Origin: a virus
Direction: 5' to 3' (one strand)
Virus record (IMG/VR): IMGVR_UViG_3300046170_000299
Length of the DNA: 64,000 nt
Shown here piece by piece: positions 1 to 64,000 of this stretch (its first letter is position 1; the number at the start of each line of letters is the position of its first letter). Under the pieces are notes generated by a model that was given only the letters and a program-made list of their open reading frames with translations, searched no databases and was not told the origin of the DNA. The position numbers and the translations under genes were made by a program.

Positions 1-438
1 TTTGAGGGATATTCTGGTGCTTCTCCTAATCAATCTTGGAGTGCTCTTGGTGGATCAGCAGCAGTATCCAGTGGACCACCAGCAACTCAAAGTGAAGGGG
101 ACCTTTGGTATGATACTGATGATGGTCGCCTCTTTATCTATTATAATGATGGATCTAGTGCTCAATGGGTTGACACTAATCCATATGGACTCCCAACTAA
201 TCTAGTTATTGAAGGAAATATTACTCCAGCTGCTGATAATTCAAGTGACCTTGGTTCAGCAACTAAGCGTTGGGCGAACATCTACTCTGCTGACCTTCAA
301 CTATCTAACGAGGGTGCTGCTAATGATGTAGATGGAACTTGGGGTCAGTACACAATTCAAGAGGGTGAGGAAGACTTGTTCCTGATAAATAGAAGGAGCG
401 GTAAGAAGTACAAATTCATGCTTCAGGAGGTAAACTAA
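1..438 (+). CDS. C-terminal part of a tail-fibre protein (5'-truncated)
   Basis: Frame 1 is open from base 1 to TAA at 436-438: ...GDLWYDTDDGRLFIYYNDG...DLGSATKRWANIYSADLQLSNEG...WGQYTIQEGEEDLFLINRRSGKKYKFMLQEVN, a C-terminus typical of cyanophage fibres. The ORF track missed it because it has no start codon. Confidence 0.85.
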   Translation, partial: FEGYSGASPNQSWSALGGSAAVSSGPPATQSEGDLWYDTDDGRLFIYYNDGSSAQWVDTNPYGLPTNLVIEGNITPAADNSSDLGSATKRWANIYSADLQLSNEGAANDVDGTWGQYTIQEGEEDLFLINRRSGKKYKFMLQEVN

Positions 439-620
439 TGGCACTATATGTCAACGGCACAAAGATGTTAGGTGCCCTTGCTAGTGATCCAACTAGCAAC
501 AACACTGAAGGAGATCAATACTTTAATACTGTAGAGAATGCTTACAAAGTATATAACGGTACTGAGTGGGTAGAGATCTTTACTGACTATGTTCCATCAG
601 GTTCCACCACACTGGGTTGA
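438..620 (+). CDS. small virion/tail-fibre-associated protein
   Basis: ATG overlaps the upstream stop (TAATG); GDQYFNT...KVYNGTEW fibre-type motif. Confidence 0.7.
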   Translation: MALYVNGTKMLGALASDPTSNNTEGDQYFNTVENAYKVYNGTEWVEIFTDYVPSGSTTLG

Positions 621-623
621 TAA

Positions 624-3600
624 ATGGCAAACGAATATTTTCAAAGAACTCCTACCAGTAGTGGTAATAGATCCACGCATACTTGGAGTGGGTGGATAAA
701 GAGAAATGTTTTAGGTGATTGGACTCGTTTGTTCAGCACTGCAGGGACAAACTCTTTTACAACTTACTGGTTCTAGTCCACCAGATCAAATACGATATCT
801 TGATCAAACAGGTAGCAATTATGACTTGCGTAGTTCTTCTCTGTTGAGAGATGTTGGTAGCTGGATGCATATAGTTTTATCTGTAGACCATACACTATCA
901 TTGCCAAGAGACAGAGTTAGAATTTATGTGAATGGTGTTGAACTTGATGATTACTCTACTGATTCTAGTTCAAATGGACCGTCAGAATTGTAGAGCACCA
1001 TATTGGAATTATCAGAAATACGGGCAGCACTTTTGTTAATCCATTTTTAGGTGAACTATTTGATTTATTTTTAGTAGACGGTCAAGCACTCACACCAGAT
1101 GTGTTTGGTTTTTATAAAGATGGAGACGGTTATATGTCTTCTGGAACTACACAAGCAACTGATTTCAGACCAGGACAATGGAGTCCTAGATTACCAAAGT
1201 CAATCAAGTATACGATCAATCGTAGTGGTGGATTCGGTGCCAATGGATTCTATCTGCCTATGAATGATAGTTCTAATCCTGGTGCTGACTTCCACTGTGC
1301 TCCTAATAGTATTATCAAAACTGAAGGGAGAGGACTTACCACAACCACGTAATGGTGCTCCTACAACTTCTGATGCTTATGTCAGTCAGTTAAGAACACA
1401 GACAGGTGAATTGTTTAATGATGGTGTCGTTAAATTTTACTTCAACAAATAGAAATGCATTACAAGATAGTGGCGATGCAATCAATCTTGGAACTGGTGA
1501 ATTTACTGTAGAAGCTTTTGTTTATCATAGTGATATTCCGCAAAATTCTTTGCAGTATATCTTTATGAATTCATCTCAGAGCAATACTACTACATTTGCA
1601 TTTGCTGTTGAATCGGATCGTATTGTTGCTGGTGCATTTGCTGGTAGTTTCTCAAACTCTACAAAAGTAGAAGCAACATTTCCTGTAGGAAGTCTTAAAA
1701 CAGGTAAGTGGTATCATTATGCTGCTTGTAGAAGTGGAAATACACTCCGTCTGTTTATTGATGGTAGAATGGTGGTGGAGGATACTTCCCACACAGAAAA
1801 CTATAATAACACCAGTGCGTTTGGGTGTAGAGTTGGATGCGAAGCAGGTGCTGGTGCTACTGCTGCTGGATTTAAAGCCATCAAGGGATTCATTTCAAAC
1901 GTTCGTGTTGTAAATGGAACTGCCCTTTATACTTCAAACTTTACACCACCAACATCTGCTCTTACCGCAGTAACTAATACTGTTCTTCTTTGTTGCCAGT
2001 CTCCATCATCACCAACTGCTGCTGCTGTATCACCTGGAACTTTATCAGTTCTAACTGAGGGAGATGGTCTAACTGCTGGTAGAAATGAATTAGATGCTTC
2101 TATTGTTCTTGCTGTTCCTGGTATTTCTACTGCGACTGGTGTTAATTTAGTTACGAACGGACATTTTGATACTGATACCAGCGGTTGGAGTTCTTTTAGT
2201 AGCGCAACATTAACTCAAGTAAATGGTACATTAAAAGTAGAATGTACTGGAGGTGATACAGTTTCTGCGGGTAGCTATAATTTTGCTACTGTTAATGGGC
2301 AGAGATATACCGTATCTGTTGAAGTAATATCTAGAACTGGCACTACTGAGTTGGGAATTTCAAATAATTCTACTGTTGGTGCAGGTGCAAATATTTTATC
2401 TACTAATGACGGTTCAGCATCACTTGATTTAGGTTTAAATTCTAGGTCTTTTACTGCTACAGGAACAACAACATACATTGGTCTTTGGACTTCTGGAATA
2501 GCAAATGCAGCAAACACAAATGCAATCTATGATAATGTTGTAGTCAAACAAGAAGACGCACCAAGAGATTACTCTGCTGATATCAAAGGTAGTGGAACTA
2601 ATAAGACACTTACAGCAACTGGTAATGCTGGTGTTGGTTATGATCTTGGTGGATATTATGGAAGTGCTATGACCTTTGATGGAACTGGTGATTTCTTATC
2701 AATTCCCAACAACTCAGATTTTAATTATAGTGATGGTGGAGATTTTACGATTGAACTCTGGTTGTATAGAAAAAATACTGGTGGTAATGATGCCGTAATA
2801 GGCGTTTTTGAAAATAGTGTTGCTAGAAGAGGATGGCAAATTGAACAAAGAGCAAATGAAGCTTTAAGATTTCAGTGGTGGGCAGATGGTTCAACTGGTA
2901 GCGGCACACTTGACACTCCAACTTCTGCTGTACCAATTGACCAATGGACTCATATTTGTGCCGAGAGAAATGGAGATTTAGTAACACTGTATATTAATGG
3001 TGTTGCTAGTGCTGTGGACACATCTGCTGGATCTTTTTATAATAACACCGTAGATCCATTAAGAATTGGTGTATTAAATGCTGCAGGTGATTCGGATTTA
3101 AATGCTAACATCCAAGACGTTCGTATCTACAAAGGTCTAGCAAAATACAAAGGTGGTTTTGATGTTCCCAAACCTTACACACCAGTAGGTATTGAGGCAT
3201 TTAGAACAACTGATGATACTTGTAAGAATAACTTTGCTACTTTGAATCCATTAGATGAAGCTGATATGCCTGTTTCAAACGGTAATTTAGCTATAGATCA
3301 AAGTAGTGGAGGATGGCATACCCTACTAGGAACACAATATGTAAGTAGTGGAAAATGGTATGCAGAAATGAGAATGGATAGATTAGGTTGGATCATGTTT
3401 GGTGTAGATCAAACGTGGTTAGAAACAAACTCAAAACATATTGGTGGTCAGACTGGATCTAAGGGGATGGCAGTAGTATATAATACAGGAAGTCGAGGAG
3501 ATATAACATATAATGGCGCAAATAGCGTATATACTGGGGGAGATACTACAGCAGCAACTGGGGATATTATATCAATTGCTCTTGATTTGGACAATAATAA

Positions 3601-4831
3601 TGTTAAATTCTTCAAAAATAATGTCCAGCAATACAATTTAGATAATTTATTGGAATCAGGAGAACAATATTCAATTGGAGCGTCCCCTTATTCTAATGTT
3701 GCTATAACAATTAACTTCGGTCAAAACCCAACATTCTCTGGTGCTCTAACAGCAGGAACAAACGCAGATGATAGTGGTAAGGGACTGTTTAAGTATGCTC
3801 CTCCAAGTGGTTTCCTAGCATTATGTGAGGATAACTTACCTGCTCCTGCGATTGCTGACCCTGGTAAGCATTTTAAAACTGTGCTCTGGTCTGGTGATGG
3901 TAATAGTGGTAGAAATATTACTGGTGTAGGATTCAAACCAGATTTGGTTTGGATAAAAAGGAGAGATGGTGCTGATGTTCGACATTATCTATTTGATTTG
4001 ATTAGAGGACCTCTTAAAGGATTAGATCCAAGCGATGGTATTGCTGAAGTAGAAGGATCTACATGGTTACAATCTTTTGATTCTAATGGATTCTCGTTAG
4101 GATCTTCTGGTGGTCTCAATGGGTCTGGAAATAACTATGTGGCATGGTGCTGGAAGGCTGGTGGTCCTGCAGTAACAAACACTGAGGGAAATATCACAAC
4201 ACAGGTGAGTGCTAATCCAGAAGCTGGATTTAGTATTATAAGATCACCTGGACCTGGAACCTCTGGGCATGGATTGAATAGTACACCAAAATTTATTATT
4301 CAGAAGTCTGTTGGTACTGGAAATTGGAATGTTGCTCATGCTGACCTATATGCTTCAGGTGGTACTGGCAAAATACTACTTAACCTAAATGGTGGTGTTG
4401 TAGCATCTAGTACAACATATATGCATGAAGCTACTGCTACAACATTTGACCCATTATTTTCTGCAGACCAAATGGCTTACGTGTGGGCAGAAGTAGAAAA
4501 TTTCAGTAAGTTTGGAAGTTATATTGGAAATGAAAATGCTGACGGAAGTTTCATATATTGTGGATTTAAACCAGCATTTGTCATAACAAAGAGAATTGAT
4601 GGCAATGGTAATTGGTTGATACATGACTCTTCAAGAGATCCTGTAAATCCTGTTATGGGAGCATTATATGCAAATGAACCCGATCCAGAAGGAAGCGCAG
4701 TAAGAGTTGATTTTGTTTCTAATGGATTTAAACATAGAAATGCTGATGGTGGAACAGCAAATAATTATGCCAATAATTATATCTTCGCTGCTTTTGCTGA
4801 GTCGCCATTCCAAACAGCTAACGCTAAGTAA
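624..4831 (+). CDS. large tail-fibre/virion protein with LamG (concanavalin-like) and SPRY-like domains; 5' end broken by about 4 frameshifts
   Basis: ATG at 624 (MANEYFQRTPTSSGNR..TWSGWIKR) continues through track ORFs 715-993, 1101-1352, 1264-1452 and 1406-4831. Motifs: FTVEAF...WYHYAACRSG..LRLFIDG, FTIELW...WTHICAER, SGKWYAE...GDIISIALDLDN, FKPDLVWIKRR. Confidence 0.8.
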
Positions 4832-4837
4832 TAAATA
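4830..4837 (+). promoter_or_regulatory. T4-type late promoter (AATAAATA)
   Basis: Matches the NATAAATA cyanophage late consensus, about 30 nt upstream of a structural gene. Confidence 0.6.
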
Positions 4838-4865
4838 CATCAGGGTATCTCTAATCTAAAATCAA

Positions 4866-6038
4866 ATGGCAATCAATTTTCCCACTAGTCCCAGTACAAA
4901 TGATACTTTTACTGTAGGATTCATCACATACAAATGGGATGGAGCTAAGTGGATTGGACAGGGTGTTACTCCTGAAACTGATAGATTAGTTGAGGGTAGT
5001 AATAAGTTAGAGATTAATGATAGTAATGAATTAGTTTGGACTGGTGGTGATGCTAAGTTTGGTGGATCCTTGGAAGTTGGTGCCAACATAGATCTAACGG
5101 ATTCCACAGTTGATCTTTACTCTCAAACAACAAACGCAGCATCGAAAACTTTCCAACTGTTTTCTGATATAGGCGGTACAAAAACAGAGAAATTATCCAT
5201 TACAGCAAACGGTGCCGCCACGCTTGGTGGTGTTTGTAAGGTTGACCGTACTGTATCGGGCGATGGTTGCTTCCACGCCGCATTAAATGGGACAGTAAAA
5301 GCTTCTATCACATCAGCAGGCAGCGCCACGTTTCTTGGTGATGTTGGCATTGGAAGTAGTGCTAGTCCTAGAACTGAATTGGATTTATTTGATGGACAAC
5401 TATCATTTAGTCATAGAACAGATTATTCAATAAGATTTTATAATGGTACTGGTAATAACTGGTCTGCAATACTTAATCCTAGCATTAATGATGGAACTAA
5501 CGCTTCTGCGCTATCATTTAAGGTAGCTACAGGTGAAGCACTTCGTATAGATACTGCTGGCGAAGTAACAAAACCAAAGCAACCAGCATTTATTGTTAGG
5601 TATTCTGTTAATGAAACCACTTGGAATGTAGCGACAGACGGTTGGACAAAAATTCCTTTTGACGAAGAAAATATGGATAGGGGTGGTAATTTTAATACTT
5701 CTACTAGTGAATTCACAGCACCAGTTGCTGGTACGTATCTGTTCGGAGCAGAATTACAATTAGAAGCTCCTAATGGAATTAGTAGCGGTTATCTTACAAG
5801 TGGATCTAATTGGATGTATATTACTTTCATAGTAAATGGTTCTACAACATTGGTTGAAAGTGAAGGTGGAACTAGAACTGATGCTAATTTCAATTCGATG
5901 TATAATTCATATAATCCCACTCACCTATTGCAATTAGCTGCTGGCGATACAGTTTGTATGTACCGCAATGGAAACTATTCTACTATTAAATTTAAAGGTG
6001 GTGGCGAATCTGTTTTCTGGGGATACTTGGTAGGATAA
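4866..6038 (+). CDS. tail-fibre protein with C-terminal C1q-like domain
   Basis: N-terminus MAINFPTSPSTNDTF...YKWDGAKW is a fibre attachment motif; C-terminus PAF...IPFD...NFNTSTSEFTAPVAGTYLF...LQLAAGDTV...FWGYLVG is C1q-like. Confidence 0.8.
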   Translation: MAINFPTSPSTNDTFTVGFITYKWDGAKWIGQGVTPETDRLVEGSNKLEINDSNELVWTGGDAKFGGSLEVGANIDLTDSTVDLYSQTTNAASKTFQLFSDIGGTKTEKLSITANGAATLGGVCKVDRTVSGDGCFHAALNGTVKASITSAGSATFLGDVGIGSSASPRTELDLFDGQLSFSHRTDYSIRFYNGTGNNWSAILNPSINDGTNASALSFKVATGEALRIDTAGEVTKPKQPAFIVRYSVNETTWNVATDGWTKIPFDEENMDRGGNFNTSTSEFTAPVAGTYLFGAELQLEAPNGISSGYLTSGSNWMYITFIVNGSTTLVESEGGTRTDANFNSMYNSYNPTHLLQLAAGDTVCMYRNGNYSTIKFKGGGESVFWGYLVG

Positions 6039-6065
6039 ATAGAGCTGTTGTATTATGTGGGAGAT

Positions 6066-6497
6066 ATGTCAGAAGAAGTAAAGAAAGAAGAACCTAAAAA
6101 GAAAGGTATTCTTGGTAAACTGAAAGAAGCAGCAGACGATAAGGAAGAACAACTTGCAATTCTCTCTACCTTTGTCCGTCTTGGTATTCTTGTTTGGTCT
6201 GGTGGAATTCTTACTCTGGCGTATATTAAACTACCTCCTGCCTTGGGAATTCCTGAGCAGAAACTCGATCCAACTTTCATAGCTTCGGTCTTTACTGGAG
6301 TTTTAGCTACTTTTGGTGTGCAAGCAGCAAAGAAAGCAGGAGATGGTGGTGGTGGTAATGGTGGTGGTATCACTAAAGAACAGATGGAGAGACTGATTGA
6401 GAAGGCAGCACAAACTGCTCCTTCACAAACAATTAGAATCGAACAAGCACCTGTTAAGATTACGACCTCGGATAAAGATGACACTTACAAAATGTAA
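6066..6497 (+). CDS. conserved cyanophage membrane protein (2 TM)
   Basis: Hydrophobic segments ILVWSGGILTLAYI and FIASVFTGVLATFGV; likely start MSEEVKKEE. Confidence 0.75.
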   Translation: MSEEVKKEEPKKKGILGKLKEAADDKEEQLAILSTFVRLGILVWSGGILTLAYIKLPPALGIPEQKLDPTFIASVFTGVLATFGVQAAKKAGDGGGGNGGGITKEQMERLIEKAAQTAPSQTIRIEQAPVKITTSDKDDTYKM

Positions 6498-6502
6498 TTA
6501 CT

Positions 6503-6751
6503 ATGCAAAAAATTATTAACGCAATCGCTATTCTCAGTGGTGTAGTATCACTCACAGTTGTGGGTGGTGGAACATATCTTTATATGAATAAAGATACACT
6601 GGTAGAAGATGCTAGAGGAAAAATTACAAAGGCAGTAACTGAAGCAGTTACAGGTTCACTTCCTGGTTTAGTTGGTGGTTCTATGCCAGAACTACCTAGT
6701 CAAACTGGTGGAGCTATTCCTGATATTGGTGGTTCTGCATTGCCATTCTGA
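6503..6751 (+). CDS. small membrane-anchored protein
   Basis: N-terminal TM IINAIAILSGVVSLTVVGGGTYLY. Confidence 0.75.
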   Translation: MQKIINAIAILSGVVSLTVVGGGTYLYMNKDTLVEDARGKITKAVTEAVTGSLPGLVGGSMPELPSQTGGAIPDIGGSALPF

Positions 6752-6753
6752 TC

Positions 6754-7318
6754 ATGACTAAACTAAAGATTGTTGCTGCTACTGTTGGAGGTTTATTCGC
6801 AGTAGCACATATCGGATTGTTAGGGTTATGTATTCAGAAGACCCAATATTCCACAGGTTCCTGCTATCAATATTCCCCATGGGGAGTATTCATCTTATAG
6901 TATCAAAGCAGGTAAAGATGGATACCAAATTGATTTTAGAGCAAACGATCCTGCTATCTTAGAATCTGAACAAACACTAGATCTTTTAAAAAATAAGAAA
7001 GGACTGTTTGGTGGTGGTATAGAAGACCGTCTAGAATATCGTCGTGATCAATTCACTATGGATGGGTTTAGAAACCTAGGAGGTGCAACTAATGAGCAGG
7101 GAAAGTCTGCGAAAGAAGTAGAGTGCATCGTGGCGGACGCTGGCGCACGGAGTCAAGGTGCAATGGCAGGTAGTGCTATCGCTGCTGGTGTTGCTGTTCC
7201 TGCCCTTTCTGGCATCCCCTATGTGGGTTGGTTAGCTGGTGGTTGGGCGTTACTTCTAGGTAACAAAGCAGGATCTGAGGCAGGATCACAAATTGGTAGT
7301 GTATTCAATGATTGTTGA
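6754..7318 (+). CDS. membrane protein with C-terminal glycine-zipper-like helices; one frameshift near 6826
   Basis: ATG 6754 (MTKLKIVAATVGGLFAVAHIGLL) joins track ORF 7058-7318 if one G is removed from ttagggttatg; GAMAGSAIAAG...GWLAGGWALLLG. Confidence 0.7.
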
Positions 7319-8080
7319 TGGAAATTCCTGAAATTAGATTGAGAGGGAGGGGAGATTGATACTATCAAAATCCCTTTCACTCCTGATTATTTGTTAGATC
7401 CACCTCAAGCAATTCCAATCTATCCACCAATAACTGGTGAAATTGGTGTTCCTATTGTAGACATTCCTGGTTGTGTGGAAGCACATGATGTGGATGAAAA
7501 CAATATGCTTGAGACTGCTGACCCAAAAGGTGTCAGGACATATTGTGATGCTGGAATGCCATCTTATAATCCTATTGATTATAATAAAGATGAACTGCAG
7601 TTTACAGGAGAAGCAGAAGTACCTCCTGTGAGATCACCAGAATCACCAGAGGTAGATTCACCTAAAATACCAAAGGATACTAATACTGCTTCAATAAAGT
7701 GTCCTACAGAAGCACAACAACTGAAGGAACCTATTGGTACGTTAGTAGATAACGGAACTAAAAAAATTATTGAGTATAGATTGGTTGGAAAAGAATGTAT
7801 ACCAATCAAAGAAGAGATTACTGTTGTTGATCAATTTATTAAAGGAATACCATCTACAAACCAAGTGACAACAACAGCATCAATTGCTATCGTAGCAACT
7901 GCAGCTGCGACTGCCACTCCTTTCCTATTGAAAGTTGTTAAACCAATTGTCAAACAGATCATTAAAAAAGTTAAGAAGTTATTAGGAAAAGAACCTCCTA
8001 AACTATCTTCTAATGAAATTCAAACTAATAAGTATAGAGAGAAGAGAGGATTACCTCCTTTCAAACTACCCAAAAAATAA
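7318..8080 (+). CDS. Pro-rich protein with C-terminal TM and basic tail; frameshift near 7345
   Basis: ATG 7318 overlaps the previous stop (MEIPEI...); joins track ORF 7391-8080 after a G-rich run. Confidence 0.7.
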
Positions 8081-8092
8081 TTTTAAAAGAAC

Positions 8093-8260
8093 GTGACAAA
8101 CTACAAAGAAATTGATTGGCGAGAAGATTATAAAAAGTACACCAACGACCCGAGAGATCTTCGACGTTTAGAAGAGGGTGCAACAAGTTTGGCACAGTCA
8201 TGGCATTTACAAGCCATGTTTTATAGATGGAAGAAGATTGTGGGTATCAATCACCAATAG
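8093..8260 (+). CDS. small hypothetical protein (55 aa, GTG start)
   Basis: MTNYKEIDWREDYKKYTNDPRDLRRLEEGATSLAQSWHLQAMFYRWKKIVGINHQ; fills the gap and converges on the minus-strand operon. Confidence 0.6.
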   Translation: MTNYKEIDWREDYKKYTNDPRDLRRLEEGATSLAQSWHLQAMFYRWKKIVGINHQ

Positions 8261-9107
8261 AGATAGGAAGACCTAACACTGATGCATCAGTGCTAACTTT
8301 GGGTTTCGCATTAGGAATCTTATGTACATGTGGAACCATAAAGTTTACACCTTGTACTTGAACGTCTGCACATATCCTTGCATATTTTGTACCAGGTGCG
8401 AATCGAATTCCAGATTTCATTAACTCCCCACAATTTTTAAGACGAGCTATCTCAAAGTCTAATCTTTTATTAGCATTAGCTTGTTGCATCAAAGCAATGT
8501 TAGACTGTGCTGCTTCTTTACATAACTGCTGTAATTTTTTATCTCTTGGAACAGACCATGTTGCACTGATACCAACGGATAAGTTGTAATTATCTTTCTG
8601 TCCAGTTCTAGTTGGTTGCATCCATAATATGTCACCAGGATTATCAGGTGCTCCATCCTCATCCATGTCTCTCATGTCATAGACAGGAGTATCAAAGAAA
8701 TCTTCATATGGTTTTTGTGCTGATGCACTACCAGTAATGAATGGTGTAAAGTTTACAGTTTCACCTTGACACTGAATACCAGCACCATAAGTATTAGTAA
8801 TATATGGTCCTTGTAAAACCTGAATTGCCTGGTTGGTAACTGAGCCTGAGCTATTTGCTACGGGAGATGCGGTTGCACTTACACCCCCTACAGTTTCCGC
8901 CCGAATGGCAGGGACAGTTGCAAGATTTGTTAGACATAGTGTTATTGCGAGAAGATACTTGTTGTGTCGGTTACGCTGGTAACCTCTGTTACTCTTTCGA
9001 TAATCGTATGATTCTGAAGACCTGGTCCGTTGTATGTAGTTGTGAACTGAAAAGCTTCGCCTGGTGTTGTCTGTGTAAACGTTGGCGTGCTGTTTACTCC
9101 TGTCCAT
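8247..9107 (-). CDS. conserved secreted protein (start uncertain)
   Basis: Signal-peptide-like KYLLAITLCLTNLATVPAIRA followed by ETVGGVSATASPVANSSGSVTNQAIQ. The only upstream in-frame ATG lies 166 nt inside the preceding gene. Confidence 0.75.
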   Translation of the reverse strand: MDRSKQHANVYTDNTRRSFSVHNYIQRTRSSESYDYRKSNRGYQRNRHNKYLLAITLCLTNLATVPAIRAETVGGVSATASPVANSSGSVTNQAIQVLQGPYITNTYGAGIQCQGETVNFTPFITGSASAQKPYEDFFDTPVYDMRDMDEDGAPDNPGDILWMQPTRTGQKDNYNLSVGISATWSVPRDKKLQQLCKEAAQSNIALMQQANANKRLDFEIARLKNCGELMKSGIRFAPGTKYARICADVQVQGVNFMVPHVHKIPNAKPKVSTDASVLGLPISIGD

Positions 9108-9388
9108 GATGATGTCACTCCATTAATAGTTACGTTGTTAGAACCTGTACTTGGTGCTAGGTTCCCACTTGCAGTTACGCCTGATCCAGTGACAGAATAT
9201 TGATATCCTGTCGCATAGTCCATGCTGTTTATAGTTTCAGTTACTTTTGAGCTCGTCTCGGTGTGGCTGGTCATACTTCCCTGTTGAAAATTTGGGACCA
9301 CGGGGACCGCCAGAGCAGCGACAGGAATAAGACTCACTCCCACCACAGACATCACAATATATGTGGTTGTCTTTCCAAAAAGGGTCAT
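8942..9388 (-). CDS. conserved secreted Thr/Ser-rich beta protein
   Basis: Signal peptide ...VVGVSLIPVAALA then VPVVPNFQQGSMTS; ends DTTSIFSQ. Confidence 0.8.
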   Translation of the reverse strand: MTLFGKTTTYIVMSVVGVSLIPVAALAVPVVPNFQQGSMTSHTETSSKVTETINSMDYATGYQYSVTGSGVTASGNLAPSTGSNNVTINGVTSSWTGVNSTPTFTQTTPGEAFQFTTTYNGPGLQNHTIIERVTEVTSVTDTTSIFSQ

Positions 9389-9403
9389 TGCGAATTTCCT
9401 CCA

Positions 9404-9898
9404 TTAATCAATCACAGTGATCTCAGAGACGAATTGTCCTGTTGCCGTAGTGCCAGCTCCACCAGCTGTAATTCCGATGACATTTGCACTAGTGATAGTA
9501 CCTGCTAGAGCACCAGCAGCTCCAGCTGTGTAAGAAGTTACACTACTAAAGTTTGGAACTGCACCTACTGTAGGAGCAGATGATGGTACTGCATCACCTG
9601 CAGTGTATGATTGACTGAAGGAGAAAGCAGCGCCTGCTGTGTCTTGAGTAGCAGCAATAGTACCAGGAGCATATACTCCAGAAGTAATAGTGCCAACAGA
9701 GACTGTTCCTGCTGTGTTACCATCGGTAGTATCAATATTTGAACCAGAGATACTGAATGAGGAACCGATTCTTGAAGCTTGAGACATTGCAGCATCAACG
9801 TTGAGTTGAACACTCGATGCGTGTTTAGTAATAAGTCCACCTGCTTGTGCAGCACTGGTGGTCATCAGTAGCATAACGATAGGAAGGAATTTCTTCAT
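9404..9898 (-). CDS. conserved secreted Ala/Gly/Thr-rich protein
   Basis: Signal peptide MKKFLPIVMLLMTTSAAQA; GGAGG..RBS follows its stop for the next gene. Confidence 0.85.
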   Translation of the reverse strand: MKKFLPIVMLLMTTSAAQAGGLITKHASSVQLNVDAAMSQASRIGSSFSISGSNIDTTDGNTAGTVSVGTITSGVYAPGTIAATQDTAGAAFSFSQSYTAGDAVPSSAPTVGAVPNFSSVTSYTAGAAGALAGTITSANVIGITAGGAGTTATGQFVSEITVID

Positions 9899-9919
9899 AG
9901 CGCATATAATTTGGATCCG

Positions 9920-9930
9920 TATTTATTTAT
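9920..9930 (-). promoter_or_regulatory. late promoter for the minus-strand secreted-protein operon
   Basis: Reads ATAAATAAATA on the minus strand, about 20 nt upstream of ATG 9898. Confidence 0.6.
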
Positions 9931-9977
9931 CAAATCAACTTATGTTCGCAATAAGCAATATTAATTTTGATAGGGGC

Positions 9978-10006
9978 TTGACAAACCTTAATGTTTGCTA
10001 TATAGT
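9978..10006 (+). promoter_or_regulatory. sigma70-type promoter for the hli cluster
   Basis: TTGACA-17 nt-TATAGT. Confidence 0.75.
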
Positions 10007-10033
10007 ATTGTAGTATTTCTTTACAAAAGACAA

Positions 10034-10234
10034 ATGACTGTAACAACTGAAGACGGCGGACGCACTAACATGTTTGCACAGGAACCTTCCATGTCCTATG
10101 TTGACAACTATGATGGATATGGTCCTAATGCTGAAAAACTCAATGGTCGTCTAGCTATGATCGGGTTTGTTGCTGGCATTATTTCTTATGTAACATCAGG
10201 AAGCTTCTTCTTCTTCGGAATCCTAGGGTTCTGA
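10034..10234 (+). CDS. hli: high-light-inducible protein
   Basis: NAEKLNGRLAMIGFVAG chlorophyll-binding motif; N-terminus MTVTTEDGGRTNMFAQEP. Confidence 0.95.
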   Translation: MTVTTEDGGRTNMFAQEPSMSYVDNYDGYGPNAEKLNGRLAMIGFVAGIISYVTSGSFFFFGILGF

Positions 10235-10282
10235 TTCAATACACAAAACAACACACAATTAACACACAATAGGTACACTATC

Positions 10283-10390
10283 ATGACTCCAGAAGCAGAA
10301 CGTTTTAACGGTTGGGCAGCAATGCTTGGTTTCGTAGCAGCAGTTGGCGCATACGCAACTACTGGTCAGGTTATTCCTGGCATTTTCTAA
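10283..10390 (+). CDS. hli: high-light-inducible protein (35 aa)
   Basis: MTPEAERFNGWAAMLGFVAAVGAYATTGQVIPGIF; below the ORF track size cut-off. Confidence 0.95.
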   Translation: MTPEAERFNGWAAMLGFVAAVGAYATTGQVIPGIF

Positions 10391-10479
10391 TGAACAGACA
10401 CCCAGTGCCCCTTAAGATAGTGCCATACATCTTTATGTTGGCACTGGGGACTAGTACACTTACAACGGCAATAATTTAA
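10390..10479 (+). CDS. 29-aa hydrophobic microprotein
   Basis: MNRHPVPLKIVPYIFMLALGTSTLTTAII; coupled by TAATG junctions at both ends. Confidence 0.55.
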   Translation: MNRHPVPLKIVPYIFMLALGTSTLTTAII

Positions 10480-10652
10480 TGGAACTAGTAACAGAATCAT
10501 ATCCATATTGGAAAGCTATATTATGGTGTCTTTACCCTATGGCATGTTTAGTTGCTATTGAATTATTCTTACGTTTAGCAAACCAAGATGATGATGATGA
10601 CGGCAGTGATGGAGGACTAATGACTCCTGTATTTGCACCATCAGCATCTTAG
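10479..10652 (+). CDS. 57-aa membrane microprotein with poly-Asp tail
   Basis: MELVTESYPYWKAILWCLYPMACLVAIELFL...QDDDDDGSDGGLMTPVFAPSAS. Confidence 0.7.
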   Translation: MELVTESYPYWKAILWCLYPMACLVAIELFLRLANQDDDDDGSDGGLMTPVFAPSAS

Positions 10653-10662
10653 TGATATAATT

Positions 10663-10687
10663 AGAGGGGAACACCCCCTCTTTTTTT
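10663..10687 (+). terminator. rho-independent terminator
   Basis: AGAGGGG...CCCCTCT stem followed by a T run. Confidence 0.8.
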
Positions 10688-11245
10688 ATGAAAAATTTTA
10701 TTGAGGTATATGATAATGCTTTGAGTTCTGATCAATGCAAAAGAATCATTGATTACTTTGAATCATCCGATGAAAAAAAGCGTGGCGTTGTTGGATCAGC
10801 TGATACTTTTAAAGTAGACATAGCTAAAAAAGATAGTACTGATATATTTCTTTTGTTTTCATATGAGAATGAGATAACAAAGATGATTCACAATAGTCTT
10901 TATGATAATACTAAAAAATATGTAAAGACCCATAAGGATTGTTGTAAGGTAGCACCATGGGCACCACAGAATGATTTCAACATACAAAGGTATCATCCAA
11001 AGCAAGGATATAAAGATGTCCATTGTGAACATAGTACAAAGGAAGACACTACAGTCTTGGCGTGGATGTTCTACTTAAACACTGTTGAAGATGGTGGAAC
11101 ATTATTCACTAGCTATGATCTAACAACAGATTGTATTGAAGGTAGGTTAGTTATATGGCCAGTTTATTGGACACACTGTCACCGTGGTATAACTAGTAAG
11201 ACCAAAACGAAATACATTGCAACAGGTTGGACTTGTTTCATATGA
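10688..11245 (+). CDS. 2OG-Fe(II) oxygenase (prolyl-4-hydroxylase-like)
   Basis: IQRYHPKQGY..HCE...LAWMFYLN..EDGGT.F...GRLVIWP..WTHCHRG...KYIATGW. Confidence 0.9.
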   Translation: MKNFIEVYDNALSSDQCKRIIDYFESSDEKKRGVVGSADTFKVDIAKKDSTDIFLLFSYENEITKMIHNSLYDNTKKYVKTHKDCCKVAPWAPQNDFNIQRYHPKQGYKDVHCEHSTKEDTTVLAWMFYLNTVEDGGTLFTSYDLTTDCIEGRLVIWPVYWTHCHRGITSKTKTKYIATGWTCFI

Positions 11246-11412
11246 AGACTACTACTTTTCACATATACAAAAAAGGAACGAACGAAGTTATCAAATGCGA
11301 CTTAACAATAGATGAATTGGAACAAATGCTATCAGAAAAACAAATAGATTGGTCACACTGGGAGATCCAACCATGCTATACTGAGTACAGTGCTGAAGAT
11401 GCATCGTTCTGA
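11242..11412 (+). CDS. small hypothetical protein
   Basis: MKTTTFHIYKKG...; ATGA overlap with the upstream stop. Confidence 0.65.
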   Translation: MKTTTFHIYKKGTNEVIKCDLTIDELEQMLSEKQIDWSHWEIQPCYTEYSAEDASF

Positions 11413-11533
11413 AATTAAAAAGCATCTCAAGTTTCTTAAGGATCTCAAACGAGACTTAAAAAGAAACCCAAAGCACAAGGTCCCCAAGCACCCCTTCAAA
11501 GATAGGTATAAACGCTCATCTTTTAGGGGTTGA
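11399..11533 (+). CDS. 44-aa highly basic microprotein
   Basis: MHRSEIKKHLKFLKDLKRDLKRNPKHKVPKHPFKDRYKRSSFRG. Confidence 0.5.
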   Translation: MHRSEIKKHLKFLKDLKRDLKRNPKHKVPKHPFKDRYKRSSFRG

Positions 11534-11563
11534 CGGATTCCTCTCCACCTGTTATTATAAATA
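11530..11563 (+). promoter_or_regulatory. composite psbA promoter: sigma70 plus T4 late element
   Basis: TTGACG (11530)-17-TATTAT (11553), overlapping TATAAATA (11556-11563). Confidence 0.75.
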
Positions 11564-11609
11564 GGTAAACAAATGTAACGATCCCGTTTGGATTCCGTGA
11601 CATTGATAC

Positions 11610-11712
11610 GACGCCTTACCAAGACTAAACAGCGTCATTAAATAACAGTCTTTCATACCTCCGCCTGAGGGTGGCGAAGGAATATCATATCAGTGTTTCC
11701 CTGCACTCATAC
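11610..11712 (+). ncRNA. PhotoRC-II-like structured psbA leader
   Basis: Hairpins GACGC/GCGTC, CCTCCGCC-TGAGGGT-GGCGAAGG and AGTG/CACT directly 5' of psbA; resembles the PhotoRC-II motif as recalled. Confidence 0.7.
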
Positions 11713-11726
11713 CTACCCTAATTTCA

Positions 11727-12806
11727 ATGTCTACAACTCTTTCAAGGCAACAATCCCAATCCTCATGGAATAACTTCTGTGACTGGGTTACTTCCACCAG
11801 CAATCGTCTGTATGTCGGTTGGTTCGGTGTACTGATGATCCCAACTCTGTTGGCGGCAACCATCTGTTTTATCGTCGCTTTCGTAGCGGCACCTCCTGTC
11901 GATATCGACGGGATTCGTGAACCCGTAGCTGGTTCACTCATGTATGGTAACAACATCATTTCTGGTGCTGTTGTGCCCTCCTCCAACGCAATTGGTCTTC
12001 ACTTCTACCCTATTTGGGAAGCAGCAACTCTTGATGAGTGGTTGTACAACGGTGGTCCATTTCAATTAGTAGTCTTCCACTTCCTTATCGGCATCTCTGC
12101 TTATATGGGTCGTGAATGGGAACTTTCATACCGTCTTGGTATGCGTCCATGGATCTGCGTAGCATACTCTGCACCTGTTGCAGCAGCGTTCGCAGTATTC
12201 TTAGTATATCCTTTCGGTCAGGGGAGTTTTTCTGATGCTATGCCTCTTGGTATTTCTGGTACTTTTAACTATATGTTCGTCTTCCAGGCAGAACACAATA
12301 TTCTTATGCACCCGTTCCACATGCTCGGTGTTGCTGGGGTATTCGGTGGATCTCTTTTCTCTGCTATGCACGGATCTTTGGTTACTTCTAGTCTCGTCAG
12401 AGAGACAACAGAAACTGAGTCCCAGAATTATGGTTATAAGTTCGGTCAAGAAGAAGAAACATATAACATTGTAGCTGCTCACGGTTACTTTGGTCGTCTT
12501 ATCTTCCAGTATGCTTCTTTCAACAACTCACGTTCACTCCACTTCTTCCTAGCAGCATGGCCTGTAGTCGGAATCTGGTTCACTGCTCTTGGTGTTAGCA
12601 CCATGGCATTCAACCTCAACGGTTTCAACTTCAACCAGTCCATCTTGGATGCAAATGGTAAAGTTCTCCCTACATGGGCAGACGTATTGAACCGTGCTGG
12701 TCTTGGTATGGAAGTCATGCACGAGCGTAACGCTCACAACTTCCCACTGGATCTAGCTGCTGCTGAGTCAACTCCTGTTGCACTCACCGCACCTGCTATC
12801 GGTTGA
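11727..12806 (+). CDS. psbA: photosystem II D1 protein
   Basis: Full-length uninterrupted D1: [15 protein letters not shown]...[13 protein letters not shown]. Confidence 0.99.
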
Positions 12807-12827
12807 TCACTCAACCTGTGGTATAAT

Positions 12828-12851
12828 AAAGGGGGTCTACGGACCCCTTTT
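12828..12851 (+). terminator. rho-independent terminator after psbA
   Basis: AAAGGGGG-TCTACGGA-CCCCTTTT. Confidence 0.75.
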
Positions 12852-12880
12852 CTTTTTGCTCTTCATAATTGTACAGTTTT

Positions 12881-13171
12881 ATGTCTTTCTCTATTACTCT
12901 AAAAACTCCTGATGGGGAAACTATTATTCCATGTGAACCTGATCAATATATTCTAGACGCAGCAGAAGAAGCTGGTGTAGATGTCAACTACTCTTGTCGT
13001 GCTGGAGCTTGCTCTTCATGTGCTGGTAAGATTGAGAGTGGTACTGTTGATCAGAGCGATCAATCTTTCTTGGATGATGATCAGATTGCAGAAGGATTTG
13101 TTCTTACATGTGTAGCATATCCAACATCTGATTGTGTTGTTATTACTGATCAAGAGGAGAACCTTTACTGA
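12881..13171 (+). CDS. petF: plant-type [2Fe-2S] ferredoxin
   Basis: [14 protein letters not shown]...FVLTCVAYP. Confidence 0.97.
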
Positions 13172-13392
13172 TGGAAAATTCTCTACTTGAAATTCTGACT
13201 TACTATGTGATCGGTGGTGCTTTAATCATCGGTCCTCCTGCGATCTTCCTTATCATTGCTATGATGGGTGCTATCCAAAATACCAAGGGTCGTATGGTCG
13301 GTTACAAAGACCACAAAACTTATGGTGATATCTCATTCTATGAGAATGCACCAGTTGATCAAAGCAAATTCTATTTGGAACTTAAAAACTAA
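13171..13392 (+). CDS. conserved small membrane protein
   Basis: Single TM YYVIGGALIIGPPAIFLII. Confidence 0.75.
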   Translation: MENSLLEILTYYVIGGALIIGPPAIFLIIAMMGAIQNTKGRMVGYKDHKTYGDISFYENAPVDQSKFYLELKN

Positions 13393-13403
13393 GGTAAATA
13401 AAA

Positions 13404-14459
13404 ATGACGACAAGTACACTAAACATTCCACAGAGGGGGTGGTTCGATGTATTGGATGACTGGCTTAAACGAGATCGCTTTGTCTTTATTGGTTGGTCTG
13501 GACTACTTCTTCTTCCCACTGCTTATCTTGCCATTGGTGGTTGGCTTACTGGCACGACTTTTGTCACGAGTTGGTACACCCACGGACTCGCTACTTCCTA
13601 TCTTGAGGGTGCTAATTTTCTTACGTCAGCTGTCTCGACGCCTGCTGATGCTATGGGTCATTCTCTTCTTCTACTTTGGGGTCCTGAATCTCAGGGGGAT
13701 TTCGTCAGGTGGATCCAACTTGGGGGACTCTGGGCTTTTGTGGCTCTCCACGGTGCCTTCGCTCTCATTGGTTTCATGCTTAGACAGTTTGAAATCTCTC
13801 GTCTTGTAGGAATTAGACCGTACAATGCTATTGCGTTTTCTGGGCCTGTCGCTGTTTTTGTCAGTGTGTTTCTCATCTATCCTCTCGGACAGTCCAGTTG
13901 GTTCTTTGCACCGTCGTTTGGTGTTGCAGCGATATTTAGGTTCCTACTCTTCCTACAGGGCTTCCATAACTGGACGCTCAACCCATTCCATATGATGGGT
14001 GTTGCAGGTATCCTAGGTGGTGCATTGCTTTCTGCTATTCATGGAGTGACTGTCGAAAATACACTCTACGAAGATGGCGAACAAGCAAATACTTTCAAAG
14101 CTTTTGATAGTACACAAGAGGAGGAGACTTACTCGATGGTTACTGCGAACCGTTTCTGGTCACAGATCTTCGGTATTGCTTTTAGTAACAAGCGTTGGTT
14201 GCATTTCTTTATGCTCTTCGTTCCCGTCATGGGTCTCTGGACTAGTTCTATCGGTATTATTGGACTCGCTCTTAATCTACGTGCTTACGACTTTGTATCT
14301 CAAGAGATTCGTGCGGCGGAGGATCCTGAATTTGAAACGTTTTACACCAAAAACATTCTATTGAATGAAGGACTACGTGCATGGTTGGCACCAGTTGATC
14401 AACCTCACGAGAAGTTTGTATTCCCAGAAGAAGTTCTACCTAGAGGCAACGCACTATGA
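13404..14459 (+). CDS. psbD: photosystem II D2 protein
   Basis: [22 protein letters not shown]...[11 protein letters not shown]. Confidence 0.99.
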
Positions 14460-14701
14460 TTAAATCTCTCTTCACTTTTATGTTTGCTGCATTGATGTGG
14501 GTGCAAGTCCCACAGTGGCAGGATGATTGGTCCAAGTGTGCAGTAGATGTACCAGACACAGCATGTCATTGGTATATCACAGCACCTGATAGCACCATGG
14601 GTGAAGGATTTAGTTGGGCGAATGCTCCATGGTTCAGTGCTGAAGGTCTCCGTGATATTGGAGAACTTCACAATACAGTTCAATCTTTACAGGAAGCATG
14701 A
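14456..14701 (+). CDS. conserved cyanophage hypothetical protein (signal/TM, Cys/Trp-rich)
   Basis: [26 protein letters not shown]; overlaps the psbD stop. Confidence 0.75.
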
Positions 14702-14796
14702 TAAAGAATAGAGGATGTTGTGGTGCTGGATGTCCAGACTGTCCATTCAGACCACCTATGAAGCGATTAATCGCTTCATGTTTGACCACCTCTTAA
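14698..14796 (+). CDS. 32-aa Cys-cluster microprotein
   Basis: [20 protein letters not shown]...; RGCCG.GC..CP pattern. Confidence 0.55.
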   Translation: MIKNRGCCGAGCPDCPFRPPMKRLIASCLTTS

Positions 14797-14808
14797 AGAT
14801 ATGATATG

Positions 14809-14834
14809 ATGGGGTTGAAAGACCCCATTTTTTT
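14809..14834 (+). terminator. rho-independent terminator
   Basis: ATGGGGT-TGAAAG-ACCCCAT plus T run. Confidence 0.75.
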
Positions 14835-14853
14835 ATACATAGAATTAAACCAT

Positions 14854-15117
14854 ATGAATATTACAATTTACACAACAGAAGGATGTGGTTGGTGTGGACA
14901 GATGAAAGAACTCTGTCGTAGAGCAAATGTTGAATACACAGAGGTGCTTTGGTCAACCTTAGATGATGATGAGAAAACTTCTTTCATGAGTAAGTATCAA
15001 GGAAAATTTTCTGGTAGATTTCCAGCAGCTATTATAGATGATGTATTTTATAGTGGTTTAGTTGATGTTGCGAAAAAATTTATGGCAGATGGATTGGTTA
15101 CTGCTCCTAAAAAATGA
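14854..15117 (+). CDS. glutaredoxin-like protein
   Basis: ITIYTTEGCGWC...FP...IDD thioredoxin fold with CxxC. Confidence 0.85.
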   Translation: MNITIYTTEGCGWCGQMKELCRRANVEYTEVLWSTLDDDEKTSFMSKYQGKFSGRFPAAIIDDVFYSGLVDVAKKFMADGLVTAPKK

Positions 15118-15278
15118 AAGAACTTAAAATAAATAAAGGCATAGAGCTCATGCTCAGGAGGGCAAAACAAAAAGAAATGCTACCCCGTAAGGGATTTACT
15201 ATTACTAAGGCGTTTTCCCTCTTAAAACGAGAAGTTTATTTCAACTTTGAATTTAAGTGGGACAAAAAAGAAACTTAA
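15114..15278 (+). CDS. small basic hypothetical protein (54 aa)
   Basis: MKELKINKGIELMLRR...KREVYFNFEFKWDKKET; ATGA overlap. Confidence 0.6.
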   Translation: MKELKINKGIELMLRRAKQKEMLPRKGFTITKAFSLLKREVYFNFEFKWDKKET

Positions 15279-15293
15279 GTTCGGAGTTGAACA

Positions 15294-15524
15294 ATGACAG
15301 AAACTTTATTCGTTTATTTCTCAGCAACAGCATCATTTATATTTCTATGTGTCGGTGTCTTTGCTGGTTGGACAGTAAATGAAAAGATGCATGAATATCT
15401 CTACGTTAGAGAAACAGAAAATGAAAACCTCCACCCAGAAATGTATGATAACCAAGGACAATGGATCAATGAAGAACTACTCTCTGTTCGTTTCTTAAAT
15501 GAAGAGGAATTGGAGGAAGAATAA
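15294..15524 (+). CDS. conserved membrane-anchored protein
   Basis: TM FIFLCVGVFAGW then HPEMYDNQG; RBS GGAG. Confidence 0.75.
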   Translation: MTETLFVYFSATASFIFLCVGVFAGWTVNEKMHEYLYVRETENENLHPEMYDNQGQWINEELLSVRFLNEEELEEE

Positions 15525-15550
15525 ATACTAATTACGGTATACCAATAGTT

Positions 15551-15982
15551 ATGCAATTATTACTAAATGAAGTGCTGCAAAAGGTCAGCAATGCTAAGAC
15601 CAAAGCACAAAAAATCAAACTGCTACAAACATATAATACACCAGCACTCAGACAAATTCTGATTGCTAACTTTGATGAGAGTGTAATCTCTATGCTCCCT
15701 GAAGGAGAGGTCCCCTACAAGGAGAATGAAGCGCCTGAAGAGACAGAACATACGAAACTTGCACACGAGTATCGTAAACTCTATCTCTTCTTCAAGGGCG
15801 GTGCAAGCGTCTCTCAGACTCGTAGAGAAAACCTGTTCATTCAACTGCTAGAGGGTTTACATAAAGGCGAAGCTGAGGTATTATGTCTGATGAAGGACAG
15901 GAAAATCGGCAAACGCTGGAAAATTACCAGACAGTGCGTTGAAGAAGCCTTCCCCCAAATCGAATGGGGAAACCGTAGCTAA
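15551..15982 (+). CDS. conserved T4-like hypothetical protein
   Basis: LLLNEVLQKVSNAKTK...LPEGEVPY...RRENLFIQLLEGLH; preceded by AATAAATA. Confidence 0.85.
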   Translation: MQLLLNEVLQKVSNAKTKAQKIKLLQTYNTPALRQILIANFDESVISMLPEGEVPYKENEAPEETEHTKLAHEYRKLYLFFKGGASVSQTRRENLFIQLLEGLHKGEAEVLCLMKDRKIGKRWKITRQCVEEAFPQIEWGNRS

Positions 15983-15988
15983 TTACTA

Positions 15989-16240
15989 ATGAAAATTCTC
16001 CATGAAAATTGTGATCCAAAACTTGCGAGCGATACATCGCTTCCATACACCGCATACTTGATTGAATACATTGATCAAGGAGAAACTAAATGGGACATTG
16101 CTATATCTACAAAGCAATCAGATATGTTTGATTACTATTGGGATAAATATAAAGCAGTTACCAACATGACTCAATCACAAGGTCGAGTGAGTCCTAAACT
16201 CTGGCAAGATCCAAACGCTAAACCTGCAAAGAAAAAATAA
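15989..16240 (+). CDS. conserved cyanophage hypothetical protein
   Basis: MKILHENCDP...LPYTAYLIEY. Confidence 0.8.
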   Translation: MKILHENCDPKLASDTSLPYTAYLIEYIDQGETKWDIAISTKQSDMFDYYWDKYKAVTNMTQSQGRVSPKLWQDPNAKPAKKK

Positions 16241-16512
16241 TGAGTGCATCACAAACAGGAAACTGGGCAATCTTTTATAGACGAATTGATGATCCACTTG
16301 TGTGGCATACGATGAGACTATGGAGAAGTGATGGTGTGCTTGTGTCTGCTAAAACATATGATCAAGTTTATAAATTTAGACGCTTCAGAGAAGCGTGGGA
16401 GTTTGCAAAGAATTTAATTACAGGTGGAGAATTAGGTATACCTGTTTATGATGCTGAAGTACGCCGTGTTTGTAAAGCTAAAGGTGAAGCATTCTACCTA
16501 GCAGGAAACTAA
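16240..16512 (+). CDS. hypothetical protein
   Basis: TAATG-coupled 90-aa ORF. Confidence 0.7.
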   Translation: MSASQTGNWAIFYRRIDDPLVWHTMRLWRSDGVLVSAKTYDQVYKFRRFREAWEFAKNLITGGELGIPVYDAEVRRVCKAKGEAFYLAGN

Positions 16513-16513
16513 T

Positions 16514-16529
16514 TGTATTAAGAAATACA
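16514..16529 (+). promoter_or_regulatory. NtcA-binding site
   Basis: TGTA-TTAAGAAA-TACA is a perfect extended GTA-N8-TAC, 2 nt upstream of a TTGACA -35. Confidence 0.65.
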
Positions 16530-16531
16530 GG

Positions 16532-16560
16532 TTGACAACGCATACATAGTATGGTATGCT
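16532..16560 (+). promoter_or_regulatory. sigma70-type promoter driving the riboswitch cassette
   Basis: TTGACA-17-TATGCT with TG extension; predicted start near 16567, exactly at the aptamer 5' end. Confidence 0.75.
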
Positions 16561-16566
16561 TATACC

Positions 16567-16613
16567 ATCGTTCATCCCACTCTTGGGTGGGACGCAAGTA
16601 AGTCGCGGAACGG
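16567..16613 (+). ncRNA. glutamine riboswitch-like aptamer (glnA/Downstream-peptide family), copy 1
   Basis: CGTTCA-[TCCCAC..GTGGGA hairpin]-CGCAAGTAAGTCGCG-GAACG; P1 is CGTTC/GAACG. Confidence 0.7.
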
Positions 16614-16615
16614 AG

Positions 16616-16799
16616 CCGTTCATCCCATGCTAGAATTATTATTCTATTCATCACTCACATGTGCTCAAGCTGATAGCATTATGCTACGGATGAGAACAAA
16701 CGAGAATATTCCTCCCGAATATAAGGTGGAATTGATTGAGGTCATGAAGGAATCAACACCTGAATGCTACCCTTGGGACGCAAACGACTAAAGGAACGG
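16616..16799 (+). ncRNA. glutamine riboswitch-like aptamer, copy 2, with an ORF inside the P2 loop
   Basis: CCGTTC (16616)/GAACGG (16794) P1; TCCCA (16623)/TGGGA (16774) P2; 3' core GACGCAAACGACTAAAGGAACG. Confidence 0.6.
16627..16791 (+). CDS. 54-aa protein ending WDAND, nested in aptamer copy 2
   Basis: MLELLFYSSLTCAQADSIMLRMRTNENIPPEYKVELIEVMKESTPECYPWDAND. Confidence 0.7.
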   Translation: MLELLFYSSLTCAQADSIMLRMRTNENIPPEYKVELIEVMKESTPECYPWDAND

Positions 16800-16829
16800 A
16801 TTAAAATCCAACTACTTTAGGAGTAACTC

Positions 16830-16997
16830 ATGAACACACTTAATCAAATCAAGAAGCAGATCATCAAGAGATCTGCTCTACACGACGCTCAGATTCTTCA
16901 CACTACATATCGTGGTGTTAAGTATGATACAGGTAGTGTAGAATCTAAAGAGACCCATGGCACATTCTGCTATCGTGGTCAACTTTATAAAAAGTGA
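16830..16997 (+). CDS. DUF4278 / GifB(IF17)-like small protein
   Basis: MNTLNQIKKQI...HDAQILHTTYRGVKY...HGTFCYRGQLYKK with two YRG motifs; RBS AGGAG. Confidence 0.75.
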   Translation: MNTLNQIKKQIIKRSALHDAQILHTTYRGVKYDTGSVESKETHGTFCYRGQLYKK

Positions 16998-17012
16998 TTA
17001 ACTTACTTATCC

Positions 17013-17040
17013 AGAGAGGGTTTTAACCCTCTCTTTTTTT
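17013..17040 (+). terminator. rho-independent terminator closing the riboswitch cassette
   Basis: AGAGAGGG-TTTTAA-CCCTCTCT plus T run. Confidence 0.85.
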
Positions 17041-17185
17041 ATGAGTATAAACCAGTAGGCAATAATATTCGTTGCAATTTTTCTTTAATTGAATGTTCCA
17101 AAAATAAATAGTGGTAGAATTATGCGAGGTGGAAAAATGAACCCTTCTCTCCCCTTTATTATGGTTTATTGCATGGAGAAAATTA

Positions 17186-17359
17186 ATGCACAATCTATTG
17201 TCCAGATCTCAACTTAACCAGTGGAGACACTTAGAAACTACTGTAGACACTTTGGAGGTGGAAAATCAAAAGCTCGATGACTACTATGAATGTTTAGTCG
17301 AATGCGATTTAGAAAACCAAACTTATTGTAAACGAATATGTAGAAAAATTTTAACGTAA
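17186..17359 (+). CDS. 57-aa protein with C-terminal Cys cluster
   Basis: MHNLLSRSQL...DDYYECLVECDLENQTYCKRICRKILT; RBS GGAG; has its own terminator. Confidence 0.75.
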   Translation: MHNLLSRSQLNQWRHLETTVDTLEVENQKLDDYYECLVECDLENQTYCKRICRKILT

Positions 17360-17365
17360 ATATCT

Positions 17366-17393
17366 AGAGAGGGGTTGCAACCCCTCTTTTTTT
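17366..17393 (+). terminator. rho-independent terminator (loop TTGCAA may double as a -35)
   Basis: AGAGAGGGG-TTGCAA-CCCCTCT plus T run; TATGAT 17 nt after TTGCAA. Confidence 0.75.
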
Positions 17394-17424
17394 ATGCTAT
17401 GATGATATCATCTGTAACATAAAT

Positions 17425-17607
17425 ATGGATAGAGAACGACTAAAACTCATTGTCAAAAACCTTAAATCTCTGGTCAATGCATTGGAGAGTGAAGTGTATT
17501 CTAATGTAGATGCATACAAATACGTTCATCCTTGGGACGAACATGTAAACAAAACAAAAGCCAGAGTATTAACTTCAGAGAACGACGATGACGGATATGC
17601 AGATTGA
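17425..17607 (+). CDS. conserved cyanophage hypothetical protein
   Basis: MDRERLKLIVKNLKSLVNALESEVYS. Confidence 0.8.
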   Translation: MDRERLKLIVKNLKSLVNALESEVYSNVDAYKYVHPWDEHVNKTKARVLTSENDDDGYAD

Positions 17608-17848
17608 TTGGCGTTACAGTGATGAACGAATGGACGTGAGAACACAAGGACTTAACATCCTACTCAAGAAATTTGGACCTGAGATATGCTCAGACGGATC
17701 ACCAAGGTATTCATCCCAGAGCATTTACGAATGCATTCACGATTGGGTATCACAAGGTAACGCAAGCACATCTGGAATTGTTGCTTACTACCAAGCGTAT
17801 TATGACCCGAATAAAAGACCAAATAAGATTAGCAAAGAAAGCTATTAA
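17588..17848 (+). CDS. hypothetical protein
   Basis: WRYSDERMDVR...IYECIHDWVSQG. Confidence 0.7.
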   Translation: MTDMQIDWRYSDERMDVRTQGLNILLKKFGPEICSDGSPRYSSQSIYECIHDWVSQGNASTSGIVAYYQAYYDPNKRPNKISKESY

Positions 17849-18068
17849 GGAAGCAAAGAAGAAACCTGATCTGTATACAGATGAGGAATTGCAATACATG
17901 ACATTAGCACTTGTACGTGCTAAGATACAACTAAAATTAAAACAACAACAAAGAAAACAGGAGAAGGGATTTAGTAATGAACTCAGTGAAACTCGTAACA
18001 GTGACACCAGACGCAGAGAAGATGATGGGGTACGTGGCGAGAGTATCGAACCCCAACAATCAGGATAA
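17802..18068 (+). CDS. small basic hypothetical protein
   Basis: MTRIKDQIRLAKKAIK...LYTDEELQYM; 3' end runs into thyX in another frame. Confidence 0.55.
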   Translation: MTRIKDQIRLAKKAIKEAKKKPDLYTDEELQYMTLALVRAKIQLKLKQQQRKQEKGFSNELSETRNSDTRRREDDGVRGESIEPQQSG

Positions 18069-18615
18069 CCCTAAGGTTGCTGGTCTATTAAAGTACTGTA
18101 TCAAGCACAACCACTGGAGTGTCTTTGAGCAGGCACACATGACGCTTGAGATCGAGACCTCTAGAGGAATCGCAGCTCAAGTGCTACGACATAGATCTTT
18201 TACATTCCAAGAGTTTTCTCAACGGTATGCTGATAGTTCTATGCTGGCAGATATAATCCCTCTACCTAATCTACGTCGTCAGGACACAAAGAATCGTCAG
18301 AATTCTACTGATGATTTAGATGCTTTTCATAAGCAAGAGTTTGAGATTGCTATTCAAAGACACTTTGTTTCTGCTATGGATCTATACCAGACTATGCTTG
18401 ATCACGGTGTGGCAAAGGAATGTGCTAGATTTGTGCTTCCTTTAGCAGTTCCTACAAAAATCTACATGACAGGCTCAGTTCGGTCATGGATCCATTACAT
18501 CGAATTGCGTTCTGCTCATGGAACGCAGAAAGAACACATGGAAATCGCACTAGATGCTAAGCGTGTGTTCGCTGAACAATTTCCTATTTGTGCGGAGGCA
18601 CTTGACTGGTTATGA
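17977..18615 (+). CDS. thyX: flavin-dependent thymidylate synthase
   Basis: HWSVFEQA...QVLRHRSFTFQEFSQRY ThyX motif. Confidence 0.95.
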   Translation: MNSVKLVTVTPDAEKMMGYVARVSNPNNQDNPKVAGLLKYCIKHNHWSVFEQAHMTLEIETSRGIAAQVLRHRSFTFQEFSQRYADSSMLADIIPLPNLRRQDTKNRQNSTDDLDAFHKQEFEIAIQRHFVSAMDLYQTMLDHGVAKECARFVLPLAVPTKIYMTGSVRSWIHYIELRSAHGTQKEHMEIALDAKRVFAEQFPICAEALDWL

Positions 18616-18842
18616 AACTATTAACGTTGGAAGATTATGAATTGGCAGGTCAAACATTCTGGCCAAAGTATTGGTACGTTTCCAAAGAACTTGGTGAAGG
18701 TGCTAAGACAGAAGACATTCTTAAATGTATGGAAGCTATCGGTGGTGTTGCACTGAAGTTAGCACTAGAAGAGAAGGGAGCAGGTCCATTTGGATTTTAT
18801 AAAAAAAAGGAGGGTGACGATGGCGACGTATCCAGTTATTAA
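18612..18842 (+). CDS. conserved hypothetical protein
   Basis: FWPKYWYVSKELGEGAKTEDILK; ATGA overlap. Confidence 0.75.
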   Translation: MKLLTLEDYELAGQTFWPKYWYVSKELGEGAKTEDILKCMEAIGGVALKLALEEKGAGPFGFYKKKEGDDGDVSSY

Positions 18843-19086
18843 TAAAGAGACTGGTGAACAAAAAGAAGTAAGACTTAGTGTTCACGAGTGGAGTCAGTGG
18901 AAAGATGACAATCCAGAATGGGACAGAGACTGGAGTGATCCCTCTACTTGCCCTGCCTCTGGTGAAGTGGGAGAATGGAGAGATAAGATGGCAAAGACCC
19001 ATCCTGGATGGAAAGACATTATGAAAAACAAAGTGATTCCTAAAGCACCTCGTAACAAAACCATTACCGATAAGTACAACTACTAA
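18820..19086 (+). CDS. conserved T4-like hypothetical protein (FmdB-like N-terminus)
   Basis: MATYPVINKETGEQKEV...WDRDWSDP; RBS GGAGG. Confidence 0.8.
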   Translation: MATYPVINKETGEQKEVRLSVHEWSQWKDDNPEWDRDWSDPSTCPASGEVGEWRDKMAKTHPGWKDIMKNKVIPKAPRNKTITDKYNY

Positions 19087-19088
19087 TT

Positions 19089-19841
19089 ATGCCTGTTAGA
19101 AAGAAGACAACTAAATCACCTGGTCAAGGGATGACTGCGAAGCAACGCAAGCGTCGTAAACCTATTGATGAAGCATACATGCTTCCTGTTGAACCCATCA
19201 CTGATAATCAAAAGATTTTCTTTGATGAGTGGGATAAAGGACAGATGTTATATGCATATGGTGTAGCAGGTACAGGTAAGACATTCATTGCACTGTACAA
19301 AGCACTTAAAGATGTACTGAATGAGTACACACCATACGATAAAATATACATTGTTAGATCTCTAGTAGCTACTAGGGAGATTGGTTTCTTACCTGGCGAC
19401 CATGAAGATAAGTCTTCTCTCTATCAAATTCCTTACAAGAACATGGTTCAATCCATGTTTGAGATGCCTGATGATGCATCATATGAAATGCTCTATGATA
19501 ATCTCAAGGCACAGGAAACTATCTCGTTCTGGTCCACTAGTTTCATACGTGGTACTACACTAGACAATGCAATCGTTATCATTGACGAGTGTCAGAACTT
19601 GAACTTCCACGAACTTGATTCAATCATCACTCGTGTTGGACAGGACAGTAAGATTATCTTCTGTGGTGATGCTGCACAGACTGACTTGCAAAAGATCAGT
19701 GAGCGTACAGGCATCATTGACTTCCAACGTATCTTACAGAACATGGAAGAGTTCTCACTGGTTGAATTCGGTGTAGAAGATATCGTTCGTTCTGGTCTTG
19801 TTAAATCTTATCTCATCAACAAAATCAATCTAGGTTTATGA
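19089..19841 (+). CDS. phoH: PhoH-family ATPase
   Basis: GVAGTGKT Walker A; IGFLPG, IRGTTLDN, IDECQN, CGDAAQTD. Confidence 0.97.
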   Translation: MPVRKKTTKSPGQGMTAKQRKRRKPIDEAYMLPVEPITDNQKIFFDEWDKGQMLYAYGVAGTGKTFIALYKALKDVLNEYTPYDKIYIVRSLVATREIGFLPGDHEDKSSLYQIPYKNMVQSMFEMPDDASYEMLYDNLKAQETISFWSTSFIRGTTLDNAIVIIDECQNLNFHELDSIITRVGQDSKIIFCGDAAQTDLQKISERTGIIDFQRILQNMEEFSLVEFGVEDIVRSGLVKSYLINKINLGL

Positions 19842-20536
19842 AATTGTTTAATCATGTAGGTGGCATTGAACCTATTGAAATGTCTGCTGAGATGGTCGAA
19901 GGAAAAAGACTTTATCTCACACCCGAAGGCATGAAATTTCCATCTGTCACCACTGTGATTGGTAACAATGCTAAAAAGATGGCGGGTATTGCCAAGTGGC
20001 GAGCTCGTGTTGGTGAGAAGGCAGCAAATGCCAAGTCCACTCGTGCTACTGGTCGTGGCACAAAGTATCATTTAGTTGCAGAAGATTATCTTAACAACGA
20101 TTTAGACTTAAAGAAATACAAATCACATCCCCTTCCTGTGCTGATGTTTCACCACAGTCGTCCTACTTTGGACCGTATAAATAATATTTACTTACAGGAA
20201 GCTGCGCTCTACTCTAAACATTTAGAATTAGCAGGGCGTGTAGATTGTATCGCTGAGTTTGATGGTGTGTTGTCTATTATTGACTTTAAGACAGCAGAAC
20301 AACCTAAGCGTGAAGAATATCTCTACGACTATTTCGTTCAAGAAACTGCATACGCATGTATGCTTCAAGAAAACTACGGGTTGAGTGTCAAACAACTCGT
20401 CACAATCGTTGCTTGTGAAAACGGAGAGACCCAAGTGAAGGTGCTTCCACCTAAGAAAGAATACTTCATCAAGTTGATGGGTTACATCGACGAATACCAA
20501 GAACGATATGGACAAAAAACAATTATTAGAGGATAA
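19838..20536 (+). CDS. PD-(D/E)XK exonuclease
   Basis: FPSVTTVI...RGTKYH...AGRVDCIAEFDGVLSIIDFKT...QETAYA. Confidence 0.9.
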   Translation: MKLFNHVGGIEPIEMSAEMVEGKRLYLTPEGMKFPSVTTVIGNNAKKMAGIAKWRARVGEKAANAKSTRATGRGTKYHLVAEDYLNNDLDLKKYKSHPLPVLMFHHSRPTLDRINNIYLQEAALYSKHLELAGRVDCIAEFDGVLSIIDFKTAEQPKREEYLYDYFVQETAYACMLQENYGLSVKQLVTIVACENGETQVKVLPPKKEYFIKLMGYIDEYQERYGQKTIIRG

Positions 20537-20762
20537 ATTTATGACCGCTGCGAGATTTTCGCAGGAAGTGGAGAAGATTGCATTACACAATCCATCAATG
20601 AATTATATTGATTCTGTTATTCACTACTGTGAGGAAAATGAAATCGAATTAGATAGTGTAAGTAAACTAATTAGTAAACCATTAAAAGAAAAGTTGCGTC
20701 ATGATGCACAGCAACTCAACTTCATGAAAAAAACAAGTCGTGCCAAGTTAATGTTAGTATGA
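20508..20762 (+). CDS. gp33: late-promoter transcription coactivator
   Basis: FSQEVEKI...YIDSVIHYCEENEIE...LISKPLKEKL; conserved position before gp32. Confidence 0.9.
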   Translation: MDKKQLLEDKFMTAARFSQEVEKIALHNPSMNYIDSVIHYCEENEIELDSVSKLISKPLKEKLRHDAQQLNFMKKTSRAKLMLV

Positions 20763-21094
20763 GCTTCTTTAAATCTGATATAGTTAGAGGTGACATCCAA
20801 GAAATGTTGGAGCTCCAGCAGTTCTGTTTTAGATCCGCTATGAATTTTGTTCTTCTTGAAGACGAAAGGAAGATGGATTATTTTGATGCACTTGAAACTC
20901 TCATTGAAAAACAAAAGATCTTTTATGCTCGTGCTAAACTGAGTGATGATCCCGAAGCTAAATCGGTCATCGAGACCATGAAGCAGGGGGTTGTCATGCT
21001 AGGAGCTACACCTGACACGTCCATCGAATCCATGTTTGATGAACTATTGTTAAAGGTTCAACGCATGAAGCAACAATTAGAGGCAGGGGGTTGA
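20759..21094 (+). CDS. conserved cyanophage protein (DUF1825-like)
   Basis: MSFFKSDIV...LIEKQKIFYARAKLSDDPEA. Confidence 0.8.
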   Translation: MSFFKSDIVRGDIQEMLELQQFCFRSAMNFVLLEDERKMDYFDALETLIEKQKIFYARAKLSDDPEAKSVIETMKQGVVMLGATPDTSIESMFDELLLKVQRMKQQLEAGG

Positions 21095-21119
21095 CGCCCG
21101 TCCCCTTGCCTGTTATTAT
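21091..21119 (+). promoter_or_regulatory. sigma70-type promoter for gp32
   Basis: TTGACG-17-TATTAT. Confidence 0.75.
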
Positions 21120-21192
21120 GTTCAAGTGATGAGGGCACCATTGGGTTCCAACCCAATACACAAACCAAATCCGATTAAATCCGAGGTAATCT

Positions 21193-22113
21193 ATGTCATT
21201 CGCAGACTTAAAGCGTAAATCTCAGAACAACTTCTCCTACCTTCAGAAGGAACTTGAGAAGTCATCCAGCGGTAAGAACGTTGATGATAGGTTCTGGAAA
21301 CCAGAAGTTGACGCTGCTGGTAACGGATATGCCGTTATCAGATTCCTTCCTGCCCCTGATGGTGAAACCATCCCATGGGCAAAGGTGTACTCCCATGCCT
21401 TCCAAGGTATTGGTGGTTGGTACATTGAAAACTCCTTAACTACACTCAACGAAAAGGATCCCGTTGGTGAAGTGAACCGCCGTCTCTGGAACAGCGGTGC
21501 TGATGAGGACAAAGAGACTGCACGTAAGCAGAAGCGTAAGCTTTCTTACTACAGTAACATCTATGTTGTAAAGGATCCTAAGCACCCTGAGAACGAGGGT
21601 AAGACATTCTTGTATAAGTATGGCAAGAAGATCCATGACAAGATCCTTGCTGCCATGCAACCCGAGTTCCAAGATGAGACACCAGTAAATGTCTTTGATC
21701 TTTGGGAAGGTGCTAACTTCAAATTGAAGATCAAAAAAGTAGCAGGGTACTGGAACTATGATAGCTCTGAGTTTGATAGTGTTAGTGCTTTGTCTGCAGA
21801 CGATGATGAACTTGAAGCAACGTGGAAAAAAGAATACTCACTAGAGTCATTCACTTCCAAAGAGCAGTTCAAATCATACGAAGATCTTGAGCGTCGTTTG
21901 AATCTTGTGCTAGGTATCAGCGCACGTCCTGCTCCCCGTCCAGTTGATGAGTCCTTCGAGGATGAGTCTGAAGGTCGTGGTAGTTTCAACGCCCCTCCTT
22001 TAGTCGTTGACAATCAACTGGTTGATGGTCACCATCGTTCTCCTGTCAAGCAGGAAGCAGTTGTAGATGACGATGATGCCCTGTCCTACTTCGCACGTCT
22101 TGCTGAGGAGTAA
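21193..22113 (+). CDS. gp32: single-stranded DNA-binding protein
   Basis: DDRFWKPEVD..GNGYAVIRFLP...WYIENSLTT...KYGKKI...acidic tail DDDDALSYFARLAEE. Confidence 0.97.
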   Translation: MSFADLKRKSQNNFSYLQKELEKSSSGKNVDDRFWKPEVDAAGNGYAVIRFLPAPDGETIPWAKVYSHAFQGIGGWYIENSLTTLNEKDPVGEVNRRLWNSGADEDKETARKQKRKLSYYSNIYVVKDPKHPENEGKTFLYKYGKKIHDKILAAMQPEFQDETPVNVFDLWEGANFKLKIKKVAGYWNYDSSEFDSVSALSADDDELEATWKKEYSLESFTSKEQFKSYEDLERRLNLVLGISARPAPRPVDESFEDESEGRGSFNAPPLVVDNQLVDGHHRSPVKQEAVVDDDDALSYFARLAEE

Positions 22114-22114
22114 T

Positions 22115-22273
22115 ATGGGAGCTGAATTCTTGGCAATGCCTGACACTCTAGCGATGCTAGATGGAGCAGTTGGAGCATGGAATTCTATGAGCTACGGGGA
22201 GGGGTTTCTCTTCTCCCTTTGGGTCGTAGGAATGTATTACATCAAACTTCGTATGGATAAATTCATTAAGTGA
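22115..22273 (+). CDS. small membrane protein
   Basis: AWNSMSYGEGFLFSLWVVGMYYIKLRMD. Confidence 0.7.
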   Translation: MGAEFLAMPDTLAMLDGAVGAWNSMSYGEGFLFSLWVVGMYYIKLRMDKFIK

Positions 22274-22464
22274 AGAAAGTGTTTGAGGTTCTCTTTCATC
22301 CAGTTACAGTTTTAAACTTAACTTTTGTTGGATCCTTAGGATTGATTCAGGTAGTCCACACCAAAGCACACCTTACTATAGAAACAGATGTTCATGGTCA
22401 TGTGCATCGAGCACTGAAAAAGAATCCAGAGTTGGCACGATCAGCTTGTTATGAACTTAACTAA
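22270..22464 (+). CDS. small hypothetical protein (GTG start)
   Basis: FHPVTVLNLTFVGSLGLIQVVHT; GTGA overlap. Confidence 0.7.
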   Translation: MKKVFEVLFHPVTVLNLTFVGSLGLIQVVHTKAHLTIETDVHGHVHRALKKNPELARSACYELN

Positions 22465-22592
22465 TGAAGAAAAAAGAAATGATCGAGGCACTACAAAAGC
22501 GTCTCGATCAGGTGGAGGCAGACAACCTAGTTCTCCTCACACGAATAGCAAAACTAGAGACGAAATTCGATAATCAAATCTGTGAAAAGTGA
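22464..22592 (+). CDS. 42-aa coiled-coil microprotein
   Basis: MKKKEMIEALQKRLDQVEADNLVLLTRIAKLETKFDNQICEK; TAATG-coupled. Confidence 0.55.
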   Translation: MKKKEMIEALQKRLDQVEADNLVLLTRIAKLETKFDNQICEK

Positions 22593-22628
22593 AAAAAATT
22601 CTCCGCCAATTTTTTGGTGAAAAAAGTC
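22592..22628. repeat. phased A/T-tract motif, copy 1
   Basis: AAAAAAATTCTCCGCCAATTTTTTGGTGAAAAAAGTC, similar to 26378-26412. Confidence 0.55.
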
Positions 22629-23259
22629 AACCAGTTTTCTTTAGACGCTGACTAATATAGTTGGTGTCTTTTTTGTATAGATTTTGTTTTCTGAAATCAT
22701 CTACAAAAGATTGTAAGTATTGTTTTTTAAGAAGATATATTTCTCTCTTCTTATCATTTTCTTCTTGATAATATTCTGCAACGGTAATGGGACTACAAAT
22801 CTCATTGCCGTTTTTTAATGTCATGGCACCATTGATATTTAATTTATGCTGTCCATTGTAAAATGTTTGATCAACATGCAAACCAGCAGCATAGTGTCCT
22901 ATCGATTGTTTGATTTCGTAATGATTGATCTGACTATATGGATCATCAAATTCTTGCTCTAATACTCTATAGAGTTCATAGTTATTCATTGGCCAATCAT
23001 ACTGTGCATTGACCATGTTGTTAGTCAAAAGAATTACCCAATCATAAAATTGATTTCCGTAAAAATTCCTAGCTAAAATATCTGGACGTTCTCCATCTTT
23101 GATTGCATACTTTTTAAAGTAAACAACATTAGAAAAGATATCATCATTGATTTTATATCTACGAAAAAAATTCTTCGCGACTGTAAAATCTGATGTTGAA
23201 AAAGGAGAGTTGATTGGTTTCTCGTCGTAAGCGAGATCTGGTATGATTGAAAAATACAT
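22627..23259 (-). CDS. gp53: baseplate wedge subunit
   Basis: MYFS..PD..Y...KNFFRR...GERPDILA..FYGNQFYDWVILLTN. Confidence 0.92.
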   Translation of the reverse strand: MYFSIIPDLAYDEKPINSPFSTSDFTVAKNFFRRYKINDDIFSNVVYFKKYAIKDGERPDILARNFYGNQFYDWVILLTNNMVNAQYDWPMNNYELYRVLEQEFDDPYSQINHYEIKQSIGHYAAGLHVDQTFYNGQHKLNINGAMTLKNGNEICSPITVAEYYQEENDKKREIYLLKKQYLQSFVDDFRKQNLYKKDTNYISQRLKKTG

Positions 23260-24419
23260 TATCGAACAGAACCTGAGATAACTTCTTCTGCAAAGTTGAT
23301 TTTTGTTTCTTGAAAATTAAGTGTTAATTCGATGGCAACAGGTTGACCATCATCTCTATATGTAGCATATGCTCCATCAGGAGTGTAATTTACACTTACT
23401 TCAGTAACAGCTAACATTTTATATCTTGGAAGAACTTGATGTTCATTTGCTCCACGCATAAAAGAAACTCTACAAAGATTTGGTACACCAATAAACGCAG
23501 ATACAATTCCCTCGTTTACCATTTTGTCTGGATCATTAAATCCCATTACTTGTCCAGGATCACGGCGTGGTAAAGTACATGCTTTAAATATTTGTACAAT
23601 TCGATTAATCTCTGTAGATTCACCCGCATTTCTTGGAACTAATTTGAATTTTAAAGCAAAGTTTCTCATGTCAACACTTTGGAACATCAATTCAGTATTG
23701 GGATTCATGATTGCCCCTGATATGCCACCAAAAATATCATCTTTAGTAAGTGAATCACCACCAGCTGCTTTAACACTTTTCTGTAAAATTGCAGCAGCTG
23801 TTAGACCAAGAGCTCTTTGCGCTGCACCACTAAGTGTACCAAAACCCCCAGCAATTTTGTTTAATGCCCCTGCCTGACCTGCCGATGTTAAAATACCTGC
23901 ACCAGTCGTACTGAATGCTTTACCACCCCAATTACCTCTAAAACCAGTAGAAATATCTTCTGGCATATACATTATGATAGATGGATAATCCTCTCCAGCA
24001 TCGTCATAATCTTGAACTTGATTGTAATCAATTTCCTGATTAAAGTAACTTCCTAAATTATCCTCTTTAACGTTTAATGATGGAACATCATTTTGAAATG
24101 AATTCACACCAAACCCACCCAATCTTGTACCCGATTGTATACCCGTTCTATTTCTTTGTCTAAAAGGTGGATTGTATTTTTTAAATTGAAACAATACATA
24201 ATCACTATTCTCACCAATAGTCTGAGAATTTGGATATTTTAGAATACCAGAAGATGAATAATTTTGATCTGGTTTATCAAATGATCCGAGTCTAGTTAAA
24301 GCCTCGAATTCTGAAGGAGTCACACCTGCAGCTGCCGCTTCCGCCTTCGCGCCATCGATTTCTGCCTGAGACTTCTTTTGCTGTTCATCAAGTTGTCCTC
24401 CTGTTCCTCCCCAAGCCAT
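23259..24419 (-). CDS. gp48: baseplate tail-tube cap
   Basis: IIMYMPEDIS...GAIMNPNTELMFQSVDMRNF..KFKLVPRN..ES..I...IELTLNFQE. Confidence 0.9.
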   Translation of the reverse strand: MAWGGTGGQLDEQQKKSQAEIDGAKAEAAAAGVTPSEFEALTRLGSFDKPDQNYSSSGILKYPNSQTIGENSDYVLFQFKKYNPPFRQRNRTGIQSGTRLGGFGVNSFQNDVPSLNVKEDNLGSYFNQEIDYNQVQDYDDAGEDYPSIIMYMPEDISTGFRGNWGGKAFSTTGAGILTSAGQAGALNKIAGGFGTLSGAAQRALGLTAAAILQKSVKAAGGDSLTKDDIFGGISGAIMNPNTELMFQSVDMRNFALKFKLVPRNAGESTEINRIVQIFKACTLPRRDPGQVMGFNDPDKMVNEGIVSAFIGVPNLCRVSFMRGANEHQVLPRYKMLAVTEVSVNYTPDGAYATYRDDGQPVAIELTLNFQETKINFAEEVISGSVR

Positions 24420-25108
24420 TATTTTGCCATCTCCTTAGATTGTGGTGTTCCGTATCCTTTCACTAGTCTTTGACCTCGGATTTTATCATAGAAGTTCTCA
24501 TCAGTATCTTTCCATACTTCAGATTTATCTATTGGAAATACCATGCCATTAACATTTTTTACAAAATCTTCTGTTGGTAATAGGATTGCAGTATCCCATT
24601 CACTTGAAGATAGATCTAGGTATAACCCTTCTACATGTGGACTTAGGTATTTATGGAAACATCTCTTAGGAATGTCAATTCTTCCTTGCATTAATTTTTT
24701 AGTAGCTATAATTCTCTTCTTTGGTGACAAGTAATGTAGGTTAGCACCCCAAAATTCAGTTTTACCTGCTGCTTTGATTACATACACTAAAGGAAACCTA
24801 TCATAGTAAGGAAGATACTTCATCTTTGCCTTATACTCAAACATATAAAGGTGTCCTGCTACTGTGTATCGACGCAATTCATTTGCATCTTGTTCATCAG
24901 CAGCGCCTACTCTGTCACTCTTTTCATTTAATATATACTTACTAAAATTTTTCTTATAACTACTAGCTTCTGATTTCACTGCATTTCTATACCATGCAAG
25001 TGATTTTTTTTCTCCGTTTGTTTTAGCGGAGACTTTTTCAAATAATGTTTTGTATCCTGGTTCTTTATTTACGTTGTTGCGCTGTATAGCGGCGAATCCT
25101 GTTGTCAT
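24419..25108 (-). CDS. gp2: DNA end protector protein
   Basis: GHLYMFEYKAKMKYLPYYDRFPLV...FWGANLHYL. Confidence 0.92.
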   Translation of the reverse strand: MTTGFAAIQRNNVNKEPGYKTLFEKVSAKTNGEKKSLAWYRNAVKSEASSYKKNFSKYILNEKSDRVGAADEQDANELRRYTVAGHLYMFEYKAKMKYLPYYDRFPLVYVIKAAGKTEFWGANLHYLSPKKRIIATKKLMQGRIDIPKRCFHKYLSPHVEGLYLDLSSSEWDTAILLPTEDFVKNVNGMVFPIDKSEVWKDTDENFYDKIRGQRLVKGYGTPQSKEMAK

Positions 25109-25111
25109 TTG

Positions 25112-25543
25112 TCATACTCCTAAATGATCCTCGGTTAATATTAAGAAGTTCATCTGCCTATCTTCACAATATTCACGAGCAGCAGACCATTTAGTTTGGT
25201 TCTTTGCGTATGTTAATACAGCATTACGATATGAGGCAGTTCGTTTATTTTTCTCATTCGGTGGTTGTGTTTGTTTTTTGGGTTTTACTTCAATAATATA
25301 CTTCGCAAGATTACCAGACTTTTCACGAACTTTGATATAAAAGTCTGGATAGTATCGCCTCACCTTACCATCAGGAGCTCTGTATGGTATAATAATCTCT
25401 TCACTTCCCCACTGTAATATTGAAGGGTTATTGTCACAGAACACCATGAACTTACGTTCCCATAGCGACCTGTAAACAACGTTTGTCGGGTTGCCACGGT
25501 ACTTCTGAGGGTTTTTAGGTTTAAAATACCCAGAGTACGCCAT
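25112..25543 (-). CDS. gp4: head completion nuclease
   Basis: MAYSGYFKPKNPQKYRG...YRSLWER...WGSEE...RRYYPDF...IEVKP. Confidence 0.95.
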   Translation of the reverse strand: MAYSGYFKPKNPQKYRGNPTNVVYRSLWERKFMVFCDNNPSILQWGSEEIIIPYRAPDGKVRRYYPDFYIKVREKSGNLAKYIIEVKPKKQTQPPNEKNKRTASYRNAVLTYAKNQTKWSAAREYCEDRQMNFLILTEDHLGV

Positions 25544-25574
25544 AAATATAAATGATCCAACATAGGTATTTAGC

Positions 25575-26342
25575 GTGGCAGCGGGAATTACTTCATTTTT
25601 ATCTCAGGTCAGTCGTCAAGGCGGATTCTCGTTTAGTAATAATTTTCTGGTGGAAATAAAATCTTCTCAGGAGGGTGCTAACCCATCTGATCTATTCGAT
25701 CCTAATTTGTTAGAGATCTTTTGTGAAGAAGCACAACTGCCTAACTCAAATACTGCAACTGGAACACAAATTGGATTAGTCACTGGTCTTGGTTCTGTAG
25801 ATTATCCACACACAAGAGTGTTTACAGAATTTTCTCTTACATTTATGCTAGATGCTAACTTAAATATTTTGAAAAGTTTGAATGAATGGTATTATGGTAT
25901 TATTGGTCAAGAGAATAATGTCTCAGGAGGAATTCCAATATCTCCTGATAGAGTGATGAGAGTCGGTTACAAAGATGACTATGTGTGTGACATTTATATT
26001 ACAAAGACAGAGGCTGGAAAAGATTCTTCTACTGAGAGAAAACCATTGACTTATGTCATGGAGAAAGCATGGCCATACCAAATTGATGCTATCCCACTTC
26101 AATTTGGATCCTCTCAAATAACAAAAGTAACTGCACAATTTAAATACGAAAGACATTATACTATAGCAAGAGATATTAGATCAGCTCCTCAAATTACTAA
26201 AGGTGATGGATTGGGTCCCTATGAAAGTGTTACTCCTCTTACAGATGAGCAACGATTAGAGAACTTTAAGAGGGAAGTAGCTGTGACTGGTAATAGAAAT
26301 CTTGCGAGACGAATGGTGAATGCCTTCCCCATGGATCAGTAG
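25575..26342 (+). CDS. tail-tube-fold baseplate protein (gp54/gp19-like tube initiator)
   Basis: CEEAQLPN...FSLTFMLD..LNI...WY...EKAWPYQI..I.LQFG...KVTAQFKYE. Confidence 0.75.
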   Translation: MAAGITSFLSQVSRQGGFSFSNNFLVEIKSSQEGANPSDLFDPNLLEIFCEEAQLPNSNTATGTQIGLVTGLGSVDYPHTRVFTEFSLTFMLDANLNILKSLNEWYYGIIGQENNVSGGIPISPDRVMRVGYKDDYVCDIYITKTEAGKDSSTERKPLTYVMEKAWPYQIDAIPLQFGSSQITKVTAQFKYERHYTIARDIRSAPQITKGDGLGPYESVTPLTDEQRLENFKREVAVTGNRNLARRMVNAFPMDQ

Positions 26343-26377
26343 GGTCAAATCGCAATTTTCAATTCCATGAAAGTGGG

Positions 26378-26412
26378 AAAAAAATTCCCGATATTTTTCG
26401 TCTGAAAAAGTC
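26378..26412. repeat. phased A/T-tract motif, copy 2
   Basis: AAAAAAATTCCCGATATTTTTCGTCTGAAAAAGTC, directly before a late promoter. Confidence 0.55.
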
Positions 26413-26418
26413 GCTAAA

Positions 26419-26426
26419 TATAAATA
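26419..26426 (+). promoter_or_regulatory. late promoter TATAAATA
   Basis: Perfect T4 late consensus 20 nt upstream of gp26. Confidence 0.8.
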
Positions 26427-26445
26427 TGACCTTGGAGTTAATATA

Positions 26446-27159
26446 ATGGCGTTGCCACAAGTTGTTCTCCCAACTTATGAGTTGGAAATTCCTTCTAATG
26501 GGAAAAAATTGAGATATCGTCCTTTTGTTGTAAAAGAAGAAAAGGTACTTCTAATAGCTTTAGAAACTCAGGATGAAAAAGAAATTGAAAAAGCTGTCAA
26601 ATTTCTCTTAAAGGGTTGTATTCAGTCAAGAATTAAACTTGAGGATTTAGCAATGTTTGATTTGGAATATATTTTCCTTCAAATTCGTGCTGTATCTGTT
26701 GGTGAAATTGTACAGATGAATGTAACTTGTAAAGATGATGAAAAAACGCAAGTTAAGTATAATCTGAATCTGACTGAGGTTAAGGTTAACAAACCAGAAG
26801 GACATGACTCTAAAATCATGCTAAATGATGAACTTGGTGTTATTATGAAGTATCCTTCTTGGACTGAATTCATTAGTGGATCTATTATGGGTCAAACTCC
26901 ATCTACAGATGGTATAGTTGAAATTATTGCTGAATGTATTGATCAGATCTTTGATAAAGAGGATGTATATGACAAATCTACTACTACTAAAAAAGAATTT
27001 GTCCAATTTGTAGAAGGATTGACCAATACTCAATTTGAAAAAATTCAAAAGTTTTTTGAGTCTACTCCTAGATTAGAACATACATTTACGGTTACAAATC
27101 CAGAGACAGGAGTTGAATCTGAGTTTTTAATTAATGGATTAACTAATTTTTTCGGATAG
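26446..27159 (+). CDS. gp26: baseplate hub assembly chaperone
   Basis: MALPQVVLPTYELEIPS..KLRYRPFVVKEEKVLLIALE...FDLEYIFLQIRAVSVGE...ends LTNFFG. Confidence 0.92.
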   Translation: MALPQVVLPTYELEIPSNGKKLRYRPFVVKEEKVLLIALETQDEKEIEKAVKFLLKGCIQSRIKLEDLAMFDLEYIFLQIRAVSVGEIVQMNVTCKDDEKTQVKYNLNLTEVKVNKPEGHDSKIMLNDELGVIMKYPSWTEFISGSIMGQTPSTDGIVEIIAECIDQIFDKEDVYDKSTTTKKEFVQFVEGLTNTQFEKIQKFFESTPRLEHTFTVTNPETGVESEFLINGLTNFFG

Positions 27160-27184
27160 CCCTCTTCCATAACACGCTAGAGGG
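27147..27184 (+). other. candidate -1 ribosomal frameshift signal
   Basis: Heptamer T_TTT_TTC (27147-27153), 6-nt spacer, then stem CCCTCT/AGAGGG (27160-27165/27179-27184). Confidence 0.65.
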
Positions 27185-27338
27185 ATACTACAAAACTAAC
27201 TTTGCTTTGATGCATCATCATAAATACTCTTTGACTGAGATTGAAAATATGATGCCATGGGAGAGACAGGTATATACTAGTCTCTTAATGCAACATCTAG
27301 ATAATGTCAAAAAAGCACAAGAAGCTAAGCAAAAATAA
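27147..27338 (+). CDS. gp51: baseplate hub assembly protein; -1 frame relative to gp26 (first ATG at 27210 gives only 42 aa)
   Basis: FFRIALFHNTLEGYYKTNFALMHHHKYSLTEIENMMPWERQVYTSLLMQHL; YSL.EIENM.PWER is the gp51 signature. Confidence 0.85.
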   Translation, partial: FFRIALFHNTLEGYYKTNFALMHHHKYSLTEIENMMPWERQVYTSLLMQHLDNVKKAQEAKQK

Positions 27339-29900
27339 TGGCACACGGATTTTTATCATATCAAGATAGCAGAGGTAAATCTGGGATTGAGAGAGCTCTG
27401 GAGGATTATCTTGAGAAGAAATTTAAAGATCTAAAAGAACATTTATTCAGAGAACGTAAAAAAACAGACCAGAAAATTGATGAAGTTTCTGTAAAAGTAG
27501 AAGGACCTGCTGCTCTGGGAGCAGGACAACAACCTTTATTATCGGGTGGAAATCAAAAAGCAGTAGCAGCAGCACCTTTACAAAGAATGCTTGGTGGCAC
27601 TGCATTACAAAAATCAATTGCAGCAGGTCCTTCAGCAATAAATCCAGAGGTTTATGGTGGTGGATTAGCTAGGGGTGGATTTAATGGAAGACCACTAAAA
27701 TCAGAAGGATTTGTTTCTGATAGAATTGTAAATATCGGTTCTACAAATCTTGGTGTAGAAAGAGATATTGGCGGTGACGATATGTTCGTCAAACGCATGG
27801 AACCTGTTGGTGGAGATAGTGGAGAAGTAGTACAGGCAATTGATAGATTGACCATGGTCACCATGGGTCTAGTTGCTGCTACAAAACAACAAACACAAGT
27901 TCAACAACAGATTGCTCAAACACAGCAACAAGAAGCAGAAAAATTAGGAAGAAAATCACTAGCAGCTTCAGAAGAATTTGCTCTAGAACAAGGTGGAGAC
28001 TTCTCTAACAACGCTGCTTATATGGGTCTTGGAGCAAACGGCATGGCCTTGATGGGTGCTGGTGGTGGTGGATCACGTAGAGGTGGTGGTCCTGGCATGG
28101 GTTTTGGTGGCAAAGCAATGGCGGCGCGACTAGGAAGAACTGTGATGAAGAGAGGTGGCGCTAGAGCTGGAACAAGACTTGGCATTGCTCTGGGTGGTAG
28201 GATGAGCAAAGGTCTTGGAAAAGGTTTAGGAAAAAAATTAGGTGGAAAAGCAATTGGTAAACTTGCTGGTGGAGCACTTGCAAAGAGTTTAGGAAAGAAA
28301 ATTCCACTGGTAGGATTAGGACTAGGTGCTGTTTTTGCTGCTCAAAGAGCACTACAGGGTGATTTCCTTGGTGCTGGTTTAGGAATTAGCTTCTGGTGCA
28401 GCATCTACTATTCCTGGTGCTGGTACTGCTGCTTCTGTCGGTATTGATGCTGCTTTAGCTGCAAAAGATATGACATCCTTCTCAGAAGGTGGAATTCCTA
28501 CTGGAGACAATGTTGTTGCTTTACTTAATGATAGACCAGATAAAAAACGAGAGGCAGTATTGCCTCTAACTGATAAAACTTTCTTAGACTTTGGTGAAGG
28601 AATTTTAAATGCACAGAAAAAAAATAAAAATACGTTTGCTAAATTGCAAGCACAAGGAATGGCGCAATACTATGATAAGCAAAGTGGTTGGTCAGGGTTT
28701 ATCGATGGTTTCATAAAAGTCTTTAAACAGTTAACTGGTGGAATCAAGATTTTTGGTAAAAAACTCTTTAATTGGGGAAATGATGGAGATGATGATTCCT
28801 CATCAAATGATGGTATTAGTGGAGAAAAAGGAGATCCAAAAATAAAACTAGGTAGTTCCGAAGAAGCAAGAATTGCTGCTGCTCTAGTAACTGAAGGTGC
28901 TGGTGGAACTGCTTCTACTGATATTTTACAGGTTCTAGCAAATAGAATGGAAAGTGATAAATATGGAAACAAGTTATACTGACATTCTATCTGCAAGAGG
29001 TCAATTTGCTGGTGTATTTGATAGATATGGCGCAGGAAATGAAGAAAAAGCAATTTCTGAATTCAGAGGAATTAGTTCTATTGAAGATGCAGCTGCATTT
29101 GCAGGTGTTTCAGAGAAGGTAATTAAACAAAGAATTGCTGATATGAGAAATGCTGAATTAAGAAAGAGTTCCGCAGAACATGTTGGTGGAGCACTAGAGT
29201 TTAGAGCAGCTCCTGGTTACTATACGGCAGACGGAGGAGAACGTCTAGTTGAAGGTGAAATGGGATCTGATGGTAGATTCTATGGTTCTTCGTGGAGAGG
29301 TGGATCAGGTGACAACCAGTATTTGACAACTGCTGGTAAAGATCCAATGCTTTCTAGGTGGTGCGGCAAGTGTTGACTATGATGGAATGACAACTACTCC
29401 AGACGCAAAACCAGACCGAAAAACCAGACCCACCAGCTGGTGCTGACTGGACAAAATCATTGAATCTGGGTAACCAACCGTTTATTGATTTTGGTGATGA
29501 TAATCAGTTTCGTGCTGCCAAGAACGGTAATGGTGGGTATACTATCACGAAAAAAACAGGTTTTCTTGGTGCTAGGCAACGCATTGAAACTAAAGGTAAA
29601 AACCTTGACTTAAAACCTCTATTAATAGAGGCTGCTGCAAAAGAAGTAAGTTCCTTAAATCCAACAACAGATAATGACTCAAACAAACTTGCTACAACTG
29701 TTGATAATCCCGATGCATTAAATATAGCTTCTGTAGATGCTCAAACTGCTTCTGCAGGAGCAACTACAATTAACTACATCACCAACAACACATCTGGTGA
29801 TAAATCTTCTGGAGGAGGAGATGATGTAGCATTAGGAACTAACTTTGATGGTATGGGTCCTAATCCAATCTTTACTACTATGGCATTTAGAGCTGCCTAA
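27338..29900 (+). CDS. tape-measure-like protein with SleB/Hydrolase_2-type cell-wall hydrolase domain; about 4 frameshifts
   Basis: Track ORFs 27338-28447, 28470-28982, 28954-29376 and 29460-29900 join after removing single bases near 28383, 28965, 29355 and 29420. Gln-rich coiled coil, Gly/Lys-rich KKIPLVGLGLG segment, and LVTEGAGG...ILQVLANR...ILSARGQF. Confidence 0.7.
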
Positions 29901-29903
29901 ACT

Positions 29904-31337
29904 ATGGAAAATTTTTCTTCACCAACTGATTTCGTACTTAAAAGTTTTAGAATTTTTAAGGGAGGAACTAATACAGATATTGAGATTAAAAAATTAGTTG
30001 CAAATTTTGAATATATTGAGTCTATTTTAAGTCCCTTTATAGTAGCTGGTGCTACTCTAGTTGATAGTGCTGGTTTACTTGGATCTCTTCCTATTAAAGG
30101 TGGAGAAAGGGTAATTATTGAAATGTTGACAAATATTAGTGAGGTTCCAATTCGATATGATATGGTTCTTTGGAGAGTCTCTGATCGTTTTGCTCAACAA
30201 CAGAAACAAGTATATAAAATTGGTTTAATATCTCCTGAAGCATTGGCGAATGAAATTACAAGAGTTAATGTTGTAATGGAAGGTAATCCTGAGGGGATTA
30301 TTAAAAAGATGATAAAACAACCAGAATATATTGGTAGTCAAAAAGAGTTTTTCTCAGAACCTTCTTTATTTGAAAATAAAATAATTCCTAATAATAAAAG
30401 ACCATTTGATCTTATTACACAACTAGCAGTTAAGAGTATTTCTCCTAAAGCTAAGTTTGAAACTAAGAATACATCAAACAATAATAAATCAGAACAACAA
30501 ATTAAAGGCAGTGGTGGATTTTTCTTTTGGGAAACACGTAGAGGATATAATTTCTTTGCAGTTGATTCTTTATGTGCTGATGATAAAAGTCCTCTAAAAT
30601 CTGATAGATTACAGGTAAAAGCATGGGGTGATGCACCAAATAAACCTTATACTGAAAGATTGGGAAATATTGGAGATGGTGCGGATGAAAGATTTACAAT
30701 TAAAAAATCTATCTTTGATTCTGAGGTTGATACTCTTGCATCTTTAAGAGTGGGAAAATATTCTTCTTTAATAGTATTCTTCAATCATTCAACAGGGCAA
30801 TATGAAGAGTATGTCTATAAAATTAAAGATAGTTATGATAACATGTCACATCTTGGAGGACAAGATTCTCTTTCTTTAATTCCTGTACAAAATGTAGAAT
30901 TATCTGATTACCCTAGTAGAATTATGTCAGTATACTTAGATCATGAATCTTGGTCTAATGAACTCGAACCTGCTTCACCAGAACCAAGAGATAAATCTAA
31001 ATCCCCAACAAAATTTGCTGATTGGCAAAAATATTATATGGCACAATCTATAGCAAGGTATAGGTTACTTACAAATCAGAAGTGTAGTATCGTAATACCT
31101 GGAAATGCTGAAATATGTGCAGGAGACAGAATTAATGTTAGACTAGTCAGTAAGCTACCAACTTCATTAGGAAAGGACGAACCTTTCGATTTGGAGAGTA
31201 GCGGACAATACTTGATTCAAGAAGTAACGCATTCTTTTGATCCTTTATCTGGATCAAATGGTACATTTTACACCACATTGCGCTTGATGAGAGACTCTTA
31301 TGGACAAAAGGATAAAGTGTCCTCACATAGTAAATAA
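29904..31337 (+). CDS. baseplate hub protein (gp27-like position)
   Basis: FEYIESILSPFI...LVDSAGL...GGERV...FFFWETRRGYNF..VDSL...IPGNAEICAGD.I...SSGQYLI..VTH. Confidence 0.75.
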   Translation: MENFSSPTDFVLKSFRIFKGGTNTDIEIKKLVANFEYIESILSPFIVAGATLVDSAGLLGSLPIKGGERVIIEMLTNISEVPIRYDMVLWRVSDRFAQQQKQVYKIGLISPEALANEITRVNVVMEGNPEGIIKKMIKQPEYIGSQKEFFSEPSLFENKIIPNNKRPFDLITQLAVKSISPKAKFETKNTSNNNKSEQQIKGSGGFFFWETRRGYNFFAVDSLCADDKSPLKSDRLQVKAWGDAPNKPYTERLGNIGDGADERFTIKKSIFDSEVDTLASLRVGKYSSLIVFFNHSTGQYEEYVYKIKDSYDNMSHLGGQDSLSLIPVQNVELSDYPSRIMSVYLDHESWSNELEPASPEPRDKSKSPTKFADWQKYYMAQSIARYRLLTNQKCSIVIPGNAEICAGDRINVRLVSKLPTSLGKDEPFDLESSGQYLIQEVTHSFDPLSGSNGTFYTTLRLMRDSYGQKDKVSSHSK

Positions 31338-31340
31338 ATA
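31333..31340 (+). promoter_or_regulatory. late promoter upstream of cp12
   Basis: AATAAATA about 20 nt upstream of the ATG. Confidence 0.6.
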
Positions 31341-31361
31341 ACTAAAGGAAACTACCTACTT

Positions 31362-31589
31362 ATGGACAGTATCGAACAGCATATCGAAAAGGACAAAGAG
31401 ATTCTTGAGAATCCTACTATTTCACCGCAACAACGTCGTCACATTGAAGGTGAACTGCATGAATTAGAAGAGTATGCAGAACATAATAAGAAAGATATTG
31501 AAGCAGGTGATCATCACGATCCTTCATATCTTGAACTTTATTGTGATCAAAACCCTTCTGAACCAGAATGTTTAGTATATGATGATTGA
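31362..31589 (+). CDS. cp12: Calvin-cycle inhibitor CP12
   Basis: C-terminal ELYCDQNPSEPECLVYDD; N-terminus ISPQQRRHIEGEL as in picocyanobacterial/phage CP12. Confidence 0.95.
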   Translation: MDSIEQHIEKDKEILENPTISPQQRRHIEGELHELEEYAEHNKKDIEAGDHHDPSYLELYCDQNPSEPECLVYDD

Positions 31590-34484
31590 ATATGGATGAC
31601 TCATTATCACGGTTAGTACCAGTAAATCAAATTGGATCCGATGGATACGCTTGGTGGATTGGACAAGTAGAAGGAACTGTAGATGACGATAAAAACAATA
31701 AAGGTGGATATCGTTATAAGGTAAGAATTGTAGGAGATCATCCTGGTAATAAGGATATTCTTCCTACTGCTGCTTTGCCATGGGCAACCGTGATGATGCC
31801 AGTTACAACACCATTCATGCCAGGTAATGTTGGTGGTGCAGCTTCTCAGTTAATTGAAGGTTGCTGGGTAACTGGATTTTATGTAGACGCAGACAAAGCA
31901 GAAACCTATTATCTTAGGTTCTATTGGTCAAACACCTGCAGCTACAAAGATTATTAATACGCCAGGACCAGAAAGAAAAGCATTTGTTACAGGAGAGAGT
32001 TATGGGTCACAAGTTGACCCATATAAAGATGGGGCAGAAGAAGTAACAGAATCAGGCACTACTGAAACATCAGGTGTTTCTGAAAAGGGTGCTAGAACAG
32101 GTTCTGGTCTATCTACAGGAAGAGAAGTTGAGGATGAAGATGGTGAAAAGAGAGAAGACGTTCCTGTACCACCAGCAACAAAAGAAAGATTGAAAAGAGA
32201 AGAGTGGTGTCAAAGTGTTGCTGAAAAATGCAAAGACCAAGATTTAAAAACACAGATGACCAATATTGTTGGTCAGATGTTAGCTGATATACAGAATAAT
32301 GGTGGCAACATTGGAGATTTTTATGTTAACAAAGTTAGTGGTGGTGTAAACAGTTCAATTGCTAAGGCTAGAACATCTATTAACAAAGCACAGCGTGTTG
32401 TTACTGAGTTCTTGGCAAGAATTAAAGGTTATATTAAACAACAATTACAGGAGGCTGTAGACAACTTAGTGAAGGCATTACTGAAACCAGATGAAACTGG
32501 TAATGCTTTAACTCCTGTAACAGAATTCTTCAACAATGCTTTGAAAGACCTTGGTTGTCAAATGGCAGACTTGGGTGAACGTTTGATGGCATGGTTAACA
32601 AATGTATTGATGAGTTATGTCAACAAAGCATATCGCGCTGCTATTTGTCATATAGATGAGTTTGTAAATGGAATCATCTCTAAGATCAATCAGTTGATTA
32701 CTGAAATCCTTGGTAAAATATTAGGACCTTTACAAGATATTCTTGGTGCTATTGCTGAACCACTTAATATGATTGGTCAAGCTATCAATTTTGTTCTAAA
32801 ACTTCTTGGCATTTCTTGTTCTGGTCCAGATCAAACATGTAATAAGTACAAGAAAGCATGTACTAATGGAGAAGAAGAAAAGAAAAAAGATGATGAAGAT
32901 TTCTTGGATAATCTTTTGAGTAGTATTGATAATCTATTTGGAGATACTCCTGGTGATTATACACAGTATGTTTGTGAAGAAGCATATACTGGAAATCCAT
33001 TAACACTTACTACTATTGGATTTACTGGAGGTGTTCCTTTACCATATACACCAAAAGGTCCTGATGATGTATCTACAAAGAGACCAAAAATTACATATAA
33101 TATTCAAGATATTAAAGTAACTAGGGGTGATATTGCTATATTCACAATTAATCGTTCTGGATACCTAGGATCTGCTTCTTCTGTTACATTCAAAACTTTA
33201 GATACACAAGGTACAGCAACTCCTGAGGAGGATTACTTACCAGCAAATACAATTGTTGGTTTTCAACCAGAAGAAACTTCAAAAACTGTTGAGATTCGGA
33301 CGTTTGGAGATCCATTATCTGATAGATCAACAGAAAAATTTTATGTAAGTATCAAGAAAAATAGTCCAATTGATAGTAGCGGAATCAAATCATTTTTTAC
33401 ATCTAATATTGCAGAGTGTGAGATTTCACCACAACCAATTAAAGAAGTATATCCTCCATACAAACCACCAGCAGAAAATCCAATTGATATTGATGTTCCT
33501 GAAGATCCTGTGACTCCTCCTGATGATGATGGAGATGGTACGCCAAATGATCCTACCGACGATCCATCTAACACTACACCTTCTTATGAAGTTGTAGCTA
33601 ACAGATCTATTTGTCCAGAAGATGAATTTATTATCTATTCAATTACTACTAGTAATGTAGATAATGGAACTATTTTATTCTACAACTTATTCGGTCAAGG
33701 TATTACATCTGATGATATCATTAATGGGTCTTTAACTGGATCATTTGTTGTTAACAATGGAAAAGCACAAGTAACTGTTGGTATTGCAGAAGATGATGTA
33801 GTAGAAGAGGCAGAAAATCTAACTTTTGCTATTACAGGTAAGGGAGCTACTGCAGATGTTTTAATTGTATCAAGAAAAGATCTAAACCTTCCTGATTTTG
33901 ATGAAAGTGTTGGTGATTCTATTGAGAGTGTATTTGAGGAGTTTAAACCACCTGCAATTAATATTCCTGATGTAATTACTGATGATAATGGTGGTATTAT
34001 CGAAATTCCTGTGGATAATCCTGGCGATCCATGGGCAGAACCACCATTCGTATTCATTGGTGGGGAAGGAGTTGGTGCAACTGCAACGGCATTATTAGAT
34101 GACAATGGATTCTTAACTGAAATTCGTGTCATCTCACCAGGATTTGGTTATAAGAAAAACCGCTCTGATGATAACGACAAGAGATGTGTCATTGATACAT
34201 TTACCGCTGTTAAATTTGGAATTGGATACAAAGTTAAACCAGAGATTTTTATTAATGATGAACCAGGATTAGCAGAAGCTATCATTAATGATGATGGATT
34301 TTTAATTGGTGCTAGAATTCTCAATAGAACAAAAACTTTTGAAGGATTTCCTGAGATCAAAGTCGTTGGTGGTGGTGGATATGGAGGACAATTGTTACCT
34401 TCATTAGTATGTCTAGATACAGATGGACTTTCCAAGATTGGTTCTACTAAAATTGGTACAGGTCGTTATGTTGATTGTCCTTAG
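31586..34484 (+). CDS. gp5: baseplate central spike gp5-like (OB-fold, no lysozyme; Calx-beta-like domain); one frameshift near 31895
   Basis: WWIGQVEG...RYKVRIVGDHP...LPWATVMMP...GCWVTGFYVD then KQKPIILGSIG after removing one A; joins track ORF 32190-34484. Confidence 0.85.
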
Positions 34485-34496
34485 GAGATGTAGATA

Positions 34497-35378
34497 ATGG
34501 CAGCTGCTTCACAAAAAACTTATAATAGTATTAAGAAGGATGGTATTGCAAAACCAACAACTCCTGATGAAACACAAGATACCAGTGGTATTAGATTGTC
34601 TTATGCTTATAAAGGGTTTAGGACAAGAGCATCTATCTATGAAAGAATACTTCCAGATAAACTCACAACAGCATTGTGTATTGATGGTCCTTCAGGTTCT
34701 GATAATGCAATGACCTTCCATAATGATGGGAGAATTACTGTCATGACTGGAGCAAGAGATCCTAATAAAGGTGCTGCTAGTGGAAAATTAAATATCACAA
34801 CGTATGGTGGTCTTCATAAACATGAAGGCAGAGTTAATATGGAGTTTAACGAAGGTGATAATCAAAAACCACAAGGTGATGGACAAGCATTAAACATCAT
34901 ATGTTATGGGGATTATATAGATGAGGCTAAAGGATCAGAAAGAATTATAAAAGCAAATATAATTAGAATCGAAGCTGTTGAAGAATTAGTTTTATCGGGT
35001 GGATCTATTAAAATTCAATCTCAGTCTGATATTGAGATGGCTGCTACTGCTATCAACTCTGCACAAATCAATAAGAAGGATATTATTCTAGGTCAGAAGA
35101 TGAGTTTTGGTGCTGGAGAAGAAACTTCAATCCAGTTTGACCCAAGATCTAATCAATCTGTTGTTTCACCAGGTCATATTAGTCATGTTATTGCTGGAGA
35201 CTACAAACAATACATTGGTGGTGTATCTAATATCACCGCTGCTGGTGGTACGTTTGCTGTTCCTTTAGTGAAAGACAGATTCAATACATATAAAGTGAAA
35301 TCCCTTTTAGGAAACACAGAGATTTCCTCTACAGTAGGAACCACTTCTATAAAAGGATTGTTAGTTTACCTTAATTAA
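34497..35378 (+). CDS. gp5 C-terminal-like beta-helical spike protein
   Basis: Directly follows gp5; Gly/beta-rich repeats such as GDYIDEAKGSE and GDYKQYIGG. Confidence 0.6.
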   Translation: MAAASQKTYNSIKKDGIAKPTTPDETQDTSGIRLSYAYKGFRTRASIYERILPDKLTTALCIDGPSGSDNAMTFHNDGRITVMTGARDPNKGAASGKLNITTYGGLHKHEGRVNMEFNEGDNQKPQGDGQALNIICYGDYIDEAKGSERIIKANIIRIEAVEELVLSGGSIKIQSQSDIEMAATAINSAQINKKDIILGQKMSFGAGEETSIQFDPRSNQSVVSPGHISHVIAGDYKQYIGGVSNITAAGGTFAVPLVKDRFNTYKVKSLLGNTEISSTVGTTSIKGLLVYLN

Positions 35379-35382
35379 AATT

Positions 35383-35664
35383 ATGATTTTTTGGATTGGA
35401 TTCTTTGTCATGTTCTTCAATGAAGGATTTGTTATGATGAGACACGTATCACCGTGGTTCTCTAGACAAAGAGATAAATTTATTGAAAAGTATGGTGCAA
35501 ACGCATGGTATAGATTCCATGGTATACTTGACTATACTTGGATTGTACTAGTAGCTATTGGTTTAATTGTAAACCCCAATAGAGTAATACATGTTATGGC
35601 ATTAGTAACTTTCTGGGTATTATCTTTCATTATATTTTACTTACCGAGATGGATCCGCAGATGA
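35383..35664 (+). CDS. membrane protein (3 TM)
   Basis: FFNEGFVMMRHVSPWF...RFHGILDYTWI. Confidence 0.75.
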   Translation: MIFWIGFFVMFFNEGFVMMRHVSPWFSRQRDKFIEKYGANAWYRFHGILDYTWIVLVAIGLIVNPNRVIHVMALVTFWVLSFIIFYLPRWIRR

Positions 35665-35888
35665 ATCAAATTACAGTTTTCATATACCTGATATGTTTTG
35701 TTAGTCTATTGGGAGCTACATTTGCGTTCATGTTTACTATGATGACATCAACACTTAAAGAATTTGATAAACCTAAAAAGAAAAATAATACCGTATTACC
35801 CGCACCTCATCCTGAAATGGAAGGAGTCAAGTCTGGAACGGAATTGCTAGTATTCAGAAGCGAAGACAATGATTTAGAGGATAATTGA
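35649..35888 (+). CDS. membrane-anchored protein (DUF2973-like)
   Basis: TM then PHPEM..VKSG.ELLVF. Confidence 0.7.
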   Translation: MDPQMNQITVFIYLICFVSLLGATFAFMFTMMTSTLKEFDKPKKKNNTVLPAPHPEMEGVKSGTELLVFRSEDNDLEDN

Positions 35889-36023
35889 TAAGTTTAACTT
35901 ATTATAATGGTAAGGAATGCTCATAGCAAACTGGCACAAGGGGGGTTGATTTTTGGTCTCAACCCTGATAAATTAACCTTGTAGCAATCAGAGAAGGTGC
36001 CTCAACTAATCGCACCAACTCAC

Positions 36024-36052
36024 TTGACGCGCTCTGTATCATGTGCTATACT
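36024..36052 (+). promoter_or_regulatory. sigma70-type promoter
   Basis: TTGACG-17-TATACT with TG extension. Confidence 0.8.
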
Positions 36053-36058
36053 TTTCAA

Positions 36059-36136
36059 GCAGTCGGGAATAACCGACTCTCCATCTGCGGGTAACCACTC
36101 CGCAAGCAAACAAACATTTAAACGAGGAAAATTTCA
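36059..36136 (+). promoter_or_regulatory. structured 5' leader of the OMP gene
   Basis: Hairpins AGTCGG/CCGACT (36061-36078) and TGCGG/CCGCA (36086-36104) before the GAGG RBS. Confidence 0.5.
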
Positions 36137-36511
36137 ATGATCAAAACCGCTTTTGCTGCCCTTGCAGCTGCTTCTGCAATCGCTGCTCCTGCCGCATTCG
36201 CTGGTCCTTACGTCAACGTAGAGGCTAACTCTGGTTGGACGGGATCCGATTATTCTGGGACGAATACAGACCTTCACGTAGGGTATGAAGGTGCTCTTGG
36301 CGAATCTGCATCATACTACGTCCAAGGAGGCGCTACTGTACTTTCTCCCGATGGCGGAGAATCTGACACTGTTCCTTCTGGTAAGGCAGGCGTTGGCGTT
36401 GGCGTTACTGATGCTCTTGGTCTCTACGGAGAAGTCAGTTTCGTTGGTTCGGGTTCTGACAGCGTTGACCGTGGATACGGTACAAAGGCAGGTATCAAGT
36501 ATTCATTCTGA
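36137..36511 (+). CDS. small outer-membrane beta-barrel protein
   Basis: Signal peptide MIKTAFAALAAASAIAAPAAFA, alternating beta strands, C-terminal GIKYSF beta-signal. Confidence 0.8.
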   Translation: MIKTAFAALAAASAIAAPAAFAGPYVNVEANSGWTGSDYSGTNTDLHVGYEGALGESASYYVQGGATVLSPDGGESDTVPSGKAGVGVGVTDALGLYGEVSFVGSGSDSVDRGYGTKAGIKYSF

Positions 36512-36549
36512 TACTAGTTGCGTAATTGTAATGGTGTGATATAATAACA

Positions 36550-36574
36550 GGGAGTCTTAGGACTCCCTTTTTTT
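36550..36574 (+). terminator. rho-independent terminator
   Basis: GGGAGTC-TTAG-GACTCCC plus T run. Confidence 0.85.
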
Positions 36575-36605
36575 ATTCTAAATATCAACGGTTAGTAATT
36601 AAAAT

Positions 36606-36920
36606 ATGCTTTCTACTCAATATAGATTAAGATTAGAAGGTATTTGCAAAAAAATTGCAAATAACGAAGCGGTAGTTCTGCAAGACATGATCTGGGCAGA
36701 GAAACTTTCTAAATCTCATACAACCGCAAGAGAATGGTTGAGGCAAGCTAGAAGACAATCTTCACAAAATATAGAGGAGGGAAGTACCGAGGATTTTTTG
36801 AATAGGATGGGTTTAGGAGATCCTGATCCGTCCAAACATAGAACTAAATTTGACGGTGCTGATGATATAAAAGAATGGTTTCACCAAGACAAACCTGATG
36901 ATTGGAGGCAAAGGGATTGA
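36606..36920 (+). CDS. conserved cyanophage/cyanobacterial hypothetical protein
   Basis: MLSTQYRLRLEGICKKIAN...DMIWAEKLSK...DWRQRD. Confidence 0.85.
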   Translation: MLSTQYRLRLEGICKKIANNEAVVLQDMIWAEKLSKSHTTAREWLRQARRQSSQNIEEGSTEDFLNRMGLGDPDPSKHRTKFDGADDIKEWFHQDKPDDWRQRD

Positions 36921-36928
36921 GTAGTAAG

Positions 36929-37217
36929 ATGATGTTCTTGGTTGATGCTGGTGACGGTAGATGCATCAGTCACGATGGATACATACAATTGGGTAGTTTC
37001 TCTCATTCTGTAGAGAAGCATCTAGAGTTAAATCCAGAACAAGAATGGCAGGTAACATATTGGATGCCTGATCCATTCTATATGAGATATCCACGACCTA
37101 ATTATCAGCACACTATGAAGGCGAACGAAGGTTCTCCCTAAAACTGATAATGCTACTGATAGTCGTCCTAGAGACTTCCCCGACCAAACAACAACCAGAT
37201 TAGAGAGAACATTATGA
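36929..37217 (+). CDS. conserved hypothetical protein; frameshift near 37137
   Basis: FLVDAGDGRCISHDGYIQLGSFSHSVEKHL...; continues as GSPKTDNATDSRPRDFPD if one C is removed. Confidence 0.65.
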
Positions 37218-37349
37218 ATGATTTTCTAGACAACCTAGCAGCAAACCAATATCAAAAACAAAAGGATAGAGATACCATCAAGGATCTAAGAACGTGAAAT
37301 TGATGAACTCAAATCACAAATCGTAGTTTTAAAATCAATGAAACTATGA
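37214..37349 (+). CDS. small coiled-coil protein; frameshift near 37286
   Basis: MNDFLDNLAANQYQK...; joins ...EIDELKSQIVVLKSMKL after removing one A. Confidence 0.45.
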
Positions 37350-37585
37350 ATGATTTCAAGATTACTCCTCAAACATACATTGATATGAATAAGGAGTTTG
37401 AAGAAGACGATATTCCTTTTAGGATTGTTATTCCTACACAGGAAGCGATTGATAAGCATCGTTCACAACCACCACTTCCTTATAACACACCACCAGCAGT
37501 GGACATGGTTGCTGAAATGTGGGCAGAGCACAATAGAATAGAGGAAGAACGCAAACTACAACTTGAGATAGATCTAGGAGAATAA
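37346..37585 (+). CDS. hypothetical protein
   Basis: ITPQTYIDMNKEFEEDDIPFRI. Confidence 0.7.
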   Translation: MNDFKITPQTYIDMNKEFEEDDIPFRIVIPTQEAIDKHRSQPPLPYNTPPAVDMVAEMWAEHNRIEEERKLQLEIDLGE

Positions 37586-37589
37586 ATCA

Positions 37590-37844
37590 ATGTCAAATTT
37601 AACAGCTGTAATTTACAGTAATGGTAGTCAAGAATGTGATCGCATGGCATCACTTTTAAAAGTATTACCTCAAGTTGAAGATTTTCATAGATACGAACTA
37701 GATAAGGATTTTACCAAACAGCAATTTCAAATGGAATTTGGAGGAGATGCATCATACCCTCAAGTTTCATTAGGCAACAAGCATATTGGTAATATGCATG
37801 ATACATTAAGCTACATGAAAAACATACACATGCTTGACAAATAA
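37590..37844 (+). CDS. glutaredoxin-like protein (single Cys)
   Basis: AVIYSNGSQECDR...FQMEFG..ASYPQV..G.KHIG. Confidence 0.8.
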   Translation: MSNLTAVIYSNGSQECDRMASLLKVLPQVEDFHRYELDKDFTKQQFQMEFGGDASYPQVSLGNKHIGNMHDTLSYMKNIHMLDK

Positions 37845-37885
37845 AATCAAACCATGTACAATTTAAACCATATGACCTTATTAGC

Positions 37886-38083
37886 ATGAATTATAAACCC
37901 TATAGTATGGAGTGGAACAGGCGTCGTTACTTAGCAGAAGCGATTAAGACCTATTTTAATGATGATGTTGACCCTAACATTGTTGTTGATGATATTCGTG
38001 ATGTCCTTACTGAGGAAATTGATTACTATAGGGGACGTGCTGATGATTTACAACAAGTAATGGACGGTATTAACAATGACTAA
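37886..38083 (+). CDS. hypothetical protein
   Basis: Follows the promoter TTGACA (37834)-17-TACAAT. Confidence 0.7.
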   Translation: MNYKPYSMEWNRRRYLAEAIKTYFNDDVDPNIVVDDIRDVLTEEIDYYRGRADDLQQVMDGINND

Positions 38084-38216
38084 GAAAAGCTTTAAGAAAA
38101 CAGATAAGAAAGGTCGTGAAGAAGAGTGGATTTGGGAGGAGAGTCCAGAACTCAAAGCATTTATCAAACAACAATCAATTATCAAACTGTCTGCGCCACC
38201 CACACGCCCCATCTAA
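38076..38216 (+). CDS. 46-aa hypothetical protein
   Basis: MTKKSFKKTDKKGREEEWIWEESPELKAFIKQQ... Confidence 0.55.
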   Translation: MTKKSFKKTDKKGREEEWIWEESPELKAFIKQQSIIKLSAPPTRPI

Positions 38217-38285
38217 TCTGCTATACTAAGGGAGTTGAGAGGTAAACCAAATGTGTTTCCTTACGTGAAACCGCCTCTCACAACC

Positions 38286-38368
38286 GCGAGTATGGCGGAA
38301 TCGGTAGACGCATCAGACTTAAAATCTGCTGACCATTGGTCGTGGGAGTTCAAGTCTCCCTACTCGCA
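38286..38368 (+). tRNA. trnL: tRNA-Leu (anticodon TAA)
   Basis: GCGAGTA/TACTCGC acceptor stem, D-loop GGAATCGGTAGAC, loop CT-TAA-AA, long variable arm, GTTCAAG T-loop; CCA not encoded. Confidence 0.95.
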
Positions 38369-38403
38369 TTCTTGTTAAATAGAACATGAAACGCTGACAA
38401 AAG

Positions 38404-38664
38404 ATGAAGTATACCATTAGCAGAAAACATTGTTTTGTTGACAACGAACCTGTTTTAATGTATTATATTCAGGAGATACCATTTGCTTTTGATGTTCTAG
38501 AAAGAGAAGAGAAAGAAGACAAGTGGATCTTGTCTGAAGCAGCAATAAATCAAGAGTATACCTTAGAAGATATTTTTAAATTCTCTGATTATTTAATTGC
38601 TGAAGAATGCCATCCAGTTTTATTTGAATTAGATCTCGTTAATCCAGAGCTTATACCAGAATGA
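38404..38664 (+). CDS. conserved hypothetical protein
   Basis: 86-aa acidic ORF overlapping the cpeT start. Confidence 0.75.
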   Translation: MKYTISRKHCFVDNEPVLMYYIQEIPFAFDVLEREEKEDKWILSEAAINQEYTLEDIFKFSDYLIAEECHPVLFELDLVNPELIPE

Positions 38665-39176
38665 GTTTTATTGAATTATTGGTTGGGACATTTGCTAACA
38701 AACGTCAAGCACAATCCCATCCTACACGTTTTGCACACATTCGTGTTTCTCACCGTTTGATTGGAGAAAACCGTATCTACGGAGAACAAGCATACAACTA
38801 TCTACTCAATCGTCCATATCGTCAGTTTGTGATCGATGTGGTTCAGGTTGGAGAAGAGTATCATCTAAAGAATTATGAGATTGCAAATCCTCTACAGTTT
38901 GCGGAGTGTAAAGGTCTCGAACAAATTACAGATGATATGTTGACATATCGTGAGGGTTGTGATATTATTATGAGACAGACAGGCACAGAATCTTACTTCG
39001 GTGGGACATCTACCTGCCACTGTAATGTCAATTGGAATGGTATTGATACTTTTGTCCAGAATGAGGTAAGACTCACTAAGGACGAATACCATGTAACTGA
39101 CAAAGGATTACATGTAGAAAACCATACTAAAGTATGGGGTTCTGATTACGGAGCATTTAAATTCGTAAGGCAGTGA
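38661..39176 (+). CDS. cpeT: T-type phycobiliprotein lyase
   Basis: GTFANKRQAQSHPTRFAHIR...YGEQAYNY....PYRQ...GCDI...DKG...VWGS.YGAFKF, the CpcT/CpeT signature. Confidence 0.9.
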   Translation: MSFIELLVGTFANKRQAQSHPTRFAHIRVSHRLIGENRIYGEQAYNYLLNRPYRQFVIDVVQVGEEYHLKNYEIANPLQFAECKGLEQITDDMLTYREGCDIIMRQTGTESYFGGTSTCHCNVNWNGIDTFVQNEVRLTKDEYHVTDKGLHVENHTKVWGSDYGAFKFVRQ

Positions 39177-39183
39177 TGCCGTC

Positions 39184-39255
39184 GCCTGATTAGCTCAGTG
39201 GTAGAGCAACGCTTTTGTAAAGCGTAGGTCGTCAGTTCAAATCTGACATTAGGCT
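39184..39255 (+). tRNA. trnT: tRNA-Thr (anticodon TGT)
   Basis: GCCTGAT/ATTAGGC acceptor, AGCTCAGTGGTAGAGC D-arm, ACGCT-TT-TGT-AA-AGCGT, GTTCAAAT T-loop. Confidence 0.95.
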
Positions 39256-39277
39256 TTAGAGATTGATCATCTCTATA

Positions 39278-39443
39278 GGGAGTGACTGAATAAACTTACT
39301 GGCAACCGCTGGTTAAGGTGATGAGACACAGGTGGTGCTGCTATCTTAGGATATGAATCGATTTACCAATCGGGTCTCAGGCAAAGATGAATTACTCTGT
39401 AGTAATGCCCGTCTTTTGTTGGTACACAGGAATCCAACCTCCC
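39278..39443 (+). ncRNA. manA-like structured RNA
   Basis: GGGAG/CTCCC closing stem; internal GAGAC/GTCTC, CGAT/ATCG, AAAGATG/CGTCTTT and TTGG/CCAA helices; follows a tRNA. Sequence resembles the manA motif as recalled. Confidence 0.65.
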
Positions 39444-39535
39444 ACCCTTTTTATTTGAATAATCGGTAGCTTTACGGCAGAGCTAGCATCTTGCAAACAT
39501 AACCGTACCCATTGTAATCTTGCACAAAAAATCAA

Positions 39536-40525
39536 ATGCTAAAATATCAAAAACTTATTCCAGGTCAATTACCAGATGTATCTTGGTATGACCAACTTGA
39601 ACTACCTGAAGGAAAATCTTATCGGGTTACAGAGAGAGCTTGTCTCCCTATTGATGAAGTAATCAATACAAACTCATCAAACGAAGTTAACAATGAAGTT
39701 CGTTCAGTTGGAACTGACAACGTTAACAAAGAATTAATTAAGAACAATATTCTTGTCAATGGTGTGTTGGTCAGTGTACAACCTCCATATGTTTACGAGA
39801 GCAAACTTTTTGATGGGTTTACTCGTTATGACTCTTACATAGAACTTGGCGTTACTCATGTAGTCTTCAATATTCTTGAGTTGAAGAAAGGTTTTACTGA
39901 GCAACAAATGCGTGATGAGATTGGTCTAGGTGCCAATAATCATCCACCATCAAAGAGTGCCACAGTCAACGACTTTAAGAAGCGTTTGAACGGACACATT
40001 GATCATTTCAAGGTTGAGCATGAGATCCTTCCTTCTACTGGTCACTGCATTGATTGGGTTAATGATATCCCTCATTCATTCGCACCAAAGCAAGTAGTTG
40101 ACATTGTAGATGTATGCCTTAAGCAGCATCGTTGTTCTGCTAGTGTTCTTGCTATGGACTCTAACAAGACAAACCAGTGGTCAGCAAAATACTGCCCTAA
40201 TGATATGAAAATCATTCCTCTTAACGTTTCTTCTCAGAAGGGTGGTGGTGTAAAAGGAACCTACTTTGATCGTGCTTTTATCAGTGCATTTTATAGGGCA
40301 GGAGAACTATCCTTCCTTGGATACACTCAAGGTATTGAAGCGGAAGAGTTAGATCACTATCGTCAGAAGGCACAAGAAAAAATTGATGCCGCCAACGAAG
40401 CTTTTGAAAAAGCATTTCAGAAGCGTCTAGAAGAAGGAAAGAACTTCAAGATGTTTAAACTTGAAGGATTCGTTCCTCAGATTATGGGTGAAGAAGATCA
40501 CACCACTCTGATTGAAACTAACTAA
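39536..40525 (+). CDS. uncharacterised 329-aa protein with possible ParB/Srx-like N-terminal domain
   Basis: I..NG.L...PPYV....LFDGFTRY..Y..LG pattern. Confidence 0.8.
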   Translation: MLKYQKLIPGQLPDVSWYDQLELPEGKSYRVTERACLPIDEVINTNSSNEVNNEVRSVGTDNVNKELIKNNILVNGVLVSVQPPYVYESKLFDGFTRYDSYIELGVTHVVFNILELKKGFTEQQMRDEIGLGANNHPPSKSATVNDFKKRLNGHIDHFKVEHEILPSTGHCIDWVNDIPHSFAPKQVVDIVDVCLKQHRCSASVLAMDSNKTNQWSAKYCPNDMKIIPLNVSSQKGGGVKGTYFDRAFISAFYRAGELSFLGYTQGIEAEELDHYRQKAQEKIDAANEAFEKAFQKRLEEGKNFKMFKLEGFVPQIMGEEDHTTLIETN

Positions 40526-40531
40526 TAATTC

Positions 40532-40556
40532 AAGGGGGGCATACGCCCCCTTTTTT
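40532..40556 (+). terminator. rho-independent terminator
   Basis: AAGGGGGGC-ATAC-GCCCCCTT plus T run. Confidence 0.8.
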
Positions 40557-40621
40557 AATATGGTCACTATAAAAGAACAATTACATTATATCTACATATG
40601 TTTTAGAGAAGTGTTTTTGAT

Positions 40622-40972
40622 ATGCCTTACAAAGATAAAGAAGAAAATCGTAAGTACCAGCGCGAGTGGGCGAAAAAGAATTCAAAGACTATTAAATCAA
40701 ATCAAATTGGTTCTCAGAGGAGAAAGCAGATAGTAGAGGATGCAAAGAAGCATTCATGTATCATTTGCAATAAAGACTTTCATCCTGTACAAATGGATCT
40801 TATTCATGTAGATCCATCACCAAAAAAACATAGTGTATCGAAATTATTACAGATAGCTAGTTACAAGACATTACAAGAAGAGATTGATAAGTGTGCCCCA
40901 ATATGTGCAAACTGTAATAGACTACTACAGAATGGTCATGTAGATCTACCAGAACTCATTGTCATGCCATAA
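40622..40972 (+). CDS. HNH-like zinc-binding endonuclease (catalytic residues degenerate)
   Basis: CIIC...DLIHVDP..K...EEIDKCAPICANCNR. Confidence 0.75.
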   Translation: MPYKDKEENRKYQREWAKKNSKTIKSNQIGSQRRKQIVEDAKKHSCIICNKDFHPVQMDLIHVDPSPKKHSVSKLLQIASYKTLQEEIDKCAPICANCNRLLQNGHVDLPELIVMP

Positions 40973-41032
40973 GGTTCAAATCTCACTACTTCTAAATTTT
41001 AGAACCCACCAGTATTTTCAGTCTTCTACTGG

Positions 41033-41040
41033 TATAAATA
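41033..41040 (+). promoter_or_regulatory. late promoter TATAAATA for the giant virion-protein operon
   Basis: Perfect consensus 40 nt upstream of ATG 41080. Confidence 0.85.
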
Positions 41041-41079
41041 AACCCGAGGACAAAGTATCACCGCAGGGTCAGAGTAATC

Positions 41080-44000
41080 ATGCCATTAACACGTTTAGAT
41101 AACCTTATTAGTTCCAAGACTGGTAAGTATCTTTATGTTTCGCCAGACGATTTTAACGCAACGGATGCGTTATCTAACCGAGGCAATTCACCAGTAACAC
41201 CTTTTAAGAGTATTCAGAGAGCATTCTTAGAGATTGCTAGATATTCTTATCTACCTGGTTTCCAGAACGATAGGTTCGACCAGTTCAGCATTATGCTGAT
41301 GCCTGGTATTCACTATATTGATAACCGTCCTGGTCTTGTTGACACCAGCGGTATTGATGTATTTGGATTTGATCAAGCTACTAATGCTTGGACTGATGAT
41401 AGCATCCTAGACATCTCTAACCCAGATAACGTCTTCTATAAATTTAACAACACTGAGGGTGGTGCAATCATCCCTAGAGGTTCTTCACTCGTAGGTTATG
41501 ACCTAAGAAGAACTGTTGTTCGTCCAATGTACGTTCCCGACCCTGCAACAACGGAACGTGAAATTCCTCGCTCTGCAATCTTTAACGTAACTGGTGGTTG
41601 TTACTTCTGGCAGTTCACTATTAAGGATGGACAAACTACATCTGAATCTCCTCTCTACGATAACTCTGAAGGAAGTGGTTTAGTCTATTATGATCCTAAA
41701 GATTTCGCAAAAAAATCCGCACCAAATTTTTCTCACCATAAGCTAACTGTATTTGAATATGCTGATACAGAAGAGTTAAGTCTTTTCTATAGAAAAATTG
41801 CAAAAGGTTTCTCTGCATATCAACCTACAATTGATGATCCTGGTGAATTTGATTTCAGGGTTCAAGAGAACAGAATTGTTGGTCCTTTATCTGACTCTAG
41901 AGTTATTGAGTCTTTAACTCTTGCAGATGCTACAACTGATCCTAGTATTCCTGCATCCACTGCAGAAATTACAGTAACAACTAAAGTTGATCATGGATAT
42001 TTTGCTGGTCAGTTTGTTGCTATTGCTAATACAGAAATTGATGATGTATTAGAAGGTATCTTCCAGATCAAAGAGATTGATCAGAATGATGCTCGTAAAT
42101 TTAAGTATGAAGTTCCATTCGTTGTAAGTGGAATTGGTAGTAATATTGTATCTGGTCAGACAGTTAGTGTTGACACTACTCCTGCACTAGGACAGAATGC
42201 ACAAACATTAGCAGAGGTTGACTCTGTTGAATCTGCATCACCATATGTCTTTAACGTATCGATTAGATCTACGTGGGGTATTTGTGGTATCTGGGCGAAT
42301 GGTCTTAAGGCAACAGGCTTTAAGTCGATGGTTATCGCTCAGTACACGGGCGTATCGTTACAGAAGGATGACAGAGCATTCATTCGTTATGATGAATATA
42401 CTAACACATGGAACCAAGCATCACTAGTAGATGCATTTGCTACTGTTCCTTATCACACCAAGGGTGATAGCTATTGGAAGGATGAGTGGAGAAACTTCCA
42501 CGTTCGTGCTTCGGATGATGCTTTCATTCAGAACGTTTCTATCTTCGCTGTTGGTTTCGCTGATCACTTCCTCATGGAAAGTGGTGGTGACATGTCTATC
42601 ACCAACTCGAACTCTAACTTTGGTAATACATCTCTACATGCTATTGGTTTTAAAGGTTTCGCCTTTAACCAAGATAAGGGTGGTTTCATTACTGACATCA
42701 TTCCACCTGAAGCAGTTGTTGACAATACTGCCAGCACTAAAAAGATTTCATATTATACTATTGATATTCAGGGGACATTACAAACTTCCTCAAATTATAC
42801 CAAACTATTCCTTGGTAATGATGACATCGTAGATCCTCTGGTAAGACCAGCTGCGACTATCACTGGTTATAGACTTGGTGCTAAGTCTAATGATAGACTA
42901 TATGTCAAGTTAGATAATGCTCCTGGCACAGATGAATTCTTTAATGTACAACTAGAACCAACTGGTTTTGTTAAGTATGTTGCTAAGGGTTCTATTCTTA
43001 ATCCTTCTGGTGGTGTAGTTAATAGTGTCTATGCAGATGCTGCTAACCTAATTGAATCTAACCGCCGTATGATTCAGGAGGAAGTCTTTGGATATATCCT
43101 AGAGAAGTATCCTAGACTCCAGAATATTCCTTATGTTAATCCTGGTCTAAATCCTGCAGGTAACAGATACTTTGATGCTCGTAATTTAATTGCTGCTAAC
43201 CGTCAAGAGATTGTTGATACAGCATTCGATGATATGATCACAACCTATGGATCTAGTGTGATCCAAGGTATTGGTGATGGTAAGTGTAAGAGAGATATTG
43301 GTCTGATTGTTGATGCTGTTGCAGAAGATCTTAAGGACGGTGGTAACTCTAACGTTATTGCTGCAACCAGAACTTACTTTGATGGTGATGGCAATCCACT
43401 AACTAATGGTTTAGTTGGTGAGGAAGACTATGCAACCTATGCATTCCGTAGAGCTCGTGATTTATGTAAACTTGCTATTGCTAACCTACTAACTGTACAG
43501 GCAGATCTATATGATCCTGATCCTAACAGTAATCTTGCTCCTTATGGTATCAATGTCGGTAAGACAGGTTCTCAGGCAGAACTAGATGGTGATACAACTA
43601 ACGGTGTAACGATTGACCTTGCACTTAAGGCAGATCCTGCATCCCGTTATAAGGACGCACGTAACAGAATTGTCGCCAATAGAGAGTTCATCCTAGATGC
43701 AGCACTTGCTGAGGTAAGTGTATATCATCCTGACTTCTACATTCCTGGCGACACACAAACCAATTCACAGTCTAGACTTGCTGATGGATTTAGAATGATC
43801 CGTCGTAACTCTTCTGAGATTAGAGATAAGGCACTTGCAGCTATTGCTGTTGCTCATCCTAACTTCTATATTGATGGTGATAATCAGACTGATGAAGGAT
43901 CTAGATATGCATCTGCATATCGTTTGATTGCAAACAATAGAAACCAGATTATTGATGTTGCATTGGCAGAAACAACTGTACAACATCCAGACTATTACTT

Positions 44001-47000
44001 TGTTGGTGATCAACAGACTGATGCACGTTCAAGATATGCTGATGGTTATCGTTTAATCCAGCAAAACAAAACTGAGATTGTCAACACTGCATGGACAAAT
44101 ACACTAGGACAGTATGCAGGCGCTGCAGCTACTGAAGTTAAGTGTAAGCGTGACATGGGAATCTTCGTTGATTCTGTATCTCTTGACCTCTTCGTTGGTG
44201 GTAACAAGTACGCACGTAAGTTTATTCAAGAATACTTCAATGCTGCTGGTAATGCTTGGATCTCTGGTGGTCTACAGGGTGAAGAGACTGAAAGTATCTA
44301 CGCATTCAACCAAGCAAGAGATTTAATGAAATCTGCTGTAGCTAACCAGTTGAGTGTTCAGGATCTTAGTGTTACACCAGGTCCTGCACAATATGCTGGT
44401 GGTGGCGGAGATATTGCTAACACTAACGCTGGTGCATGTGATGATGTACAATCTGCAATCACAACTCTAGTTGATATTGTTACGACACAGATTGCTGCTG
44501 GTAATCTCAATGCTTTACCTGCTGAGACAGCATACATCGCAGGTCCTGGCGAAGAGAAATGCCGTAGAGATATTGGTATCTTTGTTGATAGTATCGCACT
44601 TGACTTGTTCTGTAAGGGTAATGTTTACACTCACAGATTTGGAGCAGAGTTCTTTACAGATGCTTCAACTCCTGAGTTCTCATTCAACTCAGCGGTATAC
44701 AATACCAACTTCAATAAAGCTGCTGAGACGATCAAGAAAGCGATCACTAATCAACTTTACGAGAAAGATCTATTCAGAACAGCAGACAATGCACCTGGCT
44801 CAGCATATGGTCAGGTATCTAAGGATTACACACCACATGGTGCAACTTATGATGCAGCAACTGGTGATATGGTTCTCAGTATCGCTAACCATGGTTTAAG
44901 TAATGGCGATCGTGTTAAGATTGCAGATTCTGGAGTTGTATTTACATGCACTATGGATAGCAATGGTAGTAACCATGCATATCCACGTAATACAGACCCT
45001 GCATCTGGTCAGTACCTTGAGATTACTGCATCTACAACAGATAGTATCACAGTTAATGTTGGTGCATCTCCTGCTGGACAGCAATACGATCATACATTTG
45101 TAAGTGCTGTTGCTAATTGTGTAAACTTTGCTGGTAACACTGCTAATCAACTAATCGACGCTCAGACTGCTCTATGCTCTGACGTTCAATCTGCTGTTGA
45201 CTCACTAACAAGTATTGTAACTACAATTCTTTCTAATGGCAACCTCAGCACCATGCCTATTGAGGTTAACTATGGTAGTGGTAGAGGTCCTGGCGAACTT
45301 AAGTGTGCTCGTGACATCGGTTACTTTATCGATGCTATCTCCGTTGATATGTTCTGTGAAGGTAATAAGCATACTAGAACATTCACTGAGCAATACTTCA
45401 CTAATGCTACTACACCTCTAAACAACGGTCTTGTTGGTGAAGAAGCAGAAAGTGTTACTGCTTTCAACACTGCTCTTAATGAAATGAAGAGAGCAGTTAC
45501 CAACCAACTATACTATAAAGATCTCACTGTCACTGAGGGTGAAAGTCAATGGGGAGATGGCAATGGCACTGTTGCTAGAAATTCTTCTACTGCATGTGCT
45601 GATGTTCAGAATGCTATCACTACACTAGGAACTATTGCTACTGATGCAATCACTGCTGGTAATATTACTGGTGGTATCTGGAACTCTGCTGCTAACGCTG
45701 GAACGTTCATTACTGGCGAAGCTAAGTGTCGTAGAGACCTTGGCATCGTTGTTGATGCTGTTGCACAGGATCTCTGGTTTGGTGGTAACGAGTTTACTAT
45801 CGCTGCAACTAAGGAATACTTTAATAACAATGCATTAATTGCTAACGGTGTTGATGCTGAAGTTGCACCTTCTATCACTGCATTCAAGCGTGCTGAAGAT
45901 TTAATGCAGCGTGCATTAAACAACGTTTACTATGATCGTGACCTTAATATTACACTAGATCAGACGGGTGATCCACCAATTGTAGGTGACATCGAGTGTG
46001 ATGCACATGACATGGTAACCTCTAACCTAGACTTCATTGCAGAAGAAGCATATCTTCGTATGATTGCTGCATATCCTGCTTACACACCACAGGCAAACAA
46101 TACTGCACAAGATTGTAAGGATGATGTTATTACTGTCCTTAAAGAAGTCATGTGGGACGTTAAGTTTGGTGGCAACTACAAGACATATGATGCTGCTAAG
46201 ATCTATGTCACCAACTACGACTATCAAACTGGCACTAACATCTCTACTTTCCTTGATGCTGAGCGTGATGAAGCTGCTAAGGTAATGCTTGAGGCGAAGA
46301 ACATCGCCATGCAGGTTATCAAGAATGAAACTGTAACTGTTGATGCTGCTAACACCAAGACTCAGGTCATTGATAATACTATCGTAGAAGACTGGGATGC
46401 AACTGAACTACTACCTAAGTGTGGTTCTGCTGTAGCTGCTGTTGATACTTTGTTTGGTATCGTTATTCAAGCGATTGGTAATGATGGTGGCGTAGGTAAT
46501 CTTGATGGTGTAGTTAGAACTACTCTTGATGGTCCTGATCCTGCATGGAACAAGGCACTCAATGTTATCAGCACTACTGCTACTTCCGTTACACTTAACG
46601 TTGGTGCATCTGCATCTGGTGATCAATATCCACATACATTTATCGCAGCAGCTGCTGGTGCTTTAGTATCTGGTGGTGCTTATGCTCATACATTTGTAAG
46701 TGCATCTGCTGGTGCAGTTAACGTCGTTAACGGTTCTCAGATTACACCAACCAATGCAACATACGATGCTGCAACTGGTGATCTAACTCTATACTTTGGA
46801 TCTGCACACGGTGTAACTACTAGTGATCAACTATCTATTGATGATAACTCACTCACATTCTCTTGTGATATGGGTAGAGATTCAACAACTAAGACTTATC
46901 CTCGTGCTGGATCTGATCCTGTTGCTGGTCAGAATGTCAACCCAACTGCTGTAACTGCAACCTCTATTACAATTAATGTTGGTGCATCTCCTCTAGTTGA

Positions 47001-50000
47001 GCATAACGTATCTAACGCAGTATATGATTCTGCAACTGGTTCTATTGCTCTTACGATTGGTGCTCACACACTAACCTCTGGTACTAGCGTCAAACTTAAG
47101 GAAGAATCTTTAATCTTCAAGTGTACTAAGGATCAGAATGTTATGACACATTCCTATCCTAGAGCATCTGGTAAGTACAGACCTGCTGCATATGCAGATG
47201 GCAACTGTTCTGATGTTCTTGCAACTGTTAACGCACTGATTGACATCACATGTAACTCTCTTAACGATGGTAACCTCAACAACTTACCACCTCTAAACAA
47301 TGGTGAGTGGGATTGTGCAAACGTTCGTAGTTCTATCGAAGTTCTCTTTGATATTCTACAGGATGCAATCGTTGGTGGTACACTTGCTGGTCTACCTCCT
47401 CTTAACACTGGAGACTTCACAATCAATAACGAAGCATCTAAGTGCTTCCGTGATGTTACTTACATCGTTGATGCTGTTGTTAATGACTTACGACTTGGTG
47501 GTAACCTCAACAGTATCCAAGCTGGTGAAGCATACTATGTTGGTAACAACCTAGAGTACATCGACGGTGAGAAGACTGAAACTCTAGATGCATGGAACTA
47601 TGTCGGACAGATGGCAACTGCTGCCATGAGAAACTTCGATGTTCTTGCATTCAACTGTTCTACAACTACTGGTTCTGCAATCGTTGACGTTAACGATACT
47701 CGTGGCATCATTATTGGTATGGGTGTCAAGGAATACGATGACACTGATCCAACTGCACCAGCATATGTCAATGGATTGCTACAAAGTGGAGCAACTCAAC
47801 TAGTATCTAATATCCCTGCTGGTACATATGTCAAGAACATTGTAAGTAATACACAAATTGAACTTGGTGTTAATGGTTCTAGACTAACTGAAGGTAACAC
47901 AGTCAACGCCTTACAGACTAGCACTACAACTGAACTATACTTTGTATATGAAAATGGTATTTGGGCAGATACATTACCCACAACTAAGATTGTCGGTCCT
48001 GCAGGAACTGGTGAAGAGGTCATTCAAGACACCACAGTTTCTCCAACAAATAGAGAGTGTTCTGGTACTGCTAATGCTATTGAAACGTTAGTTGGTAACA
48101 TCACTACTATTATTAATAGTGGTCTTGGCACAGTTACTAGACAAGAGCAGACAGTTAACACTGCACTTCTTGCATCTAGAGCTACAGTATTTACGATTGA
48201 CGTTTCTGGTAGTGGTCCTTCTAACCCACATGACTTTGAAACTGGTACAGCAGTTAGATTGGTTCCACGTCCACGTTTCGATCAAGTAACTGGTAAGTAT
48301 GTTGATGTTGATAAGCGTCTTGTTAGACTACCTAATGGTTTTGATACTAACAGAACATACTATGTCATTGCACCAGGTAGAGTAACACAACCAGAGAACT
48401 ACGGTGGTACATCATTCTTCGATGGTAGTGATCAAACTAGATTGATGCTTGCAACCTCTAGAGAGAACGCAGCATCTGGTATTTACATCTATGCATCTGA
48501 AACAGATAGCATCGATAAGGATGTTGAGATTGATCTCTATCAGTTTGTTCTTGACGACAAGTATGATCTACACAATTATACTGGTGTATTAAGCACATCA
48601 GTTAACGCTGGTATTCAAACAGATGTATCTCACATCTTTGATGTTCCTAATGCTGGTACTACACCTCAGAAAGCATTCATCAGAGCTGTTGAAGGTGGTG
48701 TTCTACCTCTAATCTCACAGACCTATGTTAATGATCCTCAAGTTGCGGTAACTGATCCGCAGAACTCTGCTATCGGTAGAATCAATCCTAACATTGAGTT
48801 CTTCACTCGTTATCAGAATAATAAGACACTTACATTACACAAGACACATGCTGATGCAATTAACAATGTAAATCCAATTACATTTGCAGCTGGTCAATCT
48901 GGTCTTGAGTTCAATGTTTATGCTAACAAGAGTCGTTCGCCAATGCGATTCGATCCTGGTTTCACTGATGCTACTGCAACCAATGGTAAGTGGTACATCC
49001 AGTGTAAGGACGAGGTAACTGGTAGTGGTGATCCTACAGATAATATCTTCTGGAGAATTTCTCAATCTGATTACGCTGATAGACAGAGATCCACTGACAT
49101 GTGGTATGAGCGTCTAGAAGATAATCGTGATAAGGATGATAGAACATACAAACTACGTATGGTCATTCCTAAGTATCTTGAGAATGCAAGAGATCCTATT
49201 AATGGATTTGTTCTTAAGACAAGAACTGATGACACACGTAAGTTAGTACCTCAGAAGGTTGTATTGAAACCAGTTGTTGGTACAGTATATGGTGCTCGTT
49301 TTGAAAACCCAGTACAAGCTGGTGAATATATTGGATATGATTCTGCTGATTTCAATACTAATAGTCTTAATTTAGATGCACAGTATGATCCATTTAAAAA
49401 GGATCAAACAGGTGCAGGTATTGAGTATAGAGCATTTGCAAGATTCACATCTGGTATTCAGGCAACTATCCAATCTGGTCGTTATGTAGAAGACGTTTTA
49501 GATCCTTCTATCAAGTATCTTGAGTTGAATCTATATGATCATGCTGTTGATACTAGAAACTTCCCTGGCTTGAGGAACGAGACATTTACTACAGTTAAGA
49601 TTACTGCTCCTCAAGGTGGTAACTTTGTAACTAGTAAGGTTGATAACCAAGCATCATCTCCTAACGCTATTAGTTTTGCTGGTAATTCTTCTGGTTTAGC
49701 TAACGTTCATGCATATTATACAGTAAATGGTGAACATTACTTAATCATCAAGAACGTTCGTAGTGGTGATTTAGAGTATAGTGAATATGCCAATACAAGA
49801 TTCACTCAAGGCACTGTCTTTGCTGACATGCTTGAGGATCAGGACATGGGCAAATCGCTTCCTCTAAAAACTCAAATCAGAAAAAATAATCCCCAGTTTT
49901 TCTACAAGCAAAACGGCGCTAACGTTTACACTATCACACCTGGCGACAGAATTCAAGATGACGCTGGTGTTGAGTACTATGTTGATAGCGTTGAAGATGC

Positions 50001-53000
50001 AGGAGTTATCGAAGATACATTCTATATCTTCGGATATGAAACTCTACAAAAGAGAATTTCTGGACAGCAAGATGGTATCTACTATCTAACTGCCCTCCGT
50101 GGTAACGTTTCACCATTCCCAACTGGTGCTGGTGTAACTAACAACTTCAAGAAGTTTAAGTTCTCTCAACCAGTCAGTAAGCTATATCCTCTTAACTATA
50201 GAAACGATCCTCTTTGGTTTAAGAAGTCTGGTACTTCACAAGAAGAAAAAGATCTATATGCTGCATTAATTGACCCACCACAGGTATACTCTGCTGCTGA
50301 CAACTATGTACATGGTCTTGTCACAGTTAACGACTTTAAGAACTCTACAACCAGAGAGATGGTTGCAGACCTTACAGAACAACCTGCATTCTTGCTTAAC
50401 ACCTATACTGGTGGCAATACAATTCAAGCACAAAGTGGTAATGCAACTTCTGGTTCTGAAGATCGTAGGATTCCGATTTCTGGTGATAGCACAGTTCTCT
50501 CTGATCAGAGATATTATGTTGAACTTAGACGACCATCTATCGCTCGTGCTGGTAACCATACGTTTGAATATCTTGGTTTCGGTCCAGGCAACTACTCCAC
50601 TGGTCTACCAGCTAGGCAGGAAGTCGTCCTAACACCTGAAGAGGACTTCTACGCACAAAGTAAGAAACAAGACGCTGGTATTGTCTTCTACACTGGTATT
50701 AACTCACAGGGTGATTTGTACATTGGTAACAGAAGAATCAATGCTATTACTGGTGAAGAGACATTCATCGATTCTGCTGCATTAGTAGATGATGGAGACG
50801 AGGATGATACATTAGGCGGTCTAGTTACTACCTTCGATACTCCTGTAACATTCAACCAGAATATTACAGTTGTTGGTGGTGATGGTGAACTAGTTAATAC
50901 ATTTGAATCACCAATTACTATCGCTGTTCAAGATTCTGATCTAACACAGTCAAGAGATGCATTAATCATTCGTTCTAACGTATCTTCTATTGATCCTGTA
51001 ACACAACTAGAACAAGATGAGCAATTAGATAGAACTGCATTTGCTCCTCCTACTGATGGTGACATCAGACTTGGTAAAAACAGAATTCAATCCGCTATTT
51101 TTGGATTTAATTCCAGAGGAAATGGTCAAGAATATAAGATTCAAACACATACTACAGGCGGTGTAGCTTCTAACGTTACTCCTAATCAGTCTCCACTGAT
51201 CGCTAATGGTGGATCTAGAATTGATGTATCTCAGTTTATCACTTATGGTGGTGTAATCGCCGCACCTGGCGATATGCTACTCAAGGGAGCTGAAGTTGGT
51301 AAAAACGGATCTATCGCATGGATTCTTTCTAACTACTTCTCTAATATTTCTAATAATCAGATTGATAACATCGAGTTTGATGGAACCAATGTTGTTAAAC
51401 TCTCATTCAGAGACTTTACCAGTGGTGTTGCACTCTCAGTTGGTAATGATATTGGCATCACATCTGGTTCTCAGATTAGAATTAAGAACTTCTACTATGA
51501 TCCTAGACTAAACCTAACATGGCAGGTATACGCTGCTAAACCTGGTGATGCATTTAACCCAACAAATAACTACTGTCATTTCCAAGTTATTGATCAAATT
51601 CCACAAGATACACAAGCTTGGGAAAACATTATTGCTGGTACAGCTACTGGACAACCTAGTCCTACTATTGAATTCTCTAACTCTAACTTCAAGGAATTTG
51701 GAGTCATTGGTGCTGAAGCACTTAGAACAGAGACTGAGAGCATTGGTGAGTATAAGTTAGGCATCAACACTGTTGCTCGTGCTCCACATAGTGCATATGC
51801 AAATGCATGGGTAAATCCAACAACGACTGATCCTCGTGCAAACCTTGATGTTGTTGGTAACGCATTCATCAGTGGTAGAGTTACAGGTGATTTCTTAGAT
51901 CATACTAACTTCGCTGATCGTGATAAGACTGCAATCGACAATGCACTATTAATTGGTGGTGATAGTTCTGCTCCTAACGATGAGGCAGTCCTACGTGTTG
52001 CGACTACAAACGGTGGTCGTGTTGGTATTAATGTTGATAACTCTCAACTAGATAGAGCTCTGGTTGTAGATGGCACATCTAGATTCACTGATGATGCTCG
52101 TTTTGAGCATGACATTGAAGTCAATGGTGATGATGGTGTAATTGCCGAGATCAGAACATCACAGACAACAGGTACATTTAACTTAGTTGATGATACCACA
52201 TTTACTGGAACACTCAACATTGGTAGTCAGGTTGGCACATTCAACCTAGTCAATGATACTACTGATGATCAGTTTATCTACGTTGGTACTTCATCAACAC
52301 ACAGTAATATCTTCATCGGAACTACTTCTGATACACCTAGTTCTAATATTTCTAAGGTTGAAATTGGTGGTGGATATAACAATAACGAGTCTCTATCCTT
52401 TACTAGAATCAAAACCAAGTCCTTCAAGGTTGATGGTGACTTCCAGCTAGGTGCGAGAAGAACAATTAATGATACTGTAAACCTAACCACTAGTGCAGGT
52501 AAAGTTTCATTCTTCTCTAACTCTGGTTCTGCTTCTATTCTTGATTTCGCACTTAATGCATCTGAAATCAACATTGCTGGTCAGGGTGGTCTAACCACAA
52601 TTAACAACCAGTTGAGAGTTGTTGCTTCTGCACAGTTTGATGGAAACATCCTAATGTGTGGTGGTGTTGCGGCATTCTCCTTCTTAGGTGACAGGGCACA
52701 ACTTGGATCCACTGCATTCGCTCATGCTGATGGTATTCTAAGTGATACATTATTCAATAAGAACATTGACATTCTTAATGTCTTAGTTCTACAGACAACT
52801 GATGAAGGTTACAACCAAGTTGATACTGCTGGTGCTGGTCTCTGGGGTGGTGCTGCTTATCAACAGGAAGTTACAAACATTGGTGGAGCACCAGCTGTTG
52901 AACCACAGACATTGGGTGTTCTAACTGGTGATGAATACTGGTTACCACTCAAGTTTGCACCTGTTAAGCAAAATGGTGATCCATACTTTGTTGAGAATGA

Positions 53001-55386
53001 TTATATTATTATCAACAGTGCAGTTTCTGGTAGCGGACATCCTGAGATCGTTCAGGTTCTAGAATTAACTAGAACATCTGTTGCTCCTTACTACCTCAAG
53101 GTTAAGCGTCAACCACTTGGTACTTACACTGCAATTCTAAACAATCATATTGATACTACACCTATTTTCAAGGTTAACGTACAGTTTGATGCCACATGGA
53201 CTGAGCAGGCACTAGATTCTACTGGTCCTCAAGACAATGTATATCTTTCTGAGTTTGGTGGTGTTCTAACAAATAATGATTATGTAATCATTGACCGTGA
53301 AGATACAAACAGCGATGGCATCTTTAATCAAGGTGAAGTTATCAAGGTTGTTACTCCTCTAGAGGCAGTAGAACAGAAATTCAGAATTTCTAAAGATTGT
53401 TCTCAAGGTGAAGCTGGCGATGTGTTCATTGTCAACTCTGTAACAGGTGACACTACTATCCTTGGCGATACTACTATCAATAACACTCTGACAATTAAGG
53501 GTGGTTGTGGAACACTATCCAATGTTCAGTTTAATGGAACTGCAACTGCTGGAACTAATATTATTACTGGTGTAACTGTTACGAGTCCTGATAAGACAAT
53601 TGCTGATATCAAGATTGGTGATACCATTGTTAATATTACTAACGAGTCTCCAATTAACTTCTCGCCAGATGCAGTCATTACAGCAATTGATTCAGTCAAT
53701 GGTGAGTTAGTTCTAAGCAGAAACACACTTGGTTCTTCTTCCCAGACTGTAGGATTAGCAGCTAGGAGAAATGAGCAATTCTTGATCACAGATGGTAATC
53801 AAGTACCAACATTCAGGGTAGATTCTTGTAGTGGAACTACACATATTGGTAATCAATATGGTAGATTCGATATTGAATACTCCAGTGCTGGAGAGACTAC
53901 TTCTAATACTGCTGGTATTCCTGCACTATTTGATGCTGGAACTATCAAGAGAGCATATAGTTTCTGGTTCGATCCACAGCATGTATCTGATGGTGGTCCT
54001 ACTACTACAATCGCTAGTGCTGTTGCTGGTAGCGCAAGTCAAATCCAGATTCCTGTTCAATCTCTTGGTGTTGGTTCTGGTGCGTTTGCTGTTGATGATT
54101 TAGTATTTGTTGGATCACCAACTGCAACAACTACTCAAATTGGTGATTATATTATTGGTAAGATTACACAAATTATTACCAACCCTGCTAACTTAACTAT
54201 TGTTGTTGAAGATGCTGGTACTGGTTTAAATACCAACAAGACATTTACTCCATCTGATAGTGCATTTGATGCTGGTAATACTGTTAGAAGACTAATCAAG
54301 CATAAGGAACTTGCTAATATCATCGATGTTGAGCAGAGAACTAGAGTTAACTCTGGTGCTTCTACCACATATATCTCGATGATCCTTGATAAAGGATATA
54401 TCTCTCAGCAAAAACTTGATTACGCTCAATTCTTAGCTCTTGCAGATGACGAAGGTGATGCTAAGATTTGGGTCAAGGTTGTTGGAAGACTGAAAGGTGA
54501 TGTTCATCAAGTAACGATGAACGAACAAATTCAAGATGGTGCAATTGGATATAGAAGTGGTAACACTCTCATCAATGGCAACTTGGATATGGCTGGTGGA
54601 AGCTTCCAGATCTTCGATTCTGTTAATCAGACAAGACTGTTTGCTTTAGTTAATGATGATGGTCACGCTGATCACCAAGGTCTACTAACTTGGGATGCTG
54701 GTGTTACTGCAAGAGGTGACTTCTATCTCTTCAGCGCACAAGATCCAGAGAACGTTGTTTTAAATCCAGATGCTAATGTTCCATCATTCTCTGTTGATAA
54801 CCTGGCTAATGTAACTGCTGGTAGGTCGTTTACTGTTAATGGTCTGGCATCTAATCCACCTTCTACAACATTCAAGCAATTTGCTTTAGAAAATCTTGGT
54901 GTAGATGGCACAGAAGAGTATGCAATTAAGCAAGATAGTTCTATCGATGCATTTGGTATTACTAACTTCACTACTTCTAGTGGTGCTAGACATACAAGAT
55001 ATATTTCTTCTGCATCTCCAGAAGAGGATCTAACATTAGTACCAAATATTACTTATATGGTAAATACTACTGCTTCAACTACATTAGTTCTTACATTACC
55101 ATCTGGTCCTCAATCAGGAGATATTGTGAGAATCACAGATGTTGGTGGTAACTTAAGCTATAATACATCATTGGTACTAAGAACAGCAGAATCTTCTGGA
55201 ACTAAGATTCAGGGAGATGATACTGGAACACTGTTGGGTGGAAGAATTACACCATATCCTTCTGGAGAACTGGTAGTTCAAACTCCTAATGCTGCGTTTG
55301 CTCTTGTATATCTTGGTTCTGTTGATAGTAATGGACAAGTTGGTATTCCAACTTCAGTACAAGGATGGTGGTTAACCGAGGTATAA
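41080..55386 (+). CDS. giant (4768 aa) virion/tail structural protein: N-terminal beta-helix-like region, central phycobiliprotein-like repeats, C-terminal fibre-type domains
   Basis: Uninterrupted 14.3-kb ORF behind a late promoter; YVSPDD..ATD...G.SP..PFKSIQRA beta-helix entry; C-terminal LVLTLPSGPQSGDIVRITD fibre motif. Confidence 0.92.
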   Translation: MPLTRLDNLISSKTGKYLYVSPDDFNATDALSNRGNSPVTPFKSIQRAFLEIARYSYLPGFQNDRFDQFSIMLMPGIHYIDNRPGLVDTSGIDVFGFDQATNAWTDDSILDISNPDNVFYKFNNTEGGAIIPRGSSLVGYDLRRTVVRPMYVPDPATTEREIPRSAIFNVTGGCYFWQFTIKDGQTTSESPLYDNSEGSGLVYYDPKDFAKKSAPNFSHHKLTVFEYADTEELSLFYRKIAKGFSAYQPTIDDPGEFDFRVQENRIVGPLSDSRVIESLTLADATTDPSIPASTAEITVTTKVDHGYFAGQFVAIANTEIDDVLEGIFQIKEIDQNDARKFKYEVPFVVSGIGSNIVSGQTVSVDTTPALGQNAQTLAEVDSVESASPYVFNVSIRSTWGICGIWANGLKATGFKSMVIAQYTGVSLQKDDRAFIRYDEYTNTWNQASLVDAFATVPYHTKGDSYWKDEWRNFHVRASDDAFIQNVSIFAVGFADHFLMESGGDMSITNSNSNFGNTSLHAIGFKGFAFNQDKGGFITDIIPPEAVVDNTASTKKISYYTIDIQGTLQTSSNYTKLFLGNDDIVDPLVRPAATITGYRLGAKSNDRLYVKLDNAPGTDEFFNVQLEPTGFVKYVAKGSILNPSGGVVNSVYADAANLIESNRRMIQEEVFGYILEKYPRLQNIPYVNPGLNPAGNRYFDARNLIAANRQEIVDTAFDDMITTYGSSVIQGIGDGKCKRDIGLIVDAVAEDLKDGGNSNVIAATRTYFDGDGNPLTNGLVGEEDYATYAFRRARDLCKLAIANLLTVQADLYDPDPNSNLAPYGINVGKTGSQAELDGDTTNGVTIDLALKADPASRYKDARNRIVANREFILDAALAEVSVYHPDFYIPGDTQTNSQSRLADGFRMIRRNSSEIRDKALAAIAVAHPNFYIDGDNQTDEGSRYASAYRLIANNRNQIIDVALAETTVQHPDYYFVGDQQTDARSRYADGYRLIQQNKTEIVNTAWTNTLGQYAGAAATEVKCKRDMGIFVDSVSLDLFVGGNKYARKFIQEYFNAAGNAWISGGLQGEETESIYAFNQARDLMKSAVANQLSVQDLSVTPGPAQYAGGGGDIANTNAGACDDVQSAITTLVDIVTTQIAAGNLNALPAETAYIAGPGEEKCRRDIGIFVDSIALDLFCKGNVYTHRFGAEFFTDASTPEFSFNSAVYNTNFNKAAETIKKAITNQLYEKDLFRTADNAPGSAYGQVSKDYTPHGATYDAATGDMVLSIANHGLSNGDRVKIADSGVVFTCTMDSNGSNHAYPRNTDPASGQYLEITASTTDSITVNVGASPAGQQYDHTFVSAVANCVNFAGNTANQLIDAQTALCSDVQSAVDSLTSIVTTILSNGNLSTMPIEVNYGSGRGPGELKCARDIGYFIDAISVDMFCEGNKHTRTFTEQYFTNATTPLNNGLVGEEAESVTAFNTALNEMKRAVTNQLYYKDLTVTEGESQWGDGNGTVARNSSTACADVQNAITTLGTIATDAITAGNITGGIWNSAANAGTFITGEAKCRRDLGIVVDAVAQDLWFGGNEFTIAATKEYFNNNALIANGVDAEVAPSITAFKRAEDLMQRALNNVYYDRDLNITLDQTGDPPIVGDIECDAHDMVTSNLDFIAEEAYLRMIAAYPAYTPQANNTAQDCKDDVITVLKEVMWDVKFGGNYKTYDAAKIYVTNYDYQTGTNISTFLDAERDEAAKVMLEAKNIAMQVIKNETVTVDAANTKTQVIDNTIVEDWDATELLPKCGSAVAAVDTLFGIVIQAIGNDGGVGNLDGVVRTTLDGPDPAWNKALNVISTTATSVTLNVGASASGDQYPHTFIAAAAGALVSGGAYAHTFVSASAGAVNVVNGSQITPTNATYDAATGDLTLYFGSAHGVTTSDQLSIDDNSLTFSCDMGRDSTTKTYPRAGSDPVAGQNVNPTAVTATSITINVGASPLVEHNVSNAVYDSATGSIALTIGAHTLTSGTSVKLKEESLIFKCTKDQNVMTHSYPRASGKYRPAAYADGNCSDVLATVNALIDITCNSLNDGNLNNLPPLNNGEWDCANVRSSIEVLFDILQDAIVGGTLAGLPPLNTGDFTINNEASKCFRDVTYIVDAVVNDLRLGGNLNSIQAGEAYYVGNNLEYIDGEKTETLDAWNYVGQMATAAMRNFDVLAFNCSTTTGSAIVDVNDTRGIIIGMGVKEYDDTDPTAPAYVNGLLQSGATQLVSNIPAGTYVKNIVSNTQIELGVNGSRLTEGNTVNALQTSTTTELYFVYENGIWADTLPTTKIVGPAGTGEEVIQDTTVSPTNRECSGTANAIETLVGNITTIINSGLGTVTRQEQTVNTALLASRATVFTIDVSGSGPSNPHDFETGTAVRLVPRPRFDQVTGKYVDVDKRLVRLPNGFDTNRTYYVIAPGRVTQPENYGGTSFFDGSDQTRLMLATSRENAASGIYIYASETDSIDKDVEIDLYQFVLDDKYDLHNYTGVLSTSVNAGIQTDVSHIFDVPNAGTTPQKAFIRAVEGGVLPLISQTYVNDPQVAVTDPQNSAIGRINPNIEFFTRYQNNKTLTLHKTHADAINNVNPITFAAGQSGLEFNVYANKSRSPMRFDPGFTDATATNGKWYIQCKDEVTGSGDPTDNIFWRISQSDYADRQRSTDMWYERLEDNRDKDDRTYKLRMVIPKYLENARDPINGFVLKTRTDDTRKLVPQKVVLKPVVGTVYGARFENPVQAGEYIGYDSADFNTNSLNLDAQYDPFKKDQTGAGIEYRAFARFTSGIQATIQSGRYVEDVLDPSIKYLELNLYDHAVDTRNFPGLRNETFTTVKITAPQGGNFVTSKVDNQASSPNAISFAGNSSGLANVHAYYTVNGEHYLIIKNVRSGDLEYSEYANTRFTQGTVFADMLEDQDMGKSLPLKTQIRKNNPQFFYKQNGANVYTITPGDRIQDDAGVEYYVDSVEDAGVIEDTFYIFGYETLQKRISGQQDGIYYLTALRGNVSPFPTGAGVTNNFKKFKFSQPVSKLYPLNYRNDPLWFKKSGTSQEEKDLYAALIDPPQVYSAADNYVHGLVTVNDFKNSTTREMVADLTEQPAFLLNTYTGGNTIQAQSGNATSGSEDRRIPISGDSTVLSDQRYYVELRRPSIARAGNHTFEYLGFGPGNYSTGLPARQEVVLTPEEDFYAQSKKQDAGIVFYTGINSQGDLYIGNRRINAITGEETFIDSAALVDDGDEDDTLGGLVTTFDTPVTFNQNITVVGGDGELVNTFESPITIAVQDSDLTQSRDALIIRSNVSSIDPVTQLEQDEQLDRTAFAPPTDGDIRLGKNRIQSAIFGFNSRGNGQEYKIQTHTTGGVASNVTPNQSPLIANGGSRIDVSQFITYGGVIAAPGDMLLKGAEVGKNGSIAWILSNYFSNISNNQIDNIEFDGTNVVKLSFRDFTSGVALSVGNDIGITSGSQIRIKNFYYDPRLNLTWQVYAAKPGDAFNPTNNYCHFQVIDQIPQDTQAWENIIAGTATGQPSPTIEFSNSNFKEFGVIGAEALRTETESIGEYKLGINTVARAPHSAYANAWVNPTTTDPRANLDVVGNAFISGRVTGDFLDHTNFADRDKTAIDNALLIGGDSSAPNDEAVLRVATTNGGRVGINVDNSQLDRALVVDGTSRFTDDARFEHDIEVNGDDGVIAEIRTSQTTGTFNLVDDTTFTGTLNIGSQVGTFNLVNDTTDDQFIYVGTSSTHSNIFIGTTSDTPSSNISKVEIGGGYNNNESLSFTRIKTKSFKVDGDFQLGARRTINDTVNLTTSAGKVSFFSNSGSASILDFALNASEINIAGQGGLTTINNQLRVVASAQFDGNILMCGGVAAFSFLGDRAQLGSTAFAHADGILSDTLFNKNIDILNVLVLQTTDEGYNQVDTAGAGLWGGAAYQQEVTNIGGAPAVEPQTLGVLTGDEYWLPLKFAPVKQNGDPYFVENDYIIINSAVSGSGHPEIVQVLELTRTSVAPYYLKVKRQPLGTYTAILNNHIDTTPIFKVNVQFDATWTEQALDSTGPQDNVYLSEFGGVLTNNDYVIIDREDTNSDGIFNQGEVIKVVTPLEAVEQKFRISKDCSQGEAGDVFIVNSVTGDTTILGDTTINNTLTIKGGCGTLSNVQFNGTATAGTNIITGVTVTSPDKTIADIKIGDTIVNITNESPINFSPDAVITAIDSVNGELVLSRNTLGSSSQTVGLAARRNEQFLITDGNQVPTFRVDSCSGTTHIGNQYGRFDIEYSSAGETTSNTAGIPALFDAGTIKRAYSFWFDPQHVSDGGPTTTIASAVAGSASQIQIPVQSLGVGSGAFAVDDLVFVGSPTATTTQIGDYIIGKITQIITNPANLTIVVEDAGTGLNTNKTFTPSDSAFDAGNTVRRLIKHKELANIIDVEQRTRVNSGASTTYISMILDKGYISQQKLDYAQFLALADDEGDAKIWVKVVGRLKGDVHQVTMNEQIQDGAIGYRSGNTLINGNLDMAGGSFQIFDSVNQTRLFALVNDDGHADHQGLLTWDAGVTARGDFYLFSAQDPENVVLNPDANVPSFSVDNLANVTAGRSFTVNGLASNPPSTTFKQFALENLGVDGTEEYAIKQDSSIDAFGITNFTTSSGARHTRYISSASPEEDLTLVPNITYMVNTTASTTLVLTLPSGPQSGDIVRITDVGGNLSYNTSLVLRTAESSGTKIQGDDTGTLLGGRITPYPSGELVVQTPNAAFALVYLGSVDSNGQVGIPTSVQGWWLTEV
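43021..48130 (+). repeat. about 7 helical protein repeats with C-x-R/K-D...GGN and a second C-x11-D motif
   Basis: First-type Cys codons at 43285, 44143, 44560, 45304, 45727, 46114, 47443; second-type at 44437, 45175, 45595, 46420, 47206, 47314, 48058. Confidence 0.85.
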
Positions 55387-55389
55387 TCA

Positions 55390-56646
55390 ATGGCAAATTA
55401 CAATAGAATCAAATCCGCCAAGGCAGTTCCAATCGGAACAATTATGCCTTGGACGGGTTCATCAAGTACATCTGCTGTCGCAGAAGACGCAATCCCTTTT
55501 GGATATATTGTCTGTAGAGGACAAACTCTCAGAGCTCTTGATTATCCTCTGTTGGCACAACTGATAGGTAATACATATGGTCCTTATCAGGAAACTGGTG
55601 GTCCTGCAGTTGGTATCCAAAACCCATATCCATACTATGAAGAGGAAGATGTATTCATTCTCCCAAGTTTAAATAATTGTAGCATGGTTGATCTAGAATC
55701 TTCTAGACTTGATCCAGCTGATAATGCGGTTGTTGGCGCATATATCACAGAAAATGGTAATGATGCAGCACCGTTAAATCTTATTACATCTTATATCGAT
55801 GTGAATTTTTCTGTTGATCCATCAACAACTCTATCTGGTAAAATTACTGGAATTACTTTAAGCGATCCTGCATTCTTTGACACATTTAGAACTATACCAA
55901 GAAAATTAGGTATTGACCATACTCCTGCACATACTCATCCAAGACCTACAAATTCTGATGGTACTAATGGTTCTTATCCATCAGCTCAAACACAAGGAAC
56001 ATATGTTTCTACTTTTATGCCTGGTCAATATGATACACAAGGATCTGAATGGACAACTGTTACACCAGAACCACTTGGCAATGAAGGTACAGTTGATAAC
56101 TTTACTGCGAGTGAAGTATCACTCACATGGTATGATCCACTTGCAGATAGTTTAGTAGATTGTAGTACATTCCGTGATTTTACTTCTGCTTCACAAACAA
56201 TTCCACAAGCTAGAGCAACATCCAGTCCAAGAACTATTCAACAGTATTATACTATTGAAAACGCTTATGACGATGATTATTCATGTATCCCTCAAGTGGA
56301 TCAACCTGCAGTTTCTTTGCCATTCCCTCCAGAAGGAAGATATAATGGGGCTCAAAACTCATATGTAGGTGGTAGTAGTGTTACTAATGCAAGAAGACAA
56401 GGACCATATCCTACAACGTTAAATCATAATGCTGATCAGTGGGGGTCGCAGTCACTTGCATCTCATAATCATTTCACAATTGATCTATCAATGACAAGAG
56501 GTCAGTTGAGAATTCCAAGCACTACGCTCATAAATAATATGACAACGGGAACTATAGCACCTGTAAGTGTTGACAAGGCTTTAAGTGTGCAGATTAATCC
56601 CAATACCCCGTCACTTACTACTCTTGTTATAATGAGGGCATTCTAA
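55390..56646 (+). CDS. tail-collar-domain fibre protein
   Basis: PIGTIMPWTG...PFGYIVCRGQTL...YPLLAQLIGNTYG...F.LPSL. Confidence 0.88.
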   Translation: MANYNRIKSAKAVPIGTIMPWTGSSSTSAVAEDAIPFGYIVCRGQTLRALDYPLLAQLIGNTYGPYQETGGPAVGIQNPYPYYEEEDVFILPSLNNCSMVDLESSRLDPADNAVVGAYITENGNDAAPLNLITSYIDVNFSVDPSTTLSGKITGITLSDPAFFDTFRTIPRKLGIDHTPAHTHPRPTNSDGTNGSYPSAQTQGTYVSTFMPGQYDTQGSEWTTVTPEPLGNEGTVDNFTASEVSLTWYDPLADSLVDCSTFRDFTSASQTIPQARATSSPRTIQQYYTIENAYDDDYSCIPQVDQPAVSLPFPPEGRYNGAQNSYVGGSSVTNARRQGPYPTTLNHNADQWGSQSLASHNHFTIDLSMTRGQLRIPSTTLINNMTTGTIAPVSVDKALSVQINPNTPSLTTLVIMRAF

Positions 56647-58074
56647 ATGGCAGTATTCTATAATAGAGAAAAAGCAAAGATTGGAACTACTAGTGGTTCC
56701 ATCATTCACTGGTCGTATGAGTTAACCACTAATGATCCAGATAATGCTTCTACAAAAGAATTACTACCAGCTGGATATCTAAGGTGTGATGGTGCTATCT
56801 ATGCTGCAGATATTTTTCCAGAACTAGCAGCAATTTTAGGTGTTGGATCTCAGTCTAGATATAAAAAACCAAATGTCAACTTACTAGAGAATCAGTTCCA
56901 ATTACCTGATTATGGTTCTAAAAAGTTACGAGCATCATCTGGTGCTAACTTAGGACTAGAAGTTGATTTGAGAATTCAGGATGATAACAACCAAGAGATT
57001 ACAAAATCTGGTGTTGGATTAGAAGTACAGAGTAATATTGGTGAAGTATATGAAATATTATATCAGGGTAATTTCTTTATCCCGTCTCAAATAATTCCTG
57101 TTACTGGTGAACCAGGATTTGTAAGAAATACAGGTAACTATACAGAAACTATTGAAGTTCTTCCTAATGCTTTTATACCACATGCTCACTTCCATGACGG
57201 CAATAGAACTAGGGTAAGATCATCGATTGGAAATGAATTTAGTTCATTTGGCAGAAACTTTTATAGAAGAAAATCTACTCTATGTGTTGTTCCATGGTAT
57301 TATAATACTAGACAAGATCTTTGTGCTGTTGCATCTACTAGATTTAAATTGTCTGGTGTTAGTAATCCTGATGGATTTAGTAATGCATTACTTGGTAGCT
57401 GTACCAGATATGTTTATGGTGGTTGTTTACAAGGTTGTAATTTCTATATTCCACCACAGAACTATTGTTTAACACCAGATCTTGCTGATACAGATGTATT
57501 TAATAATGATACAATGTCTAGTTATGTACAGGGATTAATTGGCAGTGGAGACACTGAATCAGATGGAAGATGTTTATATCCAATGTGGTCTGGAACTAGT
57601 ATTGGTTGTGATGATAGTGAAGGATCTCAACCTCAAGATAATACCACATGTGGTACAGTAGACTACACAGGAACAATTTTTACCAAATGTGAACCATCTG
57701 GTTTAATTGGTGGTATTGTTTGTTCTGGTATGCCACAGATGGCGGGACCAACATCCTTAATTGGAGAGTTTTCTATACCAGGCAACTGGAAGTTTACAAA
57801 CGTTCCTTTTGATGGTAATAAAGATGGTGATAGAGAGGGCATTTCTGCTATCTCAAACACCACTACTGAAGTGCAACAATTTGGTAATGATGCTTCACAT
57901 AGACACTTTGTAAACTTTGAAGCACAACCACATACATATCAATTGAATACTGTGCCAACATTTATTCCAGCAGCTAACTTATCTTCTACATTGAAGATTA
58001 TAGTTAATGAGCAGAATAAAGCAGACCAGTTTATACAACCATATCTTGTCCAAGAGTTTCTAATCAAATACTGA
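56647..58074 (+). CDS. tail-collar-domain fibre protein with Cys-rich central region
   Basis: GSIIHW...PAGYLRCDGAIY....FPELAAILG...FQLPDY. Confidence 0.88.
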   Translation: MAVFYNREKAKIGTTSGSIIHWSYELTTNDPDNASTKELLPAGYLRCDGAIYAADIFPELAAILGVGSQSRYKKPNVNLLENQFQLPDYGSKKLRASSGANLGLEVDLRIQDDNNQEITKSGVGLEVQSNIGEVYEILYQGNFFIPSQIIPVTGEPGFVRNTGNYTETIEVLPNAFIPHAHFHDGNRTRVRSSIGNEFSSFGRNFYRRKSTLCVVPWYYNTRQDLCAVASTRFKLSGVSNPDGFSNALLGSCTRYVYGGCLQGCNFYIPPQNYCLTPDLADTDVFNNDTMSSYVQGLIGSGDTESDGRCLYPMWSGTSIGCDDSEGSQPQDNTTCGTVDYTGTIFTKCEPSGLIGGIVCSGMPQMAGPTSLIGEFSIPGNWKFTNVPFDGNKDGDREGISAISNTTTEVQQFGNDASHRHFVNFEAQPHTYQLNTVPTFIPAANLSSTLKIIVNEQNKADQFIQPYLVQEFLIKY

Positions 58075-61000
58075 TGACAGTTTCGTACAGAAATAAATTT
58101 ACTGCTTATAAGCAGGAACATGAAGCTAACTATGCTTCTATTGGATCCATTTTTCCTGTGCCAGTAGATACTTTTTCTACTGATCCAGCACATGCACTTG
58201 GTGGTGCAGGTTCTGGTGGTTTGAATATGGAGCATAGTTACAAAGGATATTTGTACTGTGACGGAAGTGAATTAAATATTAGAGATTATCCTCAATTATA
58301 TTCTACTATTAGAAACACTTACGGTGGATCTACAACTTCCAGACCAACACAGTCAGCAAATGCTGGTGGTATGAGAAGGATTTTATGGATTGGTAATAAA
58401 TGCTTTATCAATTTCTATAGAGATCCTGGTATTGCGAGTGGAAATAAACTACCATATCCATATGGAACAGCATTTAGAATGCAAGATGATACTGGTAGTA
58501 CACCAGCTGGACCAGGATTGGGATCTATGCCCTCAGGTGATTGGGAGTATTCTATATTTTATGTAACTAAAGTACCAACAGAAACTCTTAGTAGCGCACA
58601 ACTTCCATCAGGTGAATTTGCATATGAAATTGTATTTCCTGACACTATTGACCCAGCTACGTTACCTAAAAACAATGTAGATATTACTACTGGCACTCAT
58701 CCTACTATTCTACTTAATAAGTCTTTTACATTTGCTGATTCACCTCATCAGGTAGGAACATTTAATCTACCAGACTACAGAGATAGAATTATTGTAGGTA
58801 TTGGTGATGTAGATGGAGAAGGAACACCAACAGTAGAAAATGCATTGGTTAATAGTGTTGGACAAACTGGTGGTAGATGGTATATTTCAAAAGATCAAAT
58901 TTTAGACGGCGGGGTATTTTTTAGTGTTGGAGATGTAAGAACAACTGGATATCAAAATATTAGTGCTGATGTATTCACTTACGTTACTGGTAAGGTTGAA
59001 TTTAGAATTGGACCTATTGATGATCATATTTTCAATAGACCAGTAGAACATAATCATTATATTTTATCATCTATTGCTGATGATTCTGTTGATAATGAAA
59101 GAGATGGTGTACCTATCGATGAATTTGCTGTAAATTATACTACTCAAAGAGCTAATATACTACCATTTGAACCAGTTGGACAAGGTGGATTAGCATTAGG
59201 TCACTCACATGGATTAACTCGCGAGAAGTTAAACGATCCATCACTTGCAACTTTTGGTAATACACCAGGACCTGGTGGTGTTGATCCTAATCAACCTGCT
59301 GATATTTTTTGGGATGTCTCTGATCCAGAATTAGTTTCATACTTAACACCTATTAGTGGTGGTCGAATTGGATATGATGATGTTTCATTAGAACCACATG
59401 GTCCTGGAACAGGAGAGTGGGAAGGATTTGTTAAACCAGGAGTTGCACAAAGTAATGTCTATCTTGCTTTTGGATATCGTGCTACAGCAACTGGTTTTGA
59501 TAATCCAGATCAATTAAAATTAAGTAGAAGCGTCACATATACACTTGATTTCACTGGTTATACTCAACTTTACGTCTTTGCTGTTGCTGGTAATGATAGT
59601 AATGGTGGAGAACGTCCTAACAATGAAAATGAAGGATTATATTGTATTTTCAGTGATGGTACAGAACTTCGTCTTTTCCCATCTGTAAACGATTACAGAA
59701 TTGAAAATGGATTAGAAGGGGCAGAAGCATTTGCTTTATATGATGCTATTCACTCTAACTGGAGAGAATTTATTATTGATATTCCTACAGCATTACAAGA
59801 TCAACCAAATCAAAATATTCAATTAAAACAAACTCTCAGAGCAGGAACTGAACAAGATTCTGGTGTTCCAGCTGGCAATGACAATGCTAATGACATGTTG
59901 GGCATTCAAGGTATTGGACTACGTGGTGGTATTATTGAGGATCCACCAGAACCAGATGGTTGTTATCCTATTACTGGTAGTCCGATTGTTCCTGTTCTTA
60001 CAGCAGTATTTGATTCTGCTAACAATATTGTATTAGTCACCACACCAGAAGCACATGGATTTAGTAAAGGTGATTATATCACAATTCAAGGTGCAATACC
60101 AGAAGATCAAGGAATGTATAATGGAACGTTCCAAATTTTAGAGTCTCAGTTTTCTAGTACGGCATTTGCATATACACCAGAATCAACTCCTACACTTGGC
60201 CAAGCTTCTGGTACTGTTGCAGTTAGAATTGCTGCTGGTACATTTGAAGATGTAGTATCAACACCTTCTCCAAGATTATATGTTGTTGATGGACAAACTA
60301 AAATTGGTGGTAAAGCAGATGTATTTACACCACCTGGCACTGGTACAGTCTTCCAAAATGATGAACTAGTATCACAAGGATCATTTACTTTACCAGCAAT
60401 TGCTGCATCAGCTGGCGATGTAACACGAATTGATATTGTATTAAAAGCGCCTGGCGGTGGTGGTGGTGGAACTTCGGGTGATGGTGGCAATGGTGGATTT
60501 TCATATGCAACATTTGATATTGGTGGAGCTACTTACACTTGCTATGCATATGGCGGTAATGGCGGTAGTGCTGGTGACAATGGTGGTAATGGTGGTAATG
60601 GAGGAACATATCTAGTTCCTGCTGCTCTATTAGCTATGGATAATGTTTCTATCAGTGGTTCTTCAAATGGTGCTTCAGGAAGTAATGGTGGTAATTTTGG
60701 TAGTGGAACTATTAATGGTGGTTCAGGAAGTGGAGATGGAGGTGTAGGTGGTTTTGGAACATCTGGTACATTCACTATAACTACCGATACTGGATTTGTA
60801 ACACAAGGTGGATCATCATGGAATGCACCTTCTAATACTGGTGTTACAGCTAGAACCGTAACTATCAAAGCTGCTGGCGGCGGCGGTGGTGGTGGTAATG
60901 GAAATGGTAACTCTGGATGTAATAATAGTGCAAACGGTGGTAGTGGTGGTGCTGGTGCATTAGTTACTGCAAACCTTGGATTTGGTCCTACTAGTCTGAC

Positions 61001-62645
61001 GTGGACTACAGGAAGTGGTGGTGGGCAAGGATGGAATGATGTTGACTCTCTTGTTAGTGGAACTGGAACAGAATATCGGTTTGGTACAGGAGGTTCTGGT
61101 TCATCGCCAGGCGGTAACGCTGGACTTGGTTATTGGGGTAATGGTGCTTCAGGTGGTGGCGGTGGTGGATCCACTGGTATTTTCTGGGATGGTGCTATTC
61201 CTATTTGTGGCGCAGGCGGCGGTGGCGGCGGCGGTGGATCAGGTGGTGGTTTCAACGGTGGTGGTACTACTGATGGATGCTACGCTGGGGGTAACAACCA
61301 AGGTGCATCATCTAACTTAAATTCACAAACATCTGCACTCGACTTTACCTTTGGTGCTAATGGTACTACTGGTAACTGCACCGCTGGTGGCGGTGGAGGA
61401 GGCGGCGGTGGCGTCGGTATTGGTGGACAAGCTAACGGTGGTACTGGTGGACAAGCAGGTGTTGGACATAATGGTAATGGTGGTGGTACTGGTGGTGCTC
61501 GTGGTAGATCTGCTTACAGATCTGATTATTGTTCAGCATCATGGAGCACTGCAGGTAATGGTGGTAATCCAGGAAATTCTGGTGGTTCTGGATATGTTCA
61601 GATTAGAGTTCAAGATGAAAGTGAGCAGGATGGAAGACTAGGTGGTGGCGGTGGTCAAGGTGCTACATTAATCCTTTCTATTGCCAACGTTAATACATCT
61701 GTTACATGTGGTCTACAATCTGCTGGTTCTAATGGTGGTGATGGATCTGCAAACGGTGGTGTTGGTAATGTTACAGCAGAATTTAGAGGAACATTACCTG
61801 GCGAAGAAATAGAGGGAACTCTATCTAATCCTGAAGGTGGATATTATGAATGTGATTTAACAGGTGTACCTGGTGCTACAAGATTTGATGATGGTATTTG
61901 GAAACTTTCTAGTGCTGATGGTGATACTAAAGAAGTTCTTTTGAAACCAGTAACTCCTGGCAATGGAACTGGAAATAATGGTAAATTCCAGATGTCTACT
62001 AGTGGCAATGGTGATTCCCCAACATATGGTACTCGTTCTAATAGATACTTACCTTTTGCAGGTCCAGGTACTAGAGAATATACAATTGGTCCTTTAGATC
62101 TATCTAATGTAGAAAAGATTGAATGGTCAGTTATTCGTGGTACTAGTTTGAATGGTGGTGAAACACCTGACGAGGATCTTTTACTCTATTATAGTGTTGT
62201 TGGTTCATCAACAGTAAATCTATTAGGAGTTGTTAAATCTTCTACTGGTGGTGATTCAACTTGGTCAGAAACTTCTATAGATATTCCTGAAAATAGTAAT
62301 GCAAGAGCATCAGCAGTTGAATTATTTGTGAGACAAACTAGAGTTCTTACTCAAGATGATAACTCTGATCCTACTCTAGACAACTACGGTATCTCTGGCA
62401 TGGCACTATTTTATGGTGAGATTACAACTAGAGTATTCACACCAACAGATGGTACAGAAATTTGTGACATTGATTTTATTGACAGAACTGTTAATGTTAT
62501 TGAGTCTGGTTTATCTTCTGATGAGGGACTATTCACAATGAGTTCTTCCACACCTATTACAGTTACAGCAGAAGCTATTCCAGAAGTCAATATTCCTTTA
62601 ATTACAAAGTACCACAGAGTCAAGTACCTAATCAAAGCCGTCTAA
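58074..62645 (+). CDS. large tail-collar-domain fibre protein with Gly-rich tracts
   Basis: IGSIFP...GYLYCDGSELNIRDYPQLYSTIRNTYG...FNLPDYR; extensive GGGGG/GGNGG repeats at 60.4-61.8 kb. Confidence 0.9.
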   Translation: MTVSYRNKFTAYKQEHEANYASIGSIFPVPVDTFSTDPAHALGGAGSGGLNMEHSYKGYLYCDGSELNIRDYPQLYSTIRNTYGGSTTSRPTQSANAGGMRRILWIGNKCFINFYRDPGIASGNKLPYPYGTAFRMQDDTGSTPAGPGLGSMPSGDWEYSIFYVTKVPTETLSSAQLPSGEFAYEIVFPDTIDPATLPKNNVDITTGTHPTILLNKSFTFADSPHQVGTFNLPDYRDRIIVGIGDVDGEGTPTVENALVNSVGQTGGRWYISKDQILDGGVFFSVGDVRTTGYQNISADVFTYVTGKVEFRIGPIDDHIFNRPVEHNHYILSSIADDSVDNERDGVPIDEFAVNYTTQRANILPFEPVGQGGLALGHSHGLTREKLNDPSLATFGNTPGPGGVDPNQPADIFWDVSDPELVSYLTPISGGRIGYDDVSLEPHGPGTGEWEGFVKPGVAQSNVYLAFGYRATATGFDNPDQLKLSRSVTYTLDFTGYTQLYVFAVAGNDSNGGERPNNENEGLYCIFSDGTELRLFPSVNDYRIENGLEGAEAFALYDAIHSNWREFIIDIPTALQDQPNQNIQLKQTLRAGTEQDSGVPAGNDNANDMLGIQGIGLRGGIIEDPPEPDGCYPITGSPIVPVLTAVFDSANNIVLVTTPEAHGFSKGDYITIQGAIPEDQGMYNGTFQILESQFSSTAFAYTPESTPTLGQASGTVAVRIAAGTFEDVVSTPSPRLYVVDGQTKIGGKADVFTPPGTGTVFQNDELVSQGSFTLPAIAASAGDVTRIDIVLKAPGGGGGGTSGDGGNGGFSYATFDIGGATYTCYAYGGNGGSAGDNGGNGGNGGTYLVPAALLAMDNVSISGSSNGASGSNGGNFGSGTINGGSGSGDGGVGGFGTSGTFTITTDTGFVTQGGSSWNAPSNTGVTARTVTIKAAGGGGGGGNGNGNSGCNNSANGGSGGAGALVTANLGFGPTSLTWTTGSGGGQGWNDVDSLVSGTGTEYRFGTGGSGSSPGGNAGLGYWGNGASGGGGGGSTGIFWDGAIPICGAGGGGGGGGSGGGFNGGGTTDGCYAGGNNQGASSNLNSQTSALDFTFGANGTTGNCTAGGGGGGGGGVGIGGQANGGTGGQAGVGHNGNGGGTGGARGRSAYRSDYCSASWSTAGNGGNPGNSGGSGYVQIRVQDESEQDGRLGGGGGQGATLILSIANVNTSVTCGLQSAGSNGGDGSANGGVGNVTAEFRGTLPGEEIEGTLSNPEGGYYECDLTGVPGATRFDDGIWKLSSADGDTKEVLLKPVTPGNGTGNNGKFQMSTSGNGDSPTYGTRSNRYLPFAGPGTREYTIGPLDLSNVEKIEWSVIRGTSLNGGETPDEDLLLYYSVVGSSTVNLLGVVKSSTGGDSTWSETSIDIPENSNARASAVELFVRQTRVLTQDDNSDPTLDNYGISGMALFYGEITTRVFTPTDGTEICDIDFIDRTVNVIESGLSSDEGLFTMSSSTPITVTAEAIPEVNIPLITKYHRVKYLIKAV

Positions 62646-62680
62646 ATACTATGACGGTATGAGATCCCTAATCTAATACA

Positions 62681-63505
62681 ATGAACGAGTATTCTTCACA
62701 AGATGTAGCACTATATTTAAATGCCATTAATAGAACAATGGCAAAAAATGGTGTAACGAAAGTTATTACTGATGATTTCTGGAAAGACGAAATTGTCCCT
62801 ATTCTATATCCTATTTGGGATTCTGATAGGGATAAATTAGAAAGTTTTATCAGGTATAAGACTGGTGTCGCCTTGATGAACAAGAACAAGTTTCAAAGAA
62901 ATCAAAAAACAGGTGAATATAAGTGGGTTTCATATGAAATGAATCTCGATGCATTTGAGAAGGCAGAGATTGATGACTTATACACCAAGCTAGATGCAAA
63001 ATTTATTGAGTTTAGAGACTTAAGTGATATTGATCTTGAGGGTAAACTTGCTTCACAGTTTGCTGCTGATGAATACACAAACTGGACTAAGATTACAATA
63101 GTCAGAAATTTCCTACTTATGGATAGTGACTGGTCACAACTTGGAGATGCTCCTCTTACTGATGATGAGAAAGCACAGTGGGTTGCATATAGAAAGAAAT
63201 TAAGGGATATTCCACAAGAGCAACTATCAATTCCTCCTAGTAACGTTAAGTTTCCAATTAGTCCTAAGAAATATGCAGAAATGCTAGTTGAGAACTCTGA
63301 ATTGGGAGCGTATCTAGCATCTGATGAACAATTCTTCCACATTGCTCAGTCAGTGTATCGCAAGTTTGCTAGTAGATCAATGTCTTATATGGCAATGGCA
63401 ATCACTACTAAGCAAGTGGATGGAATGCCACAAAACAGAGTATACAGTGAGAGTAATACTCTTGATGCTATTTTACGAGCTATTGATGACGGAGGACTTG
63501 ACTGA
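62681..63505 (+). CDS. tail-fibre assembly chaperone-like protein
   Basis: VRNFLLMDSDWSQLGDAPL...W.AYRKKLRDIPQ motif. Confidence 0.8.
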   Translation: MNEYSSQDVALYLNAINRTMAKNGVTKVITDDFWKDEIVPILYPIWDSDRDKLESFIRYKTGVALMNKNKFQRNQKTGEYKWVSYEMNLDAFEKAEIDDLYTKLDAKFIEFRDLSDIDLEGKLASQFAADEYTNWTKITIVRNFLLMDSDWSQLGDAPLTDDEKAQWVAYRKKLRDIPQEQLSIPPSNVKFPISPKKYAEMLVENSELGAYLASDEQFFHIAQSVYRKFASRSMSYMAMAITTKQVDGMPQNRVYSESNTLDAILRAIDDGGLD

Positions 63506-63894
63506 TGGCACTTATCTCTTTAAATCCAAAAACAATTGGTGAAATGTGTGCTCGTTTAGCAGAGCTAGAGAACAAATTTGTTATGGTAGTAGATAATACT
63601 GCATATGATTCAATGTCTTCTGATAATAAAGCATTGATGTATGCATATTATAAGAGTGTAGACGAGAATGGTGAAGCACAATGGATCATTCCTGAGAGTG
63701 AGATTGATGAAATCTTCGCACAAAAGCATACATTTTATGTGTTCAAGACTGAGCAGATTGCTGTAGACAATTGCTGTGACTGGTTCCCACAACCACAAAA
63801 TTTACCAAACGCAGCATTTAGAATTCCTGCATATATTGTCAAACCTAATGGGACAATCCCTTACATCAACGAAGATCCTTCAAATCCTGGTTGA
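63505..63894 (+). CDS. hypothetical protein
   Basis: TGATG-coupled 129-aa ORF ending DWFPQPQNL. Confidence 0.8.
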   Translation: MALISLNPKTIGEMCARLAELENKFVMVVDNTAYDSMSSDNKALMYAYYKSVDENGEAQWIIPESEIDEIFAQKHTFYVFKTEQIAVDNCCDWFPQPQNLPNAAFRIPAYIVKPNGTIPYINEDPSNPG

Positions 63895-63919
63895 CACGCC
63901 ATCGATGGTGTGATAGGAT
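63891..63919 (+). promoter_or_regulatory. sigma70-type promoter with palindromic spacer
   Basis: TTGACA-17-TAGGAT; spacer contains CCATCGATGG. Confidence 0.65.
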
Positions 63920-63940
63920 GACCTCATCTAGCATTCAACT

Positions 63941-64000
63941 ATGAAGGTTCCCACCAAACCAGAACTCACACATATGCAGATCCAAGCTATTTTAAGGGAA
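63941..64000 (+). CDS. hypothetical protein (3'-truncated)
   Basis: MKVPTKPELTHMQIQAILRE runs off the window. Confidence 0.6.
   Translation, partial: MKVPTKPELTHMQIQAILRE

Follow-up and report, generated by a model that had tools for sequence, protein, structure and literature searches.

Phycobiliprotein-like repeats with a conserved bilin-attachment motif in a giant tail protein of T4-like cyanophages

Introduction

Why would a putative phage virion protein carry, seven times over, a motif resembling the one that holds the bilin pigment in phycobiliproteins (PBPs)? The question is raised by a 64,000-nucleotide stretch of viral DNA (IMG/VR record IMGVR_UViG_3300046170_000299, hereafter the window), for which a sequence-only reading had described the 4768-aa product of a late gene, P0001, as an array of PBP-like domains with a Cys84-type bilin site. 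The best explanation of our analysis, to which we give a probability of about 0.4, is that these are PBP-derived, bilin-carrying domains of the virion. Its parts differ in strength: the seven helical domains of this T4-like Synechococcus phage protein are probably related, distantly, to the light-harvesting PBPs of the host, attachment of bilins to the repeats is possible but leans towards doubtful, and any light response of the virion is unlikely. Since a pigment-attachment motif is kept in the PBP-like repeats, whether a virus particle bears a bilin pigment is now a testable question.

Results and discussion

A giant late gene and its repeats

The gene reads through 4768 codons with no internal stop (Table 1). 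Judged by HMM match and gene position, its product belongs with the giant tail-fibre/baseplate proteins of T4-like cyanophages: it matches PHROG 4527 'short tail fiber' with 4617 bits, best over aa 2317-4088, and PHROG 529 'tail fiber' over aa 1-612 (E = 1e-288), and its gene is preceded by baseplate genes and followed by genes for Collar-domain fibres and a tail assembly chaperone. The counterpart in S-WAM2, the closest isolate, is annotated 'tail protein / short tail fiber', and relatives in phage records carry the annotation 'virion structural protein'. The late-promoter-like box TATAAATA occurs four times in the window, always on the + strand; as this total is not above chance, only its position before P0001 is suggestive.

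All seven repeat units lie within aa 648-2350 (43021-48130). Each of the seven 22-residue segments quoted by the sequence-only reading was present, with its Cys exactly at the position named (aa 736, 1022, 1161, 1409, 1550, 1679 and 2122; codons at nt 43285, 44143, 44560, 45304, 45727, 46114 and 47443), in helices of the type K-C-x-R-D ... GGN, and the quoted upstream helices RYFDARNLIAANRQEIVDTAFDDM and ILDAALAEVSVYHPDFYIPGD were likewise found in P0001. The motif reads K-C-K-R-D twice, K-C-R-R-D twice, and K-C-A-R-D, K-C-F-R-D and D-C-K-D-D once each. Because repeat 4 reads KCARDIGYF, the 8-mer KCARDIGY is exact, as had been said, and the Cys-to-GG spacing is indeed that of PBPs, at 18-19 in every copy. 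An HMM built from the seven cores recovers each copy in P0001 (E = 1e-29 to 1e-39). Across 121 homologous giant proteins it detects 889 copies, of which 835 are distinct. The repeat is therefore real and no chance pattern; the HMM finds zero copies in aa 2317-4768. The four tandem a-type repeats (consensus SRY.DA.RLI..N+..I.D.AL......P.FY..GD) resemble PBP helix A/B and its loop, and the orphan helix with Cys1781 may close unit 6 or belong to a domain that the inserts after it interrupt.

Table 1. Positions of the giant gene, its repeat units and neighbouring features in the window
Feature	Position (nt)	Strand	Basis
cpeT, T-type bilin-lyase homologue, 171 aa, 1.9 kb upstream of P0001	38661..39176	+	Pfam PF06206
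TATAAATA, T4-type late-promoter-like box, 40 nt upstream of P0001 ATG	41033..41040	+	motif search
P0001, giant late gene for a predicted virion protein, tail-fibre/baseplate type, 4768 aa	41080..55386	+	ORF list, translation
PBP-like unit 1, aa 648-816: pair of a-type helices followed by Cys736 core (helices E, F, G)	43021..43527	+	alignment A1, hhalign, AF2 model, Foldseek, VIA
Four tandem ~43-aa a-type helix-loop repeats, aa 861-1017	43660..44130	+	sequence inspection
PBP-like unit 2 core, aa 1018-1106, Cys1022	44131..44397	+	motif, core HMM
PBP-like unit 3, aa 1112-1243; helix Cys1120, site Cys1161	44413..44808	+	core HMM
Beta-rich inserted module, aa 1250-1355, 'YDAATG...FTC' type, first of three copies	44827..45144	+	phrog_1276 on aa 1249-1333
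PBP-like unit 4, aa 1358-1493; Cys1366, site Cys1409, KCARDIGYF	45151..45558	+	alignment A2, PDB profile search, hhalign
PBP-like unit 5, aa 1498-1629; Cys1506, site Cys1550	45571..45966	+	core HMM
PBP-like unit 6, aa 1632-1763; Cys1640, site Cys1679, divergent C-K-D-D	45973..46368	+	core HMM
Orphan b-type Cys helix, aa ~1775-1805, Cys1781, no core behind	46402..46494	+	sequence inspection
Two further beta-rich 'YDAATG' modules, aa ~1885-2035	46732..47184	+	phrog_5342 on aa 1891-2022
PBP-like unit 7, aa 2036-2200: two b-type helices (Cys2043, Cys2079), then Cys2122 core	47185..47679	+	core HMM
C-terminal fibre part, aa 2317-4768, without PBP-like repeats	48028..55386	+	PHROG 4527, core HMM

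Relationship to phycobiliproteins

The repeats might share no ancestry with PBPs, being a phage helical bundle with a short convergent motif that would itself account for the PBP-like arrangement of AlphaFold models. P0001 gives no match to Pfam PF00502 (gathering threshold 22.2 bits) at E <= 1 and its seven single units none at E <= 10, which favours that view, and an orthologue identical at 99% reaches a sub-threshold 11.5 bits at aa ~693-743, in unit 1. Two other orthologues nevertheless score 26-57 bits on this curated family. P0117 of S-RSM4 has 57 bits (E = 3e-15) and P0011, 87% identical, has 26.3 bits; the P0011 match (profile 26-72) falls on the tandem a-type stretch corresponding to 43660..44130 and thus includes sequence without the Cys motif. 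A precomputed PF00502 match exists for 78 of the 120 homologues listed.

Profiles of the unit-1 family (A1) and the unit-4 family (A2) were then compared with PBPs. Searched against 177,635 PDB sequences, A2 gave 38 matches, the top 35 of which are all alpha chains of phycocyanin, phycoerythrin or phycoerythrocyanin (best E = 0.002, query 12-70 on chain 44-103), and with A1 C-phycocyanin alpha ranked first (E = 0.076). Profile-profile alignment by hhalign against 24 CpcA sequences gave probabilities of 94.5% for A2 and 83.7% for A1, and against a 33-sequence profile of alpha plus beta PBPs 92.8% (P = 3.9e-7) and 94.0% (P = 1.4e-7), respectively. Reversed and 40 column-shuffled queries failed, scoring 9-29 against 46-51 for the real ones, with P of at least 7e-4. 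Proponents of convergence could point to the modest E-values of the PDB searches (0.002-0.08) and to the confident hhalign core of 32-62 columns around helices B and E. Against this, an a-type helix with its core and a b-type helix with its core are each collinear with PBP helices B-loop-E (P ~1e-7), and the Cys-to-GG spacing is identical. Under relaxed settings the alignment to the alpha-plus-beta profile is collinear across 97-123 columns, running from helix A/B through helix E into F/G. Taken as sequence profiles, the orthologues and the repeat family are significantly related to PBP profiles. The likeness beyond the motif that had been claimed therefore draws on profile-to-PDB, profile-profile, orthologue Pfam and fold searches, but P0001 itself stays below the Pfam threshold.

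Predicted fold

The AF2 model of unit 1 has low confidence (pLDDT 59). Searched with this model by Foldseek, the PDB yielded ~50 listed matches, all PBPs or PBP-derived fluorescent proteins save a globin-sensor domain at rank 39 (probability ~1, TM 0.42-0.5 over ~128 columns). VIA, which is independent of Foldseek, placed PBP-fold bilin binders at 9 of its top 11 positions (Z 8.2-9.9, in a range below 13 that can come from common helical arrangements) and aligned model residues 48-170 with PBP residues 34-145. The model of unit 4 alone is also of low confidence (pLDDT 63, pTM 0.34) and has a TM of ~0.2 to PBPs. Of the two single repeats modelled, unit 1 has its best matches among PBP folds, at low confidence, and unit 4 gave no PBP-like model. 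For the globin-like PBP fold (helices X, Y, A, B, E, F', F, G and H) the evidence is mixed: the collinear A/B-E-F/G helices and the unit-1 model speak for it, and the pLDDT values of 59 and 63 and the unmatched X/Y and H parts against it. The match spans PBP residues ~34-145, and in no alignment or fold comparison of the repeats was the PBP X/Y hairpin or helix H matched.

Models with pLDDT ~60, a unit 4 that alone gives no PBP-like model, unrelated helical proteins at Z 7-8 in the VIA list and an ESM Atlas feature search that yielded no PBP cluster are all as expected without common ancestry. Yet two independent fold searches ranked bilin-binding PBP folds first, and together with the profile evidence this leaves convergence rather unlikely.

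The attachment-site motif: pigment or structure

By motif and alignment the repeats have a Cys84-type site with flanking Arg86 and Asp87, and Lys83 as in alpha-phycocyanin; hhalign sets the repeat Cys onto PBP Cys84. K-C-x-R-D is the best-conserved stretch of the repeat family: of the 835 distinct copies, 98% retain the Cys, 99% the Asp(+3), 82% the Arg(+2) and 77% the Lys(-1). The conserved Cys site that had been proposed is borne out across the family, but not in every unit: in 14 of 32 orthologues aligned in A1, the Cys of unit 1 is deleted together with its K-C-K-R. This deletion counts against the bilin-carrying explanation, as do distant copies in which the Arg is replaced (C-E-D-D, C-K-T-D and C-I-D-D).

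About as likely as bilin binding is a purely structural role, in which PBP-derived domains would now serve as compact helical spacers or oligomerisation modules with no bilin, and the C-x-R-D...D...D...GGN helix would provide contacts between chains or between domains by way of salt bridges, an ion site or a disulfide. The E helix is conserved in its entirety, including acidic and Asn positions (D..D....GGN) that PBPs lack, and may therefore have its own reason for conservation. Canonical units have a second near-invariant Cys ~43 residues upstream of the site Cys (C9 in A2), so a disulfide is possible. Tolerated loss of the unit-1 Cys, the position of the copies among beta-rich fibre modules of proteins annotated as tail fibre, baseplate wedge or gp7-like, and the absence of the X/Y and H helices from every alignment fit a structural role as well, and cyanophage virions are not known to be pigmented, coloured or fluorescent. 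On the other side, the most conserved residues are the chromophore holders of PBPs (Lys83, Cys84, Arg86 and Asp87), the remainder having drifted below recognition by Pfam. A free Cys in 98% of 835 copies would be unusual for a purely structural helix. The Cys of unit 2 stands alone: Cys1022 is the sole Cys between aa 797 and 1119, and with no other Cys within ~100 residues it speaks against explaining the conservation in general by an intradomain disulfide. The domain is, furthermore, limited in the records searched to phages whose hosts contain bilins.

Distribution, cpeT and a possible route to pigmented virions

By tblastn the domain was found in 241 of 50,697 phage records, every one a cyanophage. 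The product of the nearby cpeT matches PF06206 over residues 3-170 of 171 (E = 8.9e-37, 127 bits, cut-off 21), and its orthologues in S-RSM4, S-WAM2 and ACG-2014e, annotated CpeT-like or chromophore lyase, occupy the same relative position. Of 22 cyanomyovirus genomes, 18 have the domain together with CpeT, 4 have neither, and none is discordant; in a gp32 tree the four double-negative genomes fall on one side of a single branch, so that this perfect co-occurrence may reflect one event. The role of phage cpeT has been called unresolved (PMC3037559). T-type lyases normally act on beta-Cys155 and not on Cys84-type sites (PMC10452541), which counts against the bilin-carrying explanation. As for light, P-SSM2 adsorbs in the dark, unlike P-HM1 and P-HM2 (PMC6628666); the domain is present in P-HM1 and missing from P-SSM2.

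The antenna-like domains could also act as a host mimic or decoy, binding a host lyase, linker, NblA-type adaptor or protease in the cell and not in the virion. Cyanophages do have further genes aimed at the phycobilisome, nblA and cpeT among them (PMC12695635). We nevertheless regard a decoy as very improbable: the domains sit inside late structural proteins of 3,000-7,000 aa that also contain fibre and baseplate modules, a box resembling a T4-type late promoter lies ahead of the gene, and the analysed data give no sign that a soluble PBP-like product is released.

According to the bilin-carrying explanation, the repeat would descend from a PBP of the host, the phycocyanin alpha subunit CpcA being the most similar. 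T4-like cyanophages would have captured the PBP domain, duplicated it and built the copies into late giant tail-fibre/baseplate proteins, each unit retaining K-C-x-R-D and those elements of the globin-like fold, helices A/B, E, F and G, of which the Cys84 chromophore pocket is made. Late in infection, in a cytoplasm with bilins, PEB or PCB may enter each pocket as the protein is made and become thioether-linked to the conserved Cys of each unit, either autocatalytically or helped by a lyase, for which the phage's own CpeT would be the obvious candidate. Released virions could then have tens of bilins attached to their fibres or baseplate, possibly serving as a light sensor.

Comparison with known systems

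In the literature searched, no paper describing a PBP-like domain in a giant cyanophage fibre protein was found, and to that extent the earlier statement that no description was known holds. The cyanophage giants themselves (PHROG 4527, 529 and 701) include the S-WAM2 'tail protein', the S-RSM4 'putative short tail fibre', S-PM2d088 and an S-RIM2 gp7-like protein. P0001, orthologous or paralogous to them, has their fibre parts at both the N and the C terminus and repeats of the same family. In public annotation they appear as tail, structural or hypothetical proteins, and a phycobiliprotein-like domain is mentioned in none of their names in phage records or BFVD. Phage CpeT is a candidate partner of the repeats and not their relative; in the 2017 work of Gasper et al., the P-HM1 protein reportedly bound PEB tightly but did not transfer it to the host beta subunit.

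A PBP-fold domain as a module of a larger or non-antenna protein is also seen in the ApcE domain (4xxi_A, 7sc7_BD), the photocobilins (8j2y_B, 8j2w_B) and the engineered smURFP/BDFP proteins (7uqa_C, 6hrk_A), to whose structures the unit-1 model has VIA Z-scores of 8.3-9.9. ApcE, the core-membrane linker, attaches its bilin autocatalytically. Unlike the phage repeats, all of these are cellular or engineered, with one bilin domain, no tandem array and no place in a virion.

Nearest to the repeats are the PBP alpha and beta subunits (PF00502), especially C-phycocyanin alpha, CpcA (PDB 1f99_A, 8z20_K and 7efv_A). They share the collinear helix B-loop-helix E and the K-C-x-R-D-I-G-Y signature, and the low-confidence unit-1 model matches them on PBP residues ~34-145. 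PBPs pair into alpha-beta heterodimers and assemble into an (alpha-beta)3 ring via the X/Y helices, which no repeat alignment or fold match covers. P0001 further differs in having seven domains in one 4768-aa chain, interleaved with beta-rich modules, and in the extra conserved Asp, Asp and Asn of helix E and the second conserved Cys.

Genomic setting and repeat architecture of the giant late protein

The source of the window is a T4-like cyanomyovirus. Besides psbA and psbD it has gp32, phoH and thyX, followed by a cluster of tail-tube, baseplate and fibre genes. Among isolates, Synechococcus phage S-WAM2 comes closest across the region of interest (73% nucleotide identity). Residues 1-612 of the giant protein (P0001) match PHROG 529 'tail fiber', and three Collar-domain fibre proteins and a tail assembly chaperone are encoded 3' of its gene. 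The position of a TATAAATA box upstream of the giant gene fits the expectation for a T4-type late gene; the window holds four copies of this box, all on the plus strand, a total that is not above chance, with no enrichment across the window.

Features of the window, with positions in nucleotides
Feature	Position	Strand	Remarks
psbA	11727-12806		
psbD	13404-14459		
TATAAATA box	26419-26426	+	27 nt before the start of a baseplate gene
Baseplate hub / tail lysozyme-type protein	32190-34484	+	phrog_1922; bears a Calx-beta domain (PF03160, E = 1e-12)
124-aa ORF	36137-36511	+	PF24653 'Cyanophage outer membrane protein like beta barrel domain', E = 5e-50
cpeT, T-type bilin-lyase homologue	38661-39176	+	PF06206, E = 9e-37; 1.9 kb upstream of the giant gene
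116-aa ORF	40622-40972	+	C-terminal half only of HNH endonuclease PHROGs (phrog_3106 positions 108-230 of 252)
TATAAATA box	41033-41040	+	40 nt before the start codon of the giant gene
Giant gene, 4768 aa	41080..55386	+	PHROG 4527 'short tail fiber', 4617 bits
Three beta-rich modules of ~95 aa among the helical units	44827-45144, 46732-47184	+	phrog_1276, phrog_5342

All seven helices quoted in the sequence-only reading were found, with their cysteines where that reading had placed them (aa 736, 1022, 1161, 1409, 1550, 1679 and 2122 for units 1-7). The repeat unit extends beyond the quoted 22-mer. In each unit a long helix and a loop lead to the Cys helix (consensus 'K-C-x-R-D-I-G-x-x-V-D-A-V-x-x-D-L-x-x-G-G-N'), after which come a short helix with Y-F at its end, a further loop and a long 'G-E-E...A-F..A.d.m..A..N' helix. 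The opening helix exists in two types. The a-type (RY.DA.RLI..N+..IVD.A) precedes units 1 and 2 and has four additional tandem copies at aa 861-1017, while the b-type (C.DVQSAI..L..IV) precedes units 3-7, with further, orphan copies at aa 1781, 2043 and 2327. The b-type helices open with a second conserved Cys (aa 1120, 1366, 1506, 1640, 1781, 2043, 2079 and 2327), and with eight such helices for seven cores, some may form the end of the unit before them or be parts of domains that inserts have split. The beta-rich modules share the pattern 'YDAATGD..L......FTC...YPR...P..G'.

A core HMM built from the seven units found 889 copies (835 of them distinct) across 121 homologous giant proteins, at 1-17 copies per protein. 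When units 4-5 were searched by tblastn against 50,697 phage records, 241 matched, all of them cyanophages (by name 183 Synechococcus, 53 Cyanophage, 4 Prochlorococcus and 1 marine virus). The domain was additionally found in 237 shorter metagenomic proteins, the metagenomic carriers amounting to hundreds of proteins of 300 to 8,000 aa. Proteins bearing the domain are annotated as tail protein, short tail fibre, baseplate wedge, gp7-like or structural protein, and none is named a phycobiliprotein in the public phage records or BFVD. Three partial domain-bearing proteins (P0125, P0194 and P0228) are labelled in NCBI as belonging to a 'Candidatus Nanopelagicaceae bacterium' MAG; most likely these are phage contigs that were assigned to an actinobacterial genome during binning.

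The repeats resemble phycobiliproteins in profile and predicted fold

Neither the whole of P0001 nor any of its seven single units matched the phycobiliprotein family PF00502 in Pfam, and an orthologue 99% identical to it stopped at 11.5 bits, the cut-off being 22.2. Recognisable matches lie among its relatives. In an 87%-identical orthologue an a-type repeat gave 26.3 bits (profile 26-72), the S-RSM4 'putative short tail fibre' passed with 57 bits (E = 3e-15, best stretch profile 35-83), and by the report's own count 78 of the 120 homologues listed carry a precomputed PF00502 match.

Profile comparisons placed the repeats with the alpha chains. An alignment of unit 4 with 39 paralogous or orthologous units, run against all PDB sequences, gave 38 matches, and alpha chains of phycocyanin, phycoerythrin or phycoerythrocyanin filled the first 35 places (best E = 0.002, query 12-70 on chain 44-103); the phycocyanin alpha family likewise came top for the unit-1 family alignment (E = 0.076). 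We also used a degenerate pattern to retrieve genuine cpcA genes from cyanobacterial genomes and aligned 24 of them; against these hhalign returned 94.5% for the unit-4 family and 83.7% for the unit-1 family. A 33-sequence alpha-plus-beta phycobiliprotein profile yielded 92.8% (P = 3.9e-7) and 94.0% (P = 1.4e-7), and at a relaxed threshold the alignment was collinear across 97-123 columns, reaching phycobiliprotein residue ~145. Real queries scored 46-51 versus 9-29 for reversed and column-shuffled controls.

The AlphaFold model of unit 1 (aa 640-840, 32-row alignment) was modest (pLDDT 59, pTM 0.62, residues 60-170 at 64-88). In Foldseek against the PDB, among the ~50 matches listed for this model all were phycobiliproteins or fluorescent proteins derived from them save one, a globin-sensor domain at rank 39 (E 0.05-0.4, probability ~1, TM 0.42-0.5, ~128 columns). 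A Foldseek-independent search of 48,161 representative chains (VIA) had nine bilin binders of the phycobiliprotein fold in its top 11 (Z 8.2-9.9), including an allophycocyanin-like chain, photocobilins, phycoerythrin, the ApcE bilin domain and far-red allophycocyanin, with model residues 48-170 superposed on phycobiliprotein ~34-145. Since such Z values can be reached by a common helical arrangement, the fold evidence backs the sequence evidence and does not stand alone. Unit 4 modelled by itself (B-E-F-G helices, 40-row alignment) gave a pTM of 0.34 and a Foldseek TM of only ~0.2, probably because the chosen unit boundaries miss a helix; a unit may end with the b-type Cys helix that comes after it, or inserts may interrupt the domains. 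An ESM Atlas feature search with unit 4 returned FIVAR and CAMP-factor clusters (score 0.77), which we took as uninformative.

Taken together, we consider the repeats to be true relatives of phycobiliproteins (probability about 0.8), most probably derived from them, with a Cys84-type site retained. The part kept would be helices A/B-E-F-G; neither the X/Y hairpin nor helix H was detected in the alignments or fold matches. Convergence, which would explain the likeness without common ancestry, appears distinctly unlikely. The phycobiliprotein interpretation of the sequence-only reading is partly supported; P0001 itself does not reach the Pfam cut-off.

A conserved chromophore-type site

In the hhalign alignments the repeat Cys falls on CpcA Cys84, with Lys83, Arg86 and Asp87 also matched, and the distance from Cys to Gly-Gly is indeed equal in the repeats and CpcA, as had been proposed. 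In phycobiliprotein structures, contacts to the chromophore are assigned to Arg86 and Asp87. Among the 835 distinct copies Cys was kept in 98%, Asp in 99%, Arg in 82% and Lys in 77%; these are the best-conserved positions, the remaining domain having drifted below Pfam recognition. As unit 2 has no other Cys within ~100 residues, an intradomain disulfide cannot be the general cause of this conservation.

These residues might instead be kept for a purely structural role. The K-C-K-R segment of unit 1 is deleted in 14 of 32 orthologues with the remainder of the helix invariant, which counts against a strict requirement, and distant copies in gp7-like proteins have C-E-D-D, C-K-T-D or C-I-D-D at the site. 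Unlike phycobiliproteins, the repeats carry two conserved Asp and one Asn in the E helix, and the b-type units have a second near-invariant Cys, so a structural or interface role stays a serious rival. We regard bilin binding by the repeats as a tentative proposal, about level with the purely structural role, for which our confidence is similarly below even.

Association with cpeT

The start of cpeT overlaps the stop of a preceding 86-aa ORF (ATGA). Between cpeT and the giant gene lie a 329-aa ORF of no assigned function and an HNH-endonuclease-like fragment, the 116-aa ORF, which is probably a homing-endonuclease remnant. An S-type lyase (PF09367) was not found in the five genomes searched.

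Whole records of 22 phages were searched with the unit-4 family profile and a CpeT HMM. Both domain and cpeT were present in 18 (S-RIM2, ACG-2014d, S-RIM12, P-HM1, S-CAM22, MED4-213, S-PM2, P-SSM4, Syn9, P-SSM7, P-RSM4, S-ShM2, S-SM1, Syn33, Syn19, S-SSM5, S-CREM1 and S-H38) and neither in four (P-SSM2, NC_006883; Sf-FS3, PV340856; S-SM2, NC_015279; S-SSM7, NC_015287), with no discordant case. An apparent break of this pattern, with cpeT in 71 records by tblastn versus the domain in 241, was discarded when the HMM recovered the 'missing' cpeT as divergent copies. We do not take 22 of 22 as strong evidence either: a single branch of a gp32 tree (support 84/79) separates the four negatives from the others, and therefore one change suffices for the pattern. 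The association is real, but it may be a single event.

Light-dependent adsorption

Work by Jia et al. in 2010 reportedly found light-dependent adsorption of Synechococcus phages, S-PM2 among them. Light-dependent adsorption of such phages is also cited by Liu et al. (2019, PMC6628666), in whose study P-HM1 and P-HM2 showed no adsorption to the host in darkness, P-SSM2 adsorbed in the dark less than in light, and adsorption of the podovirus P-SSP7 was light-independent. P-HM1 has both the domain and cpeT, and P-SSM2 has neither; with two lineages against one, the link between domain and dark adsorption is anecdotal.

One may picture the virion itself as a photoreceptor. The phage's own CpeT would attach bilins to the phycobiliprotein-like domains of fibre or baseplate proteins, and the attached bilins would make receptor binding or fibre deployment light-dependent. 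We hold this to be rather unlikely. If true, it would explain why cyanomyoviruses such as P-HM1 and P-HM2 depend on light to adsorb, and cpeT, perhaps with pebS, pcyA and ho1, would serve virion maturation instead of the host antenna.

To conclude, phycobiliproteins are the antenna pigments of cyanobacteria and algae, and to our knowledge are not known as components of virus particles. No published description of such domains in phage virions was found in the literature searched, as the sequence-only reading had believed; its repeats are confirmed, and its interpretation is partly supported, in that phycobiliprotein-derived domains are most probable. Should the domains bind bilin, cyanophage virions would bear chromophores, a first for a phage particle. 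The finding makes the idea of light-controlled adsorption open to experiment, and bears on why some cyanomyoviruses need light to adsorb (PMC6628666). It bears equally on two questions raised by Sullivan et al. (2010, PMC3037559): why most T4-like cyanophages have cpeT without the remaining host operon, the role of phage cpeT being called 'unresolved', and why phages of Prochlorococcus, a host without phycobilisomes, carry bilin-synthesis genes, whose role was called 'a mystery'. Even without bilin, the fold of a host photosynthesis protein, as these domains most probably represent, would have been recruited and multiplied as a widespread building block of the virion.
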